Part shown: in pieces, positions 1 through 64,000 of the stretch | Layout of the letters: the number at the start of each line of letters is the position of its first letter | Numbering within the stretch: the first letter of the stretch is position 1 | DNA from: a virus | Length of the DNA stretch: 64,000 nt | Direction: 5' to 3' (one strand) | Virus record (IMG/VR): IMGVR_UViG_3300047546_001437 | Span: 1 to 64,000 of that record | Position numbers and translations under genes: made by a program | The notes under the pieces: generated by a model | Database searches by the model: none | Told to the model about the DNA's origin: nothing | Seen by the model: the letters and a program-made list of their open reading frames with translations, nothing else

Positions 1-121
1 TAGCATTTCCAAAGTCTACGCATTTATTCCATACATCAACCGCCTCTAGCATATCTGCGGTCTTGAAATCAGCATACAATTCTCCGTCATAGGAGATAGT
101 TATAGCATAGTTATATTCCAT
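1..121 (-). CDS. hypothetical early protein, runs off the window start
   Basis: Hand-translated MEYNYAITISYDGELYADFKTADMLEAVDVWNKCVDFGNA...; GGAGG SD upstream, tightly coupled to the preceding gene. Confidence 0.6.
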   Translation of the reverse strand, partial: MEYNYAITISYDGELYADFKTADMLEAVDVWNKCVDFGNA

Positions 122-122
122 T

Positions 123-269
123 TTAGTCCTCCAATTCAAATTCAATATAGTTGTCATTTCCGTCATCTTTTAGATTAGTATAGATAATTAGTTGTCCGTC
201 ATTATCTTCTTCAATCTGATATTCAGGAGCAATCTTAGCGAGTGCTGTTCTAAATTTATATCCATTCAT
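123..269 (-). CDS. hypothetical 48-aa acidic protein
   Basis: Hand-translated MNGYKFRTALAKIAPEYQIEEDNDGQLIIYTN...; fills the operon gap exactly. Confidence 0.6.
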   Translation of the reverse strand: MNGYKFRTALAKIAPEYQIEEDNDGQLIIYTNLKDDGNDNYIEFELED

Positions 270-270
270 T

Positions 271-567
271 TTAGTATTCCCTTTCTATTAGCCATGCCTC
301 TAAGTGGTGAGCCTCAATAATAGCAGAAGCAGGGGCTAAGTCGCTACCTCGCCACGATATACCTTCAGGAAGTTTTATAGGCAAATCCCAAAGTCCTGCG
401 TCATTTACTGCGTCAATAGCCTGAATACAAGGTGCGACCATGAATGAGGGAACGGGAGGATAGTGATTACTAGATAAGTGAATTGCTATCTGCTTTTCAA
501 TAGGAATATGAATACCCATATCCTCTAATACTCCACTTGCCATTTCGTTAGCCATATTACTTCCCAT
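271..567 (-). CDS. hypothetical early protein
   Basis: ORF track; GAGG SD; operon packing. Confidence 0.75.
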   Translation of the reverse strand: MGSNMANEMASGVLEDMGIHIPIEKQIAIHLSSNHYPPVPSFMVAPCIQAIDAVNDAGLWDLPIKLPEGISWRGSDLAPASAIIEAHHLEAWLIEREY

Positions 568-569
568 TA

Positions 570-782
570 TTATCGTGCCTCCATTGTTGCGAATAGTTCA
601 GGCTCACTTAGCAAACCATTATCATAGATTACTGAGCCATCTTCATCTAAAATAATTCCGTATATATTACACTCGCAGTCTTCAATATCATAGTCCTCGC
701 CATTAGCAAATCCATGATAACCTCTACCCTGACACAAATCGCAATTAGCAATAGTGCGTAGTGCGTATTCTAATTTATCCAT
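570..782 (-). CDS. small Cys-rich (CxxCxGxG...CxC) putative zinc-binding protein
   Basis: CDLCQGRG...EDYDIEDCEC; AAAGGA SD and own promoter. Confidence 0.75.
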   Translation of the reverse strand: MDKLEYALRTIANCDLCQGRGYHGFANGEDYDIEDCECNIYGIILDEDGSVIYDNGLLSEPELFATMEAR

Positions 783-809
783 TTTTATTTCCTTTCTTTC
801 AATACTGAA

Positions 810-838
810 ATCCTATCATGGGGGACTGACAAAATCAA
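810..838 (-). promoter_or_regulatory. early promoter TTGATT-17-TAGGAT (TG-extended)
   Basis: Read on the minus strand; spacer starts TTGTCAG as in sibling promoters. Confidence 0.7.
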
Positions 839-852
839 ATCCCCCACGCCCT

Positions 853-1350
853 TTACCACGAAGAAGTGTAGTAAAAGGACAATTTGGACATTTCGGGCAG
901 AGCGAATATTCTGTCCAATTTAGTCTTAGTATTCTTTAGGTCATTCCAATACCATTCGTCAATATCATATGAACCAAAGAAAAATCCTGCTCTAGGTTGA
1001 AGCAGATTAGGGTTGCGTTCTGCCAAAGCCTTATTCACTAGATCAAGTAACTCTTTCAGTTTCTCATGAGATACATAGTATTCACCGCAGTCATCATTAC
1101 CCTGTTGAACATTATCAACAAACCATGCGTGTATCTGATTAGCCTTGCGCCAATAAGCACAAGTTACATCTACATTTACTCCATAGATATCAACTGCGAC
1201 ATCTGACATCTGAGCGGTATTTACAATTTCAGTCCAAAGTGGATTTACCACTTCTGGACTATCCATAGACAATTCATCATTATTCTGAAGTGTCTGCCAA
1301 TTTATTTTTTCCACGTATTTTTTAGCGTGGAGATACATATCTAGTCCCAT
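853..1350 (-). CDS. conserved phage hypothetical protein (MGLDMYL...YWRKANQIH family)
   Basis: ORF track; motifs MGLD, YWRK, GFFFGS, terminal SSW; strong SD. Confidence 0.85.
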   Translation of the reverse strand: MGLDMYLHAKKYVEKINWQTLQNNDELSMDSPEVVNPLWTEIVNTAQMSDVAVDIYGVNVDVTCAYWRKANQIHAWFVDNVQQGNDDCGEYYVSHEKLKELLDLVNKALAERNPNLLQPRAGFFFGSYDIDEWYWNDLKNTKTKLDRIFALPEMSKLSFYYTSSW

Positions 1351-1365
1351 TTATTTATTTCCTTT

Positions 1366-1563
1366 CTATTCTGAAACCTTGACGGCAATAGTAGCCCAAC
1401 GATTACCATTGAAACGAATTGCGTAGGCTTCATAGTTTTCGCCTACCCAAACATCATCACGCTTTTCTGCGTAAGTAATTTCTCCGCCTTGATAACGGCG
1501 AGCAAGTGAGGTTGGTCTATAATACTGACCAACAAGTAAATCAACAATTGAGTAAGTTCTCAT
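1366..1563 (-). CDS. hypothetical protein, paralog of 2410-2613
   Basis: Shared YSIxxLLVGxxYR...GEIxxAEK...EAY...TxAVK. Confidence 0.75.
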   Translation of the reverse strand: MRTYSIVDLLVGQYYRPTSLARRYQGGEITYAEKRDDVWVGENYEAYAIRFNGNRWATIAVKVSE

Positions 1564-1593
1564 TAGTTTTCCTTTCTTTATTTTCAGGCTTCT

Positions 1594-1634
1594 AGCCTAT
1601 CATTTTCTACTGACATTTTCAAATCGACACGCCG
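1594..1634 (-). promoter_or_regulatory. early promoter TTGAAA-17-TAGGCT with upstream CGGCGTGTC box
   Basis: Direct reading; GACACGCCG at 1626-1634. Confidence 0.7.
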
Positions 1635-1655
1635 TAATTCTGGAAAAAATTCGGG

Positions 1656-1671
1656 TGTGTTTATAATCACA
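1656..1671. promoter_or_regulatory. CRP/GlxR-like box TGTGT-N6-TCACA
   Basis: 9/10 match to TGTGA-N6-TCACA. Confidence 0.5.
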
Positions 1672-1680
1672 TCTTAAGCC

Positions 1681-1701
1681 TGTGGATAAACCTGTGGAAA
1701 A
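1681..1701. promoter_or_regulatory. two tandem DnaA-box-like sites (TGTGGATAA, TGTGGAAAA)
   Basis: Reverse complements TTATCCACA and TTTTCCACA fit the TT(A/T)TNCACA consensus; intergenic. Confidence 0.55.
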
Positions 1702-1842
1702 CCCCTCGGGGGGATTTTGTTGAAACTTCAACTAAGTAATTGAAATCTCAACAAAACTTTTTGGATCAATTTAGAATTAGATAAGCAACACTAAATCCAA
1801 TTCCAATACACATTGTTAGTAAACCAATTGTTTGTAAAACTA

Positions 1843-2034
1843 TCATACTGGAATAAATCCTAACTCATCAACGCCACACGCTTTTTCAAATTTTGCTTTA
1901 TCAAATCTTTCGTTATCTGCTGCGAAATATTGTGCGAATTCTTCTACTAAATCTTCGAAAACTTGTGGGTGAATTTCTTCACTAAATCCTTTTAGAATAT
2001 TTGAAGTTTTGACATAGTCTTTTCGTGTCATCAT
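1843..2034 (-). CDS. hypothetical early protein (MTRKDY...DNERFD family)
   Basis: ORF track; TAATG coupling. Confidence 0.8.
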   Translation of the reverse strand: MMTRKDYVKTSNILKGFSEEIHPQVFEDLVEEFAQYFAADNERFDKAKFEKACGVDELGFIPV

Positions 2035-2294
2035 TAGTTATTCTCCTCATCTAGTAGAATGAAAGCATGAGTGCCACCATCATTGACACGCTCTAATTCT
2101 GCAAGTAATTCATCACGAGTTAGAAGTGAAGCGTCACCTACTAATTCTGTTACTGCCTGCGTATTCATATCCGCTACAACCTGAGCAGGTAATTTAGCGA
2201 GTGAGCCTGCGAATGGAGAATTAGCGTCAATTCTTGAAATAAACTTTACACCATTAGCGGAAAATTTATAGTCTGTGAAATTAGTTGTAGTCAT
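2034..2294 (-). CDS. hypothetical early protein
   Basis: ORF track; SD; TAATG coupling. Confidence 0.75.
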   Translation of the reverse strand: MTTTNFTDYKFSANGVKFISRIDANSPFAGSLAKLPAQVVADMNTQAVTELVGDASLLTRDELLAELERVNDGGTHAFILLDEENN

Positions 2295-2410
2295 TAGTTT
2301 TTACCTTTCGTGTTAGTTGTTGCTACAATTTTAGCGATTTTCTCTAAGTTTGTCAATTGTTGCGCTTTGCGCTGTTGCTCAATTAGAGCCTTGAATTCAT
2401 CTAGTTTCAT
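2294..2410 (-). CDS. hypothetical 38-aa helical protein
   Basis: Hand-translated MKLDEFKALIEQQRKAQQLTNLEKIAKIVATTNTKGKN; TAATG overlaps at both ends. Confidence 0.65.
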   Translation of the reverse strand: MKLDEFKALIEQQRKAQQLTNLEKIAKIVATTNTKGKN

Positions 2411-2613
2411 TAGTCATTTACCTTTACTGCTAGAGTGCGGAAAGTATAGCCACCTTTTAGGCTATCACGAACCTCAACGAGATACGCTTCAGCGTTTTCA
2501 TAGTGTAAGCAAGCAGGGTGTTTTTCTGCTGATACGATTTCACCTGTAAGGGTGCGAGAGCGATAAATTTTTCCTACAAGTAGGTTTTCAATTGAGTAGA
2601 TATTTGCTGACAT
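2410..2613 (-). CDS. hypothetical protein, paralog of 1366-1563
   Basis: ORF track; AAAGG SD; internal paralogy. Confidence 0.75.
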   Translation of the reverse strand: MSANIYSIENLLVGKIYRSRTLTGEIVSAEKHPACLHYENAEAYLVEVRDSLKGGYTFRTLAVKVND

Positions 2614-2647
2614 GAGTTGTCACCTTTCTTTAGTTTCTAATAATTAT

Positions 2648-2687
2648 ATTATTTCATATTTAGTTGTAAAAGTCAATTCGACACGCT
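2648..2687 (-). promoter_or_regulatory. early promoter TTGACT-17-AATAAT with upstream GCGTGTC box
   Basis: Direct reading; GACACGC at 2680. Confidence 0.6.
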
Positions 2688-2694
2688 GTCGAAA

Positions 2695-2859
2695 TTAGTG
2701 AGTTGCCTCACATTTTTCATTCGAACATTTGTTCGGAAGTGTAAAGAGATACTTCAAGAGAGCCTTACGCTCAGACATTGAAATTTCTGGGTGGTAATTC
2801 TGAACACCACCATGTTGATATTCATACACGATTTTATCTAAAGTTTTTTGAGTAAGCAT
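2695..2859 (-). CDS. hypothetical 54-aa protein
   Basis: Hand-translated MLTQKTLDKIVYEYQHGGVQNYHPEISMSERKALLKYLF...; AAAGGAG SD and promoter. Confidence 0.7.
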   Translation of the reverse strand: MLTQKTLDKIVYEYQHGGVQNYHPEISMSERKALLKYLFTLPNKCSNEKCEATH

Positions 2860-2891
2860 TTCTGCTCCTTTCTTATTTTCTAACTATCGTT

Positions 2892-2932
2892 AGTCTAACA
2901 TATAAATCTCAAAAAGTCAATTCGACACGCCG
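2892..2932 (-). promoter_or_regulatory. early promoter TTGACT-17-TAGACT with CGGCGTGTC box
   Basis: Direct reading; GACACGCCG at 2924. Confidence 0.75.
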
Positions 2933-3017
2933 TACAAATCGGACATTTTACAAAATATTTTTGTGGGGTTCGTCACACCCTGCTTAAAAGGTGCAAATCG
3001 GACATTTTGCTCGGGCA

Positions 3018-3056
3018 TTTTTTGCTAACTTTTTCAATTAGCAAAAAACTTTTTTA
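3018..3056 (-). terminator. hairpin terminator candidate
   Basis: TTTTTGCTAA...TTAGCAAAAA inverted repeat right after the stop of 3058-3207. Confidence 0.5.
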
Positions 3057-3057
3057 T

Positions 3058-3207
3058 TTATTCAACAACATCTAAAACTTCAAATGCATCAAATTTTACA
3101 ACATCAGATTCAGGAAGTTTATACATTACTTTATTCAAAGCAAAGATAGCATCAAGATCTGTTTCAGCATCAGTTACAAAACTGATTAGAATATTTTTCT
3201 TACTCAA
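3058..3207 (-). CDS. hypothetical 49-aa protein (TTG start)
   Basis: Hand-translated MSKKNILISFVTDAETDLDAIFALNKVMYKLPESDVVKF...; AAAGGAG SD. Confidence 0.6.
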   Translation of the reverse strand: MSKKNILISFVTDAETDLDAIFALNKVMYKLPESDVVKFDAFEVLDVVE

Positions 3208-3406
3208 AGTAAATCGCTCCTTTCGCATCTTTATGATTTACACAAACATTACCACGCTCTATACCTTTATGGCAAACAAAGCATAGCATTTGAAATTGCT
3301 TAGTCATTAGACCAAGTTCAATGTTCATTTGTTCATCTTTAGTAGCAGTTGAGAAATCTACCCAACCAGCACCATTTTCATCTATTCTAAAAATTTCTAT
3401 TGACAT
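3200..3406 (-). CDS. hypothetical protein with CxxC...CxxH
   Basis: ORF track; SD. Confidence 0.75.
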   Translation of the reverse strand: MSIEIFRIDENGAGWVDFSTATKDEQMNIELGLMTKQFQMLCFVCHKGIERGNVCVNHKDAKGAIYFE

Positions 3407-3450
3407 TTAGTTATCCTTTCTAAGATACTTTCGTTTTGTTTTGCTGACCT

Positions 3451-3504
3451 GATTATTTGCTATCATAGGCTCACCTTTCGGATTATTTGCTATGATAGGC
3501 TCAC
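3451..3504. repeat. 24-bp direct repeat x2 (30-bp period), candidate structured RNA
   Basis: GATTATTTGCTAT(C/G)ATAGGCTCAC at 3451 and 3481. Confidence 0.85.
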
Positions 3505-3522
3505 AGGATTTTTATTTAGTTT

Positions 3523-3720
3523 TTAGTATGGTAGAACATCTGTTCCGTAGTTTAGAACTGCGTCATACAGACTAGACATACCTTTGTAGTCTTTACAGCG
3601 AGGGCAAAAACTATTCCAACCATCTGTTAGAACTGAGCAGAATACGCAAATTTTATCTGTTACGCAGAAATCATTTTCTACTAAGTATTCAATTATTTCG
3701 TTTTTATTTAGTGTAGTCAT
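3523..3720 (-). CDS. small zinc-ribbon protein (CVFC...CPRC)
   Basis: ORF track; SD; own promoter. Confidence 0.75.
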   Translation of the reverse strand: MTTLNKNEIIEYLVENDFCVTDKICVFCSVLTDGWNSFCPRCKDYKGMSSLYDAVLNYGTDVLPY

Positions 3721-3758
3721 TTTTTGACCTACCTTTCTTTTTTCTATCTAATACGAGT

Positions 3759-3971
3759 ATTCTAGCAGGGGGGTCTGACATTTTCAGGGGTATAAATCGG
3801 ACATTTTGGACTTTGTGACGTAGAACACATGTGACGTAGCACACACGAACATCTGTTCGAATGCTCGGGGGCTCTCAGGAAACACTCAGGAATAGTGTGA
3901 TAGAAACCACAAAAATATTATTGCGACACGCCGAAAATGGACTTGATTTTGTCAGTTATCTATGTTATTAT
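3759..3971. promoter_or_regulatory. divergent promoter region with abutting CRP-, LexA-, MprA- and WhiA-like boxes
   Basis: Leftward CTGAAA-17-TAGAAT (3787-3759); rightward TTGATT-17-TATTAT (3943-3971); TGTGA-N6-ACACA at 3814 and 3830; CGAAC-N4-GTTCGA at 3846; TCTCAG-N5-ACTCAG at 3873; TGTGA-N6-CCACA at 3896; GACACGCCG at 3925. Confidence 0.7.
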
Positions 3972-4000
3972 TCTCCTATAAATAAAGAAAGGAGTCAGAA

Positions 4001-4153
4001 ATGACTAACTACATAGGAAAACTTACAGACCATGATTTATACATGGCTAACAAAATCGCAGAGCGCACAGGCTCTACCTCAGCAAAAGTGCTGAAAGATT
4101 TCAACGATTTCCTCGCTCAGGTTTATGAGCGTGAGGAAGAAGATTGTGACTAA
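4001..4153 (+). CDS. hypothetical 50-aa protein
   Basis: Hand-translated MTNYIGKLTDHDLYMANKIAERTGSTSAKVLKDFNDFLAQVYEREEEDCD; AAAGGAG SD. Confidence 0.7.
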   Translation: MTNYIGKLTDHDLYMANKIAERTGSTSAKVLKDFNDFLAQVYEREEEDCD

Positions 4154-4210
4154 CCTCACACAAAAGGGGTAGCCCACTAGCCCCAAAATGTCAGTGGCAG
4201 GGTATAGGAT
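4145..4210 (+). promoter_or_regulatory. perfect CRP-like box plus promoter (-10 TAGGAT)
   Basis: TGTGA-CTAACC-TCACA at 4145-4160; ATGTCAG spacer motif at 4188; TAGGAT at 4205. Confidence 0.6.
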
Positions 4211-4241
4211 AAGATTACTAAAAAGAAAGGTAGCAAAAGAA

Positions 4242-4430
4242 ATGCTAACACTAAATTACACAATAGAAAAAGACGGAATTACACTTTCCGAAACAAATAA
4301 ACTTATGCTCTCAGAGAGTCAAATAAATGACCTCATGGATAGCCTAGTAGCACATGGCTACATAGTAGAGTCTATGTCAGTAGAGTCTGCTACTATTACA
4401 CCTACAATTCACTACTCAGAAAGGAACTAA
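4242..4430 (+). CDS. hypothetical protein (start moved from 4188 to 4242)
   Basis: The 4188 ATG lies inside the promoter; AAAGG SD precedes ATG 4242. Confidence 0.65.
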   Translation: MLTLNYTIEKDGITLSETNKLMLSESQINDLMDSLVAHGYIVESMSVESATITPTIHYSERN

Positions 4431-4431
4431 G

Positions 4432-4542
4432 ATGATAAACTCAGTTCAGACAATAGATTGCGACTCATGCTCAGGCAGAGGACACATCTTCTATGGTGAT
4501 AACGAAGATTATCACATTGAGCCATGCGAGTGTGTGTTATGA
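4432..4542 (+). CDS. 36-aa Cys-rich protein, paralog of 570-782
   Basis: MINSVQTIDCDSCSGRGHIFYGDNEDYHIEPCECVL; AAAGGA SD. Confidence 0.7.
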   Translation: MINSVQTIDCDSCSGRGHIFYGDNEDYHIEPCECVL

Positions 4543-4664
4543 CATACTCACATGAGCAACAACTAAGATTGGCATGGATAACTAAATACGGAAGCCCAGC
4601 AGGGTATCACAAAGCAACACAACAAGAGAAAGAAGAAATACTAAATGAAACTAACAATAACTAG
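4539..4664 (+). CDS. hypothetical 41-aa protein
   Basis: ATGA overlap; MTYSHEQQLRLAWITKYGSPAGYHKATQQEKEE... Confidence 0.5.
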   Translation: MTYSHEQQLRLAWITKYGSPAGYHKATQQEKEEILNETNNN

Positions 4665-4830
4665 CATGGCAGGAAATACTTTTGAGATGAACCTACCTAC
4701 AAAAGAAAATGTCTATTATTTTATTGACATGTATAAAAAATCACTCAAGAAAAATCAACGAGTAAAAATTACTTGTGATGTATTATCTATTGACGGATAC
4801 ATTCAAGGCACTGCCCCTATCAGAAATTAA
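4645..4830 (+). CDS. hypothetical protein
   Basis: ORF track. Confidence 0.7.
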   Translation: MKLTITSMAGNTFEMNLPTKENVYYFIDMYKKSLKKNQRVKITCDVLSIDGYIQGTAPIRN

Positions 4831-4844
4831 ATAGGCAGTAGTGC

Positions 4845-4897
4845 TAAACAATTAGCAACGATCAAAAGTGCTCACTATATTTTTGCTAATTGTTTTC
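4845..4897 (+). terminator. inverted repeat ending the rightward early operon
   Basis: AAACAATTAGCA...TGCTAATTGTTT. Confidence 0.45.
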
Positions 4898-4987
4898 TAA
4901 ATCCTGTATCATACATTTCTAAAAAATATTCAGATTTTTATAAAAGTGATTTTTAAAAATTTTTTCAGATTTTGATATAATAGATCT

Positions 4988-5134
4988 ATGACCGAAAATC
5001 GACGGGATATAGAATCTGAGTCCACACCAATGCCTAATACAGATAATGCTGGTAGGGAAAAGACTTGGGTAGAAATAGGATCTGAATCAAGATGCTATTG
5101 TAGTGGATGTGCTTGCAGCACAACTAATCCTTGA
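4988..5134 (+). CDS. possible 48-aa peptide with C-terminal CYCSGCAC
   Basis: TGATATAAT 6 nt before the ATG. Confidence 0.4.
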   Translation: MTENRRDIESESTPMPNTDNAGREKTWVEIGSESRCYCSGCACSTTNP

Positions 5135-5276
5135 AAATGCCATAAATTTCAAGATAGAATTCGACTTCATAAGCATTGTTAGCCTCATCGCACATTTCTG
5201 CGATCTCTTGAGTTGTCTTATTTAAAACAACATACTGCTCTCTGAGCCAATCAGCATCTTTATATTTCGCTGACAC
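5124..5276 (-). CDS. small putative HTH protein
   Basis: Hand-translated MSAKYKDADWLREQYVVLNKTTQEIAEMC..., a pattern typical of phage HTH proteins. Confidence 0.55.
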   Translation of the reverse strand: MSAKYKDADWLREQYVVLNKTTQEIAEMCDEANNAYEVEFYLEIYGIFKD

Positions 5277-5799
5277 GATAAAAGTACCTCTTCTCTAAAA
5301 GTGCCTTAACACTTTCCTCATCTATTTTACCATCACAATTCATATGGAAATGAACATGGGGTATAGGTGGTTTGGTAGATTTTAAAGAAATACTAAGACT
5401 TGTCTCTGCCAAACCAGAAACTCTCATAATAGCCCAACCAGCCTTAATAATATAATCCAAAACCATATAGTCCTCATTTGTCTCAAATGTCTCTATATGT
5501 CGGACGGGAGATAAAAGAATATGCGTATTCTTAGTTGGCCTAGCAGCATAAGCAACCTCTATATACTCATCTACATATAGTTGAAGGTTTGGCTGATCTG
5601 CCACTAACTCTTTTATGTTGTTTGGTATATCTTCTTCTAACCTAGCATATTGAATTTCGCCAAGTAGTCTAGTATATTCTTCCTTGTTGTCCTGATATTT
5701 TCGTATTATTTTATTACCATAAGTACGTCTTATATCAGTTGGACAAAACATACATGACCCATCGATATAGCCATATCTTTTGGCTATAGGAGGTATCAT
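5260..5799 (-). CDS. HIT-family (histidine triad) nucleotide hydrolase
   Basis: N-terminal CMFC, HILLSPVRH, C-terminal PHVHFH triad. Confidence 0.75.
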   Translation of the reverse strand: MIPPIAKRYGYIDGSCMFCPTDIRRTYGNKIIRKYQDNKEEYTRLLGEIQYARLEEDIPNNIKELVADQPNLQLYVDEYIEVAYAARPTKNTHILLSPVRHIETFETNEDYMVLDYIIKAGWAIMRVSGLAETSLSISLKSTKPPIPHVHFHMNCDGKIDEESVKALLEKRYFYRVSEI

Positions 5800-5808
5800 G
5801 AGATTATA

Positions 5809-5982
5809 TTAAAATCCCAAACGGTCAGCGATTTGTCCAGCAACAGCAACTAATCCAGGTCTATTCTGAATAAGTGCTTCCTTCTTCTGCTCGTCTGTCA
5901 TATCCTTTGGAAGGGTTGCTGAAATTCCTTCTTCAACGGTATCGACAACTGCTGCTACGATCTTTTCTCTTGTAAGTTCCAT
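5809..5982 (-). CDS. hypothetical 57-aa protein
   Basis: Hand-translated MELTREKIVAAVVDTVEEGISATLPKDMTDEQKKEALIQNRPGL... Confidence 0.6.
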   Translation of the reverse strand: MELTREKIVAAVVDTVEEGISATLPKDMTDEQKKEALIQNRPGLVAVAGQIADRLGF

Positions 5983-5986
5983 TTTT

Positions 5987-6187
5987 TCACCATTTTCCTA
6001 TCGGACATTTTGCTTGCTTTAGAGTTGTCTTAAGTTTCATAAAACAACCACACTTTTTACATTTTATCATACGCTTGTTGAACCATTCACAAGTATTACA
6101 AATACTCAAACGTGACTCTATGAGATCTCTATCGCTTCTTGGCTGATTTGGATCAAACAGGTCTATAAATTTAACATCATCAGCCAT
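5987..6187 (-). CDS. Cys-rich small protein (CxxC...CKKCGCFM...CPIGKW), paralog of 13863-14099
   Basis: Motif shared within the window. Confidence 0.8.
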   Translation of the reverse strand: MADDVKFIDLFDPNQPRSDRDLIESRLSICNTCEWFNKRMIKCKKCGCFMKLKTTLKQAKCPIGKW

Positions 6188-6508
6188 TAAATGTTTTTTT
6201 GATCAATGTCAAAATACCATATGAGATCAGTCCAGCCAAAGCCATACCGATTAATGCCTCAATCATGATTTAACCACCATTTCTTAATATACCAAAATGT
6301 TAGGTTTGCAGCAATTATTGCTACATACACTTCTAAAATATTTATAATACTCATAAGGTATCCATACTACCATAATTTTCCATATAGTGCAAATCTTGTT
6401 TGCATATGTTATGGATAGGGGTGGTTTGGATATACGAAACTCTTATTTCGCCCCGCCGAAAGACGAGAGTTTACATTTTTTAAAAACACTTGTTATAATT
6501 ATCGAGTT

Positions 6509-6808
6509 ATGTTTTCTGGAAACAATACTGCGCTAGTTATCGAAATTATTATCGGAGTATCAACGATTCTCGTCGGAATCGGTGGCGCAATTAGATGGCT
6601 TACAAAACATTATTTCGATGAAATCAAATCGGAATTTAAACCTAACGGCGGATCGAGTTTAAAAGATCAAGTTAATAGACTAGAAAGAAATCAGGCTGCT
6701 TTGCAAGAAAGAATTGATAAAGCCGAAGAAACTCGTAGAGAGATGAATGAAAAACTTGATCAGATGTATTTAATTTTACTTAAGCATATTGAAAAAACTA
6801 GCAAATAA
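6509..6808 (+). CDS. single-TM coiled-coil membrane protein (holin-like?)
   Basis: N-terminal hydrophobic helix, PNGGSSLKD motif, coiled coil. Confidence 0.7.
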   Translation: MFSGNNTALVIEIIIGVSTILVGIGGAIRWLTKHYFDEIKSEFKPNGGSSLKDQVNRLERNQAALQERIDKAEETRREMNEKLDQMYLILLKHIEKTSK

Positions 6809-6813
6809 TTCCC

Positions 6814-6878
6814 TATATATAATATATAATATATATAATATATTTATATATAATATATATACTATATATAATATAAAT
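6814..6878. repeat. almost pure A/T low-complexity tract (TATATAA repeats)
   Basis: Direct reading. Confidence 0.85.
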
Positions 6879-6990
6879 AAAATTATACACTAAACTTTCT
6901 ATTCTTGAGGCCTTTTTAACCAATTTTCTTTGTGATCTTAGTCTCTTTTTCTTGAGGAATGTCCGTTTTATACCTATATGATATACTTTT

Positions 6991-7050
6991 AATAAGCCAA
7001 TACTTGAGGTTGTTCCTTATACCCACCACTTTAAGTATTGGTCTTATTTT
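6991..7050 (+). ncRNA. candidate ~60-nt hairpin small RNA
   Basis: TGATATACT at 6979, ~20-bp stem (AATAAG-CCAATACTTGAGGT / ACTTTAAGTATTGGTCTTATT), T-run. Confidence 0.4.
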
Positions 7051-7068
7051 ATGGTATAATCATTGATT

Positions 7069-7452
7069 ATGGCACAATGCGGACCCGAAATCTTTGGAGC
7101 AGATCCAGTCAATATTAAATGGAATATTGTTAGAGGCGACACATCTCCGTTGCGTGTAGAATTTTACGAAAACGACGAAACAACATATTTTGATACAACT
7201 GGTTGGACATACGCTTCAACAACCTACGATGCAAAAGGCGACATTCTAGATGAACTAGAGGTTGATGCAGGAGATGGTTATGTAGAGATTATGGCATCTC
7301 CAGATATCACACAAAATTGGGGAAATGGCTATTCTTCAGTAGTATCAGAATTATTATTTGATCTTCAAGTAACCATTGACGGAGAAACTGTATGGACTCC
7401 CGTGATTGGTACCATAACAGTGCTTGGAGACGTCACAGGAGGTAGTTTGTAA
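7069..7452 (+). CDS. virion adaptor protein, BppU-N-like (xRGDT family)
   Basis: IVRGDT...FDLQV...G.ITV; paralogous to 9053 and 16213. Confidence 0.7.
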
Positions 7453-8309
7453 TGCCAGTCATAAAGATAGTACCCTTCCCTGGTGTACCTGGCGCAAAAG
7501 GCGACACAGGGGCTACAGGAGCACAAGGACCAATTGGGCCAACTGGATTAACTGGGCCGATGGGACCACAAGGAGAGCCAGGGCCACAAGGTGAGCAAGG
7601 CCCACAGGGTGAACAGGGTTTACCAGGCGTTAATGGTGCAGACGCACTTTGGAATTTTGTTGGTGAATATAATAATGCAGCAGATTATAATATTGGCGAT
7701 GTTGTAACTTATGCTGGTGGAACATATTATAGGGTTCTTCCTTTAAATGCTGGATATCCACCAGGAACTGAATATTGGACAACTATTTCTGCACCTGGAT
7801 CACAAGGGCCTCAAGGCGAACCTGGTCCACAAGGAGAGCCAGGGGGATTAACTGGAGCAAAATTAGGTTCATTTTTTGATAATACAATTCAAACAGGTGG
7901 ATCAATTAAGCCTATAACTTTAAACTCTACAGATTTTTCAAACGGAGTAACCATTGTAGATGGATCAAGAATTACAATGGATACTTTGGGTATTTATAAT
8001 ATTGCATTTAGTTTGCAATTAGAAAAAACTGGAGGATCTTCAGCAGATATTTATATTTGGATGAGACACAACGATGTAGATGTTCCAGATACTGCAACAA
8101 TTATTCATATGGCCAACAATAATACTTATAATGTTGCTGCATGGAACTTCTTTGTAAACTGTGATGTTCTTCCTCAAGATTTTCAATTGATGTGGTATAC
8201 AGCAAGTACAAATGTATCTATTTCTGCCATTGCTGACGCTAGTACTCCAGTTGGAGTTCCATCAATTCCGTCGGTAATTGTTACAGTAAATAAAGTCGGA
8301 GATTTGTAA
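7452..8309 (+). CDS. collagen-repeat fibre protein
   Basis: Two Gly-X-Y runs; [14 protein letters not shown] carbohydrate-binding-like module. Confidence 0.85.
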
Positions 8310-8319
8310 AGATTAAGCC

Positions 8320-9036
8320 ATGGCAGTATCTAAATCCATGGACTTTCCACAAAGCAAAAGCAATTATGCTTCTCAAGTAGTTCAGTCTCAAAACACTGTC
8401 GCTGATCAATTTATAAACTATGTACCAGTTGCTGGACCTCAAGGGCCAACAGGACCAATGGGCCCACCAGGTCCAAAAGGGGATCGTGGAGATAAGGGTG
8501 AGCGTGGTGAAAAGGGAGAACGTGGAACACCAGGAAAGGATGGCGAAAGTTCTCTTTCTTCATCTGGACAGCAGGCTGGTTGGGCATGTTATTATAATAA
8601 AACTAAAAAAGACATTAAAACAGGTGCTACACAAGGTGAAGATGGATGGGTTAGTGTTTTTGTTGATGGCAAGGGTAGTGGAACAACAGAACTTTATATA
8701 CCAAAAAACTCAGTAGGGTTATGGAATTCTGAGTCTAGAACACTAAATTTTAGAGGTTTAAAAGAAGGTGCTCAGGTTTTTATAACGTATAACTTTGATA
8801 TAACTACATTTAATAATAATACAGAGGTTTGGATAAGAACCCTGCTTTCTGGGGCAGATAGAGATATTTCTCAGTTTGTAGCATCTTTAAAGTACCAGTA
8901 TGATTACAGCATAAATGTTACACAGAATTTCTTTATAGAAAATGAGAAGATGAGATTCAGTCCAGGCATACCACAAATAAGAACAGACTACGACGGTATA
9001 GTAAAAATGAATTCTATACACGTTGCTGTGCTATAA
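8320..9036 (+). CDS. collagen-repeat protein
   Basis: GPQGPTGPMGPPGPKGDRGDKGERG. Confidence 0.85.
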   Translation: MAVSKSMDFPQSKSNYASQVVQSQNTVADQFINYVPVAGPQGPTGPMGPPGPKGDRGDKGERGEKGERGTPGKDGESSLSSSGQQAGWACYYNKTKKDIKTGATQGEDGWVSVFVDGKGSGTTELYIPKNSVGLWNSESRTLNFRGLKEGAQVFITYNFDITTFNNNTEVWIRTLLSGADRDISQFVASLKYQYDYSINVTQNFFIENEKMRFSPGIPQIRTDYDGIVKMNSIHVAVL

Positions 9037-9052
9037 TTGAGCAGGAGGAACT

Positions 9053-9478
9053 ATGGCATTTCCAGGTACATTCGATATTAAATATTATAAGGGCGACACC
9101 TATCAGTTTAGGATTTATCCAAAAGATACTGCTGGTAATGCTTTTGATCTATCTGATTACAGATACTTATATGATCATGACTCTAATCCATCTACCCCAA
9201 ATATTCAGTTTGATACAGCAATCTTTGCTTTTGCCGAAACAAGAGGTGGAGATTCTGCTCCTGGATATCATAAGTGTTTGGCAAAAATTTCTGATAATGC
9301 ACAATATGTAACTTGTACAATTAGGCCTGGAGATGCAGCATATTTAGATCCAACAAAAACCTATGTTTACGATGTTCAGGTAAGAAAACCAGGTGCTGAT
9401 TTTGATACAGTATTAACCCTATTAACTGGAACAATAACTATTACAGATCAAGTAACAAGTTCGTTAGGAACCCCATAA
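9053..9478 (+). CDS. BppU-N-like adaptor protein
   Basis: YYKGDT...YVYDVQV...TLLTGTITI. Confidence 0.7.
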   Translation: MAFPGTFDIKYYKGDTYQFRIYPKDTAGNAFDLSDYRYLYDHDSNPSTPNIQFDTAIFAFAETRGGDSAPGYHKCLAKISDNAQYVTCTIRPGDAAYLDPTKTYVYDVQVRKPGADFDTVLTLLTGTITITDQVTSSLGTP

Positions 9479-9479
9479 T

Positions 9480-10067
9480 ATGGCAGAGGTTGTATTATCT
9501 ACAGACGACCTCTTAGTTCTTGGAGGACCAGAGACAGTAAATGTTGAAGTTGATTATGGTCCAAAAGGTGATCGTGGAAGTTTATTTTTTGCTGGTAATG
9601 GAGAGCCAGGTCCTTTAACATTACCATCTTCAGTAGAGACAAAGGTTTTTGATTTTTATTTAAATACACAGCAATCACATACTAATTTTGCAAGCATATA
9701 TCAATTGTTGACTATTCCTGGAACTGGAACACAATGGCAAAAAATAATGTCTCTATTGCCAAATGTATATGCTGTTAATAAAGAGTCAATGAGTTTTGTT
9801 AATGGATCAGTAGGTCCAATAGTTATTCCTCTGATTAATCTTATACCGTCCGATATGGTTGGATCTGTAACTGCAGAAAACTTTAATATTCAATATTCTA
9901 TTAGTGGAACTAATCCTATTGCATCTTCTTTATCTGTAGGCGCCATCGGCGGAGGAGTTGGGACAGAGTCTCTTCCAATTACAATTTATGCAAAAGAACT
10001 TGTTGGAGGGGAATGGGTAAGTCCTTCTGGTGCTAGAACAATACATTTATTCATTTCTATGGTATAA
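9480..10067 (+). CDS. putative virion protein
   Basis: ORF track; GPKGDRG; structural context. Confidence 0.75.
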   Translation: MAEVVLSTDDLLVLGGPETVNVEVDYGPKGDRGSLFFAGNGEPGPLTLPSSVETKVFDFYLNTQQSHTNFASIYQLLTIPGTGTQWQKIMSLLPNVYAVNKESMSFVNGSVGPIVIPLINLIPSDMVGSVTAENFNIQYSISGTNPIASSLSVGAIGGGVGTESLPITIYAKELVGGEWVSPSGARTIHLFISMV

Positions 10068-10086
10068 TCGAAGATGGTGACCCATA

Positions 10087-11382
10087 ATGGCTGAAGACAT
10101 TGGTAATATTTACAAGACGAAGATCCCATCTTATGCTGAGGCAGCAGATATACAAGCAGCCCTAAAATTATTTCATTATGGAACAACAACAGTACCAACC
10201 ACAGAGGGTGAAATTCTTGCAGATTCTTTGGCTGGACATTTAAAAGCATTAGATACCAGACTTGACACAATAGAATCAGATCCAGCACGTTCAGACTTCC
10301 TGACTCAGGCTGAAATGGCAGTATCTTTTCCTACAAGAGTTAATGGATATATTTCAATGGATCCAAACTCAAATGGCGGATCTGTCGAAGAACTTTATGC
10401 ATCAGCAATTTATTCTAATGAACCACCAACAGTTGGATTGGTCAATGGTTTAATTTGGGTAGATAAAGATTCTCCTGCATTAGATACATATGTTTATGAC
10501 TCTACATCAACACCGTCTCCTTGGGTACGAATTAATGATATTAAAAAAATTGTTCAGTCTAAGGGAGACTTGTTGGTAGGAAGCACAAGCGCAGATGTTG
10601 ACAATCTGTCAGTTGGTGCTAATGGAACAGTTCTTACTGCAGATGACACACAAACACTTGGAGTTAAATGGCAAGCGGTATCAACATATTCGCAACCAAC
10701 TCTTGGATCAACAGCAATTCCTTCTGGATCAACAATAAGTAATGTTAATGGTTTAACAATTAACTCTACTACTATTCCAACATCTAAAACTTTAGTTGCT
10801 ACAGATTCTTATGCATACGTTATTCCATCTATGTCTGGTAACTCAGGAAAGTATTTGACAAATAATGGAGATACACCTTCATGGGCAACCCTTCCAACAT
10901 CTGGGGGAATGACATTATTGGCAAGCGGAACATTAACTGGTGCTAGTATTTCTATTGATTCGATTAGTGGGTCGTATCAAGATTTGCGATTGATTGTTCG
11001 TAACTTTAGACCTGCTACAGACGGCGCAGCGCTTAATGGAAGGGTAAATAACGATTCTTCTGCTATCTATGGTAATAGGACTGGAGTTGCTGAATCAGAT
11101 AACAGTTTTAGCAATACATCTTGGAATAATTTAAGTTATAATCAAGATAATGGATCAAGCACAAGTTTAATACGTTTAACATTTATTGATTATGCTAATA
11201 CTACAACATTAAAGGTTGCAGAACTTTATTCAGTAACAAATAATGAAACAACACCAACAAATATAAACTATACAACAGGTATTGCAATTGCCAGAACTAC
11301 AAGCGCTATTTCTTCAATACAACTATTTCCTAGTAGCGGTAATTTTACTTCTGGTAATTATTACCTTTATGGAGTCAAATAA
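10087..11382 (+). CDS. tail fibre-like protein
   Basis: KGDLLVG/VGANGTVLTAD and SGNSGKYLT fibre motifs; beta-rich C-terminus. Confidence 0.75.
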   Translation: MAEDIGNIYKTKIPSYAEAADIQAALKLFHYGTTTVPTTEGEILADSLAGHLKALDTRLDTIESDPARSDFLTQAEMAVSFPTRVNGYISMDPNSNGGSVEELYASAIYSNEPPTVGLVNGLIWVDKDSPALDTYVYDSTSTPSPWVRINDIKKIVQSKGDLLVGSTSADVDNLSVGANGTVLTADDTQTLGVKWQAVSTYSQPTLGSTAIPSGSTISNVNGLTINSTTIPTSKTLVATDSYAYVIPSMSGNSGKYLTNNGDTPSWATLPTSGGMTLLASGTLTGASISIDSISGSYQDLRLIVRNFRPATDGAALNGRVNNDSSAIYGNRTGVAESDNSFSNTSWNNLSYNQDNGSSTSLIRLTFIDYANTTTLKVAELYSVTNNETTPTNINYTTGIAIARTTSAISSIQLFPSSGNFTSGNYYLYGVK

Positions 11383-13619
11383 TGTCAACAGTTAGTTCAT
11401 CAAGCAAAGTAGCATACATGTATGACGCAGCGTCAGATACTTGGTATGCAGTTGCTGGTGTTGCTAACACAAATGTCCCATACTCTTGGACTCAAACACA
11501 TACATTTGGTTCTGTAGTTACAGCAAATGATGTTATTCGTGCTAAGGCTGGTGTAAATAGATTCCAAAATCCTGCTGCTAGAGATGCAGTTATAACATCT
11601 CCACAAGAAGGAACTGTATGCTATGTTGAACAAACAAATGGCGGAACAGATATTAAAGAGATTCAATGTTATGTAAATGGAAGTTGGAGAGGACTAACCA
11701 ATACCGCTTTATTTGTTGAAAAAGTTTCAAATCATACACTAAATATATCTGATCCAGGGAAAACAGTATTAATGAATTCAGGAACAAGTGTTAATGTTAC
11801 AGTTCCTTCAAATACTGATGTTCAATTTGCTATAGGACACACGATTAAAGTAGTTGCTATGGGTGCTGGTACTGTAAATTTTGTTGAAGGTTCTGGAGTA
11901 ACAATATTAAGTAAAAACTCTAGTAAAACAATTGCCTATAGATACGGAGAAGCAGAATTAAAGAAAACTGGAACAAACACTTGGCTACTTACTGGAGATT
12001 TAATTACTGGTGGAGGATTACTTTCTACTTTTAGTGTTACTTATGATTGTGATGGTGGAAGCAACTGTCCAGCAAACTCAAGTCACGCAAGCCCATATAC
12101 AATACCATCAACTATTCCTGTAAAATCTGGATACCAGTTCCTTGGTTATGAAGTATCAGCAGCACCTGGAGCACTTTGTGTATTCCCATCAGTAGTTCCA
12201 AATGCACAGCCAGGACATACTATTAATTGTGAGTCTAACCTAACCATTAAGGCAGTCTGGACACCATTACATACAGACCCACCATCAACTACCCAGGCAA
12301 CTACCCAGGCAACTACCCAGGCAACTACCCAGGCAACTACCCAGGCAACTACCCAGGCAACTACCCAGGCAACTACCCAGGCAACTACCCAGGGTACAAC
12401 AGAAGGAACTACACAGGGTACTACTCAAGGCACTACTGCATCAACAACCACCACTAGCGGTGGAGGACAGGTAGTTTGTGGCGACTGTGAGGCATATACT
12501 GTTGAACAGCCTACCTGTAATGGAGAAGATGTTTATGTTGGTATTTATACTGGAACAAGAAAACTATGTTCTGATGGATCATATCAGATTTGTACACAGC
12601 CAACACTTACTTCGTGGGGAGCATGCGTTGCAACAAATGTAAGTTCTTGTGGCGGTTCTGGTGGATCTGGATCTCCATGCATAGCAACAACAACCACAAC
12701 TGCTGGTCCGTACAACCCACCTACTGAGGCAACAACAACCACAACTGCTGGTCCGTACAACCCACCTACTGAGGCAACAACAACCACAACTAGTGGATAT
12801 GGGGCACCAACAAGTGCAACCACCACAACAACACAAAATTGTACGCCAGTTCAAACTACTAATGAAGTAAGAGTATGTAATGGAACTCCAACATCTGTTG
12901 TAATGTATGTAAACCCATGTACAGGTGCTGAATCGTGGACATGTCCAGAAACCACAACCACAACTGCGGCTCCTTACAACCCACCTGCTCAAGTAACTAC
13001 AACTACAACAGCAGCACCAGTAGCAACTACAACTACAACAGCAGCACCGACAATTACAACAACACAAAATTGTACGCCAGTTGCAACAAATAATGAGGTT
13101 AGAACCTGTAATGGTGTACCAACAAGTGTTGTAATTTATGTAAACCCATGTACAGGTGCAGAATCATGGAATTGTCCACCTGCTGCAACTACAACTGCTG
13201 CACCAGCAGTAACTACAACTGCTGCACCATATAATCCACCTGTTCAAGCAACAACAACTGCTGCACCAACAGTAACTACAACTGCTGCTTCAACTGTAAC
13301 TACAACAGCAGCATCAGGTGGCGGTGGATGTGTAAGTTATGCTGATTTTGCTTGTGGATGGGATTGGAGCGGTCAATATGACTGTGCTGGTAACTGTGTA
13401 GGAGTTAATCCACAACCTACAACAACAGAAGCATCATCTGGCTCAGGAGGCACTGGCTCAGGAGGCACTGGCTCAGGAGGCACTGGATCAGGAGGCACTG
13501 GCTCAGGCGGATCCAATACAACTGAGGCTACACAAGGTACAACTGCAGCAGATCCATGTTCACAATGCTCATCATGTGAATATTGCTATGCTGGGGCATG
13601 CTGGAGTGATGGCTGTTAG
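11382..13619 (+). CDS. fibre-associated mucin-like protein (Thr-rich repeats, Cys-rich modules)
   Basis: Fibre-tip-like N-terminal domain; (TTQA)8, ATTTTT-PYNPP repeats, duplicated QNCTPV...CNG...NPCTGAESWxC module, (GSGGT)4. Confidence 0.85.
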   Translation: MSTVSSSSKVAYMYDAASDTWYAVAGVANTNVPYSWTQTHTFGSVVTANDVIRAKAGVNRFQNPAARDAVITSPQEGTVCYVEQTNGGTDIKEIQCYVNGSWRGLTNTALFVEKVSNHTLNISDPGKTVLMNSGTSVNVTVPSNTDVQFAIGHTIKVVAMGAGTVNFVEGSGVTILSKNSSKTIAYRYGEAELKKTGTNTWLLTGDLITGGGLLSTFSVTYDCDGGSNCPANSSHASPYTIPSTIPVKSGYQFLGYEVSAAPGALCVFPSVVPNAQPGHTINCESNLTIKAVWTPLHTDPPSTTQATTQATTQATTQATTQATTQATTQATTQATTQGTTEGTTQGTTQGTTASTTTTSGGGQVVCGDCEAYTVEQPTCNGEDVYVGIYTGTRKLCSDGSYQICTQPTLTSWGACVATNVSSCGGSGGSGSPCIATTTTTAGPYNPPTEATTTTTAGPYNPPTEATTTTTSGYGAPTSATTTTTQNCTPVQTTNEVRVCNGTPTSVVMYVNPCTGAESWTCPETTTTTAAPYNPPAQVTTTTTAAPVATTTTTAAPTITTTQNCTPVATNNEVRTCNGVPTSVVIYVNPCTGAESWNCPPAATTTAAPAVTTTAAPYNPPVQATTTAAPTVTTTAASTVTTTAASGGGGCVSYADFACGWDWSGQYDCAGNCVGVNPQPTTTEASSGSGGTGSGGTGSGGTGSGGTGSGGSNTTEATQGTTAADPCSQCSSCEYCYAGACWSDGC
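12288..12395 (+). repeat. perfect 12-bp tandem repeat ACTACCCAGGCA x8 plus one variant
   Basis: Direct reading; encodes TTQA. Confidence 0.95.
13439..13510 (+). repeat. 15-bp tandem repeat encoding GSGGT
   Basis: TGGCTCAGGAGGCAC about x4. Confidence 0.9.
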
Positions 13620-13652
13620 TTGATATGATATACTTTATAAAAAGGAGAAAAA

Positions 13653-13859
13653 ATGTCTAAATTTAAATTTGCTATTGTTGTAGGAAATGATGTGGCTGGA
13701 ACTGTTGCTTTACAACAGGGCATAGATAGTACATTGGATGCTATTATTGCTGCCTATCAATCAGATCCAAAAATTATTCCAATCACAGATGATAATATTA
13801 ATTTTGGATGGACTTACGACGGCACTAACTTTTTCCCACCACTACCACCACAAGGATAA
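13653..13859 (+). CDS. small fibre-associated protein (GWTYDG motif)
   Basis: ORF track; AGGAG SD. Confidence 0.7.
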   Translation: MSKFKFAIVVGNDVAGTVALQQGIDSTLDAIIAAYQSDPKIIPITDDNINFGWTYDGTNFFPPLPPQG

Positions 13860-13862
13860 TAA

Positions 13863-14099
13863 ATGTCAGAGTTGTCTGCTTGGCAAAAATACAAGCAAAA
13901 TCTTGGCGAAACTCGTCCATGGGATTTGCTAAATCCAAATACACAATACGTTTCTGAGTATGAAAGTGACAAAAGATTTTCTATTTGTCAGGGGTGTCCA
14001 GAATTAATTGCACTTACAACTCAGTGCAAAAAATGTGGATGCATTATGAAATTAAAAACAAAACTAGAAAAGGCAACATGTCCATTAGGAAAATGGTAG
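13863..14099 (+). CDS. Cys-rich small protein (CKKCGC...CPLGKW)
   Basis: Paralog of 5987-6187. Confidence 0.8.
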   Translation: MSELSAWQKYKQNLGETRPWDLLNPNTQYVSEYESDKRFSICQGCPELIALTTQCKKCGCIMKLKTKLEKATCPLGKW

Positions 14100-14114
14100 A
14101 TATAATCAATAATT

Positions 14115-14996
14115 ATGGACAAAATATTTGTATCTATTGCATCTTATAGAGATCAAGAATTACTAGATACTGTTTTTTCTATTTTAAAACAAGCAAAAAA
14201 TCCAGAAAGACTATTTTTATCAATATTTTCTCAGGATGACAATCACCCAAATTTAGAACACTTGTTTGAGTTGTTTAACGTGAAACATTATGTTTATAAA
14301 AAAATACATTATAGCGATGCTCGTGGTGTTGGTTATGCTAGAGCAGAAACCCAAAAACCTTTAAATAATTCTTATAAATATTATTTACAAGTAGACAGTC
14401 ATACACAGTTTATTGAACACTGGGATGAAAAAATCGTAGATCATTACGAAAAGGCTATAGGGTATTGGGGAGACCTGATCTTTACAGCCTATCCAGGCAC
14501 CTATGAGTACACAGAAACAGGCAACCTAAAGTTTGCTACCGTTCTTGTTCCAACATGCCTTAGAATCCAACCTGCGACTGAAAACAGCCCAATCAGGTTT
14601 GAACCAAAATATAAGGACTATGTTGGCGGAGACATAGGTGAGTTTCATGGATATTTTTGTGCTGGTTTGGCTTTTGGATACTCTGAACATTTTTTAAAAG
14701 TTCCGTATGATGATCAAATTTATTTCAATGGAGAAGAGCAAACACTAGCAATAAGATTTTATTGTAATGACATTAAATTGGTTGCTCCACCATACAATTA
14801 TTGTTTTCATCATTATACTGGTAAAAAACGCATAAGACATTGGGAGCAAAGTGAAACCTGGAAAAAATATGATGAAATTGGTACAAAAAGATTAAATGAT
14901 TTTTACGAATATAAACTAGATGCCACATACGGTATTTCCAATAAAGAAAAGTACCATATGTGGCAATCTTGTTTTGTAACTCCTAGAGTTACTTAG
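14115..14996 (+). CDS. GT60 / Gnt1-like polypeptide GlcNAc transferase
   Basis: IFVSIASYRD, YYLQVDSH..F...WD, FCAGLAFG, VPYD..IYFNGEE motifs. Confidence 0.8.
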   Translation: MDKIFVSIASYRDQELLDTVFSILKQAKNPERLFLSIFSQDDNHPNLEHLFELFNVKHYVYKKIHYSDARGVGYARAETQKPLNNSYKYYLQVDSHTQFIEHWDEKIVDHYEKAIGYWGDLIFTAYPGTYEYTETGNLKFATVLVPTCLRIQPATENSPIRFEPKYKDYVGGDIGEFHGYFCAGLAFGYSEHFLKVPYDDQIYFNGEEQTLAIRFYCNDIKLVAPPYNYCFHHYTGKKRIRHWEQSETWKKYDEIGTKRLNDFYEYKLDATYGISNKEKYHMWQSCFVTPRVT

Positions 14997-15549
14997 GGAA
15001 TTTTTCCATCCACTGTTTTGTTCTTTGGGTTAGACCCTTCCAAGAACTCCAGTCCTGTCCTCCATTGGACATATGATATGCAATTTCTGCATTTATTACT
15101 GGATTAAATAAGTCTGCATTATGGTCTAACTCAAATTTGTCACGACGATCTAGACCAAGAACACCAAGCATATTAATCTGAAAGATACCATACGAACTGT
15201 CACCAGTTGAGATATTTCCGTTAAATGCTAGTGGACGACCATTACTTTCTTTTTTAGCAACAGCCCATGCCTCCTTTAGATTTTGACCTTCAAAGCCCAC
15301 TAACTTCAGTAGATTTTTTAGGTCTTTGTCAGATAGAGATGTAGCGTTTTGATATTTTTCTAACTGATCTTCTTTAGCCTTAGAAACGACTTTGGCCACT
15401 TCCGTGGCCTCTATTGTTTCTGTCAGCACGACACTAGTGCCGTCTAATCGGTTTTCAGAAGCATTAGCAGCGTTTGACCAAACGGCAAACATTGCCAATA
15501 TGCTGAGTGTACCAATGATTTGCCTGTTATTATTCATAAAGTTAATCAT
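14989..15549 (-). CDS. secreted lysozyme-like / SLT transglycosylase
   Basis: Signal peptide; catalytic KKES, SYGIFQIN, NP..NA, WSSW; AGGAGG SD before ATG 15549; TTGACA/TATACT promoter. Confidence 0.85.
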   Translation of the reverse strand: MINFMNNNRQIIGTLSILAMFAVWSNAANASENRLDGTSVVLTETIEATEVAKVVSKAKEDQLEKYQNATSLSDKDLKNLLKLVGFEGQNLKEAWAVAKKESNGRPLAFNGNISTGDSSYGIFQINMLGVLGLDRRDKFELDHNADLFNPVINAEIAYHMSNGGQDWSSWKGLTQRTKQWMEKFPK

Positions 15550-15661
15550 AGTTTCCTCCTTAGAAACGAATGACACCTTTTTAGGGGTGCCATGTTACTT
15601 CTTAGTATAACATAAATTTATTCTTATTGTCAAATACCTAAAAGTGGTATAATAAAACCAT

Positions 15662-16192
15662 ATGGCAACAGGAAATACAAATGATGGGGTATTTAATTTA
15701 CCCTTTCCAATAGCAGAAGATCCAGTAAATGTACACGGAGATATTGAGCAGTTAGCAGATAGATTACGTGTTGTTTTACCACCGCTTGGCATTTCTGCTT
15801 TTCAGATGAATGTTAAAAATGTGAGCGGTATCACATTAGAGGCAAGAACTCCCGTATATGTAACAACCTCAGTTAATGGTGTTACACATGTCACAAAAGC
15901 AACATCATCAACAACTCAACCTATTCTTGGATTATTAAAAGAGACATTAGATAATAATGAAGAAGGTTTGGTAATTGTTGCTGGTGTTTTAGATAATATT
16001 AATACAAGTGATTTATCTCCAGCAGGTGCTGTTGTTTATGTTGGTACAACTGGAGGATTAACAACTACTAGACCATCAACAGGTTCTGGGGCAGTTGGAA
16101 TTGTTGCAAATGTATCTCCAACAGCAGGAATTATAATTGTTGAGGCTAAAGGCAACGGTACCTGGGGAGCACTCAGAGACGGTTTAGCCTAA
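15662..16192 (+). CDS. putative virion protein
   Basis: ORF track; beta-rich; extended -10 upstream. Confidence 0.75.
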   Translation: MATGNTNDGVFNLPFPIAEDPVNVHGDIEQLADRLRVVLPPLGISAFQMNVKNVSGITLEARTPVYVTTSVNGVTHVTKATSSTTQPILGLLKETLDNNEEGLVIVAGVLDNINTSDLSPAGAVVYVGTTGGLTTTRPSTGSGAVGIVANVSPTAGIIIVEAKGNGTWGALRDGLA

Positions 16193-16212
16193 TTGTGGTA
16201 TAATCTAATATT

Positions 16213-16617
16213 ATGGCAACACTGCGTGGATCTGCTTCTTATTACGATGTAGGAAATAAACCTCCAACAGTTTCTTGGACGGTTGTGCGTGGTGATACAG
16301 CATCATTTAGAGTCTATGTAACAGATGACGAAAAACAACCCTTAAACATTCCTGACTGGACTATCGATATGAAAATTAAACGTCCAAACAATTCATCAGA
16401 TCTTGGGGTAATTACAGATAATGCAACATTAATACTATCATTAAATCCAGCAGCAGATGCAGATGACCTACCAGGCGAATTTACAGTGTCTTTATTATCA
16501 TCAGAATCACAAATACTTGAAACAGGAGATATCTTTGATATACAGTTGTCAAACGCAGCATATGTTTGGACAGTGGCTCAGGGTAAGATGACGATTCTTG
16601 AAGATGTAACAGATTAA
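16213..16617 (+). CDS. BppU-N-like adaptor protein
   Basis: VVRGDT...FDIQL...WTVAQG. Confidence 0.7.
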   Translation: MATLRGSASYYDVGNKPPTVSWTVVRGDTASFRVYVTDDEKQPLNIPDWTIDMKIKRPNNSSDLGVITDNATLILSLNPAADADDLPGEFTVSLLSSESQILETGDIFDIQLSNAAYVWTVAQGKMTILEDVTD

Positions 16618-16841
16618 TGGCATCAGCAAAAATATTAGATAAAAATAATAATAAACTCAAGGCAATCAATGCAGTATCTTATGCAATAATTAATGTAGCA
16701 AATGACACTAGAACAGTAAAAATTAACGAGGTACTGCCATTTAGAGTCAAGTTTACAAATATAGGAATTGAAGGATATAACAGGTTAAATCCAGCAGGTA
16801 TTGGAATCGCAGTAATTGGTTTCAATAACTATATTCTTTAA
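16617..16841 (+). CDS. hypothetical virion protein
   Basis: TAATG coupling. Confidence 0.7.
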   Translation: MASAKILDKNNNKLKAINAVSYAIINVANDTRTVKINEVLPFRVKFTNIGIEGYNRLNPAGIGIAVIGFNNYIL

Positions 16842-16871
16842 TAATACAAAAATGGAGGTTATAATATAGCC

Positions 16872-17318
16872 ATGGCAAAAATAACAATCCCTGCCGTTAA
16901 AGCAAAGTTCAGAACAGGTGATCGTCCTACACAGGAAGATTACGAAGATTTAATTGACACCCTTGCAGGTGCTGGAAATGATCTTGGCTCATCTGGTAAT
17001 AATGAAAACACAATCTCTGGCATTGAAAATGTTACAGTGATAGATAATTTTGACGCCACACAATGGCGTATGGTTAAGTACTTGGTCTCCATAGCAAAAA
17101 CAACTGCTGGAGATAACAAGTTTTATGCAACAGAGTTGACCATACTTGTAGACGGTACAAATGTAAACGTCTCTGAGTATGGCACTATAGACAATGATGG
17201 GAATATTGGCACCATTAGCGTCTCACGGACTGGAAATACCGTGGCTTTAACAGTCACTCCAGATCCTGCAATTAAGCCAGTCACAGTTCGTTATGCACGA
17301 ATTGGACTTAAGGCATAA
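16872..17318 (+). CDS. virion protein sharing its C-terminal domain with 17335-19116
   Basis: FRTGDRPT..DYEDLIDT; KYLV...TEL...EYG vs EFLV...SKV...EYA. Confidence 0.75.
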   Translation: MAKITIPAVKAKFRTGDRPTQEDYEDLIDTLAGAGNDLGSSGNNENTISGIENVTVIDNFDATQWRMVKYLVSIAKTTAGDNKFYATELTILVDGTNVNVSEYGTIDNDGNIGTISVSRTGNTVALTVTPDPAIKPVTVRYARIGLKA

Positions 17319-17334
17319 ATAAGGAGATAAAAAT

Positions 17335-19116
17335 ATGGCAACAGTAACAAAAGACTTCAAAGTAAAGAACGGTCTTATTGTTGAAGGCACAACAGGTACC
17401 ATCAATAACCACGACATTCTTACAAAGAAGACAGACGATCAAAATTATATCGTCAACTTAATTGGTGGAACAGCCACCTCAGCAAACGAAGCAAACAAGG
17501 TTGTAAAGCGTGATGGCTCAGGCAACTTTGCTGCAGGAGTAGTAACAGCAGACCTCGTTGGTGATGTAACTGGTAATGCAGACACAGCAACAACACTTGA
17601 AACATCAAGAAAGATTGAACTTTCTGGAGATGTTACTGGTGAAGTAATGTTTAATGGCTCACAAAATGTAGTCATTACAGCAACAATTGATGGATCTTTT
17701 GCAACAGATTCAGAAGTTGCTACAGCAAAGTCTGAAGCAATTTCAAGTGCAAATGATTATACAGATGATGAAATTGCAGCAGAAGTAACTGCTCGTAATT
17801 CAGCAATTGCTACAGCAAAGTCTGAAGCACTTTCAGATGCAGCAGCAGATGCTACCTCAAAGGCTAATGCAGCAGAAGCAGCAGCAATCGCTGCAGCAGC
17901 AGCAGATGCAACAACTAAGGCTAATGCTGCCGAGGTTGCTGCAAAGGCATACACAGATACTCGTGAGACTGCTATCACAAATGCATATCAGTCATATGCT
18001 AATCAAGCAGAACTTGATGCTATTTCATCAGCAAATGCTTATGCCGATGATAAGATTGCAGATCTTGTAGATTCTGCTCCAGCACTTCTTGATACACTCA
18101 ATGAGTTGGCTGCAGCAATTAACGATAATCCAAACTTCTCAACAACAATCGCTACACAGATTGGTGAAAAGGTTGCTAAGTCTGGAGATACAATGTCTGG
18201 CGACCTTAATATGGGAAGCAACAAGGTTACAAGCCTTGCAGCACCAACTGCTAATGGAGATGCAGCAAACAAACTTTATGTTGATAATGCAGAGCAATCA
18301 GCAAAAGATTATGCTGATGACCTTGCATCAAATTATGATGCAGCAGGTTCTGCAGCAGCAGCACAGGCAGCAGCAGAAACATTTGCTACAAATGCAGATT
18401 CAGCACTTTATAATACAGTAACAGGTGATATTGCAACTGCTGTTTCAACTGCATCATCAGATGCTACAAATAAAGCAAACACTGCACAATCAAATGCGGA
18501 AGCATTTGCTACAAATGCAATTAATGCACTTACAACTTCAGATATTGAAGAAGGTACAAACCAATACTTCACATCTAATCGTGCAAAGATTGCAGCAGCA
18601 CAATTAATCACAAGTGCAACAAAGACAAACATTCAAATCACAGGTGATGAGAATGGACTTACAATTACTGCAGAAAATGGTGTTGCAGACTCTACAACAT
18701 CAGATCTTGCAGAAGGATCAAACCTTTACTTCACAAATGCTCGTGCAGTTTCTGCTCTTGAAGCAGTAACTCCAGATTTCCCTGCAGTAGAGATTGCTTC
18801 CGTAGCAAAGCAGGTAGCGTCACAGGCAACTGTTACAACTGCAAGCACAAACACAGCAGTTTCATGGGCTAAGGCAGATTATCGTTCTGCTGAATTCCTT
18901 GTTAAGATTGCTAATGGAACTCATACAGAAGTTTCAAAGGTTATCCTAACACTTGATACATCAGATAATATCGCAGTTACAGAATATGCAATGGTTGGAA
19001 CAAACGGTTCTCTTGGATCAGTTTCAGCAGATGTTTCTGGAGCGGATGTTCGTCTTCGTGTAACAACTGATAACAACAACTCAACAGTTGCTGTTGTTGG
19101 AACACTTTTAAAGTAA
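17335..19116 (+). CDS. Ala-rich coiled-coil tail fibre
   Basis: KDFKVKNGL N-terminus, APALLDTLNELAAA, EGxNLYFT repeats. Confidence 0.85.
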   Translation: MATVTKDFKVKNGLIVEGTTGTINNHDILTKKTDDQNYIVNLIGGTATSANEANKVVKRDGSGNFAAGVVTADLVGDVTGNADTATTLETSRKIELSGDVTGEVMFNGSQNVVITATIDGSFATDSEVATAKSEAISSANDYTDDEIAAEVTARNSAIATAKSEALSDAAADATSKANAAEAAAIAAAAADATTKANAAEVAAKAYTDTRETAITNAYQSYANQAELDAISSANAYADDKIADLVDSAPALLDTLNELAAAINDNPNFSTTIATQIGEKVAKSGDTMSGDLNMGSNKVTSLAAPTANGDAANKLYVDNAEQSAKDYADDLASNYDAAGSAAAAQAAAETFATNADSALYNTVTGDIATAVSTASSDATNKANTAQSNAEAFATNAINALTTSDIEEGTNQYFTSNRAKIAAAQLITSATKTNIQITGDENGLTITAENGVADSTTSDLAEGSNLYFTNARAVSALEAVTPDFPAVEIASVAKQVASQATVTTASTNTAVSWAKADYRSAEFLVKIANGTHTEVSKVILTLDTSDNIAVTEYAMVGTNGSLGSVSADVSGADVRLRVTTDNNNSTVAVVGTLLK

Positions 19117-19145
19117 TAAAATAAAATAAGAGGGAGTGGTAGATC

Positions 19146-19601
19146 TTGGCAACAGTAGATAAAGATTTCAAGGTCAAAAACGGACTAGTCGTAAATAACG
19201 GCGGTAGTTTTGGAGGTTCAGTAGTAGTTGGAGCACCAACACTTGCTTCACATGCTGCTACCAAAGAATACGTAGATTCTGTAATAGGCGGAATGGCTGT
19301 TGGATCTACCGCTCCTTCTTCACCAGATAATGGTGATTTATGGTTTGATACATTAACAGAAAGAGTTAATGTATATTATGGTGGCTCTTGGCTAACCATA
19401 GCAACAATTGATGATACTTTGAATTTGCCTCAACATATTCACGATACAGCAATTGATGGAACTGGATTTATTGTTACAACCTTCCGTGAGGGTGGTAGTT
19501 TCAATAGCCCACAGGGCACAGGATTAGATGGTGGAGGACCAGCAAGTACTGTTTGGGCTCAAACATTTGACGGTGGCTCACCTGTGGATAACTTCAATTA
19601 A
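19146..19601 (+). CDS. short fibre-associated protein
   Basis: KDFKVKNGL N-terminus; APSSPDNGDLWFDT. Confidence 0.75.
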   Translation: MATVDKDFKVKNGLVVNNGGSFGGSVVVGAPTLASHAATKEYVDSVIGGMAVGSTAPSSPDNGDLWFDTLTERVNVYYGGSWLTIATIDDTLNLPQHIHDTAIDGTGFIVTTFREGGSFNSPQGTGLDGGGPASTVWAQTFDGGSPVDNFN

Positions 19602-19659
19602 AAACTGATGTTATAATAAGATATAAATTCATGGGTAGAACCCATAAGGAGAGATGTAA

Positions 19660-21777
19660 ATGGCAACAAGAATGCAACAGCGCAGAGGAACTGCAGCACA
19701 ATGGACTGCAGCAAATCCAATTTTAGCAGCAGGAGAAATCGGATATGAAACCGACACTGGTAAATTTAAAATTGGTGACGGTACTAACACTTGGTCTCTC
19801 CTCAAGTACTTCCTTAACTTAGAAGCATTAGACATAGATGCAGAGGGCTTTATTACAGATGATCAAAAAGGCGTTAATAACGGTGTAGCAACACTAGACT
19901 CAAATGGTCTTGTTCCAGTTATACAGATGCCAGATCAATATATTACAGATAAAATTATTACAAAAATTGGAGAGGTTGTAGGGGCTGCCCCATCAACACT
20001 AAATACCCTTAATGAAATTGCAGCAGCATTTGACAACGATCCAAACTATGCAGATACAATTTCTGCAGCATTAGATTTAAAGGCACCAAAGGCAAGCCCA
20101 GCAATTACTGGAACAGCAACATTTGTAAATGCAACATTTAGTGGAGATGTAGATGTTCAAACTATGCCATTAAATGATAGTTCAACAAGACCTGCTACAA
20201 CTGCATATGTTTCAGGAAGAATTCAAAATGTTAATACAGTTATATCAACATTAGCATCAGAAATAGACGCAAGTCTTGAAACGCTTGGAGCAAACGATGC
20301 ATCACAGGCAAGTTCTTTAGAAGCGCTTGATGTTCGTTTAGATTCAGCAGAGGCATCAATTACTGGAAATACAGCATCAATTGCAACAATTAATACAACT
20401 CTATCTGACCATACATCAGATATATCAGCATTAGATGTAAGAGTTGACGCAACTGAGTCTGATATTTCTACAATTAATGCAGATATCACATCTATTGAAT
20501 CAAATATTGATACAGTAGAAGCAAATATAACAGGAATTCAAAGCGATGTAACAACATTGCAAAATGATTTAAATGCTGCAGAAACAGATATCTCAGCATT
20601 GCAATCAGGAGCAACAACTACAACATCAACTATTTCAACAATACAAAATAATCTTACATCAATGAGTACTGAAATAGATGGAATTGATACAAGATTAACA
20701 GCAGCCGAAACTGATATTGATGCACTACAAACAAGTGCTACATCAGCAAGTGGACATGCTTCTGCAACAACAAATGTTCATGGAATTGCAAATACAGCAG
20801 ATCTTGCAACAAAGTCTTATGCAGATAATGCTAAGACTGAGGCAATTTCTACTTCAGCAACAGCAATTGCCTTAAAGGCAGATATTGCTTCTCCAACATT
20901 TACTGGAACAGTAGTTCTTCCAGCAACAACATCTATCGGAACAGTATCTGCAACAGAGATCGGATATGTTGATGGTGTAACATCAGCAATTCAAACTCAG
21001 TTAGATGCAAAGGCTCCTTTGGCATCACCAGCATTAACTGGTACACCAACTGCTCCTACCGCTACTGCTGGTACCAATACTACTCAGGTAGCAACTACAG
21101 CATTCGTTAAGACTGCCGTTGATAATGTAGTAGCAGCAGCACCTGGTGCACTAGATACTCTTAATGAGTTAGCAGCAGCACTTGGTAATGATGCAAACTT
21201 CTCAACAACATTAACAAACAATTTAGCAGCAAAGGCACCACTTGCTTCTCCAACATTTACTGGAACAGTAACATTGCCTTCATCTACAAGTATTGGAAAT
21301 GTTAGTTCAACAGAAATTGGCTATATTGATGGTGTAACGTCATCAATCCAGACACAATTAGATGCAAAAGCACCTTCTGCAAGTCCAACACTTACAGGAA
21401 CAGTTGCTCTTCCAGCAGCATCTTCTGTAACTTTAAATGGTACAGCACTCTCAACAACATTGGCTCTTAAGGCAGATAATGCAGCAACAATTAACACTAT
21501 GAGTGGTTCACACACAATTGTTTCTGCAGATGTTAGCAACGTACGTGAAATGAGCAATGGAGGAACAATTACAATTCCTTCAGACAACTCTTTCTGGCCA
21601 GTAGGAGCAACCATGGATGTTATTCAAACTGGTTCTTCACAAGTAACAATCGGAGCAGGATCTGGAGTAACATTAAATGCTACACCAGGACTTAAACTTC
21701 GTGCACAATGGTCTTCTGCAACAATTCTTAAGAGAGCAGCAAATACATTCGTTGCTCTTGGCGACTTGTCAGCATAA
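19660..21777 (+). CDS. tail fibre with major-tropism-determinant-like N-terminus
   Basis: QRRGTAAQW..NPILAAGEIGYETDTGKFKIGDG; coiled coil; KAPLASPxFTG repeats. Confidence 0.85.
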   Translation: MATRMQQRRGTAAQWTAANPILAAGEIGYETDTGKFKIGDGTNTWSLLKYFLNLEALDIDAEGFITDDQKGVNNGVATLDSNGLVPVIQMPDQYITDKIITKIGEVVGAAPSTLNTLNEIAAAFDNDPNYADTISAALDLKAPKASPAITGTATFVNATFSGDVDVQTMPLNDSSTRPATTAYVSGRIQNVNTVISTLASEIDASLETLGANDASQASSLEALDVRLDSAEASITGNTASIATINTTLSDHTSDISALDVRVDATESDISTINADITSIESNIDTVEANITGIQSDVTTLQNDLNAAETDISALQSGATTTTSTISTIQNNLTSMSTEIDGIDTRLTAAETDIDALQTSATSASGHASATTNVHGIANTADLATKSYADNAKTEAISTSATAIALKADIASPTFTGTVVLPATTSIGTVSATEIGYVDGVTSAIQTQLDAKAPLASPALTGTPTAPTATAGTNTTQVATTAFVKTAVDNVVAAAPGALDTLNELAAALGNDANFSTTLTNNLAAKAPLASPTFTGTVTLPSSTSIGNVSSTEIGYIDGVTSSIQTQLDAKAPSASPTLTGTVALPAASSVTLNGTALSTTLALKADNAATINTMSGSHTIVSADVSNVREMSNGGTITIPSDNSFWPVGATMDVIQTGSSQVTIGAGSGVTLNATPGLKLRAQWSSATILKRAANTFVALGDLSA

Positions 21778-21816
21778 AACAGTAGTATAATTTAAAAAAT
21801 AAGGAGATTGATCTAG

Positions 21817-22944
21817 ATGGCACTATCAAGAGGTAAAGGTGGAAGAAACATTAGAAAGGCGTCGGTGCCTTCCTTTGACCAAACATATACAAGAAGTTCA
21901 TACCAATCATATTTATCAAGCATTGGTCTGTTTTATTCAGAAAACTCTACCAACACCTCTGATAGTGGTCTAGATCAGCGCTGGAATTCACAAAATATTG
22001 CTCCAGGTACAGTAGTTCCATTTGGAACAACTATTGGTATTAATTACTACATTTATGTATACCCTGGTTTTAGCCATTATGGTGGTTTCTATCATGGCTT
22101 CTATCATGGATTTGGTCACTATGCTGGATTTACACACTATGCAGCATTTAGCCACTATGCTGGTTTCACACACTATGCAGCATTTGGACACTATGCAGCA
22201 TTCGGACACTATGCAGCATTCGGACACTATGCTGGATTCTATCATGGTTTCTATCACTCATTTGCACACTATTCTTCATTTGCACACTATTCTTCATTTG
22301 CACACTACGCAAACTTTAGCCACTACTATAGTGGATTCTCTCATGGTTATGGCGGATTCGGACATGGTTATGGCGGATTCGGACATGGTTATGGCGGATT
22401 CTATCATGGATTCGGACACGGTTATGGCGGATTCGGACACTACGGTGGCTTTGGTGGTGGCGGAGGTGCCAGAGGCTACTCAATTGGTGGAGAAACTGGT
22501 CTATTAAGTCCAACAGGAGTTATCTTGGCTGAAAACTTAAAGGTAGGAGACAAGTTATTAGCACTAGATATTTCAGAAATAGATATGGCTGGATTTAATC
22601 CTTCACAATGGTCTTCAGAAACAATATCTGGAAACGGTATAGTAGAGACAACAGTAGTATCAATTAATAGCAGAGTCTCAGATCGTGCTATTGTTATAAA
22701 TGGAGATATTTACTCTATACATCACTGGATCTTAGCAAGAAAAGATGGCGTTATTAGATTCGTAAGTTCTTCAGACATAGATACAACATATGAAGTTTAT
22801 AACTTCCAGACTCTAGACTGGGTCGAGGTTCAGTCTGCTGAAAGTATCGCTTACATTGATAGAGTTTATACAATTAACTGTGAGCCTTACGATATGTTCT
22901 TTACTAACTCAATGTTAGTATATGACCGAGTAGAAACTGACTAA
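21817..22944 (+). CDS. F-x-H / His-Tyr-Gly repeat protein with N-terminal PASTA-like and C-terminal Hint-like domains
   Basis: About 22 F-x-H units; SIGGET..AENLKVGDKLL...VYTINCEPYDMFFTNSMLVYD resembles a Hint fold. Confidence 0.8.
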   Translation: MALSRGKGGRNIRKASVPSFDQTYTRSSYQSYLSSIGLFYSENSTNTSDSGLDQRWNSQNIAPGTVVPFGTTIGINYYIYVYPGFSHYGGFYHGFYHGFGHYAGFTHYAAFSHYAGFTHYAAFGHYAAFGHYAAFGHYAGFYHGFYHSFAHYSSFAHYSSFAHYANFSHYYSGFSHGYGGFGHGYGGFGHGYGGFYHGFGHGYGGFGHYGGFGGGGGARGYSIGGETGLLSPTGVILAENLKVGDKLLALDISEIDMAGFNPSQWSSETISGNGIVETTVVSINSRVSDRAIVINGDIYSIHHWILARKDGVIRFVSSSDIDTTYEVYNFQTLDWVEVQSAESIAYIDRVYTINCEPYDMFFTNSMLVYDRVETD

Positions 22945-22945
22945 T

Positions 22946-23692
22946 TTGGCCAGACTACCCAATCACGATTACTATTCTGATGAGTGGGCAAACGAACCAT
23001 TCATAATACCTGATCAATTATTGGCATTACAGCAAAAAAGAATTGGCAGTGCAACACCATATAGCATAAGCCCTCAAATTGCAACATTTACTAGAAAGTA
23101 TAGTGAAAAAATACAAAATGCTCCAGATCACGATGCTGTAGAATTTGCAAAATATGAGGTAGATTGGCAAAAAGAATATCGTGAGCAAAAACATTTATTT
23201 GTTCCGCAAAATCGATGGGCACATGAAGTTGTTGAGCCACCAGTTCACATAAAAGATAATTTATACAAAATAAATGTATCTGCTGATGTTTATCCACATT
23301 TAGAACCTTTAGAGCATCAGTATGAAGAATCTGGAACAATCATACGTGAAAAAGAATATAGGTTTATTACTAGAACACTTTATAAGTATGTGGATGCTAC
23401 AAAAAATGTTGTTTTGGAAAAGGATTTAGATCCAGAGTGGTGTTCGAGAGTTTATGTTTGGAAAATTAGATGGCTACCACAAAAACCAGCAGTTTTAACA
23501 TTTTTTTCAAATGAGGATATGGTATACTGGAAGACACCAGAAACAATAGTTGATACAAAAGATATTGCAGAAGATGCACAAGGAGTGATAGACGTGCCAG
23601 TTATATTTAAAAAAGGACTTAAGCGCAGTATGCACTACATAAAGCATGATACAACAATACTATATATGAAGGTAGATTTTCATGAAGAATAA
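22946..23692 (+). CDS. hypothetical protein in the putative modification cluster
   Basis: ORF track; coupled to neighbours; weak resemblance to the C-termini of the next two genes. Confidence 0.75.
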   Translation: MARLPNHDYYSDEWANEPFIIPDQLLALQQKRIGSATPYSISPQIATFTRKYSEKIQNAPDHDAVEFAKYEVDWQKEYREQKHLFVPQNRWAHEVVEPPVHIKDNLYKINVSADVYPHLEPLEHQYEESGTIIREKEYRFITRTLYKYVDATKNVVLEKDLDPEWCSRVYVWKIRWLPQKPAVLTFFSNEDMVYWKTPETIVDTKDIAEDAQGVIDVPVIFKKGLKRSMHYIKHDTTILYMKVDFHEE

Positions 23693-24398
23693 AACAAACA
23701 TTATAACATTTATACCTAAAAATGAATTTGTTATAGAGTATACAGATAAACCAGAACCTATGATAAAAAATCTTCCTTCTTGGTGGAGAAAGGTTCATCC
23801 ATATGTTAATGGAGAAAAAACTTTACGTAATGGTCAATATAGTGAGACTGTAAAAAAGTGTCCTGGAATATTAGATTTGCTATCTACAGGATATTTATTA
23901 AAAACACCATGCGATATTTTTCTAGATGCAACTGGACCAAAACTAGATTGGCAAGTTCACCATGCACACAAAGAATCTGTTACAGTTCATTCTCAACCAC
24001 AAGTTGAAGGCTGGGATTTTGACAAAAATGATTGGATGGAAGATATATTTAGAATTCATCCAATGTGGGTAGTAGCAACAGAAAAAGGTTATAGTACTTT
24101 ATTTGTGCAGCCATCATTTCATACAAGCCTACCATTTGAAATAGTTCCAGCAATTATTGATACAGACATGTATCCTTCAGATGGACCATTCTCTATGAGA
24201 GTTAAAAGAGGCTTTAAAGGTGTCCTAGAGGCAGGAACTCCACTAGTTCAATGTATTCCTTATAGAAGAGAAAAGTGGGAAGCAAATATACTTGAAAAGC
24301 CAGATTTGAAAGTTTTAAACTCTATACCTTGGAAATTAAGGCATAAGTTTGGCGGGGCATACAAAAAACTTATGTGGGAAAAGAAGGTGTTTAATTAA
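23682..24398 (+). CDS. conserved phage hypothetical protein (TVKKCPG..D...GY family)
   Basis: Paralog of 24398-25159: LPxWW, KxC, GYxLxxPxD, LPF, GTPxxxxIPxxR. Confidence 0.8.
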   Translation: MKNKTNIITFIPKNEFVIEYTDKPEPMIKNLPSWWRKVHPYVNGEKTLRNGQYSETVKKCPGILDLLSTGYLLKTPCDIFLDATGPKLDWQVHHAHKESVTVHSQPQVEGWDFDKNDWMEDIFRIHPMWVVATEKGYSTLFVQPSFHTSLPFEIVPAIIDTDMYPSDGPFSMRVKRGFKGVLEAGTPLVQCIPYRREKWEANILEKPDLKVLNSIPWKLRHKFGGAYKKLMWEKKVFN

Positions 24399-25159
24399 TG
24401 GATAAATTTGAAGAAAGATATGCAAACCCAGAACCACTTGAAAATTTAAAGGTTCAGTTTTATACATCTAATGCATATGTAAATACAACTCCTGGTCCAG
24501 TGCCAGCAATTGACAATCTTCCAGAATGGTGGAAGGATCGTCCTATATATCAAAAAAATGATCAAATTGATAGACTATCTATCATGAATAATCGTGGTGC
24601 AGATGCTGCATCAATTAGTGTAAAGCATTGTATGCCATTTTTTGATGCAATAACTTGTGGATATCATTATTTATTGCCAACAGATGTTCATGTTGCAAAA
24701 ACAGAAGACCCAGATAGACCAGATATTTGGTGGGATGAAGATGCTCCAAGACCAATTGAGATGCGTGGTCATTTAGAGTTACCAGTTCCATCTGGATGCT
24801 ATCCAATTCATTTTGTTTGGGATATGAGATGGGGAACAAAGATGCCAGACGGATGGTCTGCAATGATCACACACCCTATAGACAGATATGATTTACCATT
24901 CTTTACTATGACAGCCATACAGGATTCTGACAGATGGTTTACTGGAAACGTTGTTACCTTCTTTTTAAGAAAAGATTTTGAAGGTACAATTAAAAAGGGT
25001 ACACCAATAATGTCAATTATTCCAATAAAAAGAGCAAACTGGAATATGGAAATAGACCATTCCCTACAAACTGAGGGTTTATGGGATCTTGAAAGAAAAA
25101 GAAATTACATTTATGGATTTTATAAAAAACATAGATGGATCAGAAAGAAATATAGATAG
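24398..25159 (+). CDS. conserved phage hypothetical protein, paralog of 23682-24398
   Basis: Same motif series. Confidence 0.8.
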   Translation: MDKFEERYANPEPLENLKVQFYTSNAYVNTTPGPVPAIDNLPEWWKDRPIYQKNDQIDRLSIMNNRGADAASISVKHCMPFFDAITCGYHYLLPTDVHVAKTEDPDRPDIWWDEDAPRPIEMRGHLELPVPSGCYPIHFVWDMRWGTKMPDGWSAMITHPIDRYDLPFFTMTAIQDSDRWFTGNVVTFFLRKDFEGTIKKGTPIMSIIPIKRANWNMEIDHSLQTEGLWDLERKRNYIYGFYKKHRWIRKKYR

Positions 25160-25167
25160 GATAAATA

Positions 25168-25830
25168 ATGGAAAAACATTACGAATATGGTGATGCTAAT
25201 CAACCAAGTAATAGCAAGTCTACTAAAGAGCATAAATTCTTCGATAGAAATATAGAGATTAATAATCTTGAACAACTTGAGAAATTATTAATTACTCAAT
25301 ATGAAAGAATTAATCGTGGAGAGATTATTAAGGGGAACAAAAATGAGCATACCCCTTGGGATCAATCTGGTAGTGCAACTACAATAAATTGGAATAAGTA
25401 TAATGTCTTTCAATTCTATGATGAGAATATCTATACTCTTTTCAGAGCGGTAAGAGACATGACAGTTGATGCTTGTCAGCATTATGAATTAGATTTTATA
25501 AAAGAACAATTTTATGTTCAGGGATGGTTCAATGTTAACTATAACCATATTGGAAAGTTAGATTGGCATGAACATGGTGGAGAAGGTGCACCACATTTCC
25601 ATGGCTATTATTGTGTAAAGGCAGAGCCATCTAAAACTCATTATAGAGTTTTTGAAAAAGAAATTGAAGTAAATAATAAAAATAACCGTGCCATTCTTTC
25701 AGAAACTGGCCATCCTCACGCAATGGGTGACTGGGATTGGGATGGACCAAGAATCACAATAGCATATGACGTAATTCCACTAAGATTTATACCAAAAGAG
25801 TGGGAACAACACTGGATACCACTAATCTAA
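25168..25830 (+). CDS. putative 2OG-Fe(II)/cupin-fold oxygenase (HxH type)
   Basis: GWFNVN...WHEH...GYYCV...H...RITIAYD double-stranded beta-helix pattern. Confidence 0.7.
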   Translation: MEKHYEYGDANQPSNSKSTKEHKFFDRNIEINNLEQLEKLLITQYERINRGEIIKGNKNEHTPWDQSGSATTINWNKYNVFQFYDENIYTLFRAVRDMTVDACQHYELDFIKEQFYVQGWFNVNYNHIGKLDWHEHGGEGAPHFHGYYCVKAEPSKTHYRVFEKEIEVNNKNNRAILSETGHPHAMGDWDWDGPRITIAYDVIPLRFIPKEWEQHWIPLI

Positions 25831-25840
25831 GGAGGAAGTT

Positions 25841-25954
25841 ATGGACGTAAGAATAGAAATTGCTGGTCAATATCAGTTCACTGTTATTAAAGAACTAGCA
25901 GATCTTCTGGCTAAAGAATGCCCAGATACAGTTAAACTTGTCATTGAGGAATAA
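25841..25954 (+). CDS. hypothetical 37-aa protein
   Basis: AGGAGG SD; MDVRIEIAGQYQFTVIKELADLLAKECPDTVKLVIEE. Confidence 0.6.
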   Translation: MDVRIEIAGQYQFTVIKELADLLAKECPDTVKLVIEE

Positions 25955-25957
25955 TTA

Positions 25958-26299
25958 ATGCGTATAGCATCTTTAACTTTCTTAATGCTATTAGTATCTT
26001 TGATGGTAGGTTTAGTGATCTATAAATATACTATAGACACAAGACTTACCATTAAAGAACTAAAAAAAGATCGTGATACCTATAGAAATAATATTTGGAA
26101 TTTCATGAAGGGTATGGATAAAGAAAGAAAACGTATGGAACAAATAAATGAACAAACAAATAATTTGGCCTATACTAATTTAAAGAAAAAGATTAAAAAA
26201 CTTCATGATGACATAGAGGATACAGATTTTACAACTTTTGAAAATGTAAAAGAAGAAATTTTGTCTTCATTAAAGGATATAGACTCATATGGCGATTAG
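25958..26299 (+). CDS. single-TM coiled-coil protein
   Basis: Hydrophobic N-terminus. Confidence 0.7.
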   Translation: MRIASLTFLMLLVSLMVGLVIYKYTIDTRLTIKELKKDRDTYRNNIWNFMKGMDKERKRMEQINEQTNNLAYTNLKKKIKKLHDDIEDTDFTTFENVKEEILSSLKDIDSYGD

Positions 26300-26492
26300 T
26301 ATTAAAATAAACAAAGATTGCCAGGCTTGGGGTCAATGTGTATTTGATGCTCCAGAAGTATTTGATTTAGTTGAAAGTGAAAGAAAGACCTGGAAGTATG
26401 TTGTAGATGATTCTCTTTTAGAAAAAGTAAAGATGGCTCATTCTCATTGTCCAAATAGAGCAATTTCTTTCGAGGTGCTTAAAGATGAATAA
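26289..26492 (+). CDS. single-cluster (3Fe-4S-type) ferredoxin
   Basis: CQAWGQC...APEVF...CPNRAI. Confidence 0.8.
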   Translation: MAISIKINKDCQAWGQCVFDAPEVFDLVESERKTWKYVVDDSLLEKVKMAHSHCPNRAISFEVLKDE

Positions 26493-26601
26493 AATTAAAT
26501 GTTTAATTTTTGGTCACAGAATTGAAGAATCTTCTTGTCCATATACAATGAGGACATATCAAACCTGCATCCGTTGTGGATCTAAAGGTATTAAGTCTTA
26601 A
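26485..26601 (+). CDS. 38-aa Cys/His-rich protein
   Basis: MNKIKCLIFGH...CPYT...CIRCG. Confidence 0.55.
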   Translation: MNKIKCLIFGHRIEESSCPYTMRTYQTCIRCGSKGIKS

Positions 26602-26690
26602 CAATAAACATAAACAGTAAGTTGAGAGTTTACAAAAATTAAAAACTCTGCTATACTTACTCAATCACAGTTTTTAAAAAGGAGAAACAC

Positions 26691-28721
26691 GTGTCAGATT
26701 TTTTTAGTTTTCGTTTGCCAGATGAGTTCATTAATGAGTATAAAGACAAGGAGTCGCCTTTTGGTTTTATAGACGCTGGTGGTAACTCATTAGGAGAGAT
26801 TACCTTTATTAGAACCTACTCAAGAATGAAGGAAGACGGAACTAAAGAGCGTTGGCACGAAGTTTGTCGTCGTGTAATCGAAGGTATGTATTCAGTACAA
26901 AAGAATCATGCTAAGGAAAACAGACTACCTTGGAATGACTATAAGGCTCAGAAGTCAGCACAAGAAGCATTCCAAAGAATGTTTGAATTAAAGTGGACAC
27001 CACCAGGTCGTGGTATGTGGGCATTTGGAACCCCTATGACCATGGAGAAAAAGAACTCTGCAGCATTACAAAACTGTGCCATGGTTTCAACAAAGGACCT
27101 TGACAAGAATGATCCAGGAGCATTATTTGCTTGGGTTATGGACGCATTGATGCTTGGCATTGGTGTAGGGTTTGACACAGTAGGACAGGATAAGAATTTT
27201 CATATTTATGCACCTACAGAGCCAATTGTCACCTATGAAATACCAGACACACGTGAGGGCTGGGTTGAATCAGTTCGTCTTCTCTTGAACTCATTCCTTA
27301 GACCAAATCAAAATATACAGGAATTTAATTATGATCTAATACGTCCACTGGGAGCACCCATTAAGGGCTTTGGAGGGGTTGCTAGTGGCCCAGAACCATT
27401 AATTAGGTTACACAACAACATACGCACCGTCATTGGCTCTAGAAATGGCGAGACGCTTGATTCTAGGGCTATTGTTGATATTGTTAATTTAATTGGAACA
27501 TGTGTTGTGGCAGGAAATGTTAGAAGGTCTGCAACACTTGCCCTTGGTTCTTCTGGAGACGAAAATTTTATTAATTTAAAAAATCCAGAAATGTTTCCAG
27601 AACGAAACTCCTTTGACCCAGAAAATCCAGGTTGGGCATGGATGTCAAATAATTCTATATCTGCAACAGTTGGAACAAATTATGAACAATATGTTGACAG
27701 AATAGTAGATAACGGAGAGCCAGGATTTATCTGGCTTGATGTAGCAAGAAACTATGGCAGACTTAAGGATGCGCCAGACGGTAAGGATTATAGAGTTATG
27801 GGCTTTAATCCTTGTGCAGAGCAGCCACTAGAGTCATACGAACTCTGTACACTTGTAGAAGTACATTTAAATCGTCATGAATCCAAGGAAGACTTTTTGC
27901 GTACCCTTAAGTTTGCCTATCTTTATGGCAAAACAGTAACTCTTGTACCAACACATTGGCAACAGACAAATGGAATTATGCAACGAAATCGTCGTATCGG
28001 TACATCACTTACTGGTATCGCATCATTCTCTGATAAAAATGGTTTGCCAACAGTTCGTGAATGGATGGATGAGGGATATAATACAATACGTAAATATGAT
28101 CATCAATATTCAGAATGGCTATGTGTGCGTGAGTCAATTCGTGTAACGACAGTTAAGCCTTCGGGTTCAGTATCAATTCTTTCTGGTGCAACCCCTGGGG
28201 TACATTGGGGTCCAGGAGGAAACTTCTTCCTTCGTGCAATTAGATTTGGTGAAACAGATCCAATGATGCACCTATTTAAGGCTGCAGGTTATAAAATAGA
28301 AAAAGACCTGGTTTCAGCAAATACATCAGTTGTATATTTTCCAGTAAAATCTGGACATGCAAGATCAGAAAAAGATGTAACATTATTTGAAAAGATTGCT
28401 CTTGCAGCAACCGCTCAAAAATATTGGTCAGATAATGGTGTTTCTGTAACATTATCCTTTGATAAGGAAACAGAGTCAAAGCATGTCGCACCAGCACTAC
28501 ACATGTATGAAGGACAACTAAAGGCTGTTTCTTTCCTACCCATGGGCAACACGGTATATCCACAACAACCGTATACACAAATAACAGAGCAAGAATATAA
28601 TGAATATATTGGAAAAATCAAGAAAATTGATTGGTCTGCAATATATGACGGTGTAGATAATCTAGAGGCTCAAGGCGAGGCTTACTGCACAACAGATGCT
28701 TGCGAAATAAAAATCTCGTAG
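26691..28721 (+). CDS. nrdJ: class II (adenosylcobalamin-dependent) ribonucleotide reductase
   Basis: PPGRG, ALQNC, VAGNVRRSA, NPCAE, TTVKPSG, C-terminal CTTDAC. Confidence 0.95.
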   Translation: MSDFFSFRLPDEFINEYKDKESPFGFIDAGGNSLGEITFIRTYSRMKEDGTKERWHEVCRRVIEGMYSVQKNHAKENRLPWNDYKAQKSAQEAFQRMFELKWTPPGRGMWAFGTPMTMEKKNSAALQNCAMVSTKDLDKNDPGALFAWVMDALMLGIGVGFDTVGQDKNFHIYAPTEPIVTYEIPDTREGWVESVRLLLNSFLRPNQNIQEFNYDLIRPLGAPIKGFGGVASGPEPLIRLHNNIRTVIGSRNGETLDSRAIVDIVNLIGTCVVAGNVRRSATLALGSSGDENFINLKNPEMFPERNSFDPENPGWAWMSNNSISATVGTNYEQYVDRIVDNGEPGFIWLDVARNYGRLKDAPDGKDYRVMGFNPCAEQPLESYELCTLVEVHLNRHESKEDFLRTLKFAYLYGKTVTLVPTHWQQTNGIMQRNRRIGTSLTGIASFSDKNGLPTVREWMDEGYNTIRKYDHQYSEWLCVRESIRVTTVKPSGSVSILSGATPGVHWGPGGNFFLRAIRFGETDPMMHLFKAAGYKIEKDLVSANTSVVYFPVKSGHARSEKDVTLFEKIALAATAQKYWSDNGVSVTLSFDKETESKHVAPALHMYEGQLKAVSFLPMGNTVYPQQPYTQITEQEYNEYIGKIKKIDWSAIYDGVDNLEAQGEAYCTTDACEIKIS

Positions 28722-28741
28722 TATGATAAAATAGACTCATA

Positions 28742-31700
28742 ATGTCTAGTCCATCAAATCTATATGCAGAAAAGGTATTTTCGGAACATCCGACAGTTCT
28801 TTGGGCATTGGACGATCAGGCAGACTACATATCTTTAATATCTGAAAATGATCGTAAAGTATACAACTGGACAGTAACTGGCGGAACTGCAACATTAGAG
28901 CCTTCTATTGTAGACGAACCATTTCCACTATCTGCAACAACAAAGTTGGTAGGAAATGTAACAACTGAAGACTATTCTAAGGTTGTATGTGTCAGCAATG
29001 ATGTGTTTAATTTAGAAGATCTCAATACCTATATGGGAACATTTTCTATAGGATCTTATGTGTACTCTGACAGCCCCTATATTTCTGGTATTGAAATTGG
29101 ATATCAGTATTATGATGAAACAACTGCATCTATTGTAGAAAAATTAAAAAATTATGGAACTTCTGTTTATGGAAGATGGATATTTGTATCTGAGACATTT
29201 AATATACCATCTGAGATAGCAGCAGTAAAATTGGTTATAAAAATTAACTATATTGGTGGAGCAGAATCCACAGACGACTATGTATTTTTTGTTAATGGTG
29301 TTACTGCTGGTCAATGGTCAGAAGAATTTAACTCTAGTTCTCTTGGATCAAACAAGATCGCTCTTCCATCAACAATAGCACTAGACCCATCATTTGTCAT
29401 AGAAGCATTGTCATATGGTTTGCAAGAAACTCCTGGTTATTATTTTATAAACGATAACTCATTAGTTGCAAAAAATTCTGGTATACCAATTGTATATGGA
29501 TCAAGCAATACAACTATTCTATATCCTAATAACAACAAGCCATCATTAATAATTCCTGGTTATGGGTTCTTAAACAATTCTGGTAAATTTAAAGAATATA
29601 CAGTAGAAATGTGGCTAAGAGTAAACTCTGATTCATTTACAAGAAAAAGAATTTTTGGGCCAATAGCATCAACAGACGGACTATATGTTGAGGGACCGTT
29701 TATATTATTAAAAATTGGTAATAATTTTGCATCACATTATATTGGAGAATGGACAAGGCCCATGATTGTTCATATTAAATATAGTAACAATACTGCCTCA
29801 TTAATGATTAATGGGGAAGAAGTTATATCGTTAAATATTATTACATCAGATCTTTCTTTTCCAGATATACTTTCAGACCAGGGAAAGACTCAAGATTGGT
29901 TGGGCTTTTACGCTTACGAAGATGTAACCCCAATAGAGGTTGACTGTGTATCTATTTATTCTTATCCAGTTCCATCTTTAGTTGCAAAAAGAAGGTTTGT
30001 ATACGGACAAGGAGTCGAGGTACCAGAAAATATTAATGCATCATATAGTGGAACATCTATGTTTATAGATTATCCTTTTGCCGATTATGCAAATAACTAT
30101 ATGTATCCAGACCTTGGATCTTGGTCTCAGGCATCTATAGACAACCTATCTGTTAATAAAAATTTTTTAACAACTAAAGAATACTCTTTGCCAGAAATAT
30201 TTTTAAGTAATAAAACAACAGAAGAGTTGTATGCTGCATGTAAGAATCTTCCAACAGAAGATAACTTATATCTAAGACTTAAGCCAGCAGGCTGGGATAC
30301 TACAACTGGCTACTTACTGTTTAATGATATTTCATTGCTAACATCTTCAAAGGCATTTTATGGTATCTTTAAAGCATTGAATGTTAGCGGAACCAAAATT
30401 TTATTTAGAATAGACAACTCAGTTACAAAAGAATATTTCAGTATTGAACTTGTTCCAAGCACAACTGCTTCTGGAAATGAAATAAAGTATTTACATAAAT
30501 ATGAAAAGGTTCAGGAAAATGGATCTGTAGTTGATCAGATAGATGTTATATATACTTCAAATCCGATATCTGTCGGCGAGGACTTTGTTGCTGGAATTGA
30601 TGTACCAACTTTTATTTCTGGTTTTGGAGGAAGGTTAACATCATTTTTTGGTAATCTTTCTTCAGCAAAATTATATGTAGGTGGTTGTAAAGAATTAACT
30701 AACACTTTTGATGGAAATATTTATCATGTTGGATTTTGTAGTAGCAAAAACTTTTTACCAATTTCGCACGTCTTTAATTCTACATTAGGAATTCCAGCAG
30801 ATTTTGAAAATATCTTCAACCTATATTCCTCTCAAGTAGACTATGATGCTGGAGAATATTATGGAACCAATCAATATTTTTGGCTATATATATTAGATGG
30901 AGGATCTCCAACATCTTTTGCAAGCAATACATTAGATCTTCATACTGCAAGTTATACACTTTCACCAGTTCTTGATTTTAACAAGTTTTCTTTAGGTATA
31001 GATATCCAGGGAACCTGGGAAGATCAAATACCGCTTTCTTATTTTGCAAAGTATGTAACAGATGCAAGAGGTGATTCATACTACGATTTAGATTTTATAC
31101 AGTTTAATTTAAATTATCCAGCACCATCAATATTTTTAGAACAAGAAACAGAAGGTACATGGAATTACGGAGAACTACACTCTGAGTATTCAAACCCAAT
31201 TCTAAGAACGTATGAGTCGTTAGATAATCATCTATTTACAGGATACCTTAATTACGAAGATTTAGAAAATAGATCTCAAAAAAATTATAAATACGATACG
31301 TCAAATTCTTTGGTTAAGTCATACATAACATTTCAGTATATAGCAACAGGTGCTAATGCACCAGATTCATTTTTTATAAACAAAGAACTAGCACCAAAAA
31401 ATGGAATCATTGATCCACAAGATGACTGGGTTCAAACAAAATATGAGATTGTAGACAATATGCTTATATATCCACCAAAGGGTGCAAAGTTTGAGGACTT
31501 GTCTATTGTTGTAGAACTAAACTTTAAGGTTAAGAATATTTTAAAGAATAAGGTTCAAGTTAAAAAATTACAACTTGCTTCTCAGGCATTTAATGATGTA
31601 TCCCCAAATGAAATTGGAACAAGATTTGCTGTACCAATTTATCCTTATAGGAAAACTGGGTTTTACTATGATTTTAAAAATCAAAATCCTTTTACTATAT

Positions 31701-32470
31701 ACAAGGGAAGTTCTCCATATCTTTATTTAACAAGATATTCTGGCATTCAGGTTCGTGGTCAATATGACCCAGTTATAAATAGAGGAATATTTGTTCCCAT
31801 AAATCCTGGATCTGCATCAAATTATAAAGTGATGGCTATGCAAGCAGCAATTAGATTTGATGAAGACTTTTTCCCATATGCACCAACACAAATCTTTGAA
31901 ATAGAAGGCAAGGATAATCTAATTAAATTTTTTATGGTTGCATCACATCCAGACGGAAAGAGAGCAAGAATATATGCAATTAATGCAAAGACTGGACAAG
32001 TGGAAGAGGGCATAGGATTTTATCTAAATGGAAAAATAGTCAAGGATCCAACAATAACTGTTAAAGAATGGTCTATGCTTGGTATTTCATTTTCTAGTTT
32101 ATTAGATTTTAATAACTATGTTGGTTCTATTAAAATCAATGGGCCTCTTCTTGTTAATCTTGTTTCGCATTATAAATCAACTAACCTTCAGGAAGTTCAA
32201 AATGTTATAGAAAGGCCATGGTTTAGGGTTAAAAGAGACGGCGGGTTACAGTTTGACTGGCAGTACTGGGAGTCTGCATATATTTGGCAGGGTGTATTGG
32301 TCCTATCAACAACATCTTATTATGGTGTAAAACCATCAGATATTTATAAAAGTTATACAGGAACCAATAAAATTATAGTTGACGATACAAGAGAGTTTAG
32401 GCTAAACTCGTATCAATATAAGGTCTATGCAGATATTTCATGGCAGTCAAAGATCCAAAATGCCGTATAG
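28742..32470 (+). CDS. large virion structural protein with LamG/ConA-like segment
   Basis: 1242 aa; EHP..LWALD N-terminus; YTVEMWLR. Confidence 0.7.
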   Translation: MSSPSNLYAEKVFSEHPTVLWALDDQADYISLISENDRKVYNWTVTGGTATLEPSIVDEPFPLSATTKLVGNVTTEDYSKVVCVSNDVFNLEDLNTYMGTFSIGSYVYSDSPYISGIEIGYQYYDETTASIVEKLKNYGTSVYGRWIFVSETFNIPSEIAAVKLVIKINYIGGAESTDDYVFFVNGVTAGQWSEEFNSSSLGSNKIALPSTIALDPSFVIEALSYGLQETPGYYFINDNSLVAKNSGIPIVYGSSNTTILYPNNNKPSLIIPGYGFLNNSGKFKEYTVEMWLRVNSDSFTRKRIFGPIASTDGLYVEGPFILLKIGNNFASHYIGEWTRPMIVHIKYSNNTASLMINGEEVISLNIITSDLSFPDILSDQGKTQDWLGFYAYEDVTPIEVDCVSIYSYPVPSLVAKRRFVYGQGVEVPENINASYSGTSMFIDYPFADYANNYMYPDLGSWSQASIDNLSVNKNFLTTKEYSLPEIFLSNKTTEELYAACKNLPTEDNLYLRLKPAGWDTTTGYLLFNDISLLTSSKAFYGIFKALNVSGTKILFRIDNSVTKEYFSIELVPSTTASGNEIKYLHKYEKVQENGSVVDQIDVIYTSNPISVGEDFVAGIDVPTFISGFGGRLTSFFGNLSSAKLYVGGCKELTNTFDGNIYHVGFCSSKNFLPISHVFNSTLGIPADFENIFNLYSSQVDYDAGEYYGTNQYFWLYILDGGSPTSFASNTLDLHTASYTLSPVLDFNKFSLGIDIQGTWEDQIPLSYFAKYVTDARGDSYYDLDFIQFNLNYPAPSIFLEQETEGTWNYGELHSEYSNPILRTYESLDNHLFTGYLNYEDLENRSQKNYKYDTSNSLVKSYITFQYIATGANAPDSFFINKELAPKNGIIDPQDDWVQTKYEIVDNMLIYPPKGAKFEDLSIVVELNFKVKNILKNKVQVKKLQLASQAFNDVSPNEIGTRFAVPIYPYRKTGFYYDFKNQNPFTIYKGSSPYLYLTRYSGIQVRGQYDPVINRGIFVPINPGSASNYKVMAMQAAIRFDEDFFPYAPTQIFEIEGKDNLIKFFMVASHPDGKRARIYAINAKTGQVEEGIGFYLNGKIVKDPTITVKEWSMLGISFSSLLDFNNYVGSIKINGPLLVNLVSHYKSTNLQEVQNVIERPWFRVKRDGGLQFDWQYWESAYIWQGVLVLSTTSYYGVKPSDIYKSYTGTNKIIVDDTREFRLNSYQYKVYADISWQSKIQNAV

Positions 32471-32488
32471 TATGGTATACTTGTGGTT

Positions 32489-32857
32489 ATGAAAGACCCT
32501 AAAAAGCCAAATATAGGTAAAACTAAAATAAAAGTCATAGACAAGAACTATGACTGGGGTGTTTATGTTTGGAAAAAGTCAAATGGTAAGTGGTTTACAG
32601 ATGGACAGGGAAATGTCTTAAATATACCAGCCATGAAGGGTGATATCGCCAAAATTGCAGAATTAAAACAGGCTGCAGCACATTATGGTGAGCCAGATGG
32701 AGAAGCAATATTTTTTGCTGGATTAAACAGAATCTCGGATGAAGAATATGCGGAACAGCAAGAGAGAATGCGTCAGGGTCTAATCCCAAATCTAAACGAT
32801 CTTGGTGCAGTGCATGCAGCACAACAAACAATTAAGCGTTATGGAGCACAAGACTAA
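32489..32857 (+). CDS. conserved hypothetical protein upstream of portal
   Basis: ORF track; extended -10 7 nt before ATG 32489. Confidence 0.75.
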   Translation: MKDPKKPNIGKTKIKVIDKNYDWGVYVWKKSNGKWFTDGQGNVLNIPAMKGDIAKIAELKQAAAHYGEPDGEAIFFAGLNRISDEEYAEQQERMRQGLIPNLNDLGAVHAAQQTIKRYGAQD

Positions 32858-34425
32858 TGTCAGAAGAAAATGAATATATTATAGGCGCAAGAATTGATAA
32901 TGCGATTCAGCAAGATGACTCTTTTGTAAAGGCAGATCCATTTAATAAAAGTTGGGAAGACTTAAAGTCTTTATCTGGTTTGGACAATAACTTTAAACGT
33001 AGAGCAGCAAGAATATCAAAAGCAAATGAGCCTGGTCAGGCATACATGGATAGTGCACGAACAAATCAGGCTGGTATTAACGGAGCACAATCTAAAGAAA
33101 TTAATCCTGGCACTGTATATAGAAATGGTTATGGTTTGTTTGATGTTATTACACCACCATGGAATTTATATGAATTAGCAAACTATTACGATACATCTTT
33201 TGCAAACCATGCAGCAATCGATGCAAAAGTAGAAAACATCGTGGGCTTAGGCTACGACTTTGAAATTTCTCCAAGAACCATGTTGAAGTTAGAATCTTCA
33301 AGTGATAGAGATGCTGTTGGTCGTGCACGTAATCGAATTGAAAGAGCAAAAATAGAACTGCGTGACTGGCTTGAATCCTTAAATGATGATGACTCATTTA
33401 CAACAACAATGGAAAAAGTTTATACAGATGTTCAGGCTACAGGAAATGGTTATTTAGAAATAGGAAGAACCGTAACTGGAGAAATTGGATACGTTGGACA
33501 CATTCCAGCAACCACAATTCGTGTTCGTAGATTGCGTGATGGCTATCTACAAATTATTGGAAACAAGGTTGTATATTTCCGTAATTTTGGTGCAACTAAC
33601 CCAAATCCAGTAACCGATGATGCTAGACCAAATGAAATAATTCATTTTAAACAATATTCACCATTAAACACATTTTATGGTGTTCCAGACATAATGTCTG
33701 CAATTACATCTTTGCAGGGAGATCAGTTAGCAGCACAATACAACATAGATTATTTTGGAAACAAGGCAGTGCCTAGATATGTTGTTTGGCTTAAGGGTGC
33801 AAAACTATCTGCTGATGCAGAAGATAAGATGTTTAGATTTTTACAAACTGGACTTAAGGGGCAAAACCACAGAACTCTATATATTCCTCTTCCAGGAGAT
33901 ACAGATACAAATAAGGTAGAGTTTAAGATGGAGCCGATTGAAAATGGGGTACAAGAGGGCTCATTTGAAAGATATCGTAAGCAAAATCGTGATGATATTT
34001 TGATCGCACATCAGGTTCCGTTGTCTAAAATTGGTGGCGGAGATTCTGGGGCTATTGCAGCAGCCCTAGCCCAAGATCGTACATTTAAAGAACAGGTCGC
34101 AAGACCAGCACAGCGTCAACTTGAAAAGATGATTAACAAAGTAATAAGAGAAAAAACAGATATTTTGGAGTTAAAGTTTAATGAACTCACTCTAACAGAC
34201 GAAATTGCACAGTCTCAAATCTTGGAGCGATATGTAAAAACCCAGGTCATGGTTCCAAATGAGGCACGACAAATTCTTGGTTTGCCAATGATTGCTGGAG
34301 GAGACGAGCCAGCAGAATTAAATCAGGGTAGACAAAGAGATGCAGAAAGAGTTAATAATCAGTCCGATGGATCAGCCACCGTTAATGGGAGAAATCCCAA
34401 GGGTGAAGGCAGGGCATCAGAATAA
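32857..34425 (+). CDS. portal protein
   Basis: GNGYLEI, NEIIHFK, FYGVP, ILIAHQVP..KIG, PNEAR..LGL. Confidence 0.92.
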   Translation: MSEENEYIIGARIDNAIQQDDSFVKADPFNKSWEDLKSLSGLDNNFKRRAARISKANEPGQAYMDSARTNQAGINGAQSKEINPGTVYRNGYGLFDVITPPWNLYELANYYDTSFANHAAIDAKVENIVGLGYDFEISPRTMLKLESSSDRDAVGRARNRIERAKIELRDWLESLNDDDSFTTTMEKVYTDVQATGNGYLEIGRTVTGEIGYVGHIPATTIRVRRLRDGYLQIIGNKVVYFRNFGATNPNPVTDDARPNEIIHFKQYSPLNTFYGVPDIMSAITSLQGDQLAAQYNIDYFGNKAVPRYVVWLKGAKLSADAEDKMFRFLQTGLKGQNHRTLYIPLPGDTDTNKVEFKMEPIENGVQEGSFERYRKQNRDDILIAHQVPLSKIGGGDSGAIAAALAQDRTFKEQVARPAQRQLEKMINKVIREKTDILELKFNELTLTDEIAQSQILERYVKTQVMVPNEARQILGLPMIAGGDEPAELNQGRQRDAERVNNQSDGSATVNGRNPKGEGRASE

Positions 34426-34471
34426 GTGATTTTTAACACATAGTAAAAAAGGTTATATAATATATTCTAGT

Positions 34472-35815
34472 ATGACTATATCTAAAGCCCATTGGAATAC
34501 AGAGGGCGACAACGTTCGCCTTTCACTACCATTTGCCAAGGTAGATAAGGAGCGTCGCATCGTCTCTGGTTTTGCATCCCTTGACAATGTTGATAAGCAG
34601 GGTGATATAGTTACAGCAGAAGCATCAATGAAGGCATTTTCAGAATTCCGTGGAAATATTCGTGAGATGCATCAGCCATCTGCAGTTGGAAAGATGGTTT
34701 CATTTAAGCAAGATAGATATTTTGATCCAAACTCAAAAAAGTTTTATAACGGAGTGTTTGTTTCTGCATATGTTTCAAAGGGTGCACAAGATGCATGGGA
34801 AAAAGTTTTAGATGGCACATACACAGGATTTTCAATTGGTGGTCGCATGAACAAGTGGGATGATGGATATGACGAAAAGTCAGATACCACAATTAGAATT
34901 ATTAAAGATTATGATCTCGTAGAGTTGTCACTCGTTGACTCTCCAGCAAATCAATTTGCAAATATCATGCACGTTGAAAAGGTTGATGGTGTTGCTGTTG
35001 TTAAGGGTCAGGATGTTGCACTTGAAAATGTTTTTTATGATGAAGAGTCTGGAATTGTTATGGTTTCAGAAGAGGAATCTGTTATTAGTCCAACAAGCGG
35101 AAACCCAATGAAAAATATAGGATTCGTTGAAAAAACGGATAATGAAAAGATAGATATGGTCAAATTCTTAGTTGATAGTGCTAAAGGCATTAATACTTCT
35201 AAGATTAACAAGGAGGTAAATCCTATGACAGAAGAAACAACAGTTGTTGAAGAAACAACAGAAGTTACAAAGTCAGAAGAAATCGCTCCAGAGGCAGATG
35301 CCGTAGTAGAGGCTCCTGTTGCAGAAGTTGCTGAAAAGTCAGATGAGACTCCAGTAGCAGAAGAAGTTGCTAAGGCTGAAGAAGCCACAGCAACAGAGGA
35401 AGTTGCAAAGTCTGAAGAGACAGTTGTAGCAGAATCAACAGAAGAAACTTCAGAAGTATCTAAATCAGATGATGTAGTTGCAGAGTCAATTGCAGAAATC
35501 AAGAACACTATTACATCAGCCTTTAGCGATTTAGTAGAAACTGTAAAATCTTTGCAGGCAGAAGTAGAAATGCTTAAGTCAAACAAAGTTGATACAGCAG
35601 CAGTAAAGAGTTCACTTGAAGCAGTCGCCAAAGACATTGCTGCAACAAATGAGCGTTTTAATGAGTTTGGAAAGAGAGTCGACGCTGTAGAAGCAGATAC
35701 CGCTTTCCGAAAGTCTGGCGATCTAGGCGAGATCGTACAGGAACTTCAGATGGAAAAATCTGAAAAATCCCTATGGGGCGGACGTTTCCTCAAAACAGCC
35801 GACTTATTTAAATAG
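34472..35815 (+). CDS. prohead protease with C-terminal acidic scaffold
   Basis: VDKQGD, REMH, TGFSIGG, ELSLVDSPAN; Glu-rich coiled tail. Confidence 0.9.
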   Translation: MTISKAHWNTEGDNVRLSLPFAKVDKERRIVSGFASLDNVDKQGDIVTAEASMKAFSEFRGNIREMHQPSAVGKMVSFKQDRYFDPNSKKFYNGVFVSAYVSKGAQDAWEKVLDGTYTGFSIGGRMNKWDDGYDEKSDTTIRIIKDYDLVELSLVDSPANQFANIMHVEKVDGVAVVKGQDVALENVFYDEESGIVMVSEEESVISPTSGNPMKNIGFVEKTDNEKIDMVKFLVDSAKGINTSKINKEVNPMTEETTVVEETTEVTKSEEIAPEADAVVEAPVAEVAEKSDETPVAEEVAKAEEATATEEVAKSEETVVAESTEETSEVSKSDDVVAESIAEIKNTITSAFSDLVETVKSLQAEVEMLKSNKVDTAAVKSSLEAVAKDIAATNERFNEFGKRVDAVEADTAFRKSGDLGEIVQELQMEKSEKSLWGGRFLKTADLFK

Positions 35816-35840
35816 GTTAAATCACTTAGGAGGTGACAAT

Positions 35841-36971
35841 ATGTCGGAAGAGATTAAGAAAAACCAGCCAGGAGAAACTGGCGAACTAGGCGGAACAGCA
35901 CCTGGTCTATATCAAGGCCAAGGCGCATTCGCTTCAGGTGGTATTGGTGGTGTAACAGATCCAGGTGCAAGTACACTTGGCAACATCCCTAATGCTAACT
36001 TTGGTGTAACATCTGGTCCTAATGCCGTAAACCCTTCGGGTGATGCTGCAAGCGGAATTCTACGTCCTGAACAAGCACAACGTTTTATTGACTATGTGTG
36101 GGATGCAACCGTTCTCGCCCAGGATGGTCGTCGTGTGACCATGAGAGCAAACACCATGGAACTAGAGAAGATTAACGTAGGTGAGCGTGTAATTCGTGCT
36201 GCTGCACAAGCAGTTGGTAACTACACTAACACAGGCGCAACCTTCTCCAAGGTCGAATTAACAACAAAGAAACTTCGCCTTGATTGGGAAGTTTCTGCAG
36301 AAGCACTTGAAGACAATGTCGAGGGGGCTGCATTAGAAGATCATCTTGTTCGCTTGATGACCAATGCATTCGCTAATGACATCGAAGACCTCGCTATCAA
36401 TGGCGACGGTGCAACAGGTGACTTCCTCTCAATTATGCCTGGCTTCATCAAGAAGCACAAGGATAATGGAGATTCCCATGAATCTGTAGTAACAGTTGCA
36501 GATAATGCATGGACACCAGAAGTTATGCAAAACATCATCCTTGCGATGCCACGTAAGTATCGTGCACTTAAGAACAATCTTAAGTTCTATGCAGGTACAG
36601 ACGCATTCGCAGGTATTGTTAAGAATAACGGAACACTCGCTGATGCAGTAGCAGAAGCGTTTGCTGGCCGTGTTGCTGGCACATCCGCTAACCGTCAAGC
36701 ATACCTTGATGGTGGCGCACAGACATTCGGTGGAGCACGTACAACTCGTGTTCTCGGAATCGATGTACAAGAAGTTCCTTACTACCCTGCAGGATATGTC
36801 GATTTGACATTCCCACAGAACCGTGTTTGGGGCTTCCAGCGTGATATCGTCGTCAACCGTGAATATGTTGCGAAGAAGGATACAATTGAATATACTGTAT
36901 TCGTTCGCTTCGGTATTCAATGGGAAGAAGAAGACGCAATTGCGTGGGCAGATGCTGCAGCAGATGCATAA
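35841..36971 (+). CDS. major capsid protein
   Basis: GILRPEQ, EALEDN, DIEDLAINGD; strong SD; follows the protease. Confidence 0.92.
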   Translation: MSEEIKKNQPGETGELGGTAPGLYQGQGAFASGGIGGVTDPGASTLGNIPNANFGVTSGPNAVNPSGDAASGILRPEQAQRFIDYVWDATVLAQDGRRVTMRANTMELEKINVGERVIRAAAQAVGNYTNTGATFSKVELTTKKLRLDWEVSAEALEDNVEGAALEDHLVRLMTNAFANDIEDLAINGDGATGDFLSIMPGFIKKHKDNGDSHESVVTVADNAWTPEVMQNIILAMPRKYRALKNNLKFYAGTDAFAGIVKNNGTLADAVAEAFAGRVAGTSANRQAYLDGGAQTFGGARTTRVLGIDVQEVPYYPAGYVDLTFPQNRVWGFQRDIVVNREYVAKKDTIEYTVFVRFGIQWEEEDAIAWADAAADA

Positions 36972-36989
36972 TCTGTGATCAGTACCTTT

Positions 36990-37032
36990 TGAGAGGGGGC
37001 AGGGGTTATATCTCCTCCCCCTCTTAATCTTT
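36990..37032 (+). terminator. intrinsic terminator after capsid gene
   Basis: AGAGGGG..AGGGG / CTCCT.CCCCTCT stem. Confidence 0.6.
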
Positions 37033-37069
37033 AGTATTCTGTTATAATAGACACACAGGAGGTATAAAA

Positions 37070-37600
37070 ATGTCAGAAGAAAACAACAATGGTTCAGTAG
37101 AATATACAGCACCAGAAGTACAGTTTGCACCATATATGGCTCCAGAAAATTCTGTAGATTCAATTTGGGGTAGCCCAGCAGCACCTGCTACTTATGAGGC
37201 TCCAGGAGCACCAGAAGAAACTCCAGCCCCAGCATATGAAGCACCAGTTGCTCCAGTAGAAGTTCCTGCAGCGTATGAGGCACCAGTAGCACCATCAGAC
37301 AATGTAATTACAGCACCAGCATTTGCTAGGTCAGAAGTTCCAGCAATGGGAGTTGTTGAAAATGGTGTAATTGGAGCAACCGTATTAAAGCCAGAACCTA
37401 AAAAGACTGGTAAAAAGCCTGCTTCAAAGAAGGCAGAAACTGTTGCAATTTATTCAACCAAAAATGTAACATGGAACGGTGTTGGAAAAGTTTATCGTGG
37501 CTACAATATTGTAGAAAAAGATGCTGCAGATAAATGGCTTACCCGTGATCATTGCCGTATTGCTACACCAGAAGAAGTAAAAAAGGAATTTGGTAAGTAG
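37070..37600 (+). CDS. Pro/Ala-rich hypothetical protein with YxAP repeats
   Basis: ORF track; AGGAGG SD. Confidence 0.8.
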   Translation: MSEENNNGSVEYTAPEVQFAPYMAPENSVDSIWGSPAAPATYEAPGAPEETPAPAYEAPVAPVEVPAAYEAPVAPSDNVITAPAFARSEVPAMGVVENGVIGATVLKPEPKKTGKKPASKKAETVAIYSTKNVTWNGVGKVYRGYNIVEKDAADKWLTRDHCRIATPEEVKKEFGK

Positions 37601-37602
37601 TA

Positions 37603-38478
37603 ATGGAAATTTTGAGAGTTCCGCCACTTCCAATAACTGTACTTATTGATGTACCAAGTGCATCAACTGAGTACGAGTATAAGGTTATTGATTTGGCGGA
37701 CTCATCAGAAATTAATGAAACCGTTACATCAAATACATCATCAAAAATATTAGTTACGCTACCATCAATATACGATAATGATTATGAAGTTGTTGTCGAA
37801 GGAAACTCACACTTCTATGAATTAAGAAGGCCTTATTCAAATCCAGAAAATTATGGAACAACTGCGTCAGAGATTAACGCATACAAACTTAATGAAGAAT
37901 TAGCAAGAGCAATTATAGATGCAGATAGCGAAGAATTTTATTATAAAAAAGAAGTAATAGAAACAACAGGTCTAGGCTTAGACTATATTCCTGTTTGGAA
38001 AGAAGTTCACAAAGTACTTAAAGTCTATGAAAACAATGTTTTGGTTTGGGATGCAGATAATCCAGACGATTATTCAGTTGAATATGTATTAACAGATGAC
38101 AAGACCGCTATAACTATGGCCTCGTCTGAACCAGTAAATAGAGATGAGTCTGCAAGAATATTATTACCAGCATCTCCTACAGATGTAGTTGATTTTCATT
38201 ATGCTCCACGAGGATTTCCAAAAGGCTGGGATTATAAAATAATTGTTGCAACAGGATATCCATCATTGCCATCAGACATTACTAGAGCAGCAGAGATTTT
38301 GATTCATGATATTGAGTGTGGAAAGTTAGATTATTATAAAAGATATATTGCTGCATACAATACGGATCAATTTAGAATTCAGTTTGACAAATCGGTTTTT
38401 AGTGGAACAGGGAACCTAATCGTAGACAAAATACTATCTAAGTATGAAAAGTCTATTAAATATATCGGGGTGTTGTAA
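37603..38478 (+). CDS. head-tail connector/adaptor
   Basis: GY..LPSDI..AA; ILSKY; gene position. Confidence 0.65.
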   Translation: MEILRVPPLPITVLIDVPSASTEYEYKVIDLADSSEINETVTSNTSSKILVTLPSIYDNDYEVVVEGNSHFYELRRPYSNPENYGTTASEINAYKLNEELARAIIDADSEEFYYKKEVIETTGLGLDYIPVWKEVHKVLKVYENNVLVWDADNPDDYSVEYVLTDDKTAITMASSEPVNRDESARILLPASPTDVVDFHYAPRGFPKGWDYKIIVATGYPSLPSDITRAAEILIHDIECGKLDYYKRYIAAYNTDQFRIQFDKSVFSGTGNLIVDKILSKYEKSIKYIGVL

Positions 38479-38927
38479 TGGTAATATGCGAAACACCAGA
38501 CTTCGCCTTCCCAATGCTTGCTGACGTATATCATCCAATTGTAGAGCAAGGAGTTTATGGAGAAGTTAAAAAGACTTGGATTTTGGATAGAACAATAGCA
38601 TGTTCTTTTAATTCAGCAGGAACTGCTTTTAAAGAAGAGATCACACCAAACATAAATATAACACAAGACAAACTACTTCTTGGTAGGGCAAAGAATGATA
38701 TAAGAATGTCAAGTTTAGAGGCTCGTAACTCTATAAATAATGTTATTATTACAAATATTCGTGATAAAAATTGTAATGAAATATATACAGAAACATCAGG
38801 GCCACGTGCAGGCAAGTCTACAATTTTTGAGATTGCAACTCAAGACCCATTTACTGGTCCGTTTGGAAATGTTGAATATTATAAATTAGTTATACGTAGA
38901 TCAGAAAATCAGGCGGTAGACGTATGA
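38478..38927 (+). CDS. putative head-closure protein
   Basis: Position and size. Confidence 0.55.
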   Translation: MVICETPDFAFPMLADVYHPIVEQGVYGEVKKTWILDRTIACSFNSAGTAFKEEITPNINITQDKLLLGRAKNDIRMSSLEARNSINNVIITNIRDKNCNEIYTETSGPRAGKSTIFEIATQDPFTGPFGNVEYYKLVIRRSENQAVDV

Positions 38928-39598
38928 TAGTTAAATTTAATAATGCAATGTTTAAAAAAGATATGAAGAACATAATTGATTATTCTATTGGCTTTTTAGA
39001 TGGTGTAAAAAAGGGCAAGACCCCATTCTTACAGGCAGTAGGTTTAGAAACAGTAGAATTAATGAAGCAATACATTGACTCAAGTGCAAGAACAAATCCA
39101 GCAGTTCTTCATCACGTATATGAGTGGAATCAGGCTGGAAGTCCAAATGCAAGATTATTTGATATTAATTATACGGTTAGTGGGCTCGGACTTTCTTTTA
39201 GATCTACATTTACACAATCTACATCGATTAAAAACGGATCTCGTGTTCCATTTTATGACAAAGCAAGAATTATGGAGCAAGGAATTTCTGTAACAATAAA
39301 ACCAAAGCAGGCTCAGGTTTTAGCATTTACTGATAATGGTGAAGAGATTTTTACTAAGGGGCCAGTTAACGTAAGTAATCCTGGTGGCGATGCCGTTGCT
39401 GGAGGATTTGAGAGAACGTTTGATGAATTTTTTAATAGATACTTTACTCAGGCATTTTTAAGAGTAAGCGGTGTTGCAAAATATTTAGAAAATCCAATAG
39501 CGTATAAGAAAAATCTTCCTGCAGGTAAAAGGACTGGAAGATCAAAGGGTATCGAAACAGGATATCGCTGGATAGCAAACGCAGGAGTAGGTGCATAA
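38924..39598 (+). CDS. putative neck/tail-completion protein
   Basis: Position. Confidence 0.55.
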   Translation: MIVKFNNAMFKKDMKNIIDYSIGFLDGVKKGKTPFLQAVGLETVELMKQYIDSSARTNPAVLHHVYEWNQAGSPNARLFDINYTVSGLGLSFRSTFTQSTSIKNGSRVPFYDKARIMEQGISVTIKPKQAQVLAFTDNGEEIFTKGPVNVSNPGGDAVAGGFERTFDEFFNRYFTQAFLRVSGVAKYLENPIAYKKNLPAGKRTGRSKGIETGYRWIANAGVGA

Positions 39599-40200
39599 TG
39601 GCCATTTCATATCCACCAATATTTATAAATGACTATTTGCAGGAAAAGATTGCACAAGCCTTTGAAACTGAGTGGAAGTTTGAGGACGATGTCACACGTA
39701 CCAAACTTAATATCCCATTTTTCCCAACAGGTCCAAGCACAATAGAGCAACTTACATCACAGTTTCCAAGTTCTGAATATGGACTATTTTGTGTATATGA
39801 CAGAATGTTCAGGATGCGTCGCAAAGCATTCCCACACATTAAAGACGAACAAATTTTGTATTATTTTTATAAAACTGTGGGGGACCCAGCATTACTTATA
39901 GAAACTACTCAGAAGGTTCAAGATCTGCTCGACAGAGGCGATGAGTCTGCACAAGAAGTCAATAAATGGATTCAGGATAAACTGGACCCAGAGACAAAAT
40001 TATATAAAGGTAAATTTCTTCCAGTATATTTTCATGAATTTACGATATATCAATTAGAAGAGGCACGAGATATAATTGATTTTGGTACGGCCAGAACCTA
40101 TGCTGGAAATAAGATAATTATTAGTTATTGTTATCACTCCAAGGGTGAGGGCAAAAATGCAGACGGAAATCGCACATATAATAGTACAATAATTTCATAA
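39598..40200 (+). CDS. putative tail terminator
   Basis: Position directly before the tail tube gene. Confidence 0.5.
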   Translation: MAISYPPIFINDYLQEKIAQAFETEWKFEDDVTRTKLNIPFFPTGPSTIEQLTSQFPSSEYGLFCVYDRMFRMRRKAFPHIKDEQILYYFYKTVGDPALLIETTQKVQDLLDRGDESAQEVNKWIQDKLDPETKLYKGKFLPVYFHEFTIYQLEEARDIIDFGTARTYAGNKIIISYCYHSKGEGKNADGNRTYNSTIIS

Positions 40201-40267
40201 AAGGCCTGTATAATAATAAACGAGGAAACACGCCTTTTATTTCTATAGAAAAAAAGAGGTGAAATTA

Positions 40268-40882
40268 ATGGCTCTAGGTAATAGCAGTAATATTATCGTA
40301 GGTGCAGCGCAGGTCTGGGTACATGACGGACTACTTACGGACGCCGCTCTGCCAGCATATGTTGATGCCGTAAAGTACGGAACAACACTTGATGCAGATG
40401 CTGACTTCCGCAATGTTGGTTACACCATGAATGGTTTGGAACTACAGTTCCAGCCAGATTTTGGTGAAGTCGCAGTAGATCAGGTTCTTGACGTTGCCAA
40501 GTTGTTCAAGCAAGGTATGCAGGTAAACCTAAATACCACATTTGCTGAATCAACACTAGAAAATCTTCTTGTTGCAACTGCAGGATCTGACTCAGATCTT
40601 AGCACTGTATCAGGAAACCCAACACTCAATCTTAAGGCAGGAACCCTTGGTGAATGTCCTATTGAGCGTGGTATTGTAGCGGTTGGACCAGGAACAGGTG
40701 ACTGTGAAGCAGGTTCAAACTTGGAACGAGTCTATGTTGCGTATCGTGCACTTTCAATTGAGAGCGTAACGGTATCTGCAAAGCGTGATGAGGCAACAAT
40801 GTTTGAAGTTTCATTCCGCCTACTCCCTAATGACAATGGATCTTATGGTAAGATCGTTGATCGTACAGTCGACGTAGCATAA
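40268..40882 (+). CDS. major tail (tube) protein
   Basis: NIIVGAA, VGYTxxG, VDQ, E.TLENL; own promoter and terminator. Confidence 0.8.
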   Translation: MALGNSSNIIVGAAQVWVHDGLLTDAALPAYVDAVKYGTTLDADADFRNVGYTMNGLELQFQPDFGEVAVDQVLDVAKLFKQGMQVNLNTTFAESTLENLLVATAGSDSDLSTVSGNPTLNLKAGTLGECPIERGIVAVGPGTGDCEAGSNLERVYVAYRALSIESVTVSAKRDEATMFEVSFRLLPNDNGSYGKIVDRTVDVA

Positions 40883-40901
40883 TACAATTTAATAATACAG
40901 A

Positions 40902-40935
40902 TAGCCCAGCCCACAAGGTTGGGCTTTTCTGTTTT
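40902..40935 (+). terminator. intrinsic terminator
   Basis: AGCCCAGCC-CACAA-GGTTGGGCT followed by TTT. Confidence 0.8.
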
Positions 40936-40951
40936 GGTATACTTATATGTA

Positions 40952-41638
40952 ATGGCAACAAAGATATATGATACAGCAAAAATATCACTGGTAGATGGAG
41001 AGGAAATAACTTTAACTCCATTAAAAATAAAATACCTTCGTGAGTTTATGTCAGCATTTGAATTAGTTAAAGATGCAAAAGATGACGATGATGCAATAAC
41101 TAAACTATCTGAATGCGCTAGAATAACTATGCAACAGTATTGTCCTAGAATAAAAACAATTGAAGATTTAGAAGATAATTTAGATTTGCCATCAATTTAT
41201 AAAATATTAGATATTGCAGCAGGTATTAAGGTAAGTGACAAATCTGATAAATCTGTCAAAAATCAGGCAACCGAAAGTGGTTCTACATGGGAAACACTAG
41301 ATTTGGCTAAACTAGAATCAGAAACATTTTTATTAGGAATTTGGAAAGACTATGAAGAATTGGAAACATCTCTTTCTATGCCAGAAATGCTTGCTACACT
41401 AGAAATAAAAAGAGAACTAGACTACTCTGAAAAGAAGTTCTTGGCTGCAATTCAAGGGGTAGATCTAGACAAGCAGTCAAATAAATCTAATGCTTGGGAA
41501 GATATGAAGGCTAGAGTATTCAGCAAGGGCAAGGCTAAAGATGCAAATGATATTGTGGCCCTACAAGGTGTTAATGCACAACAGGCTGGATTTGGTATTG
41601 GTTTGGGATTAGACTATGAGGATCTCACCAAAAAATAA
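40952..41638 (+). CDS. tail assembly chaperone, long (GT-like) form
   Basis: N-terminal half paralogous to 41684-42013; lies between tail tube and tape measure. Confidence 0.7.
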   Translation: MATKIYDTAKISLVDGEEITLTPLKIKYLREFMSAFELVKDAKDDDDAITKLSECARITMQQYCPRIKTIEDLEDNLDLPSIYKILDIAAGIKVSDKSDKSVKNQATESGSTWETLDLAKLESETFLLGIWKDYEELETSLSMPEMLATLEIKRELDYSEKKFLAAIQGVDLDKQSNKSNAWEDMKARVFSKGKAKDANDIVALQGVNAQQAGFGIGLGLDYEDLTKK

Positions 41639-41683
41639 AGTGCACTATGGTATAATTAATTCAACCTTATAAGGAGGCAATAA

Positions 41684-42013
41684 ATGGCTACTACCGTACA
41701 TGAAGAAAAAACGGTAACATTAATCGATGGAACAACAATAAAGGTACGCCCTTTGAAGATCTCTCTACTTCGTCAGTTTATGTCTAAGTTTGAGGGTATC
41801 GCTGCTGTGGCGGAAGATAATGAAAAATCAATGAATCTACTTATGGAGTGTGTTGCTATTGCAATGAAGCAATACAAGCCTGAGTTAGCAGAAGACATGG
41901 AGGCTCTAGAAGAAAATCTAGATCTTCCAACTGTATACAAGATTGTCGAAGAAGCATCTGGAATCAAATTAACTGATGCATCGCTAGTAGGCAGTTTTGT
42001 AACAAACAGTTAA
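41684..42013 (+). CDS. tail assembly chaperone, short (G-like) form
   Basis: LIDG...PLKI..LR.FM...LEENLDLPTVYKI. Confidence 0.7.
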   Translation: MATTVHEEKTVTLIDGTTIKVRPLKISLLRQFMSKFEGIAAVAEDNEKSMNLLMECVAIAMKQYKPELAEDMEALEENLDLPTVYKIVEEASGIKLTDASLVGSFVTNS

Positions 42014-42028
42014 TAGAGGTGCAAGTGA

Positions 42029-45000
42029 ATGGCTGATATTCAGTCAAATATTCAAGTAAATATAGATACGTCGGAAGCGTTAGCAAGTATAAAGGCGCTT
42101 CAACGACAGATATCAGCCTTTCACACCTCAATGGCAAAAAGTGGTGCTGCTGCTGCTGCAGTATCCGCTAACTTACAACAAAACTTAGTTAACTCTCTTA
42201 ATGCTACTGGTAAGTTTGCAGCAGAGATGCGAACAATTCGCACAAGTACAGAATCATTTACAAATTCTTTAGAAAAAAATAAATTTACAATGCGGGAATA
42301 CTTCCGCTATGCTGGTGCATCAACAAAAACCTTTGGCAGACTTTTTAGATCCGAATTTGATACTATTGAAAAGGTTGCTCGTGAAAGAGTAAAAACTTTA
42401 CAAACACAATACATAAAGATGGGCCGTGATGCCAACGGTGCAATGAAGGCAATTGCTGTTAGACCTCTTGCACTCGATATGGAAAATCTTGCTACAAAAA
42501 CTCAAATTGCAGCACAAAGACAGCAACTCCTAAATCAACTTCTTAAGCAAGGCTCTACAAATCTTCTAAATTTTGGTAAGAATACACAGTGGGCTGGTCG
42601 TCAGTTAATGGTTGGTTTCACAATTCCTTTGATGTATCTTGGCACTGCAGCATCTAAAACATTTATGAAATTAGAAGAGCAGGCTATTAGATTTAAGCGT
42701 GTTTATGGTGAAATGTTTACAACTGGACAAGAGACAGACAAGATGCTCAAAGAGGTTCAGTTACTTGCAAAAGAGTTTACAAAGTATGGCGTTGCTGTTG
42801 AAAAAACAATGGAAATGGCTGCAACTGCAGCAGCAAGCGGTAAAATGGGAGCAGACTTACTTGCACAAGTAAATCAGGCAACACGACTTGCAGTTCTTGG
42901 TGGAGTAGAGCAAGAGCAAGCACTCGAGACAACAATTTCATTAACTAATGCTTTTGGTGTAGCAGCAGAAGATTTAACTAAAAAGATTAACTTCCTTAAC
43001 GCAGTTGAAAATCAAACTGTTGTATCTATTGAAGACTTAACAGTTGCAATTCCAAAGGCTGGACCAGTGGTTCAACAATTGGGTGGAGACGTAGAGGATT
43101 TAGCATTCTTCCTAACTGCCATGAAGGAAGGTGGAATTAATGCATCAGAAGGTGCCAACGCACTCAAGTCTGGTCTTGCATCATTAATTAATCCAACTAA
43201 AAAAGCAAGCGCAATGCTTGCTGATATGGGAATTAATATTACAGGAATTGTTGAAGCAAACAAGGGTAACGTAAAGGGAGTAGTTGTTGAATTTGCTAAA
43301 GCATTAGATACTCTAGATCCACTAAATCGTGCTCGTGCAATTGAGCAGTTATTTGGCAAGTTCCAGTTTTCACGTTTGTCTACATTATTTCAAAATGTTA
43401 TTGCACAAGGCAGTCAGGCAAGTCGTGTTTTATCTTTAACACAGGCAACCACTGAAGAGTTAGCAATTCTAGCAGAACGAGAATTAAAGCGTGTTGAAGA
43501 ATCCCCAATGTATAAATTTAAGAAATCTATTGAAGATCTTAAAGTTACTCTTGCGCCAGTAGGAGAAGCATTCCTTAAGGCTGTAACACCAATTGTAGAA
43601 TTTGTTGCAAAAATATTAGATAAGTTTAATAACTTAGGTGATGGTGCCAAAAACTTTGTTGTTATTTTAACAACTGTTCTTGCTGGTATTGGTCCAGTAG
43701 CACTTATGACATTTGGTTTGCTTGCAAACGGATTAGCAAACATTATTAAACTGTTTACAAGTGTTAAAAGTTTATTTAATCGTGTAGGACAGTCATCTCA
43801 AACACTTGGTGCCACAACCGAATACATGACACAAGAACAACTACAGGCTGCTGCAGTAGCGTCGTCGCTTGATCAAGTTCATAATAAATTAATACAAACA
43901 TTTACATCTGAAAGAAATGCACTTACTGCTTTAATTGCTGCATATCAAAGAGCAGTTGCAGCACAAGCAGCATTTATGCCAGTTGCTGGAATGGTTCGTG
44001 GCAAGGGTGGTCCAAAGAAATTTAATAAGGGTACAGTTGGTGTACGTTATTATGCTAATGGAACAGATACAGTTCCAGCAATGCTAACTCCTGGTGAAGC
44101 AGTAATTCCTGCAGGACCAGCACAACATCCAGCCAATAAACCAGCAATTGCATACATGGTTGCAGGTGGTATTCTTGGACAACATGCTACTGGAACCACA
44201 AAAATTGTTGGAGACAGATCTGTTGGTTTTGGTGGAAAGCAGTTTGTTGCATCTACCAGTGCCAGCGTTATTGGAATTCAGAATTTAATTAAAGATGCAC
44301 AAAGACTATCTGGTGTAATCTCAAATATAGACGATTTAATTTTACAGGCATTGAATGAAGCAGTAAACGCAATTAACTCAAAGGGTAAAGTTTCTATTAA
44401 AAACTTTAAGTCTGCACTTGCAACTGTGGGTGGCGGAGCAATTCCTATGGGCAAAACAACAAAGGCTTATCAAGGTGGATTTGCTGGAAATGCTGGAGTT
44501 GTTGCTGCACACGGAACTCCTGGTGTAGTTCTTTCTGCATCTCAGGCAAATAAACTTGGAGCACAACTAGCCCCAGGTGCAGTGGCAAGTCAATTAATGC
44601 AAACAACTGGAAATGTAAGAATGCTTTCAAACATGACATTCCCAATGCCAGCATCATTTAATAAAGGACAAATGACTGGTGCAGAAGGTGCAAAATGGGT
44701 TGGACAAAATAGAGCAAGATTTACATCTATGATTGCACAACAGCATGGCTTAAGTCCAAATGATCCAGGACTACTTGAGTTTGGAAAAATTATTGGACAA
44801 GCCTTAAAACGTATGGGTAATACTGTTGTTAGCGAAAGTCAGTTTGAAGAGATTATTGAACAAGGACTAAAGAGAGATCTTGATGCAGCAGCAAAGGGAG
44901 CATTATTAAAGTCTAAGAATACATTTGCAACTGCACAAATTGGTGGATTTGCTGGACGTGCAGGACATGGTGGAATACAAAGAGTAAATCTTCCAGCAAA

Positions 45001-48000
45001 TGCAGCAGGACAAAGTTTTGCTGGACTTAATTTAGGTGGAAGAAGTTATAGGTCTCAAAATATTGCTCAATACAATGAACAGGCAGATAAGTTTGTAGTA
45101 AAAAGAGTTAGAGAACGTGCAAAGAGATTTGCAATTACAACTGCAACAGCATTTGAGTCTGGAATAAAAGAAGTTCTTCAGGTCGCATCTCCTTCAAAGA
45201 GAATGCAAAAAATTGGACAAGACTCTGGTCGTGGTCTTATTCTTGGAGCACAAGAGTTTGTAGATGATGCAAGAGCAGCAGGACAACAAATTGGTGGCGC
45301 TGCTGCACAAGGAGTGATGAGCCAATCTCAAAAGATTGCAGCCTCAAGAACAGCACTTTATGGAACTGGGCCAATAGATCCTGCACAGAAATCAATAAGA
45401 AGACAATTAGAAAAACAAGAAAGACTTCGTGCTATTCAAGAAAGAAGAATGCTTCAGCAAAGTACAGTTGCTGGAATGGTAGCAGGCGGAGCAGGAGTAA
45501 AGAATGCACCAGCACCTGCCGATCCAGATGGTCCTGGAACTACTAGAGGAAGAATGGGTGCTGGAACAGGAATGATGGCAGCATCTGGGGTTATGATGGC
45601 AGCATCAATGGCACCAGGAAAAGTTGGCGAGGTAGCACAAAAATTAATGATGCCATTAATGACATTAACAATGCTCCTTCCATTAATTCAAAGCCCATTG
45701 GGAGCATTTGCAGTTGGTTTAACAGCAGTTGTTGCAGCAACCCTTGCTCTAAGGATGGCATTTGACAAAGCACAAGATAATGCAATGAAAATGGCTGAAG
45801 CCATGGGTAGTGGTGAAAAGGCCATTCAAGATTTATCTGAGTTTGCTGGAACTGCTCGTGCTGGAGAAATTATGGATAAGAGAAGGTCAAATGCTCTTTC
45901 ACAATTCCAGGTTCAACCAGGAAAGACTACATTTGGACAAGCATATGTTCAGTCTGAACAAGGCAAGGCAATGCTTAAGAATATAACAGAAACAATGCAG
46001 ACTGGTGGTAAGGGTGCTGCTAAGAGCCAACTAATTAATCAATTAACAACTGGTGTTGCATCTGGTGCAATCACTGTAGAACAAGCAAGAAGTATGGCAG
46101 CAAACATATCACAGCAACTAGGAGATTATGGTTTTGGAATACAGGTAAGTGCAAAGTTAACTGAATTGCTTGGTGTTAATGGAGAAAACTTACAGAAAGA
46201 TCCATTAACGCTTAGAGTAAGATTGGTAGAAGAATCAAGAAAAGATTTGCAATCAAAATCTAAACTACTCAACACTGCTGCCCCAGGAGCATTGACACAA
46301 ACACAAGGTAAGGTCCAAATGGCTGGTCTTGGTGCTGTAGGAGCCATAGCAGGAGGCAGTTTAGCAGCAGGTGCATTAGCGGGTGCAACAGCAGGATCTG
46401 TAGTCCCAGTAGTTGGAACTGCAATTGGTGCTGCGATTGGTGCAACAATTGCTGCAGGTGTTGGATACTTTGCTCAAAAAGGTCAGCAGGAAAAACTTGG
46501 TCGTGCTTCTGGAGCACATGTTGCAATGCAAAAAATGGCATTAGAACAAAGTCAAGAAATGCAAGATTCACTTAGACTTGAATACGAACAAAGAATTGCT
46601 AATGCTAAGGCAGCAGGAGACACTGCTGAAGCAATAAGATTACAAGGAGAGTATGAGGCAGCAAATGCTAAACTACTTGCTGAAAATGGAAGACTTGTAA
46701 CGGATATACAGACGACATATGCTAATGCATCAGGTGCGGTTAAGGGAGCACTTGAAACTGGTGTTGATAAAGCAATCACACAAAAATACAAGGGTACAGC
46801 AATGGAAGACATTGCACCAATGGCAAAAGATTTAATTAATGATAGTGGGCTATCTAAAGAGCAGCAATATACATTAAAGATGCAAGTTGCATCTGGCAAT
46901 ATGGACCCAATGCAAATTGTAAATCTTATGGATTCATTTGGAAAAGATCAACAAACACTTACAAAGGTAATGGAAATTGTTACAAAATTTGGTGGAACTT
47001 TTGCAAATCAAGCGATGTCTATATCTAGTTTGTTTGTCGACAAAGATGGTAAGCCACTTAAGAAACAACAGACAAAGTTTATTGCAGATATTAGTACTAA
47101 GACTCCAGCAGAAGCAGAAAAATATCTAAATCTATTTACTCAAATTGGCAAAGTCGGACAATCTGAACTTGTAGATCTTGGAGTTGCACTAACATATTAT
47201 AATAATAATCCAGAAGCAGCACAAAAACTAGATGAAACTATTAATAAGATTAATGAACAAAAAGGAAAGATAAGTCTTGATATTGCAACAAAAATTGTTG
47301 GTGCAAAGGAAATGGAAGTTCTTAGAGCAAATCAGGAATACTTTAACTCTCTTCCACCAGAACAACAAAAGATATACTTGCAAACACTAACAACTGTTGT
47401 TAATATGGAAGGTAATAATAAAGATGCAGTTCAGGCTTGGCTTAAGGCAAATCCTGGAAAAACAGAATTAGATTATTATGGTCAAGCAACATACCAAGTA
47501 ACAAAAACATCTTCAGACTCAACAACTAAACCAACTGGCAAAACTCCAAGCAGTGCAGGTAAGGCAGAGTCCTCCGTTCTTGACGACCTATTAAAGAAAT
47601 TAAGAGATGTTAGAAAGAATCAGATTAAGGTTACTGAAGGCTGGGGCGCTTCTCGTAAAGCATTAGAAAGTTTGTTTGGTGGAAAGAAAACAATTACAGC
47701 ATTTAGTGGTATAGAGCAAGACTTAAGAAAACTTGGTGCTGGACAAAATCTTATTGAACTTATCATTGGTATGGATCCAAAAGAATATGAGAAACGTAAA
47801 AAATCTTTATTTAAGTTTGATAATAAAGGAAATATTATTGGTCTAAAAAGAGATGCTAAGAATATTCAAGAAGCACTCAATTCAATAGTTGCTGGACAGT
47901 TCCAGTCAGGAATCGAAGAGCAGAGACAAGGAATTATAGATCAAAATAAAGCATTTGAAAAACTATCACAACTAGGAGTTCCAGTAGGAAAGGCGTATGA

Positions 48001-50116
48001 ACTTATTGCTGATAAATCTTTTAGAGCAATGATTGCTACCGCTAAAAATAAAAAAGAACTTAAGTCAATGATTGACCTTTATAATAAATTTATTAAAGAG
48101 CAAGCAGCAAGTGATGCTGTCGCAGATGCAAATAAGGCTTTAGAAGATTTTGGCAAAGACTTTAATTTAACTGAAAAAATTAAAATGAATTTTTCATACG
48201 AAGAAGCCCAAGCAATATTTGCAGACCCAGTACTTAAAGCATTGGTAGAGGCTGGTCAAGAGGGCTCTGAACAATTTAAAAAACTACTAGAAGCAAGAAT
48301 GAGCACTATTGACTTTATGCAGGGAATATTTGATGACGGATTTAATAAAGCGATGGAATGGTTTGATGTACAAGAAAAATCAATTCAACTAGACTTTGAA
48401 TTGGGAACAAACATTAGTGGAAAAAATACTGTATCAGATGCTCTTGCCAAACTTTATGAAGGTACCCCAGTATTTACTGGTCCAGATGGAAAACCAATTT
48501 TAACTTTTAATCTTGAAGCAGATGCAAAGAATATATTAAAGTATGAAGATGAAGTTGCAAGAATGCAATACCAGATTGATGACTGGGAGTATTCGTTAAA
48601 GGAAATTGAAGATCAAGAAAATAAAATTAATGAATCTTATGATGCTAAATATAAAGCATTAGATGCAATTGCACAAGTTAATGCTAGAATAACTCAGCAA
48701 AATAAATCACAGTTAACTATTGCAGATGCTTTAGCGCAAGGAGATATTGCAGCAGCAGCAAAGGCTGTTCAAGAAGCACGTGCTCAAGCAGCACAAAACG
48801 CAATAGATGACCAAAAGAAGGCTTTAGATCAGGCAAAAGAAAACGCATTGGCCAATGTTAGAAATTCTCAAGGCTTTACAAGAGTTCAGATAGAAGAAAA
48901 AATAAAAAATCTTCAGGATGAAATTGCAAAGATTGAAGAGGCACAACTTGAGCCAGCAAGAGAAAGAAATAGACTTGCAGAAGTATTAAAGGAGCAGGCT
49001 GTTTCTACTTTAGAAGTTCTTGGAAAAACACGTACCGAATGGGAGCAGGTAAAGAACGGTATTGATTTGGCAAGAGTAACGAGCAAAGAATATCTTGCTG
49101 CAATGCAGGCTGCCCTTGATATTGTAGATAAAATTAAGAAATACTGGAATGATTTAAATAATAAAGAATATAAGACTTATCATAAAATAATAACAACCTT
49201 TGAATCAGGAACTGGTGGACCAGGTCCAGAGACACCACCAGTAGAACCACCACCATTTGTTCCGCCATCTGGTCCATATACTGCGCCAGACGATCCATTT
49301 ATTCCTAGTGGTGGATACACCGCTCCAAGTGGTTCAACGAATGGTTCAAAGGGAGGCTCATCAGGAGGATCGACAAATAAAGGTTCTTATTCAGCACCTG
49401 GCACAGACATTAATTATGGTTTAAATACTGGTGGATCCACTGCTGCACTACATTTACAAGATTTAGCAAGATTGGCAAATGCTGTAACAGTTGCTAATAT
49501 TACAAAAAATGCTGGACAGACTGCTGGTCAGCATGTTAATGATTTATTAAATATGAATGCTAGAGCAGATGCATTTTCAAAAGAAATAATTAATGCTAAT
49601 GTAAAAAAGATGGGTTCAACTGCATACGGACATCTAGACGAACTCACAAACACTCCAGCACAAAAAGCAGCATCAGCAGCAGCCTTCGCTGCAGAGGCAA
49701 AAGCAGCAGCAGCAAAGAAAGCAGCAGAGGAAGCAGCAAAGAAAAAGGCTGCAGCAGATATTAAAAAGTTTGGTGGAAATGCAATAGCAGCATCACAGTT
49801 TGCAAATTGGCCTAGTGGAAAAGCATCTGGTGGATTAATTAAAAGATTTGCCTTGGGTGGACCAATTATAGGAACCGATGTTGTTCCAGCAATGTTGACA
49901 CCAGGTGAATTTATAATGAGCAGATATGCGGTCGAGTCATTTGGTGTAGATAAGATGAAGGCTATTAATAGCGGAACATATGATTCTGGTTCAGTGTATA
50001 ATTATAACTTAAGCGTAAACGTAAGGTCTGACGCAAATCCAGATCAGATTGCAAATACTGTTATGGCAAAAATACGACAGATTGATTCGTTGAGGCTGAG
50101 AGGCGGAAGAATGTAA
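42029..50116 (+). CDS. tape measure protein
   Basis: 2695 aa, helical; TP901-type core (G..ASEGANALK, AIEQLFG). Confidence 0.93.
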   Translation: MADIQSNIQVNIDTSEALASIKALQRQISAFHTSMAKSGAAAAAVSANLQQNLVNSLNATGKFAAEMRTIRTSTESFTNSLEKNKFTMREYFRYAGASTKTFGRLFRSEFDTIEKVARERVKTLQTQYIKMGRDANGAMKAIAVRPLALDMENLATKTQIAAQRQQLLNQLLKQGSTNLLNFGKNTQWAGRQLMVGFTIPLMYLGTAASKTFMKLEEQAIRFKRVYGEMFTTGQETDKMLKEVQLLAKEFTKYGVAVEKTMEMAATAAASGKMGADLLAQVNQATRLAVLGGVEQEQALETTISLTNAFGVAAEDLTKKINFLNAVENQTVVSIEDLTVAIPKAGPVVQQLGGDVEDLAFFLTAMKEGGINASEGANALKSGLASLINPTKKASAMLADMGINITGIVEANKGNVKGVVVEFAKALDTLDPLNRARAIEQLFGKFQFSRLSTLFQNVIAQGSQASRVLSLTQATTEELAILAERELKRVEESPMYKFKKSIEDLKVTLAPVGEAFLKAVTPIVEFVAKILDKFNNLGDGAKNFVVILTTVLAGIGPVALMTFGLLANGLANIIKLFTSVKSLFNRVGQSSQTLGATTEYMTQEQLQAAAVASSLDQVHNKLIQTFTSERNALTALIAAYQRAVAAQAAFMPVAGMVRGKGGPKKFNKGTVGVRYYANGTDTVPAMLTPGEAVIPAGPAQHPANKPAIAYMVAGGILGQHATGTTKIVGDRSVGFGGKQFVASTSASVIGIQNLIKDAQRLSGVISNIDDLILQALNEAVNAINSKGKVSIKNFKSALATVGGGAIPMGKTTKAYQGGFAGNAGVVAAHGTPGVVLSASQANKLGAQLAPGAVASQLMQTTGNVRMLSNMTFPMPASFNKGQMTGAEGAKWVGQNRARFTSMIAQQHGLSPNDPGLLEFGKIIGQALKRMGNTVVSESQFEEIIEQGLKRDLDAAAKGALLKSKNTFATAQIGGFAGRAGHGGIQRVNLPANAAGQSFAGLNLGGRSYRSQNIAQYNEQADKFVVKRVRERAKRFAITTATAFESGIKEVLQVASPSKRMQKIGQDSGRGLILGAQEFVDDARAAGQQIGGAAAQGVMSQSQKIAASRTALYGTGPIDPAQKSIRRQLEKQERLRAIQERRMLQQSTVAGMVAGGAGVKNAPAPADPDGPGTTRGRMGAGTGMMAASGVMMAASMAPGKVGEVAQKLMMPLMTLTMLLPLIQSPLGAFAVGLTAVVAATLALRMAFDKAQDNAMKMAEAMGSGEKAIQDLSEFAGTARAGEIMDKRRSNALSQFQVQPGKTTFGQAYVQSEQGKAMLKNITETMQTGGKGAAKSQLINQLTTGVASGAITVEQARSMAANISQQLGDYGFGIQVSAKLTELLGVNGENLQKDPLTLRVRLVEESRKDLQSKSKLLNTAAPGALTQTQGKVQMAGLGAVGAIAGGSLAAGALAGATAGSVVPVVGTAIGAAIGATIAAGVGYFAQKGQQEKLGRASGAHVAMQKMALEQSQEMQDSLRLEYEQRIANAKAAGDTAEAIRLQGEYEAANAKLLAENGRLVTDIQTTYANASGAVKGALETGVDKAITQKYKGTAMEDIAPMAKDLINDSGLSKEQQYTLKMQVASGNMDPMQIVNLMDSFGKDQQTLTKVMEIVTKFGGTFANQAMSISSLFVDKDGKPLKKQQTKFIADISTKTPAEAEKYLNLFTQIGKVGQSELVDLGVALTYYNNNPEAAQKLDETINKINEQKGKISLDIATKIVGAKEMEVLRANQEYFNSLPPEQQKIYLQTLTTVVNMEGNNKDAVQAWLKANPGKTELDYYGQATYQVTKTSSDSTTKPTGKTPSSAGKAESSVLDDLLKKLRDVRKNQIKVTEGWGASRKALESLFGGKKTITAFSGIEQDLRKLGAGQNLIELIIGMDPKEYEKRKKSLFKFDNKGNIIGLKRDAKNIQEALNSIVAGQFQSGIEEQRQGIIDQNKAFEKLSQLGVPVGKAYELIADKSFRAMIATAKNKKELKSMIDLYNKFIKEQAASDAVADANKALEDFGKDFNLTEKIKMNFSYEEAQAIFADPVLKALVEAGQEGSEQFKKLLEARMSTIDFMQGIFDDGFNKAMEWFDVQEKSIQLDFELGTNISGKNTVSDALAKLYEGTPVFTGPDGKPILTFNLEADAKNILKYEDEVARMQYQIDDWEYSLKEIEDQENKINESYDAKYKALDAIAQVNARITQQNKSQLTIADALAQGDIAAAAKAVQEARAQAAQNAIDDQKKALDQAKENALANVRNSQGFTRVQIEEKIKNLQDEIAKIEEAQLEPARERNRLAEVLKEQAVSTLEVLGKTRTEWEQVKNGIDLARVTSKEYLAAMQAALDIVDKIKKYWNDLNNKEYKTYHKIITTFESGTGGPGPETPPVEPPPFVPPSGPYTAPDDPFIPSGGYTAPSGSTNGSKGGSSGGSTNKGSYSAPGTDINYGLNTGGSTAALHLQDLARLANAVTVANITKNAGQTAGQHVNDLLNMNARADAFSKEIINANVKKMGSTAYGHLDELTNTPAQKAASAAAFAAEAKAAAAKKAAEEAAKKKAAADIKKFGGNAIAASQFANWPSGKASGGLIKRFALGGPIIGTDVVPAMLTPGEFIMSRYAVESFGVDKMKAINSGTYDSGSVYNYNLSVNVRSDANPDQIANTVMAKIRQIDSLRLRGGRM

Positions 50117-50799
50117 TGGCAGCACCAACATATTTAACGGGACGTAAAAAATATCAGAGACCACAGGCTATGCTATGGTCAGAAAATGCTGGCACCCTAG
50201 TTGCTGCTCCTACCCCAACTGATCCAGATTTTACCCTATATGTTCCAACAGGCCTAGAGATAGGCTCAGATCCTGGCTCAGAGACCAATACAGCCATGAT
50301 TGACCAGTTCTTGATACTTTCAGATGACAATCGCAGTCCAATCGATTTTAGGCCTATTAGAATCGAAAAGCGGGAAAGAATGGTAAATGGCCGTATGAGG
50401 TCCTATCATATTGCAGATAAGATGGGTATTGATGTCTCATGGCAAATGTTACCATCTAGATCATTTTATACTAGACCAGATTTTAATTCAACAACTGGAT
50501 TACCATCAGTTAGCGGGTATGGCAGACCAAACTATTTAGACGAGCAATATACAACAGATGGTGGAGCAGGCGGAGTTGAACTATTAGACTGGTATAAAAA
50601 TCATACTGGCTCATTTTGGGTTTATCTTTCATATGACAATTATGCAAACTTTGGTAAAGACGAAAAGGCTTATGGGCATCTTGGTCAATATAATGAATTA
50701 ATTGAAATGTTTTTTACAGACTTTCAATATACCGTTGTTAAGCGTGGTGGAAGTAACTATGATTTTTGGAATATTTCTGTAACTCTGGAAGAGGTATAA
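50116..50799 (+). CDS. putative distal tail protein
   Basis: Follows TMP; RMVNGRMR; ends SVTLEEV. Confidence 0.65.
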   Translation: MAAPTYLTGRKKYQRPQAMLWSENAGTLVAAPTPTDPDFTLYVPTGLEIGSDPGSETNTAMIDQFLILSDDNRSPIDFRPIRIEKRERMVNGRMRSYHIADKMGIDVSWQMLPSRSFYTRPDFNSTTGLPSVSGYGRPNYLDEQYTTDGGAGGVELLDWYKNHTGSFWVYLSYDNYANFGKDEKAYGHLGQYNELIEMFFTDFQYTVVKRGGSNYDFWNISVTLEEV

Positions 50800-50800
50800 A

Positions 50801-53800
50801 GTGTTTCAGAATGAAGAATTAAAAAATCATTTAGAGACATCTTCTGTTATTAGAACTCAATCTGCTGTAATTGCAGAATGGAATATGAATATTCCTAATA
50901 ATATTTTACAAATAGGAAATTATAGATATAGACCAACTGCATCAGATTCTAGCGCAGACGCAAAATATAGAATACCAGCAGGAACATTTGATATTAATGA
51001 TTCTGGTAATTTTTATACTGGTGCAACAGATGCAGATATTAAAATAGATGGTGGCCTAGATCCAGAAGATAATGCAACACCAATGTTTTTAATTTCTAAA
51101 AAAGAAAAACAAAAAATGCTATATTCTTTAGAAGACTGTTTTAATAGATTTAGACCAAGATCTGGAATTAATAAAGCCTCATATATGAGTGGTAGATTTT
51201 TACATCATGCAAACTTGAACATGTTTAATCGTCCAAGATACTATATGCCAGACAAGAATGACTCTTTTAAATACTGGACATCTCATAGAACAGAAAATGG
51301 AAATGAATATGGCATTGCAAATATATTGTTAAATGGTCAAAATTATATAGATGATGCAGCACCATATGTTGTTTACAAAGAAAAGGTTCCAGCAAATAGA
51401 ATTGTTGTAAAAATGCAAACTCACGTAGGAGAAACCGATCTTGGAACTTTTACTAGTTTAGGTAAAACATTTTCAGACCCATTTTATGGCGATGTAAATA
51501 AGAGAACGCCAACTAAGTGGAAAGTTCAGTATCTAGACGACAAAAATAATTGGATAGATATTATAGGATTTAATGGCTCTTCAAAAAGAAGAGACGGAAC
51601 TCCAGTAATTAAATCTGACGGGTATGTAGAGTTAGCATATGGTTTAATAGTTCCAGATAAATATAGAGACACCTTTATTAAGGCTGAAGAGTTTGCAACA
51701 GCGCTTTTATTGCCAAAAGAGAGTTTAGTTGGGTATGCCTACCTCATCAAATCTTCTGAAACAGATATTGGTACATACCATATTTGGACTGGTAATACTC
51801 CAAGCGGTTACGAACAGTTTACCCCAGTTTATGGTTGGTACTTAGAAGAGGAGACAGTTGATAGATTAACAAATTTTGTAACAGATCTTACATCTCCAAT
51901 ATCATATAAAGGTGCCCAAGATAATCAAACCAAATATCGTGAATTCTCTTATATAAATGGGCTCAGGGTTGTTGTAGAAACAATGAACAAGTTCGACTCA
52001 TGTTTTGAACTAATTGAATTATCGCCAAGATTATGCGTAGATTTATCTGATAAAACCACAGCGTTTTCATTAAATAAAATAGGGTCAGATATTGGAACAT
52101 CTGGCCTACCAGTTGGTCAGTTATTAGCATCTAATGGCTCACTAACATTGTTTGATTATGATCAAGCATTTAATACAAATAATTTAACTAGCATAGTTAA
52201 AGACTTTATTACAAAAAATATACAGATTAAGTTCTATGAAATAATTATTGACGTTGATGGATATGATTATTTTATTCCATTAAAAACGATGTATACAGAA
52301 GGATTTCCAACAACAGATAGTAGGTCTAGAACAGTTACTTTAACCCTAAGAGACATGTTCTTTTATATGGAATCGCTGCTTGCCCCACAAATTTTACTTA
52401 CAAATGTTTCATTAAGTAGTGCTGTATCAATGCTATTAGATTCAGTAGGATTTTCTAATTACACATTTAAAAGATTATCTTCAGATAAAGAAAGTATTAT
52501 TCCATATTTCTTTATTCCACCAGATAAAACGATAGCAGAAATATTAAATGACATTGCTCGATCTACACAAACTGCAATGTTTTTTGACGAATATAATAAT
52601 TTAGTCTGTATGAGTAAAGAATACATGTTGCCGACATTGACACAAAGAGATACAGATTTTACGCTTATTGGATCAAAGGATATGCAACAAGACGGCGCTA
52701 TTAAAAATAAAACTACCTCTAATAAATTATCTAATATTATTGGAATATCTTCTCAAAATAGTGATGTATTTAATGATGGGTCAATTAGATATAAGACACG
52801 GTATATTCAAAAAACATATGGCAGTATTCGTCAGGCCAGTTTAATTGATAGAGAAAAAACCTGGATTTATAAACCCGTACTTTTATGGGAGGTCGAAGGA
52901 ACAGAAAATACAAAATCTGTAAATGATCAATCTGGAAAGCAGTCAGACTATGTTCTTAGTGCTATTCCACTAAACTCAGATTTAAGCAATACAGTTCCCA
53001 CAGTATCAAATAACACTGTAATTAATAATACTATGGATTTAGGCGAAGGTGTTTATTGGATAAGCAGATATAACGGATATTTTTATGCAAATGGAGAAAT
53101 TATTAAGTATGATGCTGTTCAATATAGTATTACAGATTTTGGAAATGTTTGGATTACGAGCACAAGAGATTATCAAAACTACTTTTCAAAATTAAGACAT
53201 AATGGCAAAATATATCCAACAGGACTTGTAAGAATCTATACTAAGCCATACTATGAGATTATAAATGGAACAACAAGGCTAAAGTCTGGAGCAGTAGAAA
53301 AGCATGGTCGTGGGCAGTTTGGTACATCTGTTGTTTCTCATAATGCTGGCCTGTCTTCATATTGGTCAGACAATGCGAATGTACGTGGATGCTCCATGAA
53401 GTCAGAATTCTTATTTTCATTAATACCAACATCAGACGCTAAAGAAGCATCCCTTGAATTAGAACTTGATAACGGTCCTGCTGGAATAAATAATGAATTA
53501 GCAAAACAAACTGTTAGAAACGGAACTATAAAAAATTTCCTTGCCTTGTCTTATTCAAATGAAACATCTTCTAATGCAATATCATCTACACAATCTGGAA
53601 CAATTCAGTCATCTGCATTAGTTATGAACGGTCCATCTTTTCCTACAACTCAAAAGAGTATTGACTTTATATCATATATAAATAAGCCATTAGATAATAG
53701 ATTTAAGCACTTTGGAACACGAATGAGAATTATCGGAAAAATAGAAAATAATGAAAATCGTGGACAAACTCCAATTGGCTCAACAACATATTTTGTTGTA

Positions 53801-55165
53801 ACAGGAAATACTCCAGATCAAAATATCAACGTAAGTGGTGGCTCTGGAGGATTAGCAGTAATGCTCAATCCATCTACAAATGTTGGATACTACTTTGAGA
53901 TCATGGCTCTTACTGAAAATAACATAACTGATTATAATTCGTCTGCAGAAAATTTGCATAACATTATTTTTTATAAAGTTTTAAGAAGTTCTGAGGATGT
54001 AGAAAATACAACAATCAAACAGGGAGATGCAATTCCAGTAAAACTATGGGGAGGATTATCAAACATTATTGTTGATGATGGAAACTTTACTGGTCAATAT
54101 AGAATGACTGGAGAAGAGAACCCAACAGTTTATGATCTTGCTGTTGAATATCAGGATATTGGAACATTTAGAAGATTCTTTCTTTATATCAATAATAAAA
54201 TAGTGGCAACTGTTGATGATACAGAACCATTACCAATTTATAATAATATGGCACCATTTATTCGTGGTTCTGCACGATGCATGTTTGAGAATATATATGC
54301 ATTGACAAATAACTATAGTCAAAATACTGTGTTTGCTTTAGACACACCGATTATGTCTGCAATCAATGACTCTGAAATTGATGTCAATGAGTCATTTAGA
54401 AAATATTCTATGAGTGGTATTGTTCAATCTACATACCTTTCTGGAATTAGCCCGAACGATCCTCCAAAATACAATATGTATTTTGAAGAATTTGGAACTA
54501 TTATGCGTGAGGCCTCCTATTTTAATATTAGATATGATAAGGCATATCCAGCACTATACGCCAAAATGTCTCCAACATTCAACAAACTAAAGGGGTATGT
54601 TGTTTCTGGATTTAGGGCGGGATCTTATGGTGCAGAATTTTTAATATTTAATGCCACAGACACAGCATTAAACCTAGATGCAAGTAGTGGTAATTATTTA
54701 AGAATACAAGGAATAACCTTTACACAGGAATCAGAGCATGATTATAAGGTTGATGAATATTTTTCTAGAAATAGTGATTTTTCAAATCCACAATTTAAAG
54801 CGGATACACTTGTTAGATCACCATTAATAATTAAACAGCAATATGATGATATTAAGGCAAGTAGAATGACATACGGTAAAAAAGACTTCTCTATTGATGC
54901 ACCATATTTACAAACACAAGATGATGCACAAAATATTATGTCTTGGATTATTTCTAAAATTATGAAGCCAAGAAAGTCTGTAGGAGTTCAGGCTTTTGGA
55001 GTTCCTATATTACAATTAGGAGATATTGTAAAAATTGACTATAAGGACTCAGAAGGAAATAATGAGATTTGCTCAGATGACTCTAGATTTGTTGTTTATA
55101 ATATTGAATATAGTAGGCAGTCCGATGGACCAGAGGCTAAAATATATTTAAGTGAGGTTGTGTAA
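50801..55165 (+). CDS. tail tip / baseplate hub protein
   Basis: 1454 aa; MFFDEYNNL; G.PILQLGDIV C-terminus. Confidence 0.7.
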   Translation: MFQNEELKNHLETSSVIRTQSAVIAEWNMNIPNNILQIGNYRYRPTASDSSADAKYRIPAGTFDINDSGNFYTGATDADIKIDGGLDPEDNATPMFLISKKEKQKMLYSLEDCFNRFRPRSGINKASYMSGRFLHHANLNMFNRPRYYMPDKNDSFKYWTSHRTENGNEYGIANILLNGQNYIDDAAPYVVYKEKVPANRIVVKMQTHVGETDLGTFTSLGKTFSDPFYGDVNKRTPTKWKVQYLDDKNNWIDIIGFNGSSKRRDGTPVIKSDGYVELAYGLIVPDKYRDTFIKAEEFATALLLPKESLVGYAYLIKSSETDIGTYHIWTGNTPSGYEQFTPVYGWYLEEETVDRLTNFVTDLTSPISYKGAQDNQTKYREFSYINGLRVVVETMNKFDSCFELIELSPRLCVDLSDKTTAFSLNKIGSDIGTSGLPVGQLLASNGSLTLFDYDQAFNTNNLTSIVKDFITKNIQIKFYEIIIDVDGYDYFIPLKTMYTEGFPTTDSRSRTVTLTLRDMFFYMESLLAPQILLTNVSLSSAVSMLLDSVGFSNYTFKRLSSDKESIIPYFFIPPDKTIAEILNDIARSTQTAMFFDEYNNLVCMSKEYMLPTLTQRDTDFTLIGSKDMQQDGAIKNKTTSNKLSNIIGISSQNSDVFNDGSIRYKTRYIQKTYGSIRQASLIDREKTWIYKPVLLWEVEGTENTKSVNDQSGKQSDYVLSAIPLNSDLSNTVPTVSNNTVINNTMDLGEGVYWISRYNGYFYANGEIIKYDAVQYSITDFGNVWITSTRDYQNYFSKLRHNGKIYPTGLVRIYTKPYYEIINGTTRLKSGAVEKHGRGQFGTSVVSHNAGLSSYWSDNANVRGCSMKSEFLFSLIPTSDAKEASLELELDNGPAGINNELAKQTVRNGTIKNFLALSYSNETSSNAISSTQSGTIQSSALVMNGPSFPTTQKSIDFISYINKPLDNRFKHFGTRMRIIGKIENNENRGQTPIGSTTYFVVTGNTPDQNINVSGGSGGLAVMLNPSTNVGYYFEIMALTENNITDYNSSAENLHNIIFYKVLRSSEDVENTTIKQGDAIPVKLWGGLSNIIVDDGNFTGQYRMTGEENPTVYDLAVEYQDIGTFRRFFLYINNKIVATVDDTEPLPIYNNMAPFIRGSARCMFENIYALTNNYSQNTVFALDTPIMSAINDSEIDVNESFRKYSMSGIVQSTYLSGISPNDPPKYNMYFEEFGTIMREASYFNIRYDKAYPALYAKMSPTFNKLKGYVVSGFRAGSYGAEFLIFNATDTALNLDASSGNYLRIQGITFTQESEHDYKVDEYFSRNSDFSNPQFKADTLVRSPLIIKQQYDDIKASRMTYGKKDFSIDAPYLQTQDDAQNIMSWIISKIMKPRKSVGVQAFGVPILQLGDIVKIDYKDSEGNNEICSDDSRFVVYNIEYSRQSDGPEAKIYLSEVV

Positions 55166-55166
55166 T

Positions 55167-55772
55167 ATGTCATTTGATTATAGTGGATATCCAGAAACAC
55201 CAGACGTTATATATCACCATAAAGGGTACTCTGCACCTACAGCAGCATCATCCAATGTTGAGGCAGTATCCGCAAGCCTTATGGGAATTTCTGGATCACA
55301 AAATACTGGTTCCTCTTCTAGCGCTTCAACGACAGATTCTGTTAAGGCAGCAAGGCCAGACATTATTATTACAACAGAAGAAGCAACACCAATTGAGTTA
55401 ATGACAGACCTTATATTTGAGGATATAGGTGGACAAGAATTAATTAATATTGCAAGAACAGATATTGTAAATGGTCAAAATGTTCTTTATCATCCAATTA
55501 AAAATTTAAGCAGTATATATTTTAAGTATAATCCACAAAATATATTAGCACTACAAAAAACCTCTGAAGAGTATTTTAAAAAATTTCCAATAAAACTGGG
55601 TGATAAAATCCCTACCTGCGGAACTGGGCCAGATTGTAAAACAGTATATTTAGAGGATGGAACAGGAAATCTTATCATAAACGTGATAAATCTTGAGGAT
55701 GATGAGCAGGTAGAGGTTCAGATCCTTATTAATGGAAAAATTTATAATGGTACAATATATGAGGCGGAATAA
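55167..55772 (+). CDS. tail-associated protein
   Basis: ORF track; start placed at ATG after GAGG. Confidence 0.65.
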   Translation: MSFDYSGYPETPDVIYHHKGYSAPTAASSNVEAVSASLMGISGSQNTGSSSSASTTDSVKAARPDIIITTEEATPIELMTDLIFEDIGGQELINIARTDIVNGQNVLYHPIKNLSSIYFKYNPQNILALQKTSEEYFKKFPIKLGDKIPTCGTGPDCKTVYLEDGTGNLIINVINLEDDEQVEVQILINGKIYNGTIYEAE

Positions 55773-55774
55773 CT

Positions 55775-56917
55775 ATGATAACTAATACTGGTAAAAACAT
55801 ACTTGCAAAATATTTGATAGGACAGGCCCCTGCGTATGCCTCATATATTGCAATAGGCTGTGGAGCAAAGCCATTATCCTTAGATGCTAATTTTGGAGAT
55901 TATTCAAATAAAACACGTTTAGATTTTGAAATGCTGCGTGTACCAATTACTTCTCGTGGGTATGTAACAGAAGATGGCATTTCTAAGATAGTTTTAACTG
56001 CAGAACTTCCAAGCGAAGAAAGATATGAGATTTCTGAGGTTGGTGTATTTTCTGCTGGAGCAAATTCTCAGGCTGGGGCATATGACAGTAAGACAGTTTA
56101 TGCATTTACTCAGGATGAAAATTGGCAGCATCACGTTCCATCTTCTGGCACGGGTTTAGCAACAGCGATTCCAATTGTTTATTCTCCATTAGACGGAGAC
56201 CTAGAAAATAATGTTATTAATCAACCATATTCAGTTTTTCAAACAAATGCAGATAATAGAATTTTTACAAATTCAAATAGAGTAAATAGATACGAAAGAT
56301 GTAGATTTTTTAATAATATTGTTGTAATGCGTGGTAATTCATCATCTCTTACCTCTTCAGGTGGGCACATTAATGTTGGCTCTGGATCAGAGCACATACA
56401 CCTAACTGGAGCAATAGTTGACTTTACCAAAAACTCACCAACAGACGATATCAAATTTGGATTTACTGTTATAAATAAAACAGGCAACTCTATTGCTGTT
56501 CCAGACAATGTAAAAATTCTTTTAGAATTTTCTTCTACGGATGTTCATAATACGGGGCAGTGGGCCAGATTTGAGTTAGATTTAAGCAATGGTACGGGTG
56601 CTAATCAACATGACTTTTCTACAAGCAGATACGTTGTAGCATCTAAGCAATTACAACAGTTATATATGAGTGACGGGTTTACTTGGAATAGCGTAGATGT
56701 TGTAAAAATTTATGCATGTGTTACTGAAAACGGTTCGCCATCAGAAGATTTTTATGTATGTTTTGATGCAATTAGATTAGAAAATAATAGCAGTATAAAT
56801 CCATTATATGGAATGACTGGTTACTCTGTTATAAAGACAAATGGATCTCAAACAATTGTTAAGGCAGCAAATACTACTAACTATATAGAATTTAGATTTG
56901 CTTTGGATGTACAATAA
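55775..56917 (+). CDS. tail/baseplate protein
   Basis: MITNTGK..YIAIGCG...ISEVGVF. Confidence 0.7.
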   Translation: MITNTGKNILAKYLIGQAPAYASYIAIGCGAKPLSLDANFGDYSNKTRLDFEMLRVPITSRGYVTEDGISKIVLTAELPSEERYEISEVGVFSAGANSQAGAYDSKTVYAFTQDENWQHHVPSSGTGLATAIPIVYSPLDGDLENNVINQPYSVFQTNADNRIFTNSNRVNRYERCRFFNNIVVMRGNSSSLTSSGGHINVGSGSEHIHLTGAIVDFTKNSPTDDIKFGFTVINKTGNSIAVPDNVKILLEFSSTDVHNTGQWARFELDLSNGTGANQHDFSTSRYVVASKQLQQLYMSDGFTWNSVDVVKIYACVTENGSPSEDFYVCFDAIRLENNSSINPLYGMTGYSVIKTNGSQTIVKAANTTNYIEFRFALDVQ

Positions 56918-57351
56918 TGGCAGATAATAATATTAAAAAAGTTATTATACTAAAAAAAGATTTGCCACAATTTTATGGTTCAGATCAAGAGTATGTAGTT
57001 AAATATAGAATAATCACAGAAGATAAGAACAGGACTTCTCATTGGTCTCCAAACTATAAATTACCTGTAGCACCAGTTACAGCAATAGATTATAGAATTG
57101 CTGTAGAGCAGTCTCACGATATGATCAATGCTGTATGGACTCCAAATTCTACAACAAAGTCAGAATTTGATATTTATGTTAAATGGGACAGTGATCCATG
57201 GCAGTTTATATCTACTGTTTTTACAACAAGTTATTCTACAATTATTAAATCTGGAGCAGCACATTTTCAACTTGCTGTACAGGTTCCAACATTTCCGAAG
57301 GAGCGTTTTTCTGGGGCTACATTATTTGAGTCTACCCAGATAAACGTTTAA
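56917..57351 (+). CDS. tail-associated protein
   Basis: TAATG coupling. Confidence 0.65.
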   Translation: MADNNIKKVIILKKDLPQFYGSDQEYVVKYRIITEDKNRTSHWSPNYKLPVAPVTAIDYRIAVEQSHDMINAVWTPNSTTKSEFDIYVKWDSDPWQFISTVFTTSYSTIIKSGAAHFQLAVQVPTFPKERFSGATLFESTQINV

Positions 57352-57365
57352 TGGTATAATTAAAT

Positions 57366-57809
57366 ATGGCAAAATTACCTTTACCAGAAAGAGGGCAGCC
57401 ACTAGATGTTGCCTATATATATGAACTTGCAAATGCATTAAACGATGTTGCATCTCAAGTTTCCTACTCTACAAATAAGTATGTTTCTGTAGATGCACCA
57501 GGCGTTGGAAGGCAGAACGTAAAAGCATCTGAAGCAAGAATAATTGGTGGATACGTAGATGTTGTAATTAGTTCTACAAGAACAAAGGGACAGGAGTCAC
57601 CATTCTCATATGACTTTCCAACCGATTTTAAGTATACCCCAATAGTTACAGCAACTCCTATAAATGTGGGAGCAACGGATGCTGGAAAAGATGTCACGGT
57701 AGTACTAAAGAGTATTACAACTTCTAAAGTTGAGGGCGTTATAAGATTTAACAATACGGGTGATGTATCTGTTGCGGTCAATCTTATAATTGTTGGTATA
57801 CCTAATTAA
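57366..57809 (+). CDS. tail-associated protein (H-type lectin-like C-terminus)
   Basis: F..DFKYTPIVTAT; ends LIIVG. Confidence 0.6.
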   Translation: MAKLPLPERGQPLDVAYIYELANALNDVASQVSYSTNKYVSVDAPGVGRQNVKASEARIIGGYVDVVISSTRTKGQESPFSYDFPTDFKYTPIVTATPINVGATDAGKDVTVVLKSITTSKVEGVIRFNNTGDVSVAVNLIIVGIPN

Positions 57810-58000
57810 TGATTGTATGTCAAAAATGCAAAAAAAGAATGTTTGTAGATAGGCAATACAGCAAGATAGACCATCTTGAGGTATACTGTTTGTATTGTGG
57901 ATCACGAAGATTTTTTCATCCACCTAGTCAATCCTTGGAGGGGCAATGGCTACTAGAAAAGGAAAAGTCTCTAGCGAAGAGTACAATAGCGCCCCTGTAA
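57809..58000 (+). CDS. zinc-ribbon protein
   Basis: CQKCKKRMF...CLYCG. Confidence 0.7.
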   Translation: MIVCQKCKKRMFVDRQYSKIDHLEVYCLYCGSRRFFHPPSQSLEGQWLLEKEKSLAKSTIAPL

Positions 58001-58488
58001 TACCTGGAAATAAAAAAGTTTGGTTTTTAAATAAAGATTTAGTTAGGGTGCACCATATAAATAGATCTAATGGGATTATGTCTATTTATAATATAACACA
58101 AGATAGACTGGAAAGTTGTTTGATAAGTGATTTTAAAAAACATCGTGAAAGAGCATATACAGTTGGAGAAACAGCAGATCTTGTTAATAGGCATAAAAAA
58201 TATATGCCATCTTTAATGAAGCGTGGGATTATTCCATTTCCAACTGGATCACAAAAGGGTGGTGCACGAGGGTGGCAGGTGAGATCATATTACTCAGAAT
58301 CTCAAATTTTTGAAATTAGAGATATTCTTGCTACATACCATATAGGTAGACCTAGAAAAGATAAATTAGTTACAAATGATATTACGCCTAGTAAAGCAGA
58401 GTTGACACGAAGAATGGGCGGTGGTATAATTACTTATACGAGAACGGAAGATGGAAGATTTATACCAGTTTGGTCAGAAAGTATATAA
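57946..58488 (+). CDS. MerR-like HTH DNA-binding protein
   Basis: YTVGETADLVNRH...GIIP...R.YYSESQI. Confidence 0.7.
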   Translation: MATRKGKVSSEEYNSAPVIPGNKKVWFLNKDLVRVHHINRSNGIMSIYNITQDRLESCLISDFKKHRERAYTVGETADLVNRHKKYMPSLMKRGIIPFPTGSQKGGARGWQVRSYYSESQIFEIRDILATYHIGRPRKDKLVTNDITPSKAELTRRMGGGIITYTRTEDGRFIPVWSESI

Positions 58489-58549
58489 TTAAATTTAGTG
58501 GCTTGACATGTATCAAAGAGTTTGATACCATAGATATAACGGAGGAACA

Positions 58550-58762
58550 ATGACAGAAAACGATTCTACAAAAGTAAATGTAACACTTGGATATACACTT
58601 AATCTTGGTAATTTTCAGTCTTTAAGGCTGGATCTTGGAATTATTGATTCAAAGCGTGATGGAGAAAATATTGATCAGGCTTTTGAAAGAGTATATAAAT
58701 TTGTTGAAGACAAATTAACAGAAAAAATCGCAGAAGCAAAGTCTGAGTTAGACGAACAGTAA
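58550..58762 (+). CDS. conserved phage hypothetical protein (NLGNFQS motif)
   Basis: GGAGG SD; TTGACA promoter at 58503. Confidence 0.8.
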   Translation: MTENDSTKVNVTLGYTLNLGNFQSLRLDLGIIDSKRDGENIDQAFERVYKFVEDKLTEKIAEAKSELDEQ

Positions 58763-59070
58763 TGGCAGAACGCAAAGACCGAATGGCTTTGCTTAGTCGT
58801 TATAGCAAGTTACATACTCAGCGATATGAGCAGAAGCCTTCTCTCAATCTTAATGTAGAGCAATGGGCTGCCGATGCACTCATAGAATCATATGGTATTG
58901 CTGCTTGCTATGATTTACTGGCATATTATTTTGAAGTAGCATCTTCTCCTTCTTGGAAGTACTTTGTAAATTATGCTGATGATATAATTGAAAAAAAGGA
59001 ACAATTGATACAAGATAAAAAAGAAAGAGAGCAGAGAAGGGCTATGGCGAGGAAGTGGTTAAGTGAATAA
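58762..59070 (+). CDS. hypothetical protein preceding the helicase
   Basis: ORF track. Confidence 0.75.
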   Translation: MAERKDRMALLSRYSKLHTQRYEQKPSLNLNVEQWAADALIESYGIAACYDLLAYYFEVASSPSWKYFVNYADDIIEKKEQLIQDKKEREQRRAMARKWLSE

Positions 59071-60280
59071 TACAGAGGCAAAACTAATTTCCGCAGTCCT
59101 TAATGATAAGCAAATACATGTATTATTACAGGCAAATGTAGAAAACTTGCTAAGAACTCATAATGATATTTGGCAATTTATTAGAAGATATTCAGAAGCA
59201 AACGGTTCTGTTCCACCAGAAAGTTTAGTTGTAGAAAAGTTTAGAGACTTTGTTCCAGTCAAGGGTGTTGGCGCAACAAAGCACCACCTTGATGAATTAC
59301 AAACAGAATACTTGAATGATAGTCTAAAAGATATTTTAAGATCTACTGCATCAGAGGTACAAAGTGGTTTGGGTGTAGAGGCGCTAGAATCATTAATTAC
59401 AAAAACATCAGAGTTAAAAAAGAATACTGCAGCAATTAGAGACATTGATGTAACTGATTTAGATTCTGCAATTGGATATTTTGAAAATGTAAAGAAACAG
59501 CAAGAGTTGGGTGCTGTAGGAATTAAGACTGGTCTCCCAGGGTTTGACAACTATCTGCCTGCAGGAATTATGCCAGGTCAACTTGGAGTATTCTTAGCAT
59601 ATCCTGGAATTGGAAAGTCTTGGCTATCTTTATATTTTGCTGTTCAGGCTTGGAAACAAGGCAGAAGCCCTCTTGTAATTTCCTTAGAAATGTCTGAAAC
59701 AGAGGTTAGAAATCGTGTCTTTGCCATTATGGGAGAGGGACTGTGGTCTCATAGAAAGTTAAGTTCTGGACAGGTTGAGATTGACATGTTAAAACAATGG
59801 CATGCCAAAAACCTAGCAGGCAAGCCTGAGTTCCATATTATTTCTAATGATAACGGTGGAGAAATTACACCATCAGTTCTTCGTGGAAAGATAGATCAGT
59901 ATAAGCCAGACTTTGTAATTGTGGATTATCTGCAATTAATGAGTCCTAATCAAAAGTCAGATAACGAGACGGTACGAATGAAGAATCTTTCAAGAGAATT
60001 AAAGTTAATGGCTATTGCAGAAGAGGTTCCAATTATTGCTATTTCTTCTGCTACTCCAGATGACGTTACTAAGTTAGATACCGTGCCAACACTTGGTCAA
60101 ACTGCTTGGTCTCGCCAGATTGCATATGATGCAGACTGGGTATTGGCTCTTGGTCGTGGTCCAAATAGTGATATTATTGAATGCGTATTTCGTAAAAATC
60201 GTAACGGTTTTATGGGAGAGTTTTTAGTACAGGCTGATTTTGACAAAGGATACTATAGATACAAGGACTATGAAAATTAA
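59063..60280 (+). CDS. dnaB: replicative DNA helicase
   Basis: Walker A AYPGIGKS, SLEMS, VDYLQLM, SRELK, YDAD, KNRNG. Confidence 0.93.
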   Translation: MNNTEAKLISAVLNDKQIHVLLQANVENLLRTHNDIWQFIRRYSEANGSVPPESLVVEKFRDFVPVKGVGATKHHLDELQTEYLNDSLKDILRSTASEVQSGLGVEALESLITKTSELKKNTAAIRDIDVTDLDSAIGYFENVKKQQELGAVGIKTGLPGFDNYLPAGIMPGQLGVFLAYPGIGKSWLSLYFAVQAWKQGRSPLVISLEMSETEVRNRVFAIMGEGLWSHRKLSSGQVEIDMLKQWHAKNLAGKPEFHIISNDNGGEITPSVLRGKIDQYKPDFVIVDYLQLMSPNQKSDNETVRMKNLSRELKLMAIAEEVPIIAISSATPDDVTKLDTVPTLGQTAWSRQIAYDADWVLALGRGPNSDIIECVFRKNRNGFMGEFLVQADFDKGYYRYKDYEN

Positions 60281-60303
60281 TATAATTCATTATAATATAC
60301 AGT

Positions 60304-60630
60304 ATGGCAAATTTTCACCACAAGCCCATAAAGAAGTTTGGTTTAGATGGAGTAATCCATGATGAATCTGCTATTGGCAGGCTTAAGGGTGAATATATCA
60401 GACTTATCGTATCTGAAATGCGATTATCTGGATATGTTCCAAGATTTGACATCGAGCCAGACTTTACTATAGACTATAATGAGAAAAAGAAATACTTTGA
60501 ATTTGAATTAACAGTACATGGAGTATACACAGGAAGAAAACAGAGCGAATGGATACTAGGAATAGACGAAACCAAACCGATATATATACAAAAGAGCAAA
60601 TCAAGCGAGTACTCTCAGGTTCAGGAATAA
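60304..60630 (+). CDS. hypothetical protein
   Basis: ORF track. Confidence 0.7.
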   Translation: MANFHHKPIKKFGLDGVIHDESAIGRLKGEYIRLIVSEMRLSGYVPRFDIEPDFTIDYNEKKKYFEFELTVHGVYTGRKQSEWILGIDETKPIYIQKSKSSEYSQVQE

Positions 60631-61493
60631 CTGTAGAGTCAGAGGTAGACTCTGATTATATTATTTTTTGTCCATTTCACTCAAACTCAAGAACCCCTGC
60701 TGGAGAAGTTGATAAGCGTACAGGTAAGTTTTTTTGTTTCTCTTGCCAACACGTTGCTGATTTAACAGAACTAGTTATGCATACCTCAAGCAGGACTTAC
60801 TTTGAAGCAATTAGGTTTATTAAAAGTAAGCAGACAGAGACAAACTTAGAAAAAGAAGTTAACCAGGCTCTATTTGTAAAACCAGACTTTATCCAATTTG
60901 ATGAATCTCTTCTTGCAAGGTTGCATGGCACACTAATGAGCGTAGAAAGAGCAAGACAATATTTCTTATCTAGAAAAATAGTAGAGTCTTCATGGGTAAA
61001 ATTTTCATTGGGGTATTCAGAAAAACAGGATATGGTTACTGTTCCAGTACACAGTCCAGATGGTATGCCTATAGGATTTGTTGGAAGATCTATAGAAGGT
61101 AAAGAGTTTAAGAATACTCCAGGATTACCTAAATCAAAGACATTGTTTAATTTAAATAGAGTTAAAACTGCAGACAGGGTTTATGTTGTAGAATCTTCAT
61201 TTGATGCTATAAGATTAGATCAGGTTGGATTTCCAGCAGTTGCAACATTAGGTGCTAATGTATCAAATGCACAAGTAGAATTGCTTCAAAAGTATTTTAA
61301 TAATATAATTATTATTGCTGATAACGATGAAGCAGGCGGTAACATGAAAGAGAGAATCTTAGAAAGATTAGGCTCACGTGTTAGCGTAATACAATTAGAT
61401 AATCAGTATAAGGATATAGGCGATATGACAGATGATGCAATTAAAAATTTAGAGTATCAGTTTGACAAATCAATACTATCTATGCTAAACTAG
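60549..61493 (+). CDS. dnaG: DNA primase
   Basis: CPFH...CFSC zinc finger; TOPRIM VVESSFDA, DNDEAG. Confidence 0.92.
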   Translation: MDTRNRRNQTDIYTKEQIKRVLSGSGITVESEVDSDYIIFCPFHSNSRTPAGEVDKRTGKFFCFSCQHVADLTELVMHTSSRTYFEAIRFIKSKQTETNLEKEVNQALFVKPDFIQFDESLLARLHGTLMSVERARQYFLSRKIVESSWVKFSLGYSEKQDMVTVPVHSPDGMPIGFVGRSIEGKEFKNTPGLPKSKTLFNLNRVKTADRVYVVESSFDAIRLDQVGFPAVATLGANVSNAQVELLQKYFNNIIIIADNDEAGGNMKERILERLGSRVSVIQLDNQYKDIGDMTDDAIKNLEYQFDKSILSMLN

Positions 61494-61516
61494 ACAATAC
61501 ACAAAGGAGAAAAACT

Positions 61517-62170
61517 ATGAGCGTAATTAAGGGACTAAAAGATATAAACGCCCTGCTCGAAAAACCAAAATATGATGGAAACGCACAAAAGGTTCGTTGG
61601 TTGAAGTTGGCTGACGGACAATCCGCAAAGATTCGATTTGTGGAAGAATTGGATCCAGATTCAGCAAACTATGATGAATCTCGTGGTCTATCTGTTGTTG
61701 TAGCAGAACATACAAATCCAAAGGACTATAAGCGTAAAGCAGCATGTACTCAGGAAACAGAGGGTCGTTGCTTCGGTTGCGAAATGGCACGTAAAGAGCC
61801 AAAAAGCGGTTGGAGAGCACGTCTTCGTTTTTACTGCAACGTTCTTGCAGATGATGGGTTAGAAGATCCATATATTGCTGTTTGGTCACAAGGCATTAGC
61901 AAGCAATCAGCATTCAACACTATTCGTGAGTATGCACTTGAAACAGGAAGCATCTCAAATCTAGAGTGGAAGTTAAAGCGTAATGGACAGGGAACTGAAA
62001 CCAATTACACACTCCTTCCAACAAAACCAGACTCTGAGCCATTTAAGTGGGAAGGTAAAGAGTATTTCAACCTAGAAAAGGTTGTTCGTGAAGTTCCTTA
62101 TCCAGAGCAAGAAGCATTTTACTTTGGGTTTGACACTCCATCAGTTACCTCAACAAACATTGACTGGTAA
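61517..62170 (+). CDS. putative single-stranded DNA-binding protein (gp32-like)
   Basis: H...C...CxxC zinc site, KRNGQGTETNY; lies between primase and polymerase. Confidence 0.7.
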   Translation: MSVIKGLKDINALLEKPKYDGNAQKVRWLKLADGQSAKIRFVEELDPDSANYDESRGLSVVVAEHTNPKDYKRKAACTQETEGRCFGCEMARKEPKSGWRARLRFYCNVLADDGLEDPYIAVWSQGISKQSAFNTIREYALETGSISNLEWKLKRNGQGTETNYTLLPTKPDSEPFKWEGKEYFNLEKVVREVPYPEQEAFYFGFDTPSVTSTNIDW

Positions 62171-62173
62171 TTG

Positions 62174-64000
62174 ATGCAATACGTAGGCTTACACGTTCAT
62201 ACCCATTACTCGCTGTTTGACGGAATCGCTACTCCACAAGAGTATGTAGATCGTGCAGTGAGTTTGGGTATGCCAGCAATAGCGATTACAGACCATGGCT
62301 CCCTTTCTGGCCATAGAGAGATGTATCGTGCTGCTAAAGAAAAAGGTGTTAAGCCTATACTTGGCATAGAAGGATATATGTGCGATGATCGATTTGATCG
62401 TAGAGACAAAGAAGATCGCAAAGAGCCATTAGATATGGTTTATAACCACATTATCCTTCTTGCCAAGAATCAAAAAGGTTTAGAAAATCTAAATAAGTTA
62501 AATGAAATTGCTTGGACTGAAGGCTATTATAAAAAACCAAGAATTGATTTTGAAGTTTTAGAGAAGTATTCTGAAGGAATCATTGTTTCTTCTGCATGCC
62601 CAAGTGGAATTATTGCTAAGTCAATTGAACTTGGAGAACTGGCAATAGCAAAAAAGCATATTGAATGGTTTAAGAAAGTTTTTAAAGATGATTACTACAT
62701 AGAAGTTATGCCACATAACTCTCCAGAAATAAATAAAGTTTTATTAGAATTGGCAGATCAATATAAGATTAAGGCAATTGCAACACCAGACTGCCACCAT
62801 GTAGATCCATCTCAAAAAGAGATTCAAGAATTTAAATTAATTTTAAATACCTATAGCAATAAAACACAAAAAGATGCGACTTATGAAAAATCTAAAAAGT
62901 ATAAAGACATGATGTCTAGACTAGATTATTTATATGGAGCCGATAGGCAAATGTCGTTTAATAAGTTTGAAATACATCTTTTGTCGTATGAAGAAATCAA
63001 GTCTGCCATGCAGAAGCAGGGTATTGATAGAGAAGATATTTATCAAAACACCATTGACCTTGCAAATAAGGTAGAAGACTACGATATTCGTGATGGATTA
63101 AATTTACTACCAGTACAATATAAAAACCCAGACAAAGAATTAGAAGATTTAGCAATTGCTGGACTAAAAGAAAAAGGTCTAGATGTTGATGAAAGATATA
63201 TAGAAAGAATTCAAGAAGAATTATCTATAATTAAAGATAAAAAGTTTGCACCATACTTTCTTGTAGTTAGAAGCATGATTGCTTGGGCTAAAAAGGAAGG
63301 CATCATGGTTGGTCCTGGTCGTGGATCGTCTGCTGGCTCACTTCTTTGCTACACACTTGGAATTACCGACATTGATCCAATTAAGCACGGCCTACTCTTT
63401 TTCCGTTTTATTAATCCAGAACGTAATGACTTTCCAGATATTGATACAGATATTCAAGATTCACGTCGTGAAGAGGTAAAAGATTATTTAGTTAGACAGT
63501 ATAGGCATGTTGCTTCTATTGCAACATTTTTATCATTTAAAGATAAGGGTGTTGTAAGAGATATTTCTCGAGTATTAAATATACCATTACCAGATGTTAA
63601 CAAGGTATTAAAACTTGTAGATGGATGGGATGATTTTTGTACATCAAAAACAACAGAATGGTTTAGAGAAAAATATCCAGAAGTAGAAATTTATGGAGAA
63701 ATGATTCGTGGCAGAATTCGTGGAACTGGTATTCATGCTGCTGGTGTTGTAACAAGTAAAGAGCCTATCTTTAAGTATGCTCCAATGGAAACAAGAAATT
63801 CTCCAGGAAGCGATGAAAGAATTCCTGTTGTTGCAGTCGACATGGAAGAAGCAGAAAAAATTGGTTTAATTAAAATTGATGCTCTAGGATTAAAGACACT
63901 ATCAGTATTAAAAGATACTTTAGATATTATAGAATCTAGAGAGGGCAAGAAAATTGACCTATTGTCTATAGACATGGATGACAAAAATGTATACCAGATG
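62174..64000 (+). CDS. dnaE: DNA polymerase III alpha subunit, truncated by the window end
   Basis: Hand-read LHVHTHYSLFDG, AITDHG, GPGRGSSAGS, FPDIDTD, GIHAAGVV, KIDALGL; absent from the ORF track because no stop falls in the window. Confidence 0.95.
   Translation, partial: MQYVGLHVHTHYSLFDGIATPQEYVDRAVSLGMPAIAITDHGSLSGHREMYRAAKEKGVKPILGIEGYMCDDRFDRRDKEDRKEPLDMVYNHIILLAKNQKGLENLNKLNEIAWTEGYYKKPRIDFEVLEKYSEGIIVSSACPSGIIAKSIELGELAIAKKHIEWFKKVFKDDYYIEVMPHNSPEINKVLLELADQYKIKAIATPDCHHVDPSQKEIQEFKLILNTYSNKTQKDATYEKSKKYKDMMSRLDYLYGADRQMSFNKFEIHLLSYEEIKSAMQKQGIDREDIYQNTIDLANKVEDYDIRDGLNLLPVQYKNPDKELEDLAIAGLKEKGLDVDERYIERIQEELSIIKDKKFAPYFLVVRSMIAWAKKEGIMVGPGRGSSAGSLLCYTLGITDIDPIKHGLLFFRFINPERNDFPDIDTDIQDSRREEVKDYLVRQYRHVASIATFLSFKDKGVVRDISRVLNIPLPDVNKVLKLVDGWDDFCTSKTTEWFREKYPEVEIYGEMIRGRIRGTGIHAAGVVTSKEPIFKYAPMETRNSPGSDERIPVVAVDMEEAEKIGLIKIDALGLKTLSVLKDTLDIIESREGKKIDLLSIDMDDKNVYQM

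What the first reader, a model, noticed from the sequence alone, without database searches (positions are those of the whole stretch)
11382..14996. Phage 'mucin' with its own GT60 O-GlcNAc transferase
Seen: a 745-aa fibre-associated protein with long Thr-rich tracts between Cys-rich modules, and 0.5 kb downstream a glycosyltransferase with GT60 motifs. Known: GT60 enzymes (Dictyostelium Gnt1, trypanosome mucin OGNT) put alpha-GlcNAc on hydroxyproline or Thr and are related to mucin GalNAc transferases. Inference: the phage builds a eukaryote-style O-glycosylated stalk on its virion, e.g. for shielding, stiffening or adhesion.
Basis: partly seen in the sequence, partly recalled or inferred. Interest (0 to 1): 0.85.

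Follow-up and report, generated by a model that had tools for sequence, protein, structure and literature searches.

The report
Phage threonine-rich tail appendage with sugar transferase
An uncultured freshwater phage encodes a tail protein with long threonine-rich linkers and, in the same gene run, an enzyme built like those that start mucin sugar coats, so it probably sugar-coats its own tail appendage, though no sugar has been measured.

Summary
ORF 11382-13619 (745 aa) has a tail-spike-like N-terminus and a C-terminal half with 27% Thr and small Cys-rich modules. ORF 14115-14996 (293 aa), 496 nt downstream, matches Pfam PF11397 (the GlcNAc family; CAZy number GT60 recalled) at E 1.6e-36. 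Its DxH...H site is intact, and its model sits closest to mucin-type polypeptide GalNAc-transferases (Z 20.3).

Between the two genes lie a small conserved ORF and a DUF6171 Cys-rich protein.

- In GT60-selected viral contigs, Thr tracts are 8.7-fold enriched in the 3 kb upstream, in 12 homology groups of partner proteins.
- In relatives picked without reference to the enzyme, 31 of 31 tract-protein clusters carry DUF6171, but only 11 of 31 carry GT60. Others carry 2OG oxygenases, sugar epimerases, GT61 or radical-SAM enzymes.
- Tracts therefore exist without GT60, though GT60 goes with denser Thr.
- DUF6171 is often fused to GT60 (28 of 120 longer proteins listed).

Best reading (about 0.55): GT60, helped by DUF6171, O-glycosylates the appendage linkers in the cytoplasm. 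Sugar, residue and virion location are untested. This scan noted the same theme in at least eight other genomes. My literature searches found no report.

The parts
11382..13619 (+). 745-aa tail appendage protein, the candidate glycosylation substrate
   Evidence: ORF. Composition. No Pfam family at E<=0.1.
11382..12011 (+). Residues 1-210: tail-fibre tip or adaptor domain. It is a separate gene of about 209 aa in most relatives.
   Evidence: phrog_8780 'minor tail protein' E 1.3e-17, residues 116-207. 32-34% identity to C-termini of Gordonia phage minor tail proteins; 247 records matched. AF2 residues 109-207 against the Pseudomonas phage Pa223 capsid spike: Z 14.4, rmsd 1.7, 95 aligned. Similar to residues 618-703 of the fibre at 19660-21777. 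Stand-alone copies are listed.
12024..12269 (+). Residues 215-296: small beta domain resembling the InlB B-repeat
   Evidence: AF2 pLDDT mostly 85-94 here. VIA-align gives the T. denticola sialidase domain at Z 6.6 and the InlB B-repeat at Z 6.0 with 70 aligned. These are modest scores.
12282..12461 (+). Residues 301-360: TTQA/TTQG Thr tract (30 Thr in 60 residues)
   Evidence: A 12-bp repeat x 9.0 copies at 100% identity. Copy number differs from the otherwise identical protein of L004.
12477..12680 (+). Residues 366-433: 8-Cys module
   Evidence: Cys positions. Conserved in L004 and L009, absent in L008.
12681..12839 (+). Residues 434-486: ATTTTT(A/S)GPYNPPTE repeat linker
   Evidence: 45-bp repeat x 2.4 copies at 100% identity. 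The motif is kept in L009 and L008. L004 has one unit more.
12840..13175 (+). Residues 487-598: two paralogous 4-Cys modules (487-521, 564-598) joined by a Thr/Ala/Pro linker
   Evidence: Both modules are missing in L009 and L008.
13176..13616 (+). Residues 599-745: further Thr linkers, a 4-Cys module (650-672), a GSGGT repeat and a C-terminal 6-Cys knot (726-745)
   Evidence: (15-bp repeat x 4.7 copies).
13653..13859 (+). 68-aa conserved small protein of unknown function
   Evidence: A Shine-Dalgarno-like AAAGGAG lies upstream. Homologous to both halves of the 144-aa protein at the same position in L022 (E 2e-9 and 8e-7). No Pfam or PHROG hit.
13863..14099 (+). 78-aa DUF6171 protein with six conserved Cys, the candidate accessory or docking partner of the enzyme
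   Evidence: PF19668 at 26.2 bits against a cut-off of 27. phrog_13558 E 2.2e-15. Alignment A3: C42, C45, C55 and C73 invariant; C58 and C60 at least 90%. Present in 31 of 31 tract-protein clusters. Fused to PF11397 in 28 of 120 listed longer proteins and in L030. Complex prediction gave weak support: 0.54 against 0.00 for the best control.
14115..14996 (+). 293-aa GT-A glycosyltransferase of family PF11397 (GT60)
   Evidence: Pfam E 1.6e-36. phrog_24687 E 3.3e-29. D94-S95-H96 invariant and H232 at least 90% in 30 sequences. AF2 pLDDT 94, pTM 0.92. Nearest structures are ppGalNAc-T2, GalNAc-T1 and T. gondii GalNAc-T3.

Best explanation
The locus is a small late operon of a long-tailed freshwater phage. 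It makes a tail appendage and the machinery that decorates it.

The appendage protein is a spike- or fibre-tip adaptor domain fused to a string of small Cys-rich modules. The modules are separated by mucin-like Thr-rich linkers.

In the host cytoplasm the GT60 enzyme most likely transfers a HexNAc from a host UDP-sugar onto Thr hydroxyls of these linkers. The enzyme is a metal-dependent GT-A fold with a DxH...H site. GlcNAc as the sugar is assumed by family analogy. DUF6171, a small Cys-rich and probably zinc-binding protein, most likely acts as an accessory or docking partner of the enzyme.

The sugar-coated linkers would then be extended, stiff and protease-resistant spacers that hold the Cys-rich knobs away from the tail.

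Shown here: the family and fold of the enzyme, intact catalytic residues, the virion-type N-terminus of the substrate candidate, conserved synteny, and recurrent fusion of DUF6171 to GT60.

Inferred: the acceptor protein, the acceptor residue, the sugar, the role of DUF6171 and the benefit to the phage.
For: Enzyme:
- PF11397 at E 1.6e-36.
- The profile aligns DSH, GEE and H232 with the DxH, GGEN and His motifs of a polypeptide GalNAc-transferase (6s22_A), at a marginal E of 0.035.
- AF2 pLDDT is 94.
- Foldseek's top hit is human ppGalNAc-T2 bound to a mucin peptide, E 4.3e-9.
- VIA-align gives GalNAc-T1 at Z 20.3 with 271 of 293 residues aligned and T. gondii GalNAc-T3 at Z 18.9. Other GT-A enzymes score 16.9 or less.

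Substrate candidate:
- It is the Thr outlier of the window.
- Its N-terminus matches phage minor tail proteins and spike structures.
- The genes are packed with gaps of 33, 3 and 15 nt and no strong terminator between them.

Synteny in 78 viral loci picked by GT60, reduced to 40 clusters at 80% identity:
- Tracts of at least 13 Thr in 30 residues occur 14 times in 101.8 kb of the 0-3 kb upstream zone.
- They occur 7 times in the other 442.5 kb. None of those is in the 0-3 kb downstream zone.
- The rate ratio is 8.7, binomial p 2e-6.
- The upstream tract proteins fall into 12 homology groups after low-complexity masking.

Other support:
- In marker-selected relatives GT60-positive clusters have denser Thr: median 15 against 11 Thr per 30 residues, one-sided Mann-Whitney p 0.0018.
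- L008 keeps GT60, DUF6171 and the Thr tracts but has lost all C-terminal Cys modules. The tracts, not the modules, are the constant companion.
- DUF6171 link: 28 of 120 listed longer DUF6171 proteins carry PF11397, and L030 is such a fusion.
- Complex prediction gave weak support. The score was 0.54 against 0.00 for the best of 3 controls. That mark was reached by 58 of 80 solved complexes and 2 of 110 mismatched pairs. Scores of 0.60 or under came from only 7 of the 80 solved complexes and from both mismatches that passed. Partner pLDDT was at least 71 and contact agreement at least 74%.
- Related cassettes carry sugar-nucleotide epimerases, GT61 and 2OG oxygenases, which fits protein tailoring.
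Against: - No chemistry exists. Donor sugar, acceptor residue and virion location are all untested.
- The tract does not need GT60. 24 of 31 GT60-negative marker-selected loci with at least 6 kb upstream still have an S/T/P-rich protein, against 7 of 7 GT60-positive loci (Fisher p 0.21).
- 20 of 31 tract-protein clusters lack GT60.
- GT60 does not need a tract. 19 of 30 GT60 clusters with at least 3 kb upstream have no tract of at least 13 Thr per 30 residues within 3 kb. Six inspected loci (L078, L040, L068, L080, L072, L070), mostly long-form or tandem GT60 genes, show no S/T/P-rich neighbour at all.
- The Thr-density test treats related phages as independent.
- The fibre region is a known hot spot for accessory genes, so adjacency alone is weak evidence.
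- In most relatives the Thr/Cys-rich part is a separate protein, so its attachment to the virion is assumed.
- The complex prediction is only weak support.
Confidence: 0.55

Rival explanations
1. The enzyme works as in the protist Skp1 pathway. A prolyl 4-hydroxylase first makes hydroxyproline in the Pro-containing motifs (GPYNPP, AAP), and GT60 then glycosylates hydroxyproline, not Thr.
For: In related viral loci a PF13640 2OG-Fe(II) oxygenase sits between DUF6171 and GT60 or beside it. Examples are L011 (two copies, E 3e-17 and 9e-18), L024 and L022, and L131 and L159. 3 of 120 listed longer DUF6171 proteins are fused to PF13640. In cellular genomes 11 of 80 GT60 loci hold an oxygenase, and in most of them (SAR86 and other gammaproteobacteria) it lies directly upstream. 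The GPYxPP motif is conserved down to 40% identity.
Against: No PF13640 match at E<=0.1 in the 72,666-base record, and none with my own oxygenase profile in the window. The slot between DUF6171 and GT60 is only 15 nt here. The longest tract (TTQA x9) has no Pro. The Pro fraction of the tracts is not higher in oxygenase-positive clusters (p 0.13). Only 2 of 11 GT60-positive clusters also have the oxygenase. One caveat: the record is estimated 67% complete, so a hydroxylase could lie in the missing part or come from the host.
Confidence: 0.1
2. GT60 has a target other than the neighbouring protein. Candidates are a host envelope polymer (as prophage TarP glycosylates teichoic acid), another phage protein, or DNA. 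It sits by the fibre genes only because that region collects accessory genes.
For: TarP and TarS, which are wall teichoic acid GlcNAc-transferases, are also strong structural matches (Foldseek E 2e-8; Z 14.2-15.3). 19 of 30 GT60 clusters lack a nearby strong Thr tract. Two papers read in passages give DNA protection or surface modification as the usual roles proposed for phage glycosyltransferases (PMC10202952; PMC12619734).
Against: Polypeptide GalNAc-transferases outrank all other GT-A enzymes by 2 or more Z units and cover 271 of 293 residues. Tract enrichment is directional: same strand and upstream only, with 0 in 103.6 kb downstream. It recurs with 12 homology groups of partners. DUF6171, which always follows the tract gene (31 of 31 clusters), is fused to GT60 in many proteins. 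The gene lies in a late structural operon.
Confidence: 0.2
3. The Thr-rich stretches are plain flexible linkers produced by repeat slippage. They are not modified at all, and GT60 is inactive or irrelevant to them.
For: The repeats are 100% identical at DNA level and vary in copy number between otherwise identical proteins, as expected of slippage. Many relatives have such linkers without GT60.
Against: The catalytic residues are invariant across 30 diverse sequences, and the family is large and well conserved: 102 protein clusters and 585 viral stretches. This argues for an active enzyme under selection. Thr richness is kept although the linker sequence turns over, which suggests selection on composition.
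Confidence: 0.1

Closest known systems
Protist CAZy GT60 polypeptide alpha-GlcNAc-transferases (T. cruzi mucin OGNT; Dictyostelium Gnt1 acting on Skp1 hydroxyproline). Names and activities are recalled, not taken from a call. A review listing them was seen only as a search hit (PMC6939170).
   Same: Same Pfam family, PF11397. Soluble GT-A enzyme with a DxH motif. Candidate acceptor is a Thr-rich, mucin-like polypeptide. Some relatives pair it with a prolyl-hydroxylase-type oxygenase, as in the Skp1 pathway.
   Different: The phage enzyme is compact at 293 aa. It matches only profile positions 2-40 and 93-303 of 352. It is encoded by a bacterial virus, has a DUF6171 partner unknown in the protist systems, and this copy has no hydroxylase. 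Activity is untested.
Animal and apicomplexan mucin-type polypeptide GalNAc-transferases (GT27; PDB 6e7i, 8v9q, 8uhv)
   Same: Nearest solved structures: Z 20.3 and 18.9, Foldseek E 4.3e-9. The DxH, GGEN-like and His motifs align. These enzymes start O-glycans on Thr/Ser-rich tandem repeats.
   Different: Sequence identity is 11-15%. There is no lectin domain and no membrane anchor. The enzyme would act in the cytoplasm, not the Golgi. It is not a member of GT27 by sequence (profile E only 0.035).
Virion O-glycosylation of mycobacteriophages by phage-encoded glycosyltransferases (Freeman et al. 2023, Cell Host Microbe). I saw it only as cited in passages of PMC12619734 and PMC12801897. The paper itself was not held.
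   Same: A phage encodes glycosyltransferases thought to decorate its own structural proteins.
   Different: There the glycans sit on C-termini of capsid and tail-tube subunits. Here the candidate is a tail appendage with internal mucin-like linkers. Whether those phage enzymes belong to another family I recall but did not check. Here nothing has been measured.
RiPP-like tailoring cassettes (a precursor plus a recognition element plus interchangeable enzymes). This is an analogy only.
   Same: A constant small partner (DUF6171) follows the low-complexity protein. It is accompanied by a variable set of enzymes: GT60, 2OG oxygenase, radical SAM/SPASM, GT61 and epimerases. It is fused to two of them.
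   Different: The 'precursor' is a 290-850-aa structural protein, not a short peptide. No leader, protease or exporter was seen. Binding of DUF6171 to the substrate is untested.

Membership tests
Pfam PF11397 / CAZy GT60 glycosyltransferase | Match to the family HMM above its curated cut-off | tested here: met
   127 bits against a cut-off of 21, E 1.6e-36. The six-frame search of the record scored 91.9 and 35.4 bits. Profile positions 41-92 and 304-352 are not matched, so this is a compact form.
Pfam PF11397 / CAZy GT60 glycosyltransferase | GT-A fold with a DxH/DxD metal site and a downstream His | tested here: met
   AF2 pLDDT 94. GT-A matches fill the list. D94-S95-H96 are invariant and H232 is at least 90% conserved in 30 sequences. 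These residues align to the DxH and His of a ppGalNAc-T.
Pfam PF11397 / CAZy GT60 glycosyltransferase | Uses UDP-GlcNAc and forms an alpha linkage (retaining mechanism) | not testable with these tools
   Donor and stereochemistry cannot be read from the sequence. The family property is recalled.
Pfam PF11397 / CAZy GT60 glycosyltransferase | Acceptor is Thr or hydroxyproline of a polypeptide | not testable with these tools
   Only indirect support: upstream Thr-tract enrichment and nearest structures being polypeptide transferases.
Skp1-type hydroxyproline glycosylation pathway (prolyl 4-hydroxylase plus GT60) | A prolyl-4-hydroxylase-type 2OG-Fe(II) oxygenase accompanies the GT60 | tested here: not met
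   No PF13640 at E<=0.1 in the 72,666-base record. No hit of my oxygenase profile in the window. Only 15 nt separate DUF6171 and GT60. The record is estimated 67% complete, so a distant copy cannot be excluded. Relatives do have the oxygenase.
Mucin-like domain | Long tandem repeats rich in Thr/Ser/Pro | tested here: met
   27% Thr in residues 301-745, with 30 Thr in residues 301-360. Tandem repeats.
Mucin-like domain | Dense O-glycosylation of the repeats | not testable with these tools
   Needs mass spectrometry or lectin work.
Phage virion glycosylation systems (mycobacteriophage type) | The target protein is a component of the particle | tested here: inconclusive
   The N-terminal 210 residues match minor tail proteins and a capsid-spike structure. 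There is no proteomics, and in most relatives the Thr/Cys-rich part is a separate gene.
Pfam PF19668 DUF6171 (the 78-aa protein) | Match to the family HMM above its curated cut-off | tested here: inconclusive
   26.2 bits against a cut-off of 27 and 25 bits in the six-frame search. However, it aligns at 42-94% identity with the members of A3, among them the window's second copy, which scores 40.4 bits. phrog_13558 gives E 2.2e-15.

The most novel reading that the evidence does not exclude
DUF6171 is a shared docking domain that brings interchangeable tailoring enzymes to a fast-evolving tail appendage. The enzymes include a mucin-type GT60 transferase, prolyl-hydroxylase-like oxygenases, radical-SAM/SPASM enzymes, GT61 and sugar-nucleotide-modifying enzymes. 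Together with slippage-prone repeats, this would be a widespread, modular post-translational diversification system for the outermost surface of aquatic phages. It would work like a RiPP pathway acting on a virion protein, tuning adhesion, host range or survival in water.
Probability: 0.3. Interest if true: 0.8.

Novelty: new variant of a known kind. Interest (0 to 1): 0.62.

Why it matters
Phage particles are usually treated as bare protein. Direct evidence for phage-made glycans on virions is, as far as I could see, limited to mycobacteriophages, which I know only through citing passages.

This locus belongs to a large family. By contrast only 2 of 50,697 cultured phage records matched. In this family an enzyme of the kind that starts mucin-type O-glycans sits behind Thr-rich tail appendages.

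If the glycosylation is real, three things follow:
- Many aquatic phages carry a sugar-coated, mucin-like outer layer. That bears on adsorption, on sticking to particles and mucus, on resistance to proteases, and on how host range evolves.
- It would give an easily expressed bacterial-virus source of mucin-type initiating transferases.
- It would give DUF6171 a first function.

The claim is directly testable with two or three recombinant proteins.

Tried and rejected
- DNA similarity of 11382-14996 to 50,697 phage records found no match.
- Sequence search of the enzyme against PDB chains found nothing at E<=1. The profile search gave only marginal hits.
- ESM Atlas look-up of residues 360-745 gave no usable hit and no model. 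The Cys-rich modules remain unassigned. I did not fold them.
- Pfam on the second cassette (ORFs 21817-26299) found no family at E<=0.05 apart from weak sub-threshold hits for 25958-26299. BLAST of L022's DUF6065 protein and four other cassette proteins against the window ORFs found nothing at E<=0.01.
- The motif TGATATACT before the 68-aa ORF occurs twice in the window, but 20 of 100 shuffles do as well. The promoter scan found 27 sites against 26.1 expected. No promoter claim is made.
- Complex prediction of GT60 with DUF6171 gave 'weak support' only. No interface was given.
- Sequencing runs: 14 DNA rows hold at least half of the sampled words, in eight coded studies of river, freshwater, aquatic and estuary metagenomes.
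- Laid contigs: contigs of two RNA libraries (X15, X16) match the fibre gene and the small ORFs with 0-1 differences, and none covers 14165-14770 of the enzyme gene. Contigs cannot show transcription, and a part without cover proves nothing, so I draw no conclusion on expression. Two skipping joints in one DNA run (12709 to 13024 and 13428 to 13624) have sides of 25 and 30 letters and are too weak to use.
- Host: the portal is 47% identical to Streptomyces phage portals and the tail domain resembles Gordonia phage proteins. This hints at an actinobacterial host. The two closest genome-collection hits (54% and 45% identity) lie on MAG contigs that look like phage contigs. I name no host.
- Pro content of the tracts against oxygenase presence showed no association (p 0.13).
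- Literature searches found nothing on the topic. The term sets were: GT60 with phage; GT60, Gnt1 and Skp1; prolyl 4-hydroxylase, phage, glycosyltransferase and tail fiber; DUF6171, PF19668 or PF11397; phage, threonine-rich, O-glycosylation and tail; phage, tail fiber, glycosylated, mass spectrometry and O-linked. Subscription journals are mostly not held. Supplements were not opened.
- Not used: the search of protein representatives and a third homologous-protein search.

Full report
**What is there**

The window is the first 64 kb of a 72,666-base viral record that CheckV rates 67% complete. It is a long-tailed phage:
- portal, protease and capsid genes;
- a 2,695-aa tape measure protein;
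- many fibre-like genes, some collagen-like.

ORF 11382-13619 (745 aa) and ORF 14115-14996 (293 aa) exist as described and lie 496 nt apart. Two small ORFs fill the gap: 13653-13859 (68 aa) and 13863-14099 (78 aa). The intergenic gaps are 33, 3 and 15 nt, and no convincing terminator lies between the genes. A lysozyme-like gene (SLT_3, E 6.3e-15) lies on the opposite strand and overlaps the 3' end of the transferase gene by 8 nt.

**The 745-aa protein**

It is 20.9% Thr, against a mean of 7.5% (sd 3.4%) for 51 ORFs of the window, and it has 32 Cys.

Residues 1-210 are a virion module:
- phrog_8780 'minor tail protein', E 1.3e-17;
- 32-34% identity to C-termini of Gordonia phage minor tail proteins (247 phage records matched, 222 of them Gordonia);
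- in an AF2 model (mean pLDDT 75, with residues 111-300 mostly above 85), residues 109-207 superpose on the capsid spike of Pseudomonas phage Pa223 (Z 14.4, rmsd 1.7 over 95 residues) and on a Klebsiella phage baseplate protein (Z 10.5). Residues 55-209 resemble the N-terminal adaptor domains of tailspike TSP4 of phage CBA120 (Z 8.6);
- the same domain ends the 705-aa fibre at 19660-21777 (E 2e-4).

Residues 215-296 modestly resemble an InlB B-repeat (Z 6.0).

From residue 301 the protein is a string of Thr-rich linkers (TTQA x9, ATTTTTAGPYNPPTE, TTTAAP, GSGGT) and small Cys-rich modules. The linkers are encoded by perfect tandem DNA repeats.

Comparison with three relatives:
- The protein of locus L004 is identical except for repeat copy number. 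The window has three more TTQA units, and L004 has one more 15-residue unit.
- L009 (71% identity) lacks both 4-Cys modules.
- L008 (40% identity) lacks all C-terminal Cys modules, carries Phe-Pro repeats instead, and keeps the Thr tracts and the GPYxPPTEATTTTT motif.

The constant feature is therefore Thr richness, not the modules.

**The 293-aa protein**

- It matches PF11397 at E 1.6e-36.
- It has 102 relatives in the large protein collection, nearly all unnamed.
- D13, D94-S95-H96, R214 and others are invariant in 30 diverse sequences, and H232 and G206-E207-E208 are at least 90% conserved.
- The AF2 model is confident (pLDDT 94, pTM 0.92).
- Foldseek ranks human ppGalNAc-T2 with a mucin peptide first (E 4.3e-9), with the teichoic-acid GlcNAc-transferase TarP close behind.
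- The Foldseek-independent search puts GalNAc-T1 with a mucin glycopeptide at Z 20.3 (271 residues aligned) and Toxoplasma GalNAc-T3 at Z 18.9. Generic GT-A enzymes score 16.9 or less.
- No GT60 structure appears to be solved.
- A profile of the family aligns its DSH, GEE and His motifs with the DxH, GGEN and His motifs of a polypeptide GalNAc-transferase, at a marginal E of 0.035.

The link to mucin-type initiating enzymes is borne out by structure.

**Does the pairing recur?**

The best 78 loci were kept. They reduce to 40 clusters at 80% enzyme identity. One locus per cluster was counted:

| Zone relative to the GT60 gene | ORFs with at least 13 Thr in 30 residues | DNA examined |
|---|---|---|
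| 0-3 kb upstream | 14 | 101.8 kb |
| 3-10 kb upstream | 5 | 172.1 kb |
| 0-3 kb downstream | 0 | 103.6 kb |
| 3-10 kb downstream | 2 | 166.8 kb |

The rate ratio is 8.7 (binomial p 2e-6). 11 of 30 clusters with at least 3 kb upstream have such a tract on the same strand within 3 kb.

With a looser rule (at least 12 Thr, or at least 20 S/T/P, in 30 residues), 37 of 78 loci have a same-strand tract ORF ending within 3 kb upstream. After low-complexity masking these proteins fall into 12 homology groups: two large groups and ten singletons, some of them truncated. The association is therefore not one inherited gene pair.

Against this, 19 of 30 clusters lack a strong tract. Six inspected loci, mostly with long-form or tandem GT60 genes, show no S/T/P-rich neighbour.

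**A control set chosen without the enzyme**

I used a conserved 176-aa structural gene (15662-16192) to fetch 80 loci of related phages. They share one gene order:
1. a fibre-tip domain of about 209 aa, usually a separate gene;
2. an S/T/P-rich and Cys-rich protein of 290-850 aa;
3. often a small ORF (the window's 68-aa ORF matches both halves of L022's 144-aa protein, E 2e-9);
4. DUF6171;
5. a variable block of enzymes;
6. the minus-strand lysozyme-like gene;
7. the marker gene.

Enzyme content of the 31 tract-protein clusters at 80% identity:
- 31 have DUF6171;
- 11 have GT60;
- 11 have a PF13640-type oxygenase (2 have both GT60 and the oxygenase);
- 11 have neither.

Other members of the variable block are NAD-dependent sugar epimerases/dehydratases, a GT61 plus cupin protein, a radical SAM/SPASM enzyme, and unassigned proteins.

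Among loci with at least 6 kb upstream, a tract protein is present in 7 of 7 GT60-positive and 24 of 31 GT60-negative loci (Fisher p 0.21). Tract presence therefore does not depend on GT60. What differs is Thr density: median 15 against 11 Thr per 30 residues (one-sided Mann-Whitney p 0.0018). Related phages are counted as independent in that test.

**DUF6171**

- The 78-aa protein falls just below the Pfam cut-off (26.2 against 27 bits). It aligns well with family members, and six Cys are conserved.
- Among longer proteins holding the domain, 28 of the 120 best listed also carry PF11397 and 3 carry PF13640.
- In L030 the domain runs into the transferase with two residues between them.
- A complex prediction of the window's two proteins gave weak support. 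The score was 0.54 (runs 0.55, 0.54, 0.46) and the best of 3 controls scored 0.00. The mark was reached by 58 of 80 solved complexes and 2 of 110 mismatched pairs. Scores of 0.60 or under came from only 7 of the 80 solved complexes and from both mismatches that passed. Partner pLDDT was at least 71 and contact agreement at least 74%.
- Because the fusions made binding likely beforehand, I take it as probable that DUF6171 works with the enzyme. Whether it docks the substrate is inference.
- In 80 cellular loci DUF6171 is seen only twice, both on phage-like MAG contigs. In 11 of the 80 an oxygenase accompanies GT60, directly upstream in most of them.

**Thr or hydroxyproline?**

Some relatives carry prolyl-hydroxylase-type oxygenases next to GT60, as in the protist Skp1 pathway (recalled). 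This record has none, and its longest tract lacks Pro. Thr is therefore the likelier acceptor here. The missing third of the genome leaves some doubt.

**Comparison and novelty**

The closest known systems are:
- protist GT60 enzymes (same family; activities recalled);
- GT27 mucin-type transferases (nearest structures);
- mycobacteriophage virion glycosylation, which I know only from citing passages, because the paper was not held.

Six literature searches found no report of GT60, PF11397 or DUF6171 in phages, or of glycosylated Thr-rich tail fibres. Earlier notes of this scan describe the same theme in at least eight other genomes. They are AI notes, not evidence, but my own tests agree with them.

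**Verdict**

The mechanism is plausible but unmeasured. GT60 is one optional module of a larger, variable appendage-tailoring cassette whose constant element is DUF6171.

Noticed in passing
window 5260-6187 (-): A second DUF6171 gene (5987-6187, 66 aa; PF19668 at 40.4 bits, above the cut-off) lies in the early region. It is two genes from a 179-aa protein with a weak HIT-domain match (E 0.001, below the cut-off) and an HVHFH motif. DUF6171 may therefore also pair with enzymes away from the fibre locus.
   Followed up: partly
window 19660-26299 (+): A second fibre has an Mtd_N start, a coiled coil and the same C-terminal tip domain as residues 118-207 of the 745-aa protein (E 2e-4). It is followed by a 375-aa ORF and four ORFs of 220-253 aa with no Pfam family. 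Earlier notes read this as a second appendage-plus-modifier cassette. I confirmed only the shared tip domain.
   Followed up: partly
window 14989-15576 (-): A lysozyme-like SLT_3 protein (E 6.3e-15) with a hydrophobic N-terminus lies on the minus strand and overlaps the end of the transferase gene by 8 nt. A strong promoter-like site (11 of 12 matches, TG-extended) lies at 15633-15604. A minus-strand gene of similar size holds the same position in nearly all related loci, whatever enzymes precede it.
   Followed up: partly
L004:403-2649 compared with window 11382-13619: The two proteins are identical except for repeat copy number: three TTQA units more in the window and one 15-residue ATTTTTAGPYNPPTE unit more in L004. 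This indicates ongoing slippage-type length variation between populations.
   Followed up: yes
L008:7439-9604: The homologous appendage (40% identity) replaces the Cys-rich modules with long Phe-Pro repeats (PFFPPFFPFFP...) while keeping the Thr tracts, DUF6171 and GT60.
   Followed up: no
L169-L171, L192, L203, L215, L227, L230, L236 (cellular genome contigs): In SAR86 and other gammaproteobacterial genomes the GT60 homologue (about 30% identity) is directly preceded by a 2OG-oxygenase gene matching my phage oxygenase profile. This is a bacterial hydroxylase plus GT60 pair without DUF6171.
   Followed up: partly
L131:4641-5576 and L120:5644-7275: Related cassettes contain a radical SAM/SPASM enzyme and a GT61 plus cupin protein between DUF6171 and the marker gene. 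This hints at further chemistry, such as crosslinks or other sugars, on the Cys-rich appendage.
   Followed up: no
window 42029-50116 (+): The tape measure protein is 2,695 aa long, which implies an unusually long tail. The portal is 47% identical to those of Streptomyces phages with genomes of about 130 kb.
   Followed up: no

What the first reader, a model, noticed from the sequence alone, without database searches (positions are those of the whole stretch)
11700..21777. The same fibre-tip domain precedes both repeat/modifier cassettes
Seen: the segment before the mucin tract (VTVPSNTDVQFAIG..IKVVAMGAGTVNF..GSGVTI....AELKKTGTNTWLLTGDL) aligns by eye with the C-terminus of 19660-21777 (ITIPSDNSFWPVG..MDVIQTGSSQVTI.AGSGVTL....ATILKRAANTFVALGDL). 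In one cassette it is fused to the repeat region; in the other it ends the gene just upstream of the repeat gene. Inference: a generic docking domain for swappable, post-translationally modified low-complexity appendages, i.e. one modular system present twice.
Basis: partly seen in the sequence, partly recalled or inferred. Interest (0 to 1): 0.75.

Follow-up and report, generated by a model that had tools for sequence, protein, structure and literature searches.

The report
Fibre knob shared by two appendages
Two fibre proteins of an uncultured phage carry the same small knob domain, and in this group of phages that knob is almost always joined to a repetitive, probably sticky tail protein, either fused to it or encoded by the next gene.

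Summary
ORF A (11382-13619, aa ~112-210) and the C-terminus of ORF B (19660-21777, aa ~605-705) share one ~95-aa domain (BLASTP E 2e-4; hhalign 98%, E 2.3e-13; same PHROG families). It has no Pfam model but is very common: 23,665 cluster representatives. It usually ends phage fibre proteins and also occurs in tandem arrays. Its predicted fold (pLDDT 91) best matches the trimeric C-terminal knob of the Pa223 capsid spike (Z 14.1), then XD1/gp9-type sandwiches.

In uncultured aquatic relatives, 70 of 77 knob-ended fibres are followed by a partner gene with a basic N-terminal tail, a PASTA or FN3 domain, aromatic low-complexity repeats and often a Hint cap. Only 16 of 110 control genes are. All 67 partner genes with an upstream ORF sit behind a knob.

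ORF A exists both split (206-aa knob protein plus partner) and fused (knob plus FFPP, PT-rich or mucin-like tails). It shares a Cys module with partner proteins.

Docking on the knob has only weak model support (0.59, best control 0.02). In six named phages from other groups the knob has no such neighbour, so it is a general fibre head, not a dedicated socket.

Other agents of this scan noted the same system in other genomes.

The parts
11382..13619 (+). ORF A, 745 aa: short fibre-type protein with an internal knob and a long appended tail (the fused form)
   Evidence: ORF list; PHROG hits at aa 44-210 only; relatives in split and fused forms
11382..11714 (+). ORF A N-terminal region (aa 1-111), shared with the 206-213-aa stand-alone knob proteins of relatives
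   Evidence: phmmer to L162/L150/L186, E 1e-21 to 9e-29; poorly modelled as a monomer, pLDDT 35-65
11715..12011 (+). Knob domain, copy A (aa 112-210)
   Evidence: pLDDT 90-97 in the ORF A model
12021..12266 (+). Post-knob beta domain (aa 214-295), weakly like the Listeria-Bacteroides repeat
   Evidence: PF09479 E 5.4e-5, 23.7 bits, below the 27-bit cut-off; pLDDT 78-89
12288..12455 (+). T-rich TTQA-type repeat tract (aa 303-358)
   Evidence: read from the translation
12834..13181 (+). Two ~39-aa Cys modules (aa 485-523 and 562-600) separated by T/P-rich linkers
   Evidence: homologous module inside the Hint-capped partner protein of L125, E 1.9e-8 among 8,611 ORFs
13557..13616 (+). Cys-rich C-terminal tail (aa 726-745)
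   Evidence: by eye, similar Cys-rich ends on the fused relative L232 and on cap-less partners L006 and L009
13863..14099 (+). Small Cys-rich protein, DUF6171-like
   Evidence: PF19668 E 1.1e-5, 26.2 bits, just under the 27-bit cut-off; homologues downstream of knob fibres in 10 of 55 loci
14115..14996 (+). Glycosyltransferase of the GlcNAc family, candidate modifier of the T-rich tail
   Evidence: PF11397 E 1.6e-36; phrog_24687 E 3e-29; the substrate is inferred only
19660..21777 (+). ORF B, 705 aa: long fibre with Mtd_N start (aa 6-42), coiled-coil shaft and terminal knob
   Evidence: PF18454 E 3e-15; tail-fibre PHROGs; 666 homologues of its C-terminal domain among 1,207 candidates
21472..21774 (+). 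Knob domain, copy B (aa 605-705), extreme C-terminus
21817..22944 (+). Partner protein, 375 aa: basic N-tail plus PASTA-like head (aa 1-80), F-x-H aromatic repeats (aa 84-217, 22 F-x-H units), Hint/BIL-like cap from Ser222
   Evidence: PASTA reaches the Pfam cut-off in homologues L093 and L162 but not in the window's copy; Hint profile against PDB 2lwy_A, E 4e-12
22946..25830 (+). Four co-directional genes kept with the partner in close relatives: an unknown, two phrog_7084 paralogues, and a 2OG-Fe(II)-oxygenase-like lead
   Evidence: synteny in L072-L092; phrog_7084 E 5e-40 and 5e-27; Atlas lead PF13759 at score 0.96, a lead only; no Pfam hit

Best explanation
The shared domain is a ~95-aa beta-sandwich knob that normally forms the trimeric distal head of phage fibres. 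This phage has two virion fibres with it, a short one (ORF A) and a long one (ORF B). In this lineage of uncultured aquatic phages each knob carries a low-complexity appendage. That appendage is a flexible repeat tract that is aromatic, Pro-rich or T-rich. It may hold small Cys-knot modules, and it ends in a self-processing Hint domain, a Cys-rich tail or nothing. The appendage is either fused to the C-terminus of the knob (ORF A here) or encoded by the next gene (21817-22944 behind ORF B). Shown: the homology, the fold class, the terminal position, the near-constant gene pairing, the split and fused forms, and the shared modules. Inferred: that the separately encoded partner docks on the knob trimer through its basic N-terminal tail and PASTA or FN3 head; that the appendage extends the fibre tip as an adhesive or host-surface-contacting tail; that the Hint cap cuts itself off; and that neighbouring enzymes decorate the repeats.
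For: Homology.
Fold: the model has pLDDT 90.9. The best solved match is the C-terminal knob of the homotrimeric Pa223 capsid spike gp52 (Foldseek E 9.7e-8, TM 0.72; VIA Z 14.1, rmsd 3.6, 103 aligned; passages of bioRxiv 10.1101/2025.06.11.659172 read).
Terminal position: 121 of 144 top representatives end within 10 aa of the last knob. Of 184 knob ORFs in the fetched loci, 181 are C-terminal.
Pairing: in the knob-anchored sample, 77 fibres had at least 900 nt downstream. Of these, 70 show a partner hallmark and 51 show an N-terminal motif plus a repeat or Hint. Downstream of 110 other genes the counts are 16 and 4. In the partner-anchored sample, 67 of 67 upstream ORFs end in the knob.
Fusion versus split: L162, L150 and L186 encode ORF A's N-terminus plus knob as a 206-213-aa protein, followed by a PASTA + FGFTP-repeat + Cys1-Hint gene. 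P0268-P0270 (knob then FFPP repeats), P0271 (knob then a T-rich tail with Cys modules) and L232 (knob then PT repeats and a Cys tail) are fused. In those five relatives the repeat tract starts within a few residues of the knob. Pfam found no PASTA or FN3 in the two I scanned, P0270 and P0271. That is as expected if these heads are needed only for non-covalent mounting.
Shared parts: ORF A's Cys module matches a module in the L125 partner (E 1.9e-8).
Two pairs per genome in G001 and G002.
Complex model of the knob x3 with partner residues 1-90: weak support, score 0.59 (runs 0.68, 0.59, 0.59), best of 3 controls 0.02. The mark was reached by 58 of 80 solved complexes and 2 of 110 mismatched pairs. 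At 0.60 or under it was reached by only 7 of those 80 and by both mismatches that passed. Runs agree in at least 72% of contacts and partner pLDDT is at least 82. My own alignments were used, and a 3+1 job is unlike the calibration.
Against: The complex pass is in the band that the tool calls more often wrong than right unless the guess was likely beforehand.
The gp10-family matches lie on XD1 (TSP4 48-182, gp10 48-150, gp9 66-165). The TSP4 paper describes XD1 as a spacer and names XD2 and XD3 as the docking modules (PMC8825819, abstract and passages).
Outside this clade the knob has no such partner. In Gordonia phage Sapo, a PinkBerry-associated phage, PhiJL001, Polaribacter P12002S, DFL12phi1 and Actinomycetia phage DSL-LC01, none of the 7 genes that follow is low-complexity (minimum 40-aa entropy 3.09-3.40 bits) or Hint-like.
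7 of 77 knob fibres in the sample lack any hallmark.
The 80 loci are the best 80 of at least 593, all from one knob subfamily, and some are near-duplicates (56 distinct pairs). The enrichment is therefore not phylogenetically independent.
There is no evidence that the partner is in the virion beyond a PHROG label (phrog_38766, E 3e-6).
The window's own partner head misses the Pfam PASTA threshold.
Confidence: 0.55

Rival explanations
1. The knob is simply the common trimerising or receptor-binding head of fibres in this lineage. The repeat gene is a conserved neighbour in the same structural module, mounted elsewhere on the virion or not at all. The fused forms are gene fusions tolerated because the knob's C-terminus is exposed.
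For: The knob is generic: 23,665 cluster representatives, tandem arrays of up to 22 copies, and no repeat partner in six named phages. The XD1-type fold is described as a spacer. The same fold occurs in a glycan-binding domain of CpaA. CpaA (6o38, Z 8.6) and StcE (4dny, Z 7.0) are among my matches, so the knob itself could bind host sugars. Docking has only a weak model pass.
Against: The pairing is nearly complete in both directions (67/67 and 70/77). It holds for two paralogous fibres in one genome. It holds across three unrelated partner head types. Repeated independent fusions place the repeat directly on the knob.
Confidence: 0.28
2. The downstream protein and the fused tail act as an assembly chaperone for the fibre head and are then removed. 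They would resemble tail-fibre assembly proteins or self-cleaving C-terminal intramolecular chaperones, and would not be functional appendages.
For: The gene sits immediately after the fibre gene, as fibre chaperone genes do (general knowledge, recalled). The Hint cap is a self-cleaving type of domain. Some fused relatives end in a short tail that I recall as resembling a chaperone cleavage site.
Against: Most of the partner is low-complexity repeat plus PASTA or FN3 binding-type domains, which is not a chaperone-like make-up. The Hint cap sits at the far end of the partner, so cleavage would release the cap and not free the fibre. Pfam did not confirm a chaperone domain in P0270. ORF A has no protease-type domain at all.
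Confidence: 0.1
3. The resemblance of the two segments is chance or compositional.
For: Pairwise identity is only 29% and the single BLASTP E-value is 2e-4.
Against: hhalign E 2.3e-13. Both segments hit the same six PHROG families at the same profile positions. Both hit the same place in Gordonia phage Sapo gene 26. Both are modelled as the same fold at pLDDT above 90.
Confidence: 0.01

Closest known systems
[quoted passage not shown]
   Same: Best structural match: Z 14.1, 103 residues aligned, model 9-114 to chain 187-292; Foldseek E 9.7e-8. It is likewise the terminal head of a trimeric fibre-like protein. The authors suggest a host-adsorption role (passages read).
   Different: 13% identity and no sequence-level match to any PDB chain. 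It sits on a capsid spike with a triple beta-helix shaft. No appended or neighbouring repeat protein is described in the passages I read.
XD1 domain of T4 gp10, the gp9 middle domain, and CBA120 TSP4 (PDB 5iv5, 1qex, 7rej)
   Same: Same beta-sandwich class: Z 8.0-9.1 on TSP4 48-182, gp10 48-150 and gp9 66-165. These are trimeric modules of branched receptor-binding complexes (PMC8825819, abstract and passages).
   Different: Z is only middling. XD1 lies near the N-terminus and is described as a spacer, with XD2 and XD3 doing the docking. Here the domain is terminal or in tandem arrays.
PHROG families 8780 (minor tail protein), 21510, 18179, 21978, 29238, 33012; Gordonia phage minor tail proteins
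   Same: Both window copies match the last ~95 positions of these profiles. tblastn finds the domain in 232 and 258 phage records, 219 and 222 of them Gordonia phages, under annotated minor tail proteins.
   Different: These families carry no description of the domain and Pfam has no model for it. In Gordonia phage Sapo the next gene is an ordinary 204-aa protein.
Fibre plus separately encoded tip protein, such as T-even gp37 with gp38 or Mu-type fibre with Tfa (recalled, not tested here)
   Same: A gene directly behind the fibre gene whose product is proposed to sit on the fibre tip, with swappable modules.
   Different: No sequence or fold relation was tested. The partner here is a PASTA or FN3 head, a low-complexity repeat and a Hint cap, which I know from none of those systems.
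Bacterial intein-like (BIL) domains, PDB 2lwy (relates to the partner's cap, not the knob)
   Same: A profile of 18 partner caps hits 2lwy_A at E 4e-12 and the gp41-1 intein at 3.5e-9. Position 1 is Cys or Ser. Many Cys1 forms end in His-Asn.
   Different: The window's copy starts with Ser and ends Tyr-Asp. It has no C-extein and sits at the end of a phage fibre-region protein. Cleavage is untested.

Membership tests
Phage fibre C-terminal knob (PHROG 8780/21510/18179 type; no Pfam model) | Significant profile match over the whole ~95-aa module | tested here: met
   Copy A 1e-19, copy B 6e-13 to phrog_8780 positions 653/664-755 of 755; hhalign A against the B family, E 2.3e-13
Phage fibre C-terminal knob (PHROG 8780/21510/18179 type; no Pfam model) | Lies at the extreme C-terminus of the protein | tested here: met
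   Met for ORF B (ends at aa 705 of 705). Not met for ORF A (aa 112-210 of 745). ORF A is the exception: the 3 internal cases among 184 knob ORFs in the fetched loci are all ORF A itself
XD1 / gp9-middle-domain type trimeric beta-sandwich | Fold match covering most of the domain | tested here: met
   Z 8.0-9.9, 84-104 residues aligned; middling scores, so this shows fold class rather than proven kinship
XD1 / gp9-middle-domain type trimeric beta-sandwich | Packs as a homotrimer around the fibre axis | not tested
   Three copies were modelled only together with the partner, and no interface was reported
XD2/XD3 docking jellyrolls of gp10-like proteins | Fold match to the XD2 or XD3 ranges | tested here: inconclusive
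   The aligned ranges fall on XD1 (TSP4 48-182; XD1 is 80-178 according to PMC8825819); XD2 and XD3 are not among the listed ranges
Pa223 gp52-type terminal knob (called a TNF fold by its authors) | Fold match standing clear of other hits | tested here: met
   Z 14.1 against the next best 9.9; Foldseek E 9.7e-8 against the next best 1.4e-3
Hint / bacterial intein-like domain (partner cap) | Profile match to solved Hint domains | tested here: met
   2lwy_A 4e-12, 6qaz_A 3.5e-9; Pfam Hint_2 and Intein_splicing match only below threshold
Hint / bacterial intein-like domain (partner cap) | Cys, Ser or Thr nucleophile at position 1 | tested here: met
   Ser222 in the window; Cys or Ser in the aligned column of all 18 homologues
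Hint / bacterial intein-like domain (partner cap) | C-terminal His-Asn | tested here: not met
   The window's cap ends Tyr-Asp. His-Asn is present in Cys1 relatives such as L150, L155, L162 and L200
Hint / bacterial intein-like domain (partner cap) | Autocleavage | not testable with these tools
   Needs expression and intact-mass measurement
PASTA domain (partner head) | Pfam PF03793 above the gathering score | tested here: not met
   The window's copy has no Pfam family at E <= 0.5. Homologues L093 (32.4 bits) and L162 (30.3 bits) pass the 23.2-bit cut-off, and the window's head aligns with them
GlcNAc-type glycosyltransferase PF11397 (gene 14115-14996) | Pfam match above the gathering score | tested here: met
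   127 bits against a cut-off of 21, E 1.6e-36

The most novel reading that the evidence does not exclude
A very large, undescribed plug-and-socket system of aquatic phages. A universal fibre-end knob serves as the socket. Interchangeable appendage proteins serve as the plug: a short basic N-terminal tail with a PASTA or FN3 head, followed by aromatic or proline repeats that mature by Hint self-cleavage and perhaps enzymatic decoration. Evolution has repeatedly switched between the covalent (fused) and non-covalent (split) versions. This would be a general way for phages to exchange what hangs on their fibre tips.
Probability: 0.4. Interest if true: 0.8.

Novelty: new variant of a known kind. 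Interest (0 to 1): 0.64.

Why it matters
The knob is one of the commoner phage fibre modules (23,665 cluster representatives at 50% identity), yet it has no Pfam model and no described function. If it mounts interchangeable low-complexity tails on fibre tips, this would add a new layer to phage host recognition, alongside branched tailspike complexes and tip adhesins. It would give a context for the many unexplained repeat-Hint proteins and neighbouring oxygenase and glycosyltransferase genes in lake and marine phage genomes. It would also offer a natural handle for mounting cargo on fibres. The split and fused natural variants make the idea directly testable with a handful of recombinant proteins.

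Tried and rejected
- **Megablast.** A search of 11382-21777 against 50,697 phage records found nothing.
- **Pfam on the knob.** Neither knob segment matched any family at E <= 1.
- **PDB by sequence.** A profile search with the knob alignment A2 gave 0 hits at E <= 1, so the fold had to be approached through a model.
- **First locus scans.** The search for related loci with the two-sequence alignment A1 returned one locus, the window's own phage. With the 54-sequence A2 it failed for lack of a conserved stretch. The narrower A3 worked.
- **Missed knobs in the first count.** My first count of knobs upstream of partner genes was 49 of 67. This was an artefact of HMMER's default filters. The 18 misses carry the knob at E 1e-9 to 1e-13 with --max, and the corrected count is 67 of 67.
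- **Gene calling in repeats.** My first greedy gene calling put alternative-frame ORFs inside repeats as the next gene. I replaced it with a three-frame scan.
- **The RKxVP motif.** I considered that it might be a special docking peptide. It is the first strand of the PASTA domain, so only the basic tail ahead of it remains a candidate.
- **ORF A model.** The monomer model of ORF A residues 1-300 left residues 1-110 at pLDDT 35-65. I did not search folds with it.
- **Possible chaperone tail.** P0268-P0270 end in a short tail that I recalled as resembling a self-cleaving chaperone site. Pfam did not confirm it, so I dropped it as evidence.
- **Literature.** Hint domain + tail fiber + phage + PASTA: 34 papers held at least 3 of the 4 terms and 12 were listed. 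None was relevant by title; I checked one, phiCbK, which concerns terminase inteins. Bacterial intein-like + phage + structural protein: 0 papers. BIL domain + bacteriophage: 4 papers; passages of one review read, the other three judged by title and abstract start. I found no description of the knob or of the knob-partner pairing. Subscription journals are outside the library, and I requested no supplementary files.

Full report
**What the window is.** The window is the first 64 kb of a 72,666-bp IMG/VR virus record that CheckV rates 67% complete. It encodes a portal, a protease, a major capsid protein and a 2,695-aa tape-measure protein, so it is a long-tailed, siphovirus-like phage. Megablast found no close relative among 50,697 deposited phage records. 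Fibre-type genes fill 7.4-22 kb.

**The observation.**
- ORF A (11382-13619, 745 aa) and ORF B (19660-21777, 705 aa) share one ~95-aa segment.
- BLASTP aligns A 118-207 with B 618-703 at 29% identity, E 2e-4.
- hhalign of the A segment against a 12-sequence profile of the B-type domain gives 98% probability, E 2.3e-13 over 94 columns.
- Each segment alone matches the last ~95 positions of the same PHROG families: 8780, 21510, 18179, 21978, 29238 and 33012.
- The record holds exactly two copies.
In ORF A the domain is internal. In ORF B it is terminal, and the repeat gene starts 40 nt later.

**What the domain is.**
- Pfam has no model for it, and no PDB chain matches it by sequence.
- It is nevertheless very common. 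A two-sequence profile finds 23,665 cluster representatives at E <= 1e-3 among 1.84 billion, and 10,404 at E <= 1e-10.
- The 150 best-scoring representatives are biased towards multi-copy proteins. Of the 144 that were new in that search, 121 end within 10 aa of the last copy. Copy number runs from 1 (29 proteins) and 2 (81 proteins) up to 22.
- The 23 proteins with something after the last copy carry mostly collagen-like or glycine-rich tails, judged by eye.
- tblastn finds the domain in 232 and 258 deposited phage records. Most are Gordonia phage minor tail proteins. Others are phages of Ruegeria, Dinoroseobacter, Polaribacter, Brevundimonas and more.
- An AlphaFold2 model of the ORF B copy is confident (pLDDT 90.9).
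- Its best solved match is the C-terminal knob of the homotrimeric Pa223 capsid spike gp52: Foldseek E 9.7e-8, and VIA Z 14.1 over 103 residues. In the passages I read, the authors call that knob a TNF fold and suggest an adsorption role.
- The next matches, at Z 8-10, fall on the XD1 range of CBA120 TSP4 and T4 gp10 and on the middle domain of T4 gp9.
- The TSP4 paper describes XD1 as a spacer and names XD2 and XD3 as the partner-binding modules. It also notes the same fold in a glycan-binding domain of CpaA (PMC8825819, abstract and passages).

The domain is therefore a general trimer-type fibre head or bead. Its fold class does not in itself argue for docking.

**What lies next to it in relatives.** I fetched three sets of IMG/VR loci.
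- *Partner-anchored set* (71 loci). In 67 of the 67 loci that have an upstream ORF, that ORF is a fibre ending in the knob. Three loci are at a contig edge, and one has a truncated partner. A first count of 49 of 67 was a filter artefact.
- *Knob-anchored set* (best 80 of at least 593 confirmed loci). It holds 87 knob-ended fibres, 77 of them with at least 900 nt downstream.
  - 70 of the 77 show at least one partner hallmark downstream.
  - 51 show an N-terminal motif plus a repeat or a Hint domain.
  - The same scan behind 110 other genes of at least 300 aa gives 16 and 4.
  - At gene level, 21 of 434 control genes are low-complexity and 2 carry a Hint domain.
- *ORF B-anchored set* (68 loci). 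It gave the first, more distant knob-ended fibres (L006-L045) whose next gene is a repeat protein.
- *The partners.* They start with a short basic tail and then fall into three classes. These are a PASTA head (Pfam-significant in L093 and L162), FN3 domains, and a third class with a KAKPTI-type start. A repeat tract follows (FFPP, FFSPPxFFGPP, FGFTP, FGAFGA, NPGF, and F-x-H in the window). The protein ends in a Hint domain, a Cys-rich tail or nothing.
- *The cap.* A profile of 18 caps hits the bacterial intein-like domain 2lwy_A at E 4e-12. Position 1 is Cys or Ser, and many Cys forms end His-Asn.
- *Caveat.* These loci are related and partly redundant (56 distinct pairs), so the enrichment is not a set of independent events.

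**Fused and split forms.**
- *Split form.* ORF A's N-terminus plus knob exists as a stand-alone 206-213-aa protein in L162, L150 and L186. Each is followed at once by a PASTA + FGFTP-repeat + Cys1-Hint gene.
- *Fused forms.* The closest database relatives of ORF A residues 1-300 are fused (21 hits among 7,243 candidates). P0268-P0270 run from the knob straight into FFPP repeats. P0271 runs into a T-rich tail with Cys modules. The 578-aa L232 runs into PT repeats, Cys modules and a Cys-rich end.
- *Missing heads.* Pfam finds no PASTA or FN3 in the two fused forms scanned, P0270 and P0271.
- *Shared module.* ORF A's own ~39-aa Cys module recurs in the Hint-capped partner of L125 (E 1.9e-8).
- *Copies per genome.* Relatives G001 and G002 have two knob+partner pairs about 10 kb apart, the same spacing as in the window. 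G003 has a fused short form plus a split long form, like the window. G004 (96% complete) and G005 (71% complete) have one knob each.

**Docking.** The tool's verdict was weak support.
- The score was 0.59 (runs 0.68, 0.59, 0.59). The best of 3 controls scored 0.02.
- The mark was reached by 58 of 80 solved complexes and 2 of 110 mismatched pairs. At 0.60 or under it was reached by only 7 of those 80 and by both mismatches that passed.
- The runs agree in at least 72% of contacts, and partner pLDDT is at least 82.
- My own alignments were used, and a 3+1 job is unlike the calibration.

I treat docking as plausible, not shown.

**Limits of the idea.**
- In six named phages from other groups the knob is terminal. 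The next genes (7 of 7) are neither low-complexity nor Hint-like.
- 7 of 77 fibres in the sample lack any hallmark.
- As for modifiers, the PF11397 transferase beside ORF A is a firm call. The genes behind the partner have no Pfam family. An Atlas lead points to a 2OG-Fe(II) oxygenase for 25168-25830, and a weaker one to DUF6065 for the phrog_7084 pair.
- Single-sequence homologues of any of these candidate modifier genes follow the knob in 30 of 55 loci with at least 4 kb downstream.
- No chemistry is shown anywhere.

**Verdict.** The shared domain is real. It is a general fibre-end knob. In this clade of phages it is tied to low-complexity appendage proteins, in fused or split form, and the window shows both. 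The reading of one modular system present twice holds. The reading of a generic docking domain for modified appendages is too narrow for the domain family and is unproven for the mechanism.

**Earlier notes of this scan.** I looked these up after my own analysis. They report the same fibre plus repeat-Hint pairing, often in two copies, in other uncultured lake phages. Some of those agents guess that the hosts are actinobacteria, which I did not test. The system is thus a recurrent find of this scan on other DNA. New here are:
- the identity, fold and census of the knob;
- the fused and split series;
- the controls on the gene-neighbour survey;
- the docking test.

Noticed in passing
related loci L167, L177, L187, L205, L213, L214 (about 40-70 nt after the fibre stop): Six of nine distinct KAKPTI-class partner genes change frame at one conserved site, GCN-CGG-A. 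Reading on in the +1 frame (GGA) restores the sequence that three in-frame relatives encode. CGG is 1 of 9,763 codons in the long ORFs of these loci. This looks like programmed +1 frameshifting at a rare codon; the parallel to classic rare-codon +1 sites is recalled, not tested.
   Followed up: partly
proteins P0121 (3,206 aa) and P0122 (2,401 aa): The knob occurs as tandem arrays of 22 and 16 copies. Collagen-like G-x-T-G-S repeats and a small beta domain follow. The domain can therefore also build fibre shafts and is not only a tip.
   Followed up: partly
window 13557-13616; L232 end; partner ends in L006 and L009: Short Cys-rich C-terminal tails end both fused knob proteins and cap-less partner proteins. 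They may be an alternative cap to the Hint domain. Similarity was judged by eye only.
   Followed up: no
proteins P0268-P0270: Fused FFPP relatives of ORF A end in a short SDYRLKNDIE-type tail. I recall this as resembling the self-cleavage site of fibre intramolecular chaperones. Pfam did not confirm it.
   Followed up: partly
window 14989-15576 (- strand): A lysozyme-like SLT_3 protein (PF18896, E 6e-15) with a hydrophobic N-terminus lies on the opposite strand between the two fibre cassettes.
   Followed up: no
window 7452-9036: Two collagen-like fibre proteins (G-x-y repeats; tail-fibre PHROGs) lie upstream of the cassettes. The phage therefore carries at least four kinds of fibre-type protein.
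   Followed up: no
related loci L116-L138: HMMER's default filters missed the knob in 18 full-length fibres, although it scores E 1e-9 to 1e-13 with --max. Counts of this domain made with default settings will be too low.
   Followed up: yes
window 25168-25830 and 23682-25159: Atlas leads point to a PF13759-type 2OG-Fe(II) oxygenase (score 0.96) for the first gene and, more weakly, to DUF6065 (12% of members) for the two phrog_7084 paralogues. Pfam itself gives nothing.
   Followed up: partly

Follow-up and report, generated by a model that had tools for sequence, protein, structure and literature searches.

The window analysed here, a stretch of 64,000 nucleotides, carries an ORF of 375 aa (21817..22944) directly behind its tail-fibre genes; this gene and all others described below lie on the plus strand. 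The encoded protein combines an N-terminal PASTA-like head (aa 1–84, 21817..22068), a tract of F-x-H(Y) units (aa 85–208, 22069..22440), a Gly5 linker (FGGGGGARGY) with the junction (together aa 209–221, 22441..22479) and a C-terminal Hint domain of bacterial-intein-like or Hog-like type (aa 222–375, 22480..22944). The source of this gene is an uncultured phage. The upstream tail-fibre gene (19660..21777, 705 aa), described as Mtd-like in an earlier note on this DNA, indeed has an Mtd_N-type N-terminus (Pfam Mtd_N, E 3.1e-15) and matched many PHROG tail-fibre families (best 6.8e-41), and the C-terminus of the 375-aa protein matched phrog_38766, ‘virion structural protein’ (3.2e-6). We found 31 full-length-range relatives of the protein and 230 relatives in viral contigs, 80 of which were retained as loci; these 80 are the denominator for the counts of upstream fibre, ribonucleotide reductase (RNR), ferredoxin and small-protein genes. 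In 69 of them the Hint gene is preceded by a fibre homologue. No account of this repeat-Hint phage family was found in the published literature.

The tract contains exactly 22 F-x-H units, in agreement with the earlier estimate of about 22, and ends at 22440 rather than at 22445. Composed mainly of Gly, Phe, Tyr and His, it is Pro-free and uncharged: the 128-aa stretch from the first unit, which ends 4 aa beyond the last, consists only of G32, F23, Y23, H22, A15, S10, T2 and N1, with zero Pro and zero charged residues by composition count. F, H, G, A and S are each encoded by several codons, as expected of the ‘codon-diversified’ units claimed previously, but Tandem Repeats Finder also detected DNA-level arrays of period 18 (2.8 copies, 22258-22307) and period 21 (2.9 copies, 22342-22401), both 100% identical, together with an array of period 18 (6.8 copies, 22110-22232) at 80% identity; part of the tract is therefore a recent duplication. 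Four or more units were present in 38 of 234 family members, in numbers between 5 and 26, and the same position in relatives was filled by FFPP, FGFTP, FGAFG, PPYYNPP and other tracts. Across this large phage family the repeat is the hypervariable element, a low-complexity segment that lengthens and shortens through repeat slippage.

On either side of the tract lie conserved domains. Pfam gave no match for the window protein, its N-terminal head included, so the description of the head as PASTA-like stands through its alignment to 21 relatives, of which 12 matched PF03793 (best E 5.1e-9). In other family members FN3 domains replace this divergent PASTA-like domain, and the head is probably a binder of the host surface. 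The poly-Gly linker noted earlier is present, and its last residue, Tyr221, immediately precedes the predicted scissile bond in the junction alignment.

The Hint assignment was made by phmmer, profile matches and residue statistics. By phmmer, 161 representatives were obtained at E≤1e-3, the domain being nearly always C-terminal; the family profile reached E 1e-10 against PDB 2lwy, a solved bacterial intein-like (BIL) domain, and values between 1e-7 and 1e-4 against inteins, and distant members showed a Cys start, a His-Asn end and weak Pfam Hint-family matches. These matches identify the C-terminus as a genuine Hint-superfamily domain, which bears out at the superfamily level the Hint-like label it had been given; the fold of the window protein is assigned on sequence and profile evidence. 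Its Ser222 corresponds to position 1 and S300-x-x-H303 to block B, and the domain ends in Y369-D370 instead of His-Asn, followed by five residues. The junction was readable in 164 distinct relatives. Of these, 122 had Ser1, with the block-B His in 122 of 122 and an Asp end in 106; 32 had Cys1, with a His-Asn end in 28, and seven had Trp at position 1, with the block-B His in none.

This pattern suggests a probable N-terminal autoprocessing role for the domain. The residues of the first intein step, the nucleophile Ser222 and His303, are kept and the terminal His-Asn is absent. The most likely mechanism would begin with an N-to-O acyl shift across Tyr221|Ser222; the ester so formed would then be hydrolysed or transferred, freeing the head and tract from the Hint cap. 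Such a release would recall Hedgehog processing, or the C-terminal chaperone domains that cleave themselves off other phage fibres. The conservation of Ser1 and the block-B His could instead be structural. If the Hint domain were a catalytically silent structural module through which the protein docks to the virion, perhaps via the preceding fibre, the attached head and tract would project as a flexible adhesin. Consistent with silence, Hint is the most conserved part of the protein while heads and tracts are swapped, the terminal His-Asn is gone, and the domain is kept in a subclade (seven proteins; locus L094) without Ser1 and the block-B His, which indicates that it is useful beyond catalysis. 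However, in that degenerate subclade the two residues were lost jointly, and they were lost in no other way, as expected of a working catalytic pair; moreover, type B BIL domains cleave despite having no block-G similarity (PMC4031507). We therefore regard a silent Hint as distinctly unlikely and prefer the detachable cap.

Among solved structures, the BIL domain 2lwy is the nearest to the family profile. BIL domains are the Hint domains of variable proteins; they have no C-flanking nucleophile and mostly cleave instead of splicing, type A having a His-Asn end and type B being limited to cleavage (PMC4031507). The Cys-class relatives resemble type A, whereas the window class has Ser at position 1, ends in [F/H/Y]-Asp and lies at the extreme C-terminus, with a five-residue tail; it is phage-encoded, follows a low-complexity tract immediately, and its gene stands behind fibre genes. 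Hedgehog proteins share the architecture of an N-terminal ‘cargo’ followed by a terminal Hint (Hog) domain, and likely the logic: in Hog the first acyl shift suffices and an outside nucleophile resolves the ester (PMC4031507). Unlike Hog, the window protein has Ser as its predicted nucleophile and has no sterol-recognition region, because just five residues follow the Hint core. Peptidase S74 C-terminal chaperone domains, which detach from phage tail fibres or spikes after aiding their folding (PMC7824862), offer a parallel as C-terminal modules leaving fibre proteins rich in low-complexity sequence, but their fold and chemistry are unrelated (Ser-Lys dyad versus Hint).

Downstream, the unknown gene of the earlier note is real: an orphan gene of 248 aa (22946..23692) starts with TTG 1 nt past the stop of the Hint gene, to which it is translationally coupled. 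Its product has conserved NRW-x-HE, SRTLY, RWLP and KHD motifs, gave no match in Pfam, PHROG or PDB searches, fell into just 24 clusters, none Pfam-annotated, and showed no relationship to the products of the next genes (hhalign 27.7%). These encode two phrog_7084 proteins, a (23682..24398, 238 aa, PHROG 5.2e-40) and b (24398..25159, 253 aa, PHROG 4.9e-27), which align at 24% identity and are the paralogous pair suspected earlier. The AF2 model of protein a (pLDDT 90.1) retrieved dUTPases on top in Foldseek against PDB (E from 3e-4); with VIA it gave Z 10.8, rmsd 4.2 and 121 aligned residues, Z was 8 or higher for 209 of 999 chains, and dUTPases made up all 50 of the entries listed; the named BFVD matches at E≤1e-3 were mostly dUTP diphosphatases. 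D160 and G185-T-P are invariant in phrog_7084. Thus, both proteins model as dUTPase-like folds and not as a known peptide-tailoring fold.

The following gene (25168..25830, 220 aa) had been called an oxygenase. Pfam gave no match, and the support comes from the fold: its AF2 model (pLDDT 85.3) matched 236 PDB chains at E≤1e-3 in Foldseek, the best being the prolyl hydroxylases 6t8m and 4iw3, followed by 3bvc and 2rg4, which predicts a 2OG-Fe(II)-oxygenase fold. The product is probably PF13759-like, since PF13759 was present in 79% of the members of its Atlas look-alike clusters (score 0.96); H134 and H184 are conserved in 12 of 15 aligned members. Next are a small protein of 113 aa (25958..26299) with a hydrophobic N-terminus, a coiled-coil-like remainder and a weak match to phrog_739 Rz-like spanin (4.1e-5), found in 20 of the 80 loci, all of them in the FxH clade, and the ferredoxin recognized earlier (26289..26492, 67 aa), a single-cluster 4Fe-4S protein (Pfam Fer4_13, E 7.1e-6; score 27.1 bits, cut-off 24.5), found in 21 of the 80, again in the FxH clade only. 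A B12-dependent (class II) RNR (26691..28721; Pfam RNR_Alpha 1.2e-31, RNR-II_ins_dom 2.8e-14; phrog_367 3.9e-145), present in 58 of the 80 loci, forms the downstream edge of a variable cassette.

That these neighbours belong functionally with the repeat protein had been inferred in the earlier note. The orphan gene is FxH-exclusive: all 23 FxH loci have it, none of the 56 others does, and it also adjoins the distant FxH gene of L094. The phrog_7084 genes behaved differently, two copies being present in 19 of 19 FxH loci and zero or one elsewhere, so that the second copy is restricted to the FxH clade, but phrog_7084 also occurred in 55 phage records without a Hint protein, among them haloarchaeal viruses and cyanophages without a Hint/repeat protein, and 16 of 66 loci had a Hint protein without phrog_7084. 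It lies beside RNR both here and in halovirus HF2, and in L026, L046 and L059 its position is close to RNR and distant from the Hint gene. Together with its dUTPase-like fold, these observations raise the possibility that phrog_7084 may belong to nucleotide metabolism instead. The whole set of FxH-specific genes (orphan gene, second phrog_7084 copy, small membrane-type protein and ferredoxin) is confined to a single clade, in which RNR is 84–100% identical to that of the window where the locus extends that far (it is absent from L025), so that common descent explains its presence equally well. On this evidence one could read the repeat-Hint protein as a plain fibre-module protein with an unmodified FxH tract, and 22946-28721 as an island of auxiliary genes or of nucleotide metabolism, with dUTPase-fold proteins, ferredoxin, class II RNR and an orphan 2OG oxygenase, that simply happens to lie between the fibre and head modules. 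We consider this reading unlikely, though it deserves to be taken seriously; the translational coupling and FxH exclusivity of the orphan gene argue against it, as does the enzyme content of the related loci.

The earlier note had proposed that the residue type of the repeat be compared with the adjacent enzyme family. We compared the number of PF13640 (prolyl-hydroxylase-type) genes just downstream with the Pro content of the tract in 59 related loci, and PF13640 counts followed repeat Pro (Spearman 0.89, n=59), a correlation not made of independent events since the loci belong to related phages. The coefficient was 0.88 over 45 distinct tracts, 0.82 in 40 non-FxH loci, and 0.81 over 11 clusters at 50% identity (p 0.002), and the relation held even within proteins sharing FN3 heads and Hint caps. 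All 22 loci with 0–5% Pro had no PF13640 gene, 13 loci with 5–16% had 0–1, seven with 16–26% had 0–2, and 17 with more than 26% had 1–9. The FFPP locus L077 gave eight PF13640 matches among nine ORFs scanned, seven of them over the cut-off, and the Pro-rich L026, L062 and L070 also had PF13640 genes; the exceptions were L035 (20% Pro), without such a gene, and L041, with just two. The H, F, G and Y contents of the tract showed no significant correlation with the PF13640 count, FGAFG-type loci had zero oxygenases, and the PF13759-like oxygenase showed no clear tie to any residue type. Local HMMs detected 132 PF13640-type ORFs across the 80 loci, and none in the window or the whole 72.7-kb record. 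L062 and its relatives, the PPPF-type loci, keep their oxygenases and a DUF6065 gene together with the Hint gene, away from RNR.

Between the repeat gene and RNR there is a variable cassette whose complement of 2OG oxygenases correlates with the tract, and the tract is hence probably an enzyme substrate in the family. A cassette matched to the repeat is likely; for the Pro-free FxH tract it would comprise the orphan protein, two dUTPase-fold proteins, the PF13759-like 2OG oxygenase, the small membrane-type protein and the ferredoxin. Because the neighbouring enzyme genes change with repeat make-up, the FxH repeat, too, may be chemically modified. The nearest precedent for the Pro-rich members with PF13640 genes is the Chlorovirus PBCV-1 prolyl 4-hydroxylase, although hydroxyproline was undetected in PBCV-1 virions according to a review; the window differs in its Pro-free tract, its lack of a PF13640 gene and its PF13759-like oxygenase.

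The RiPP-like reading of the earlier note is partly supported, in that a matched cassette is likely, whereas modification of His or Tyr here, display on the virion and metal binding stay putative; the co-varying enzymes, the oxygenase fold and the Hint domain remain from it. As in RiPP clusters, a ribosomally made protein containing a repeated segment is encoded beside tailoring-type enzymes whose type co-varies with residue type, and the Hint domain supplies a protease-like release module next to an oxygenase-fold gene. A strict system, in which a repeat-core precursor would be tailored and then excised to release small modified peptides, is nevertheless very improbable. The product is a multi-domain protein of a structural module, 375 aa in three domains instead of a leader/core peptide, with the tract held between two conserved folded domains; Hint chemistry would make a single cut at the C-terminal end of the tract, releasing no units, and no RiPP recognition element, dedicated protease or exporter was found among the neighbours by Pfam and PHROG. 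Taken jointly, the evidence leads us to favour, with confidence a little above even, a three-part accessory protein of the phage tail-fibre module with a detachable Hint cap and a tract-matched cassette. Relatives in isolated phages were limited to five records, Dickeya phage vB_DsoM_AD1 gp108 and Erwinia jumbo-phage homologues (phrog_38766), which share 27–28% identity with the window protein in the Hint part alone. Their repeat is collagen-like (G-x-y) and their Hint canonical (Cys1, His-Asn), but in them, too, a terminal Hint follows the repeats, and their genes sit among tail genes and carry the annotation ‘virion structural protein’.

The repeat-Hint gene (21817-22944, + strand) lies directly after several fibre-like genes spanning 11-22 kb, the last of which encodes a protein of 705 aa that has Mtd_N at its N-terminus. 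Six tightly packed genes (22946-26492) separate it from a class II ribonucleotide reductase (RNR), downstream of which follow a 1242-aa ORF and then the portal, protease, capsid and tail genes. The IMG/VR record is 72.7 kb in length, with an estimated completeness of 67% and a G+C content of about 36%, and the window covers its first 64 kb. A megablast search with 21000-27000 found no match in isolated phages, and the search for relatives in prokaryote genomes gave one match, on a 9.6-kb MAG contig from which no host could be read. WhiB, searched for in the record, gave a single match under the cut-off, and a promoter and terminator scan of 19000-29000 yielded nothing informative. The RNR (26691-28721, + strand) is B12-dependent and sits between the fibre and head modules, an unusual spot for a nucleotide-metabolism gene. 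The 1242-aa ORF (28742-32470, + strand), in the interval between RNR and portal, was without Pfam or PHROG match and has homologues in 38 of 80 related loci.

The repeat-Hint protein of 375 aa indeed carries the F-x-H repeats described from the sequence in the earlier note: 22 units occupy aa 85-208 (nt 22069-22440), in a tract composed of Gly, Phe, Tyr, His, Ala, Ser, Thr and one Asn, with no Pro. Since part of this tract is an exact tandem repeat at the DNA level, and the number of F-x-H units ranges from 5 to 26 among relatives, the tract expands and contracts with its composition strictly kept. The head (aa 1-84) gave no match to the Pfam PASTA model PF03793 in the window protein itself, but 12 of 21 aligned relatives did match it (best E 5.1e-9), so the head is best described, by homology, as a divergent relative of PASTA-bearing proteins and not as a demonstrated PASTA domain.

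The same plan of head, low-complexity tract and Hint domain is common to all relatives, of which 230 were found in viral contigs, and 80 loci were kept for comparison. The heads are PASTA (12 of the 21 aligned members), FN3 or others, and the tracts are of the FxH(Y), FFPP, FGFTP, FGAFG, FSPFGV, PPYYNPP, NPGF, VIIAEP or poly-Pro type. A homologue of the Mtd_N fibre is located upstream in 69 of the 80 loci. Some relatives have the Hint gene upstream rather than downstream of the fibre genes (L046, 496-2250; L062, 6109-7011); at L062 the PF13640 and DUF6065 genes relocate along with it. Matches in isolated phages were confined to five Erwinia/Dickeya jumbo-phage records and to the Hint part of the protein. 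One of these, Dickeya phage vB_DsoM_AD1, encodes gp108 (2984-4423 of locus L085), in which a long collagen-like G-x-y region is followed by a terminal Hint domain of the canonical Cys...His-Asn kind; gp108 stands among tail genes and is annotated as a 'virion structural protein'.

Assignment of the C-terminus (aa 222-375) to the Hint superfamily, proposed on first reading as a Hint-like domain, proved right at that level. The window repeat-Hint protein by itself had no Pfam match. In a phmmer search of 1.8 billion representatives, aa 211-375 detected 161 proteins (E<=1e-3), which almost always matched at their very C-terminus, and the window domain reached canonical Cys...His-Asn members at E 1e-4 to 1e-7. 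The domain profile, with the window sequence first, matched 2lwy, a bacterial intein-like domain of solved structure, at E 1e-10, together with ten more chains of inteins or Hint domains at E<=1e-4 (inteins, 1e-7 to 1e-4). Distant members have a Cys after a Gly run at the start and His-Asn at the end, and gave sub-threshold Pfam matches to PT-HINT, Intein_splicing, Hint and Hint_2. In the alignment, Ser222 occupies the Cys1 position of the canonical members, and S300-x-x-H303 corresponds to their block B. The window domain ends with Y369-D370, after which only RVETD precedes the stop; this tail of five residues equals the family median.

We aligned 234 distinct family proteins, in 164 of which the junction was readable. 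The Ser1 class (122/164) has the block-B His in all 122 members, an Asp end in 106 and a His-Asn end in none. The Cys1 class (32/164) has His (23), Gln (7) or Glu (2) at the block-B position, and 28 of the 32 have the His-Asn end. Trp stands at position 1 in seven sequences, none of which has the block-B His, and the three further sequences are singletons. Ser1 and the block-B His are thus lost only together, as a working catalytic pair would show. In the review PMC4031507, type A bacterial intein-like domains are described as having a His-Asn end and mostly cleaving, and type B domains as being without block-G similarity and cleaving only. On this basis, we infer that the window Hint domain is a cleavage-only, Hog-like cap. 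Autoprocessing of the repeat-Hint protein is likely on these sequence features.

The window domain lacks a terminal His-Asn followed by Cys, Ser or Thr at +1, and is not an insertion in a conserved host protein, as a splicing intein would be. Type A intein-like domains end in His-Asn, whereas the window domain ends in Tyr-Asp; most of the Cys-class relatives (28 of 32) do share the type A end. Like Hedgehog/Hog proteins, the window protein places its Hint domain at the end, after an unrelated N-terminal cargo. Hedgehog/Hog proteins have a sterol-recognition region after the Hint core, but the window protein, with just five residues past the core, has none. A strict RiPP label does not fit the gene product, as this is a 375-aa protein in which conserved folded domains flank the tract and not a short precursor of leader and core.

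Downstream of the Hint gene, the commonest neighbour is phrog_7084, present in 50 of the 66 loci whose sequence extends 4 kb or more downstream. The window has two copies (a, 23682-24398; b, 24398-25159), which are 24% identical and both assigned to this PHROG; the paralogy seen on first reading therefore stood. The pair was without Pfam or PDB sequence match, including no Pfam dUTPase match; Pfam gave 0 matches when run on each member of the family alignment, and a profile search of the PDB with that family found nothing useful. The structure model of protein a, the only one of the pair modelled, had a pLDDT of 90.1. Foldseek matched it to trimeric dUTPases (E from 3e-4), the VIA comparison gave a Z of 10.8 with an rmsd of 4.2 over 121 aligned residues, and 209 of 999 chains reached Z>=8, the 50 entries listed all being dUTPases. 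Named matches in BFVD were mostly viral dUTP diphosphatases. The invariant motifs I-I-D160-x-D162 and G185-T-P-x-x-Q we take to resemble dUTPase motifs III and IV. The dUTPases have five sequence motifs, including a C-terminal Gly-rich arm; no Gly-rich C-terminal motif was seen in the phrog_7084 pair. The model thus gives phrog_7084, a family of 'unknown function' until now, a dUTPase-like fold, from which enzyme activity cannot be inferred; this fold is not what a peptide-tailoring model of the two conserved unknowns would predict.

Kinship of phrog_7084 with DUF6065 was also assessed. Pfam DUF6065 (PF19541) had 0 matches among 34 family members and in the record, hhalign against the true DUF6065 genes of related loci gave a probability of 35.6%, and DUF6065 was found in 12% of the members of the atlas look-alike clusters. 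The PHROG occurs in 55 isolated-phage records, from haloarchaeal tailed viruses and cyanophages, none of which has the Hint protein. It adjoins RNR in Halorubrum phage HF2 (4899-5783 of L082) and follows two tryptophan-halogenase-like genes in Synechococcus phage syn9 (3839-4627 of L083). Within the family it is found near RNR, apart from the Hint gene, in L026, L046 and L059; at L046 it remains adjoining RNR although the Hint gene is upstream of the fibre genes.

After the dUTPase-like fold was found, we favoured reading the downstream block as an island of nucleotide metabolism with no relation to the repeat. A composition test demoted this reading to a rival, because enzyme content tracks tract composition across loci. 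In the FFPP-type locus L077, nine ORFs from the interval between Hint gene and RNR were scanned; eight matched PF13640 (2OG-FeII_Oxy_3), seven of them over the cut-off, and one gave a DUF6065 match. This locus (3630-10763), and likewise L056 and L075 of the same type, holds 8-9 tandem prolyl-hydroxylase-type PF13640 genes and a true DUF6065 gene from the Hint gene to RNR. PF13640 genes are also present in the Pro-rich loci L026, L062 and L070. Local HMMs built from the PF13640 genes of L077 and the Pro-rich loci detected 132 ORFs of this kind across the 80 loci, none of them in the window, and the Pfam PF13640 model had no match in the whole 72.7-kb record.

Pro content was taken over the 60 residues that precede the Hint domain, in the 59 loci reaching 6 kb or more downstream. 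The count of PF13640-type genes was 0 in all 22 loci with 0-5% Pro, 0-1 in the 13 loci with 5-16%, 0-2 in the 7 loci with 16-26% and 1-9 in the 17 loci above 26%. The Spearman coefficient was 0.89 over the 59 loci, which are related phages and thus represent few independent events; it was 0.82 in the 40 non-FxH loci, 0.88 over 45 distinct tracts and 0.81 over 11 Hint-protein clusters at 50% identity (p 0.002). The fractions of His, Phe, Gly and Tyr showed no significant relation to the PF13640-type count. Exceptions were L035, with 20% Pro and no PF13640-type gene, and L041, which has two. The covariation of adjacent enzyme family with repeat residue type, suggested by the earlier note as a check, was thereby found in the number of PF13640 genes.

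The window combines a Pro-free tract with a cassette without a PF13640 gene. Its ORF 25168-25830 was modelled with a pLDDT of 85.3 and matched 236 PDB chains at E<=1e-3, those listed being almost all 2OG oxygenases; the best solved matches were the prolyl hydroxylases 6t8m and 4iw3, with 3bvc and 2rg4 also found. The model indicates a double-stranded beta-helix of the 2OG-Fe(II) oxygenase fold. Pfam had no match for this ORF or for its 14 relatives, a PDB profile search with the family found nothing useful, and tblastn against isolated phages gave no match. Its look-alike clusters in the atlas carry PF13759. In 12 of 15 members both H134 and H184 are conserved, with R195-I-T after them; these residues are putative members of the metal-binding triad. 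The PF13759-like oxygenase also accompanies FSPFGV, FGFTP and NPGF tracts and is absent with FGAFG, FFPP and PPPF tracts.

The orphan gene (22946-23692) was represented by 24 clusters without Pfam assignment, and its family profile found no match in the PDB. It was considered as a third paralogue of the phrog_7084 pair and rejected, the hhalign probability being 27.7% over 40 columns. Complex prediction for the repeat-Hint and orphan proteins gave a score of 0.01 (mark, 0.32), which is no evidence either way. The orphan gene is present in 23 of 23 FxH loci vs 0 of 56 others, and the second phrog_7084 copy in 19 of 19 FxH loci. A small membrane-type protein (25958-26299) and the small ferredoxin encoded at 26289-26492 are likewise specific to FxH loci. 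At L094, where the Hint domain of a distant FxH gene is degenerate, the orphan gene and phrog_7084 still follow. For this subclade L094 is the sole usable locus: searches for more contigs returned known loci only among viral contigs, and two contigs of 1.8 and 3.5 kb among metagenome contigs. Descent and function are inseparable for the FxH-specific genes because all fall within one broad clade.

The proposal of a modification cluster downstream of the repeat gene is therefore partly supported. A matched modification cassette holds well at the family level for Pro-rich tracts, where the Pro content and PF13640 number covary; for the His/aromatic tract of the window, such a cassette is suggested only by analogy and by clade-bound co-occurrence. 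We consider improbable a Hedgehog-like maturation, in which clade-specific enzymes would oxidize or cross-link the His/Tyr/Phe tract, and a Hint ester at Tyr221-Ser222 would both cleave and covalently link the modified sticky tail, together with the wall-binding head, to the host envelope or a virion protein, with a separate matched chemistry for every type of tract (Pro-rich, FG-type, FxH). The 248-aa orphan protein, in which His/Glu/Asp/Arg motifs are conserved, would be one candidate for such a maturation; the PF13759-like 2OG oxygenase and the ferredoxin would be others.

Aquatic phages often carry genes for 2OG-Fe(II) oxygenases, in general without a known substrate. A concrete candidate substrate comes from the present family, a hypervariable repeat tract in a fibre-module protein whose Pro content is followed by the number of hydroxylase-type genes, behind which a Hint cap probably cuts itself off. 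The window contains the His/aromatic, Pro-free variant with different neighbours, including the orphan protein exclusive to the FxH type. Modification of the tract, if it occurs, would amount to a novel type of surface chemistry in phages and would give Hint domains a novel natural role beyond inteins and Hedgehog. Our literature search on the head-tract-Hint architecture, DUF6065 and phage prolyl hydroxylases with Pro-rich repeats, covering few subscription journals, found nothing on the architecture in print; two phage papers among the results dealt with ordinary terminase inteins.

The ORF at 14989-15576, on the minus strand amid a plus-strand block, matches Pfam SLT_3, a lysozyme-like domain (E 6.3e-15). 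The 293-aa gene at 14115-14993 (+ strand) matches PF11397, 'Glycosyltransferase (GlcNAc)' (E 1.6e-36), and 6t8m, the best solved match of the ORF 25168-25830 model, is a Dictyostelium prolyl hydroxylase. Together, a GlcNAc transferase and a putative prolyl hydroxylase would recall the Skp1 hydroxyproline-glycosylation pathway. Across loci, a GT60-type glycosyltransferase and the oxygenase were both present in 10, the glycosyltransferase only in 4 and the oxygenase only in 35, many loci ending before the glycosyltransferase position.
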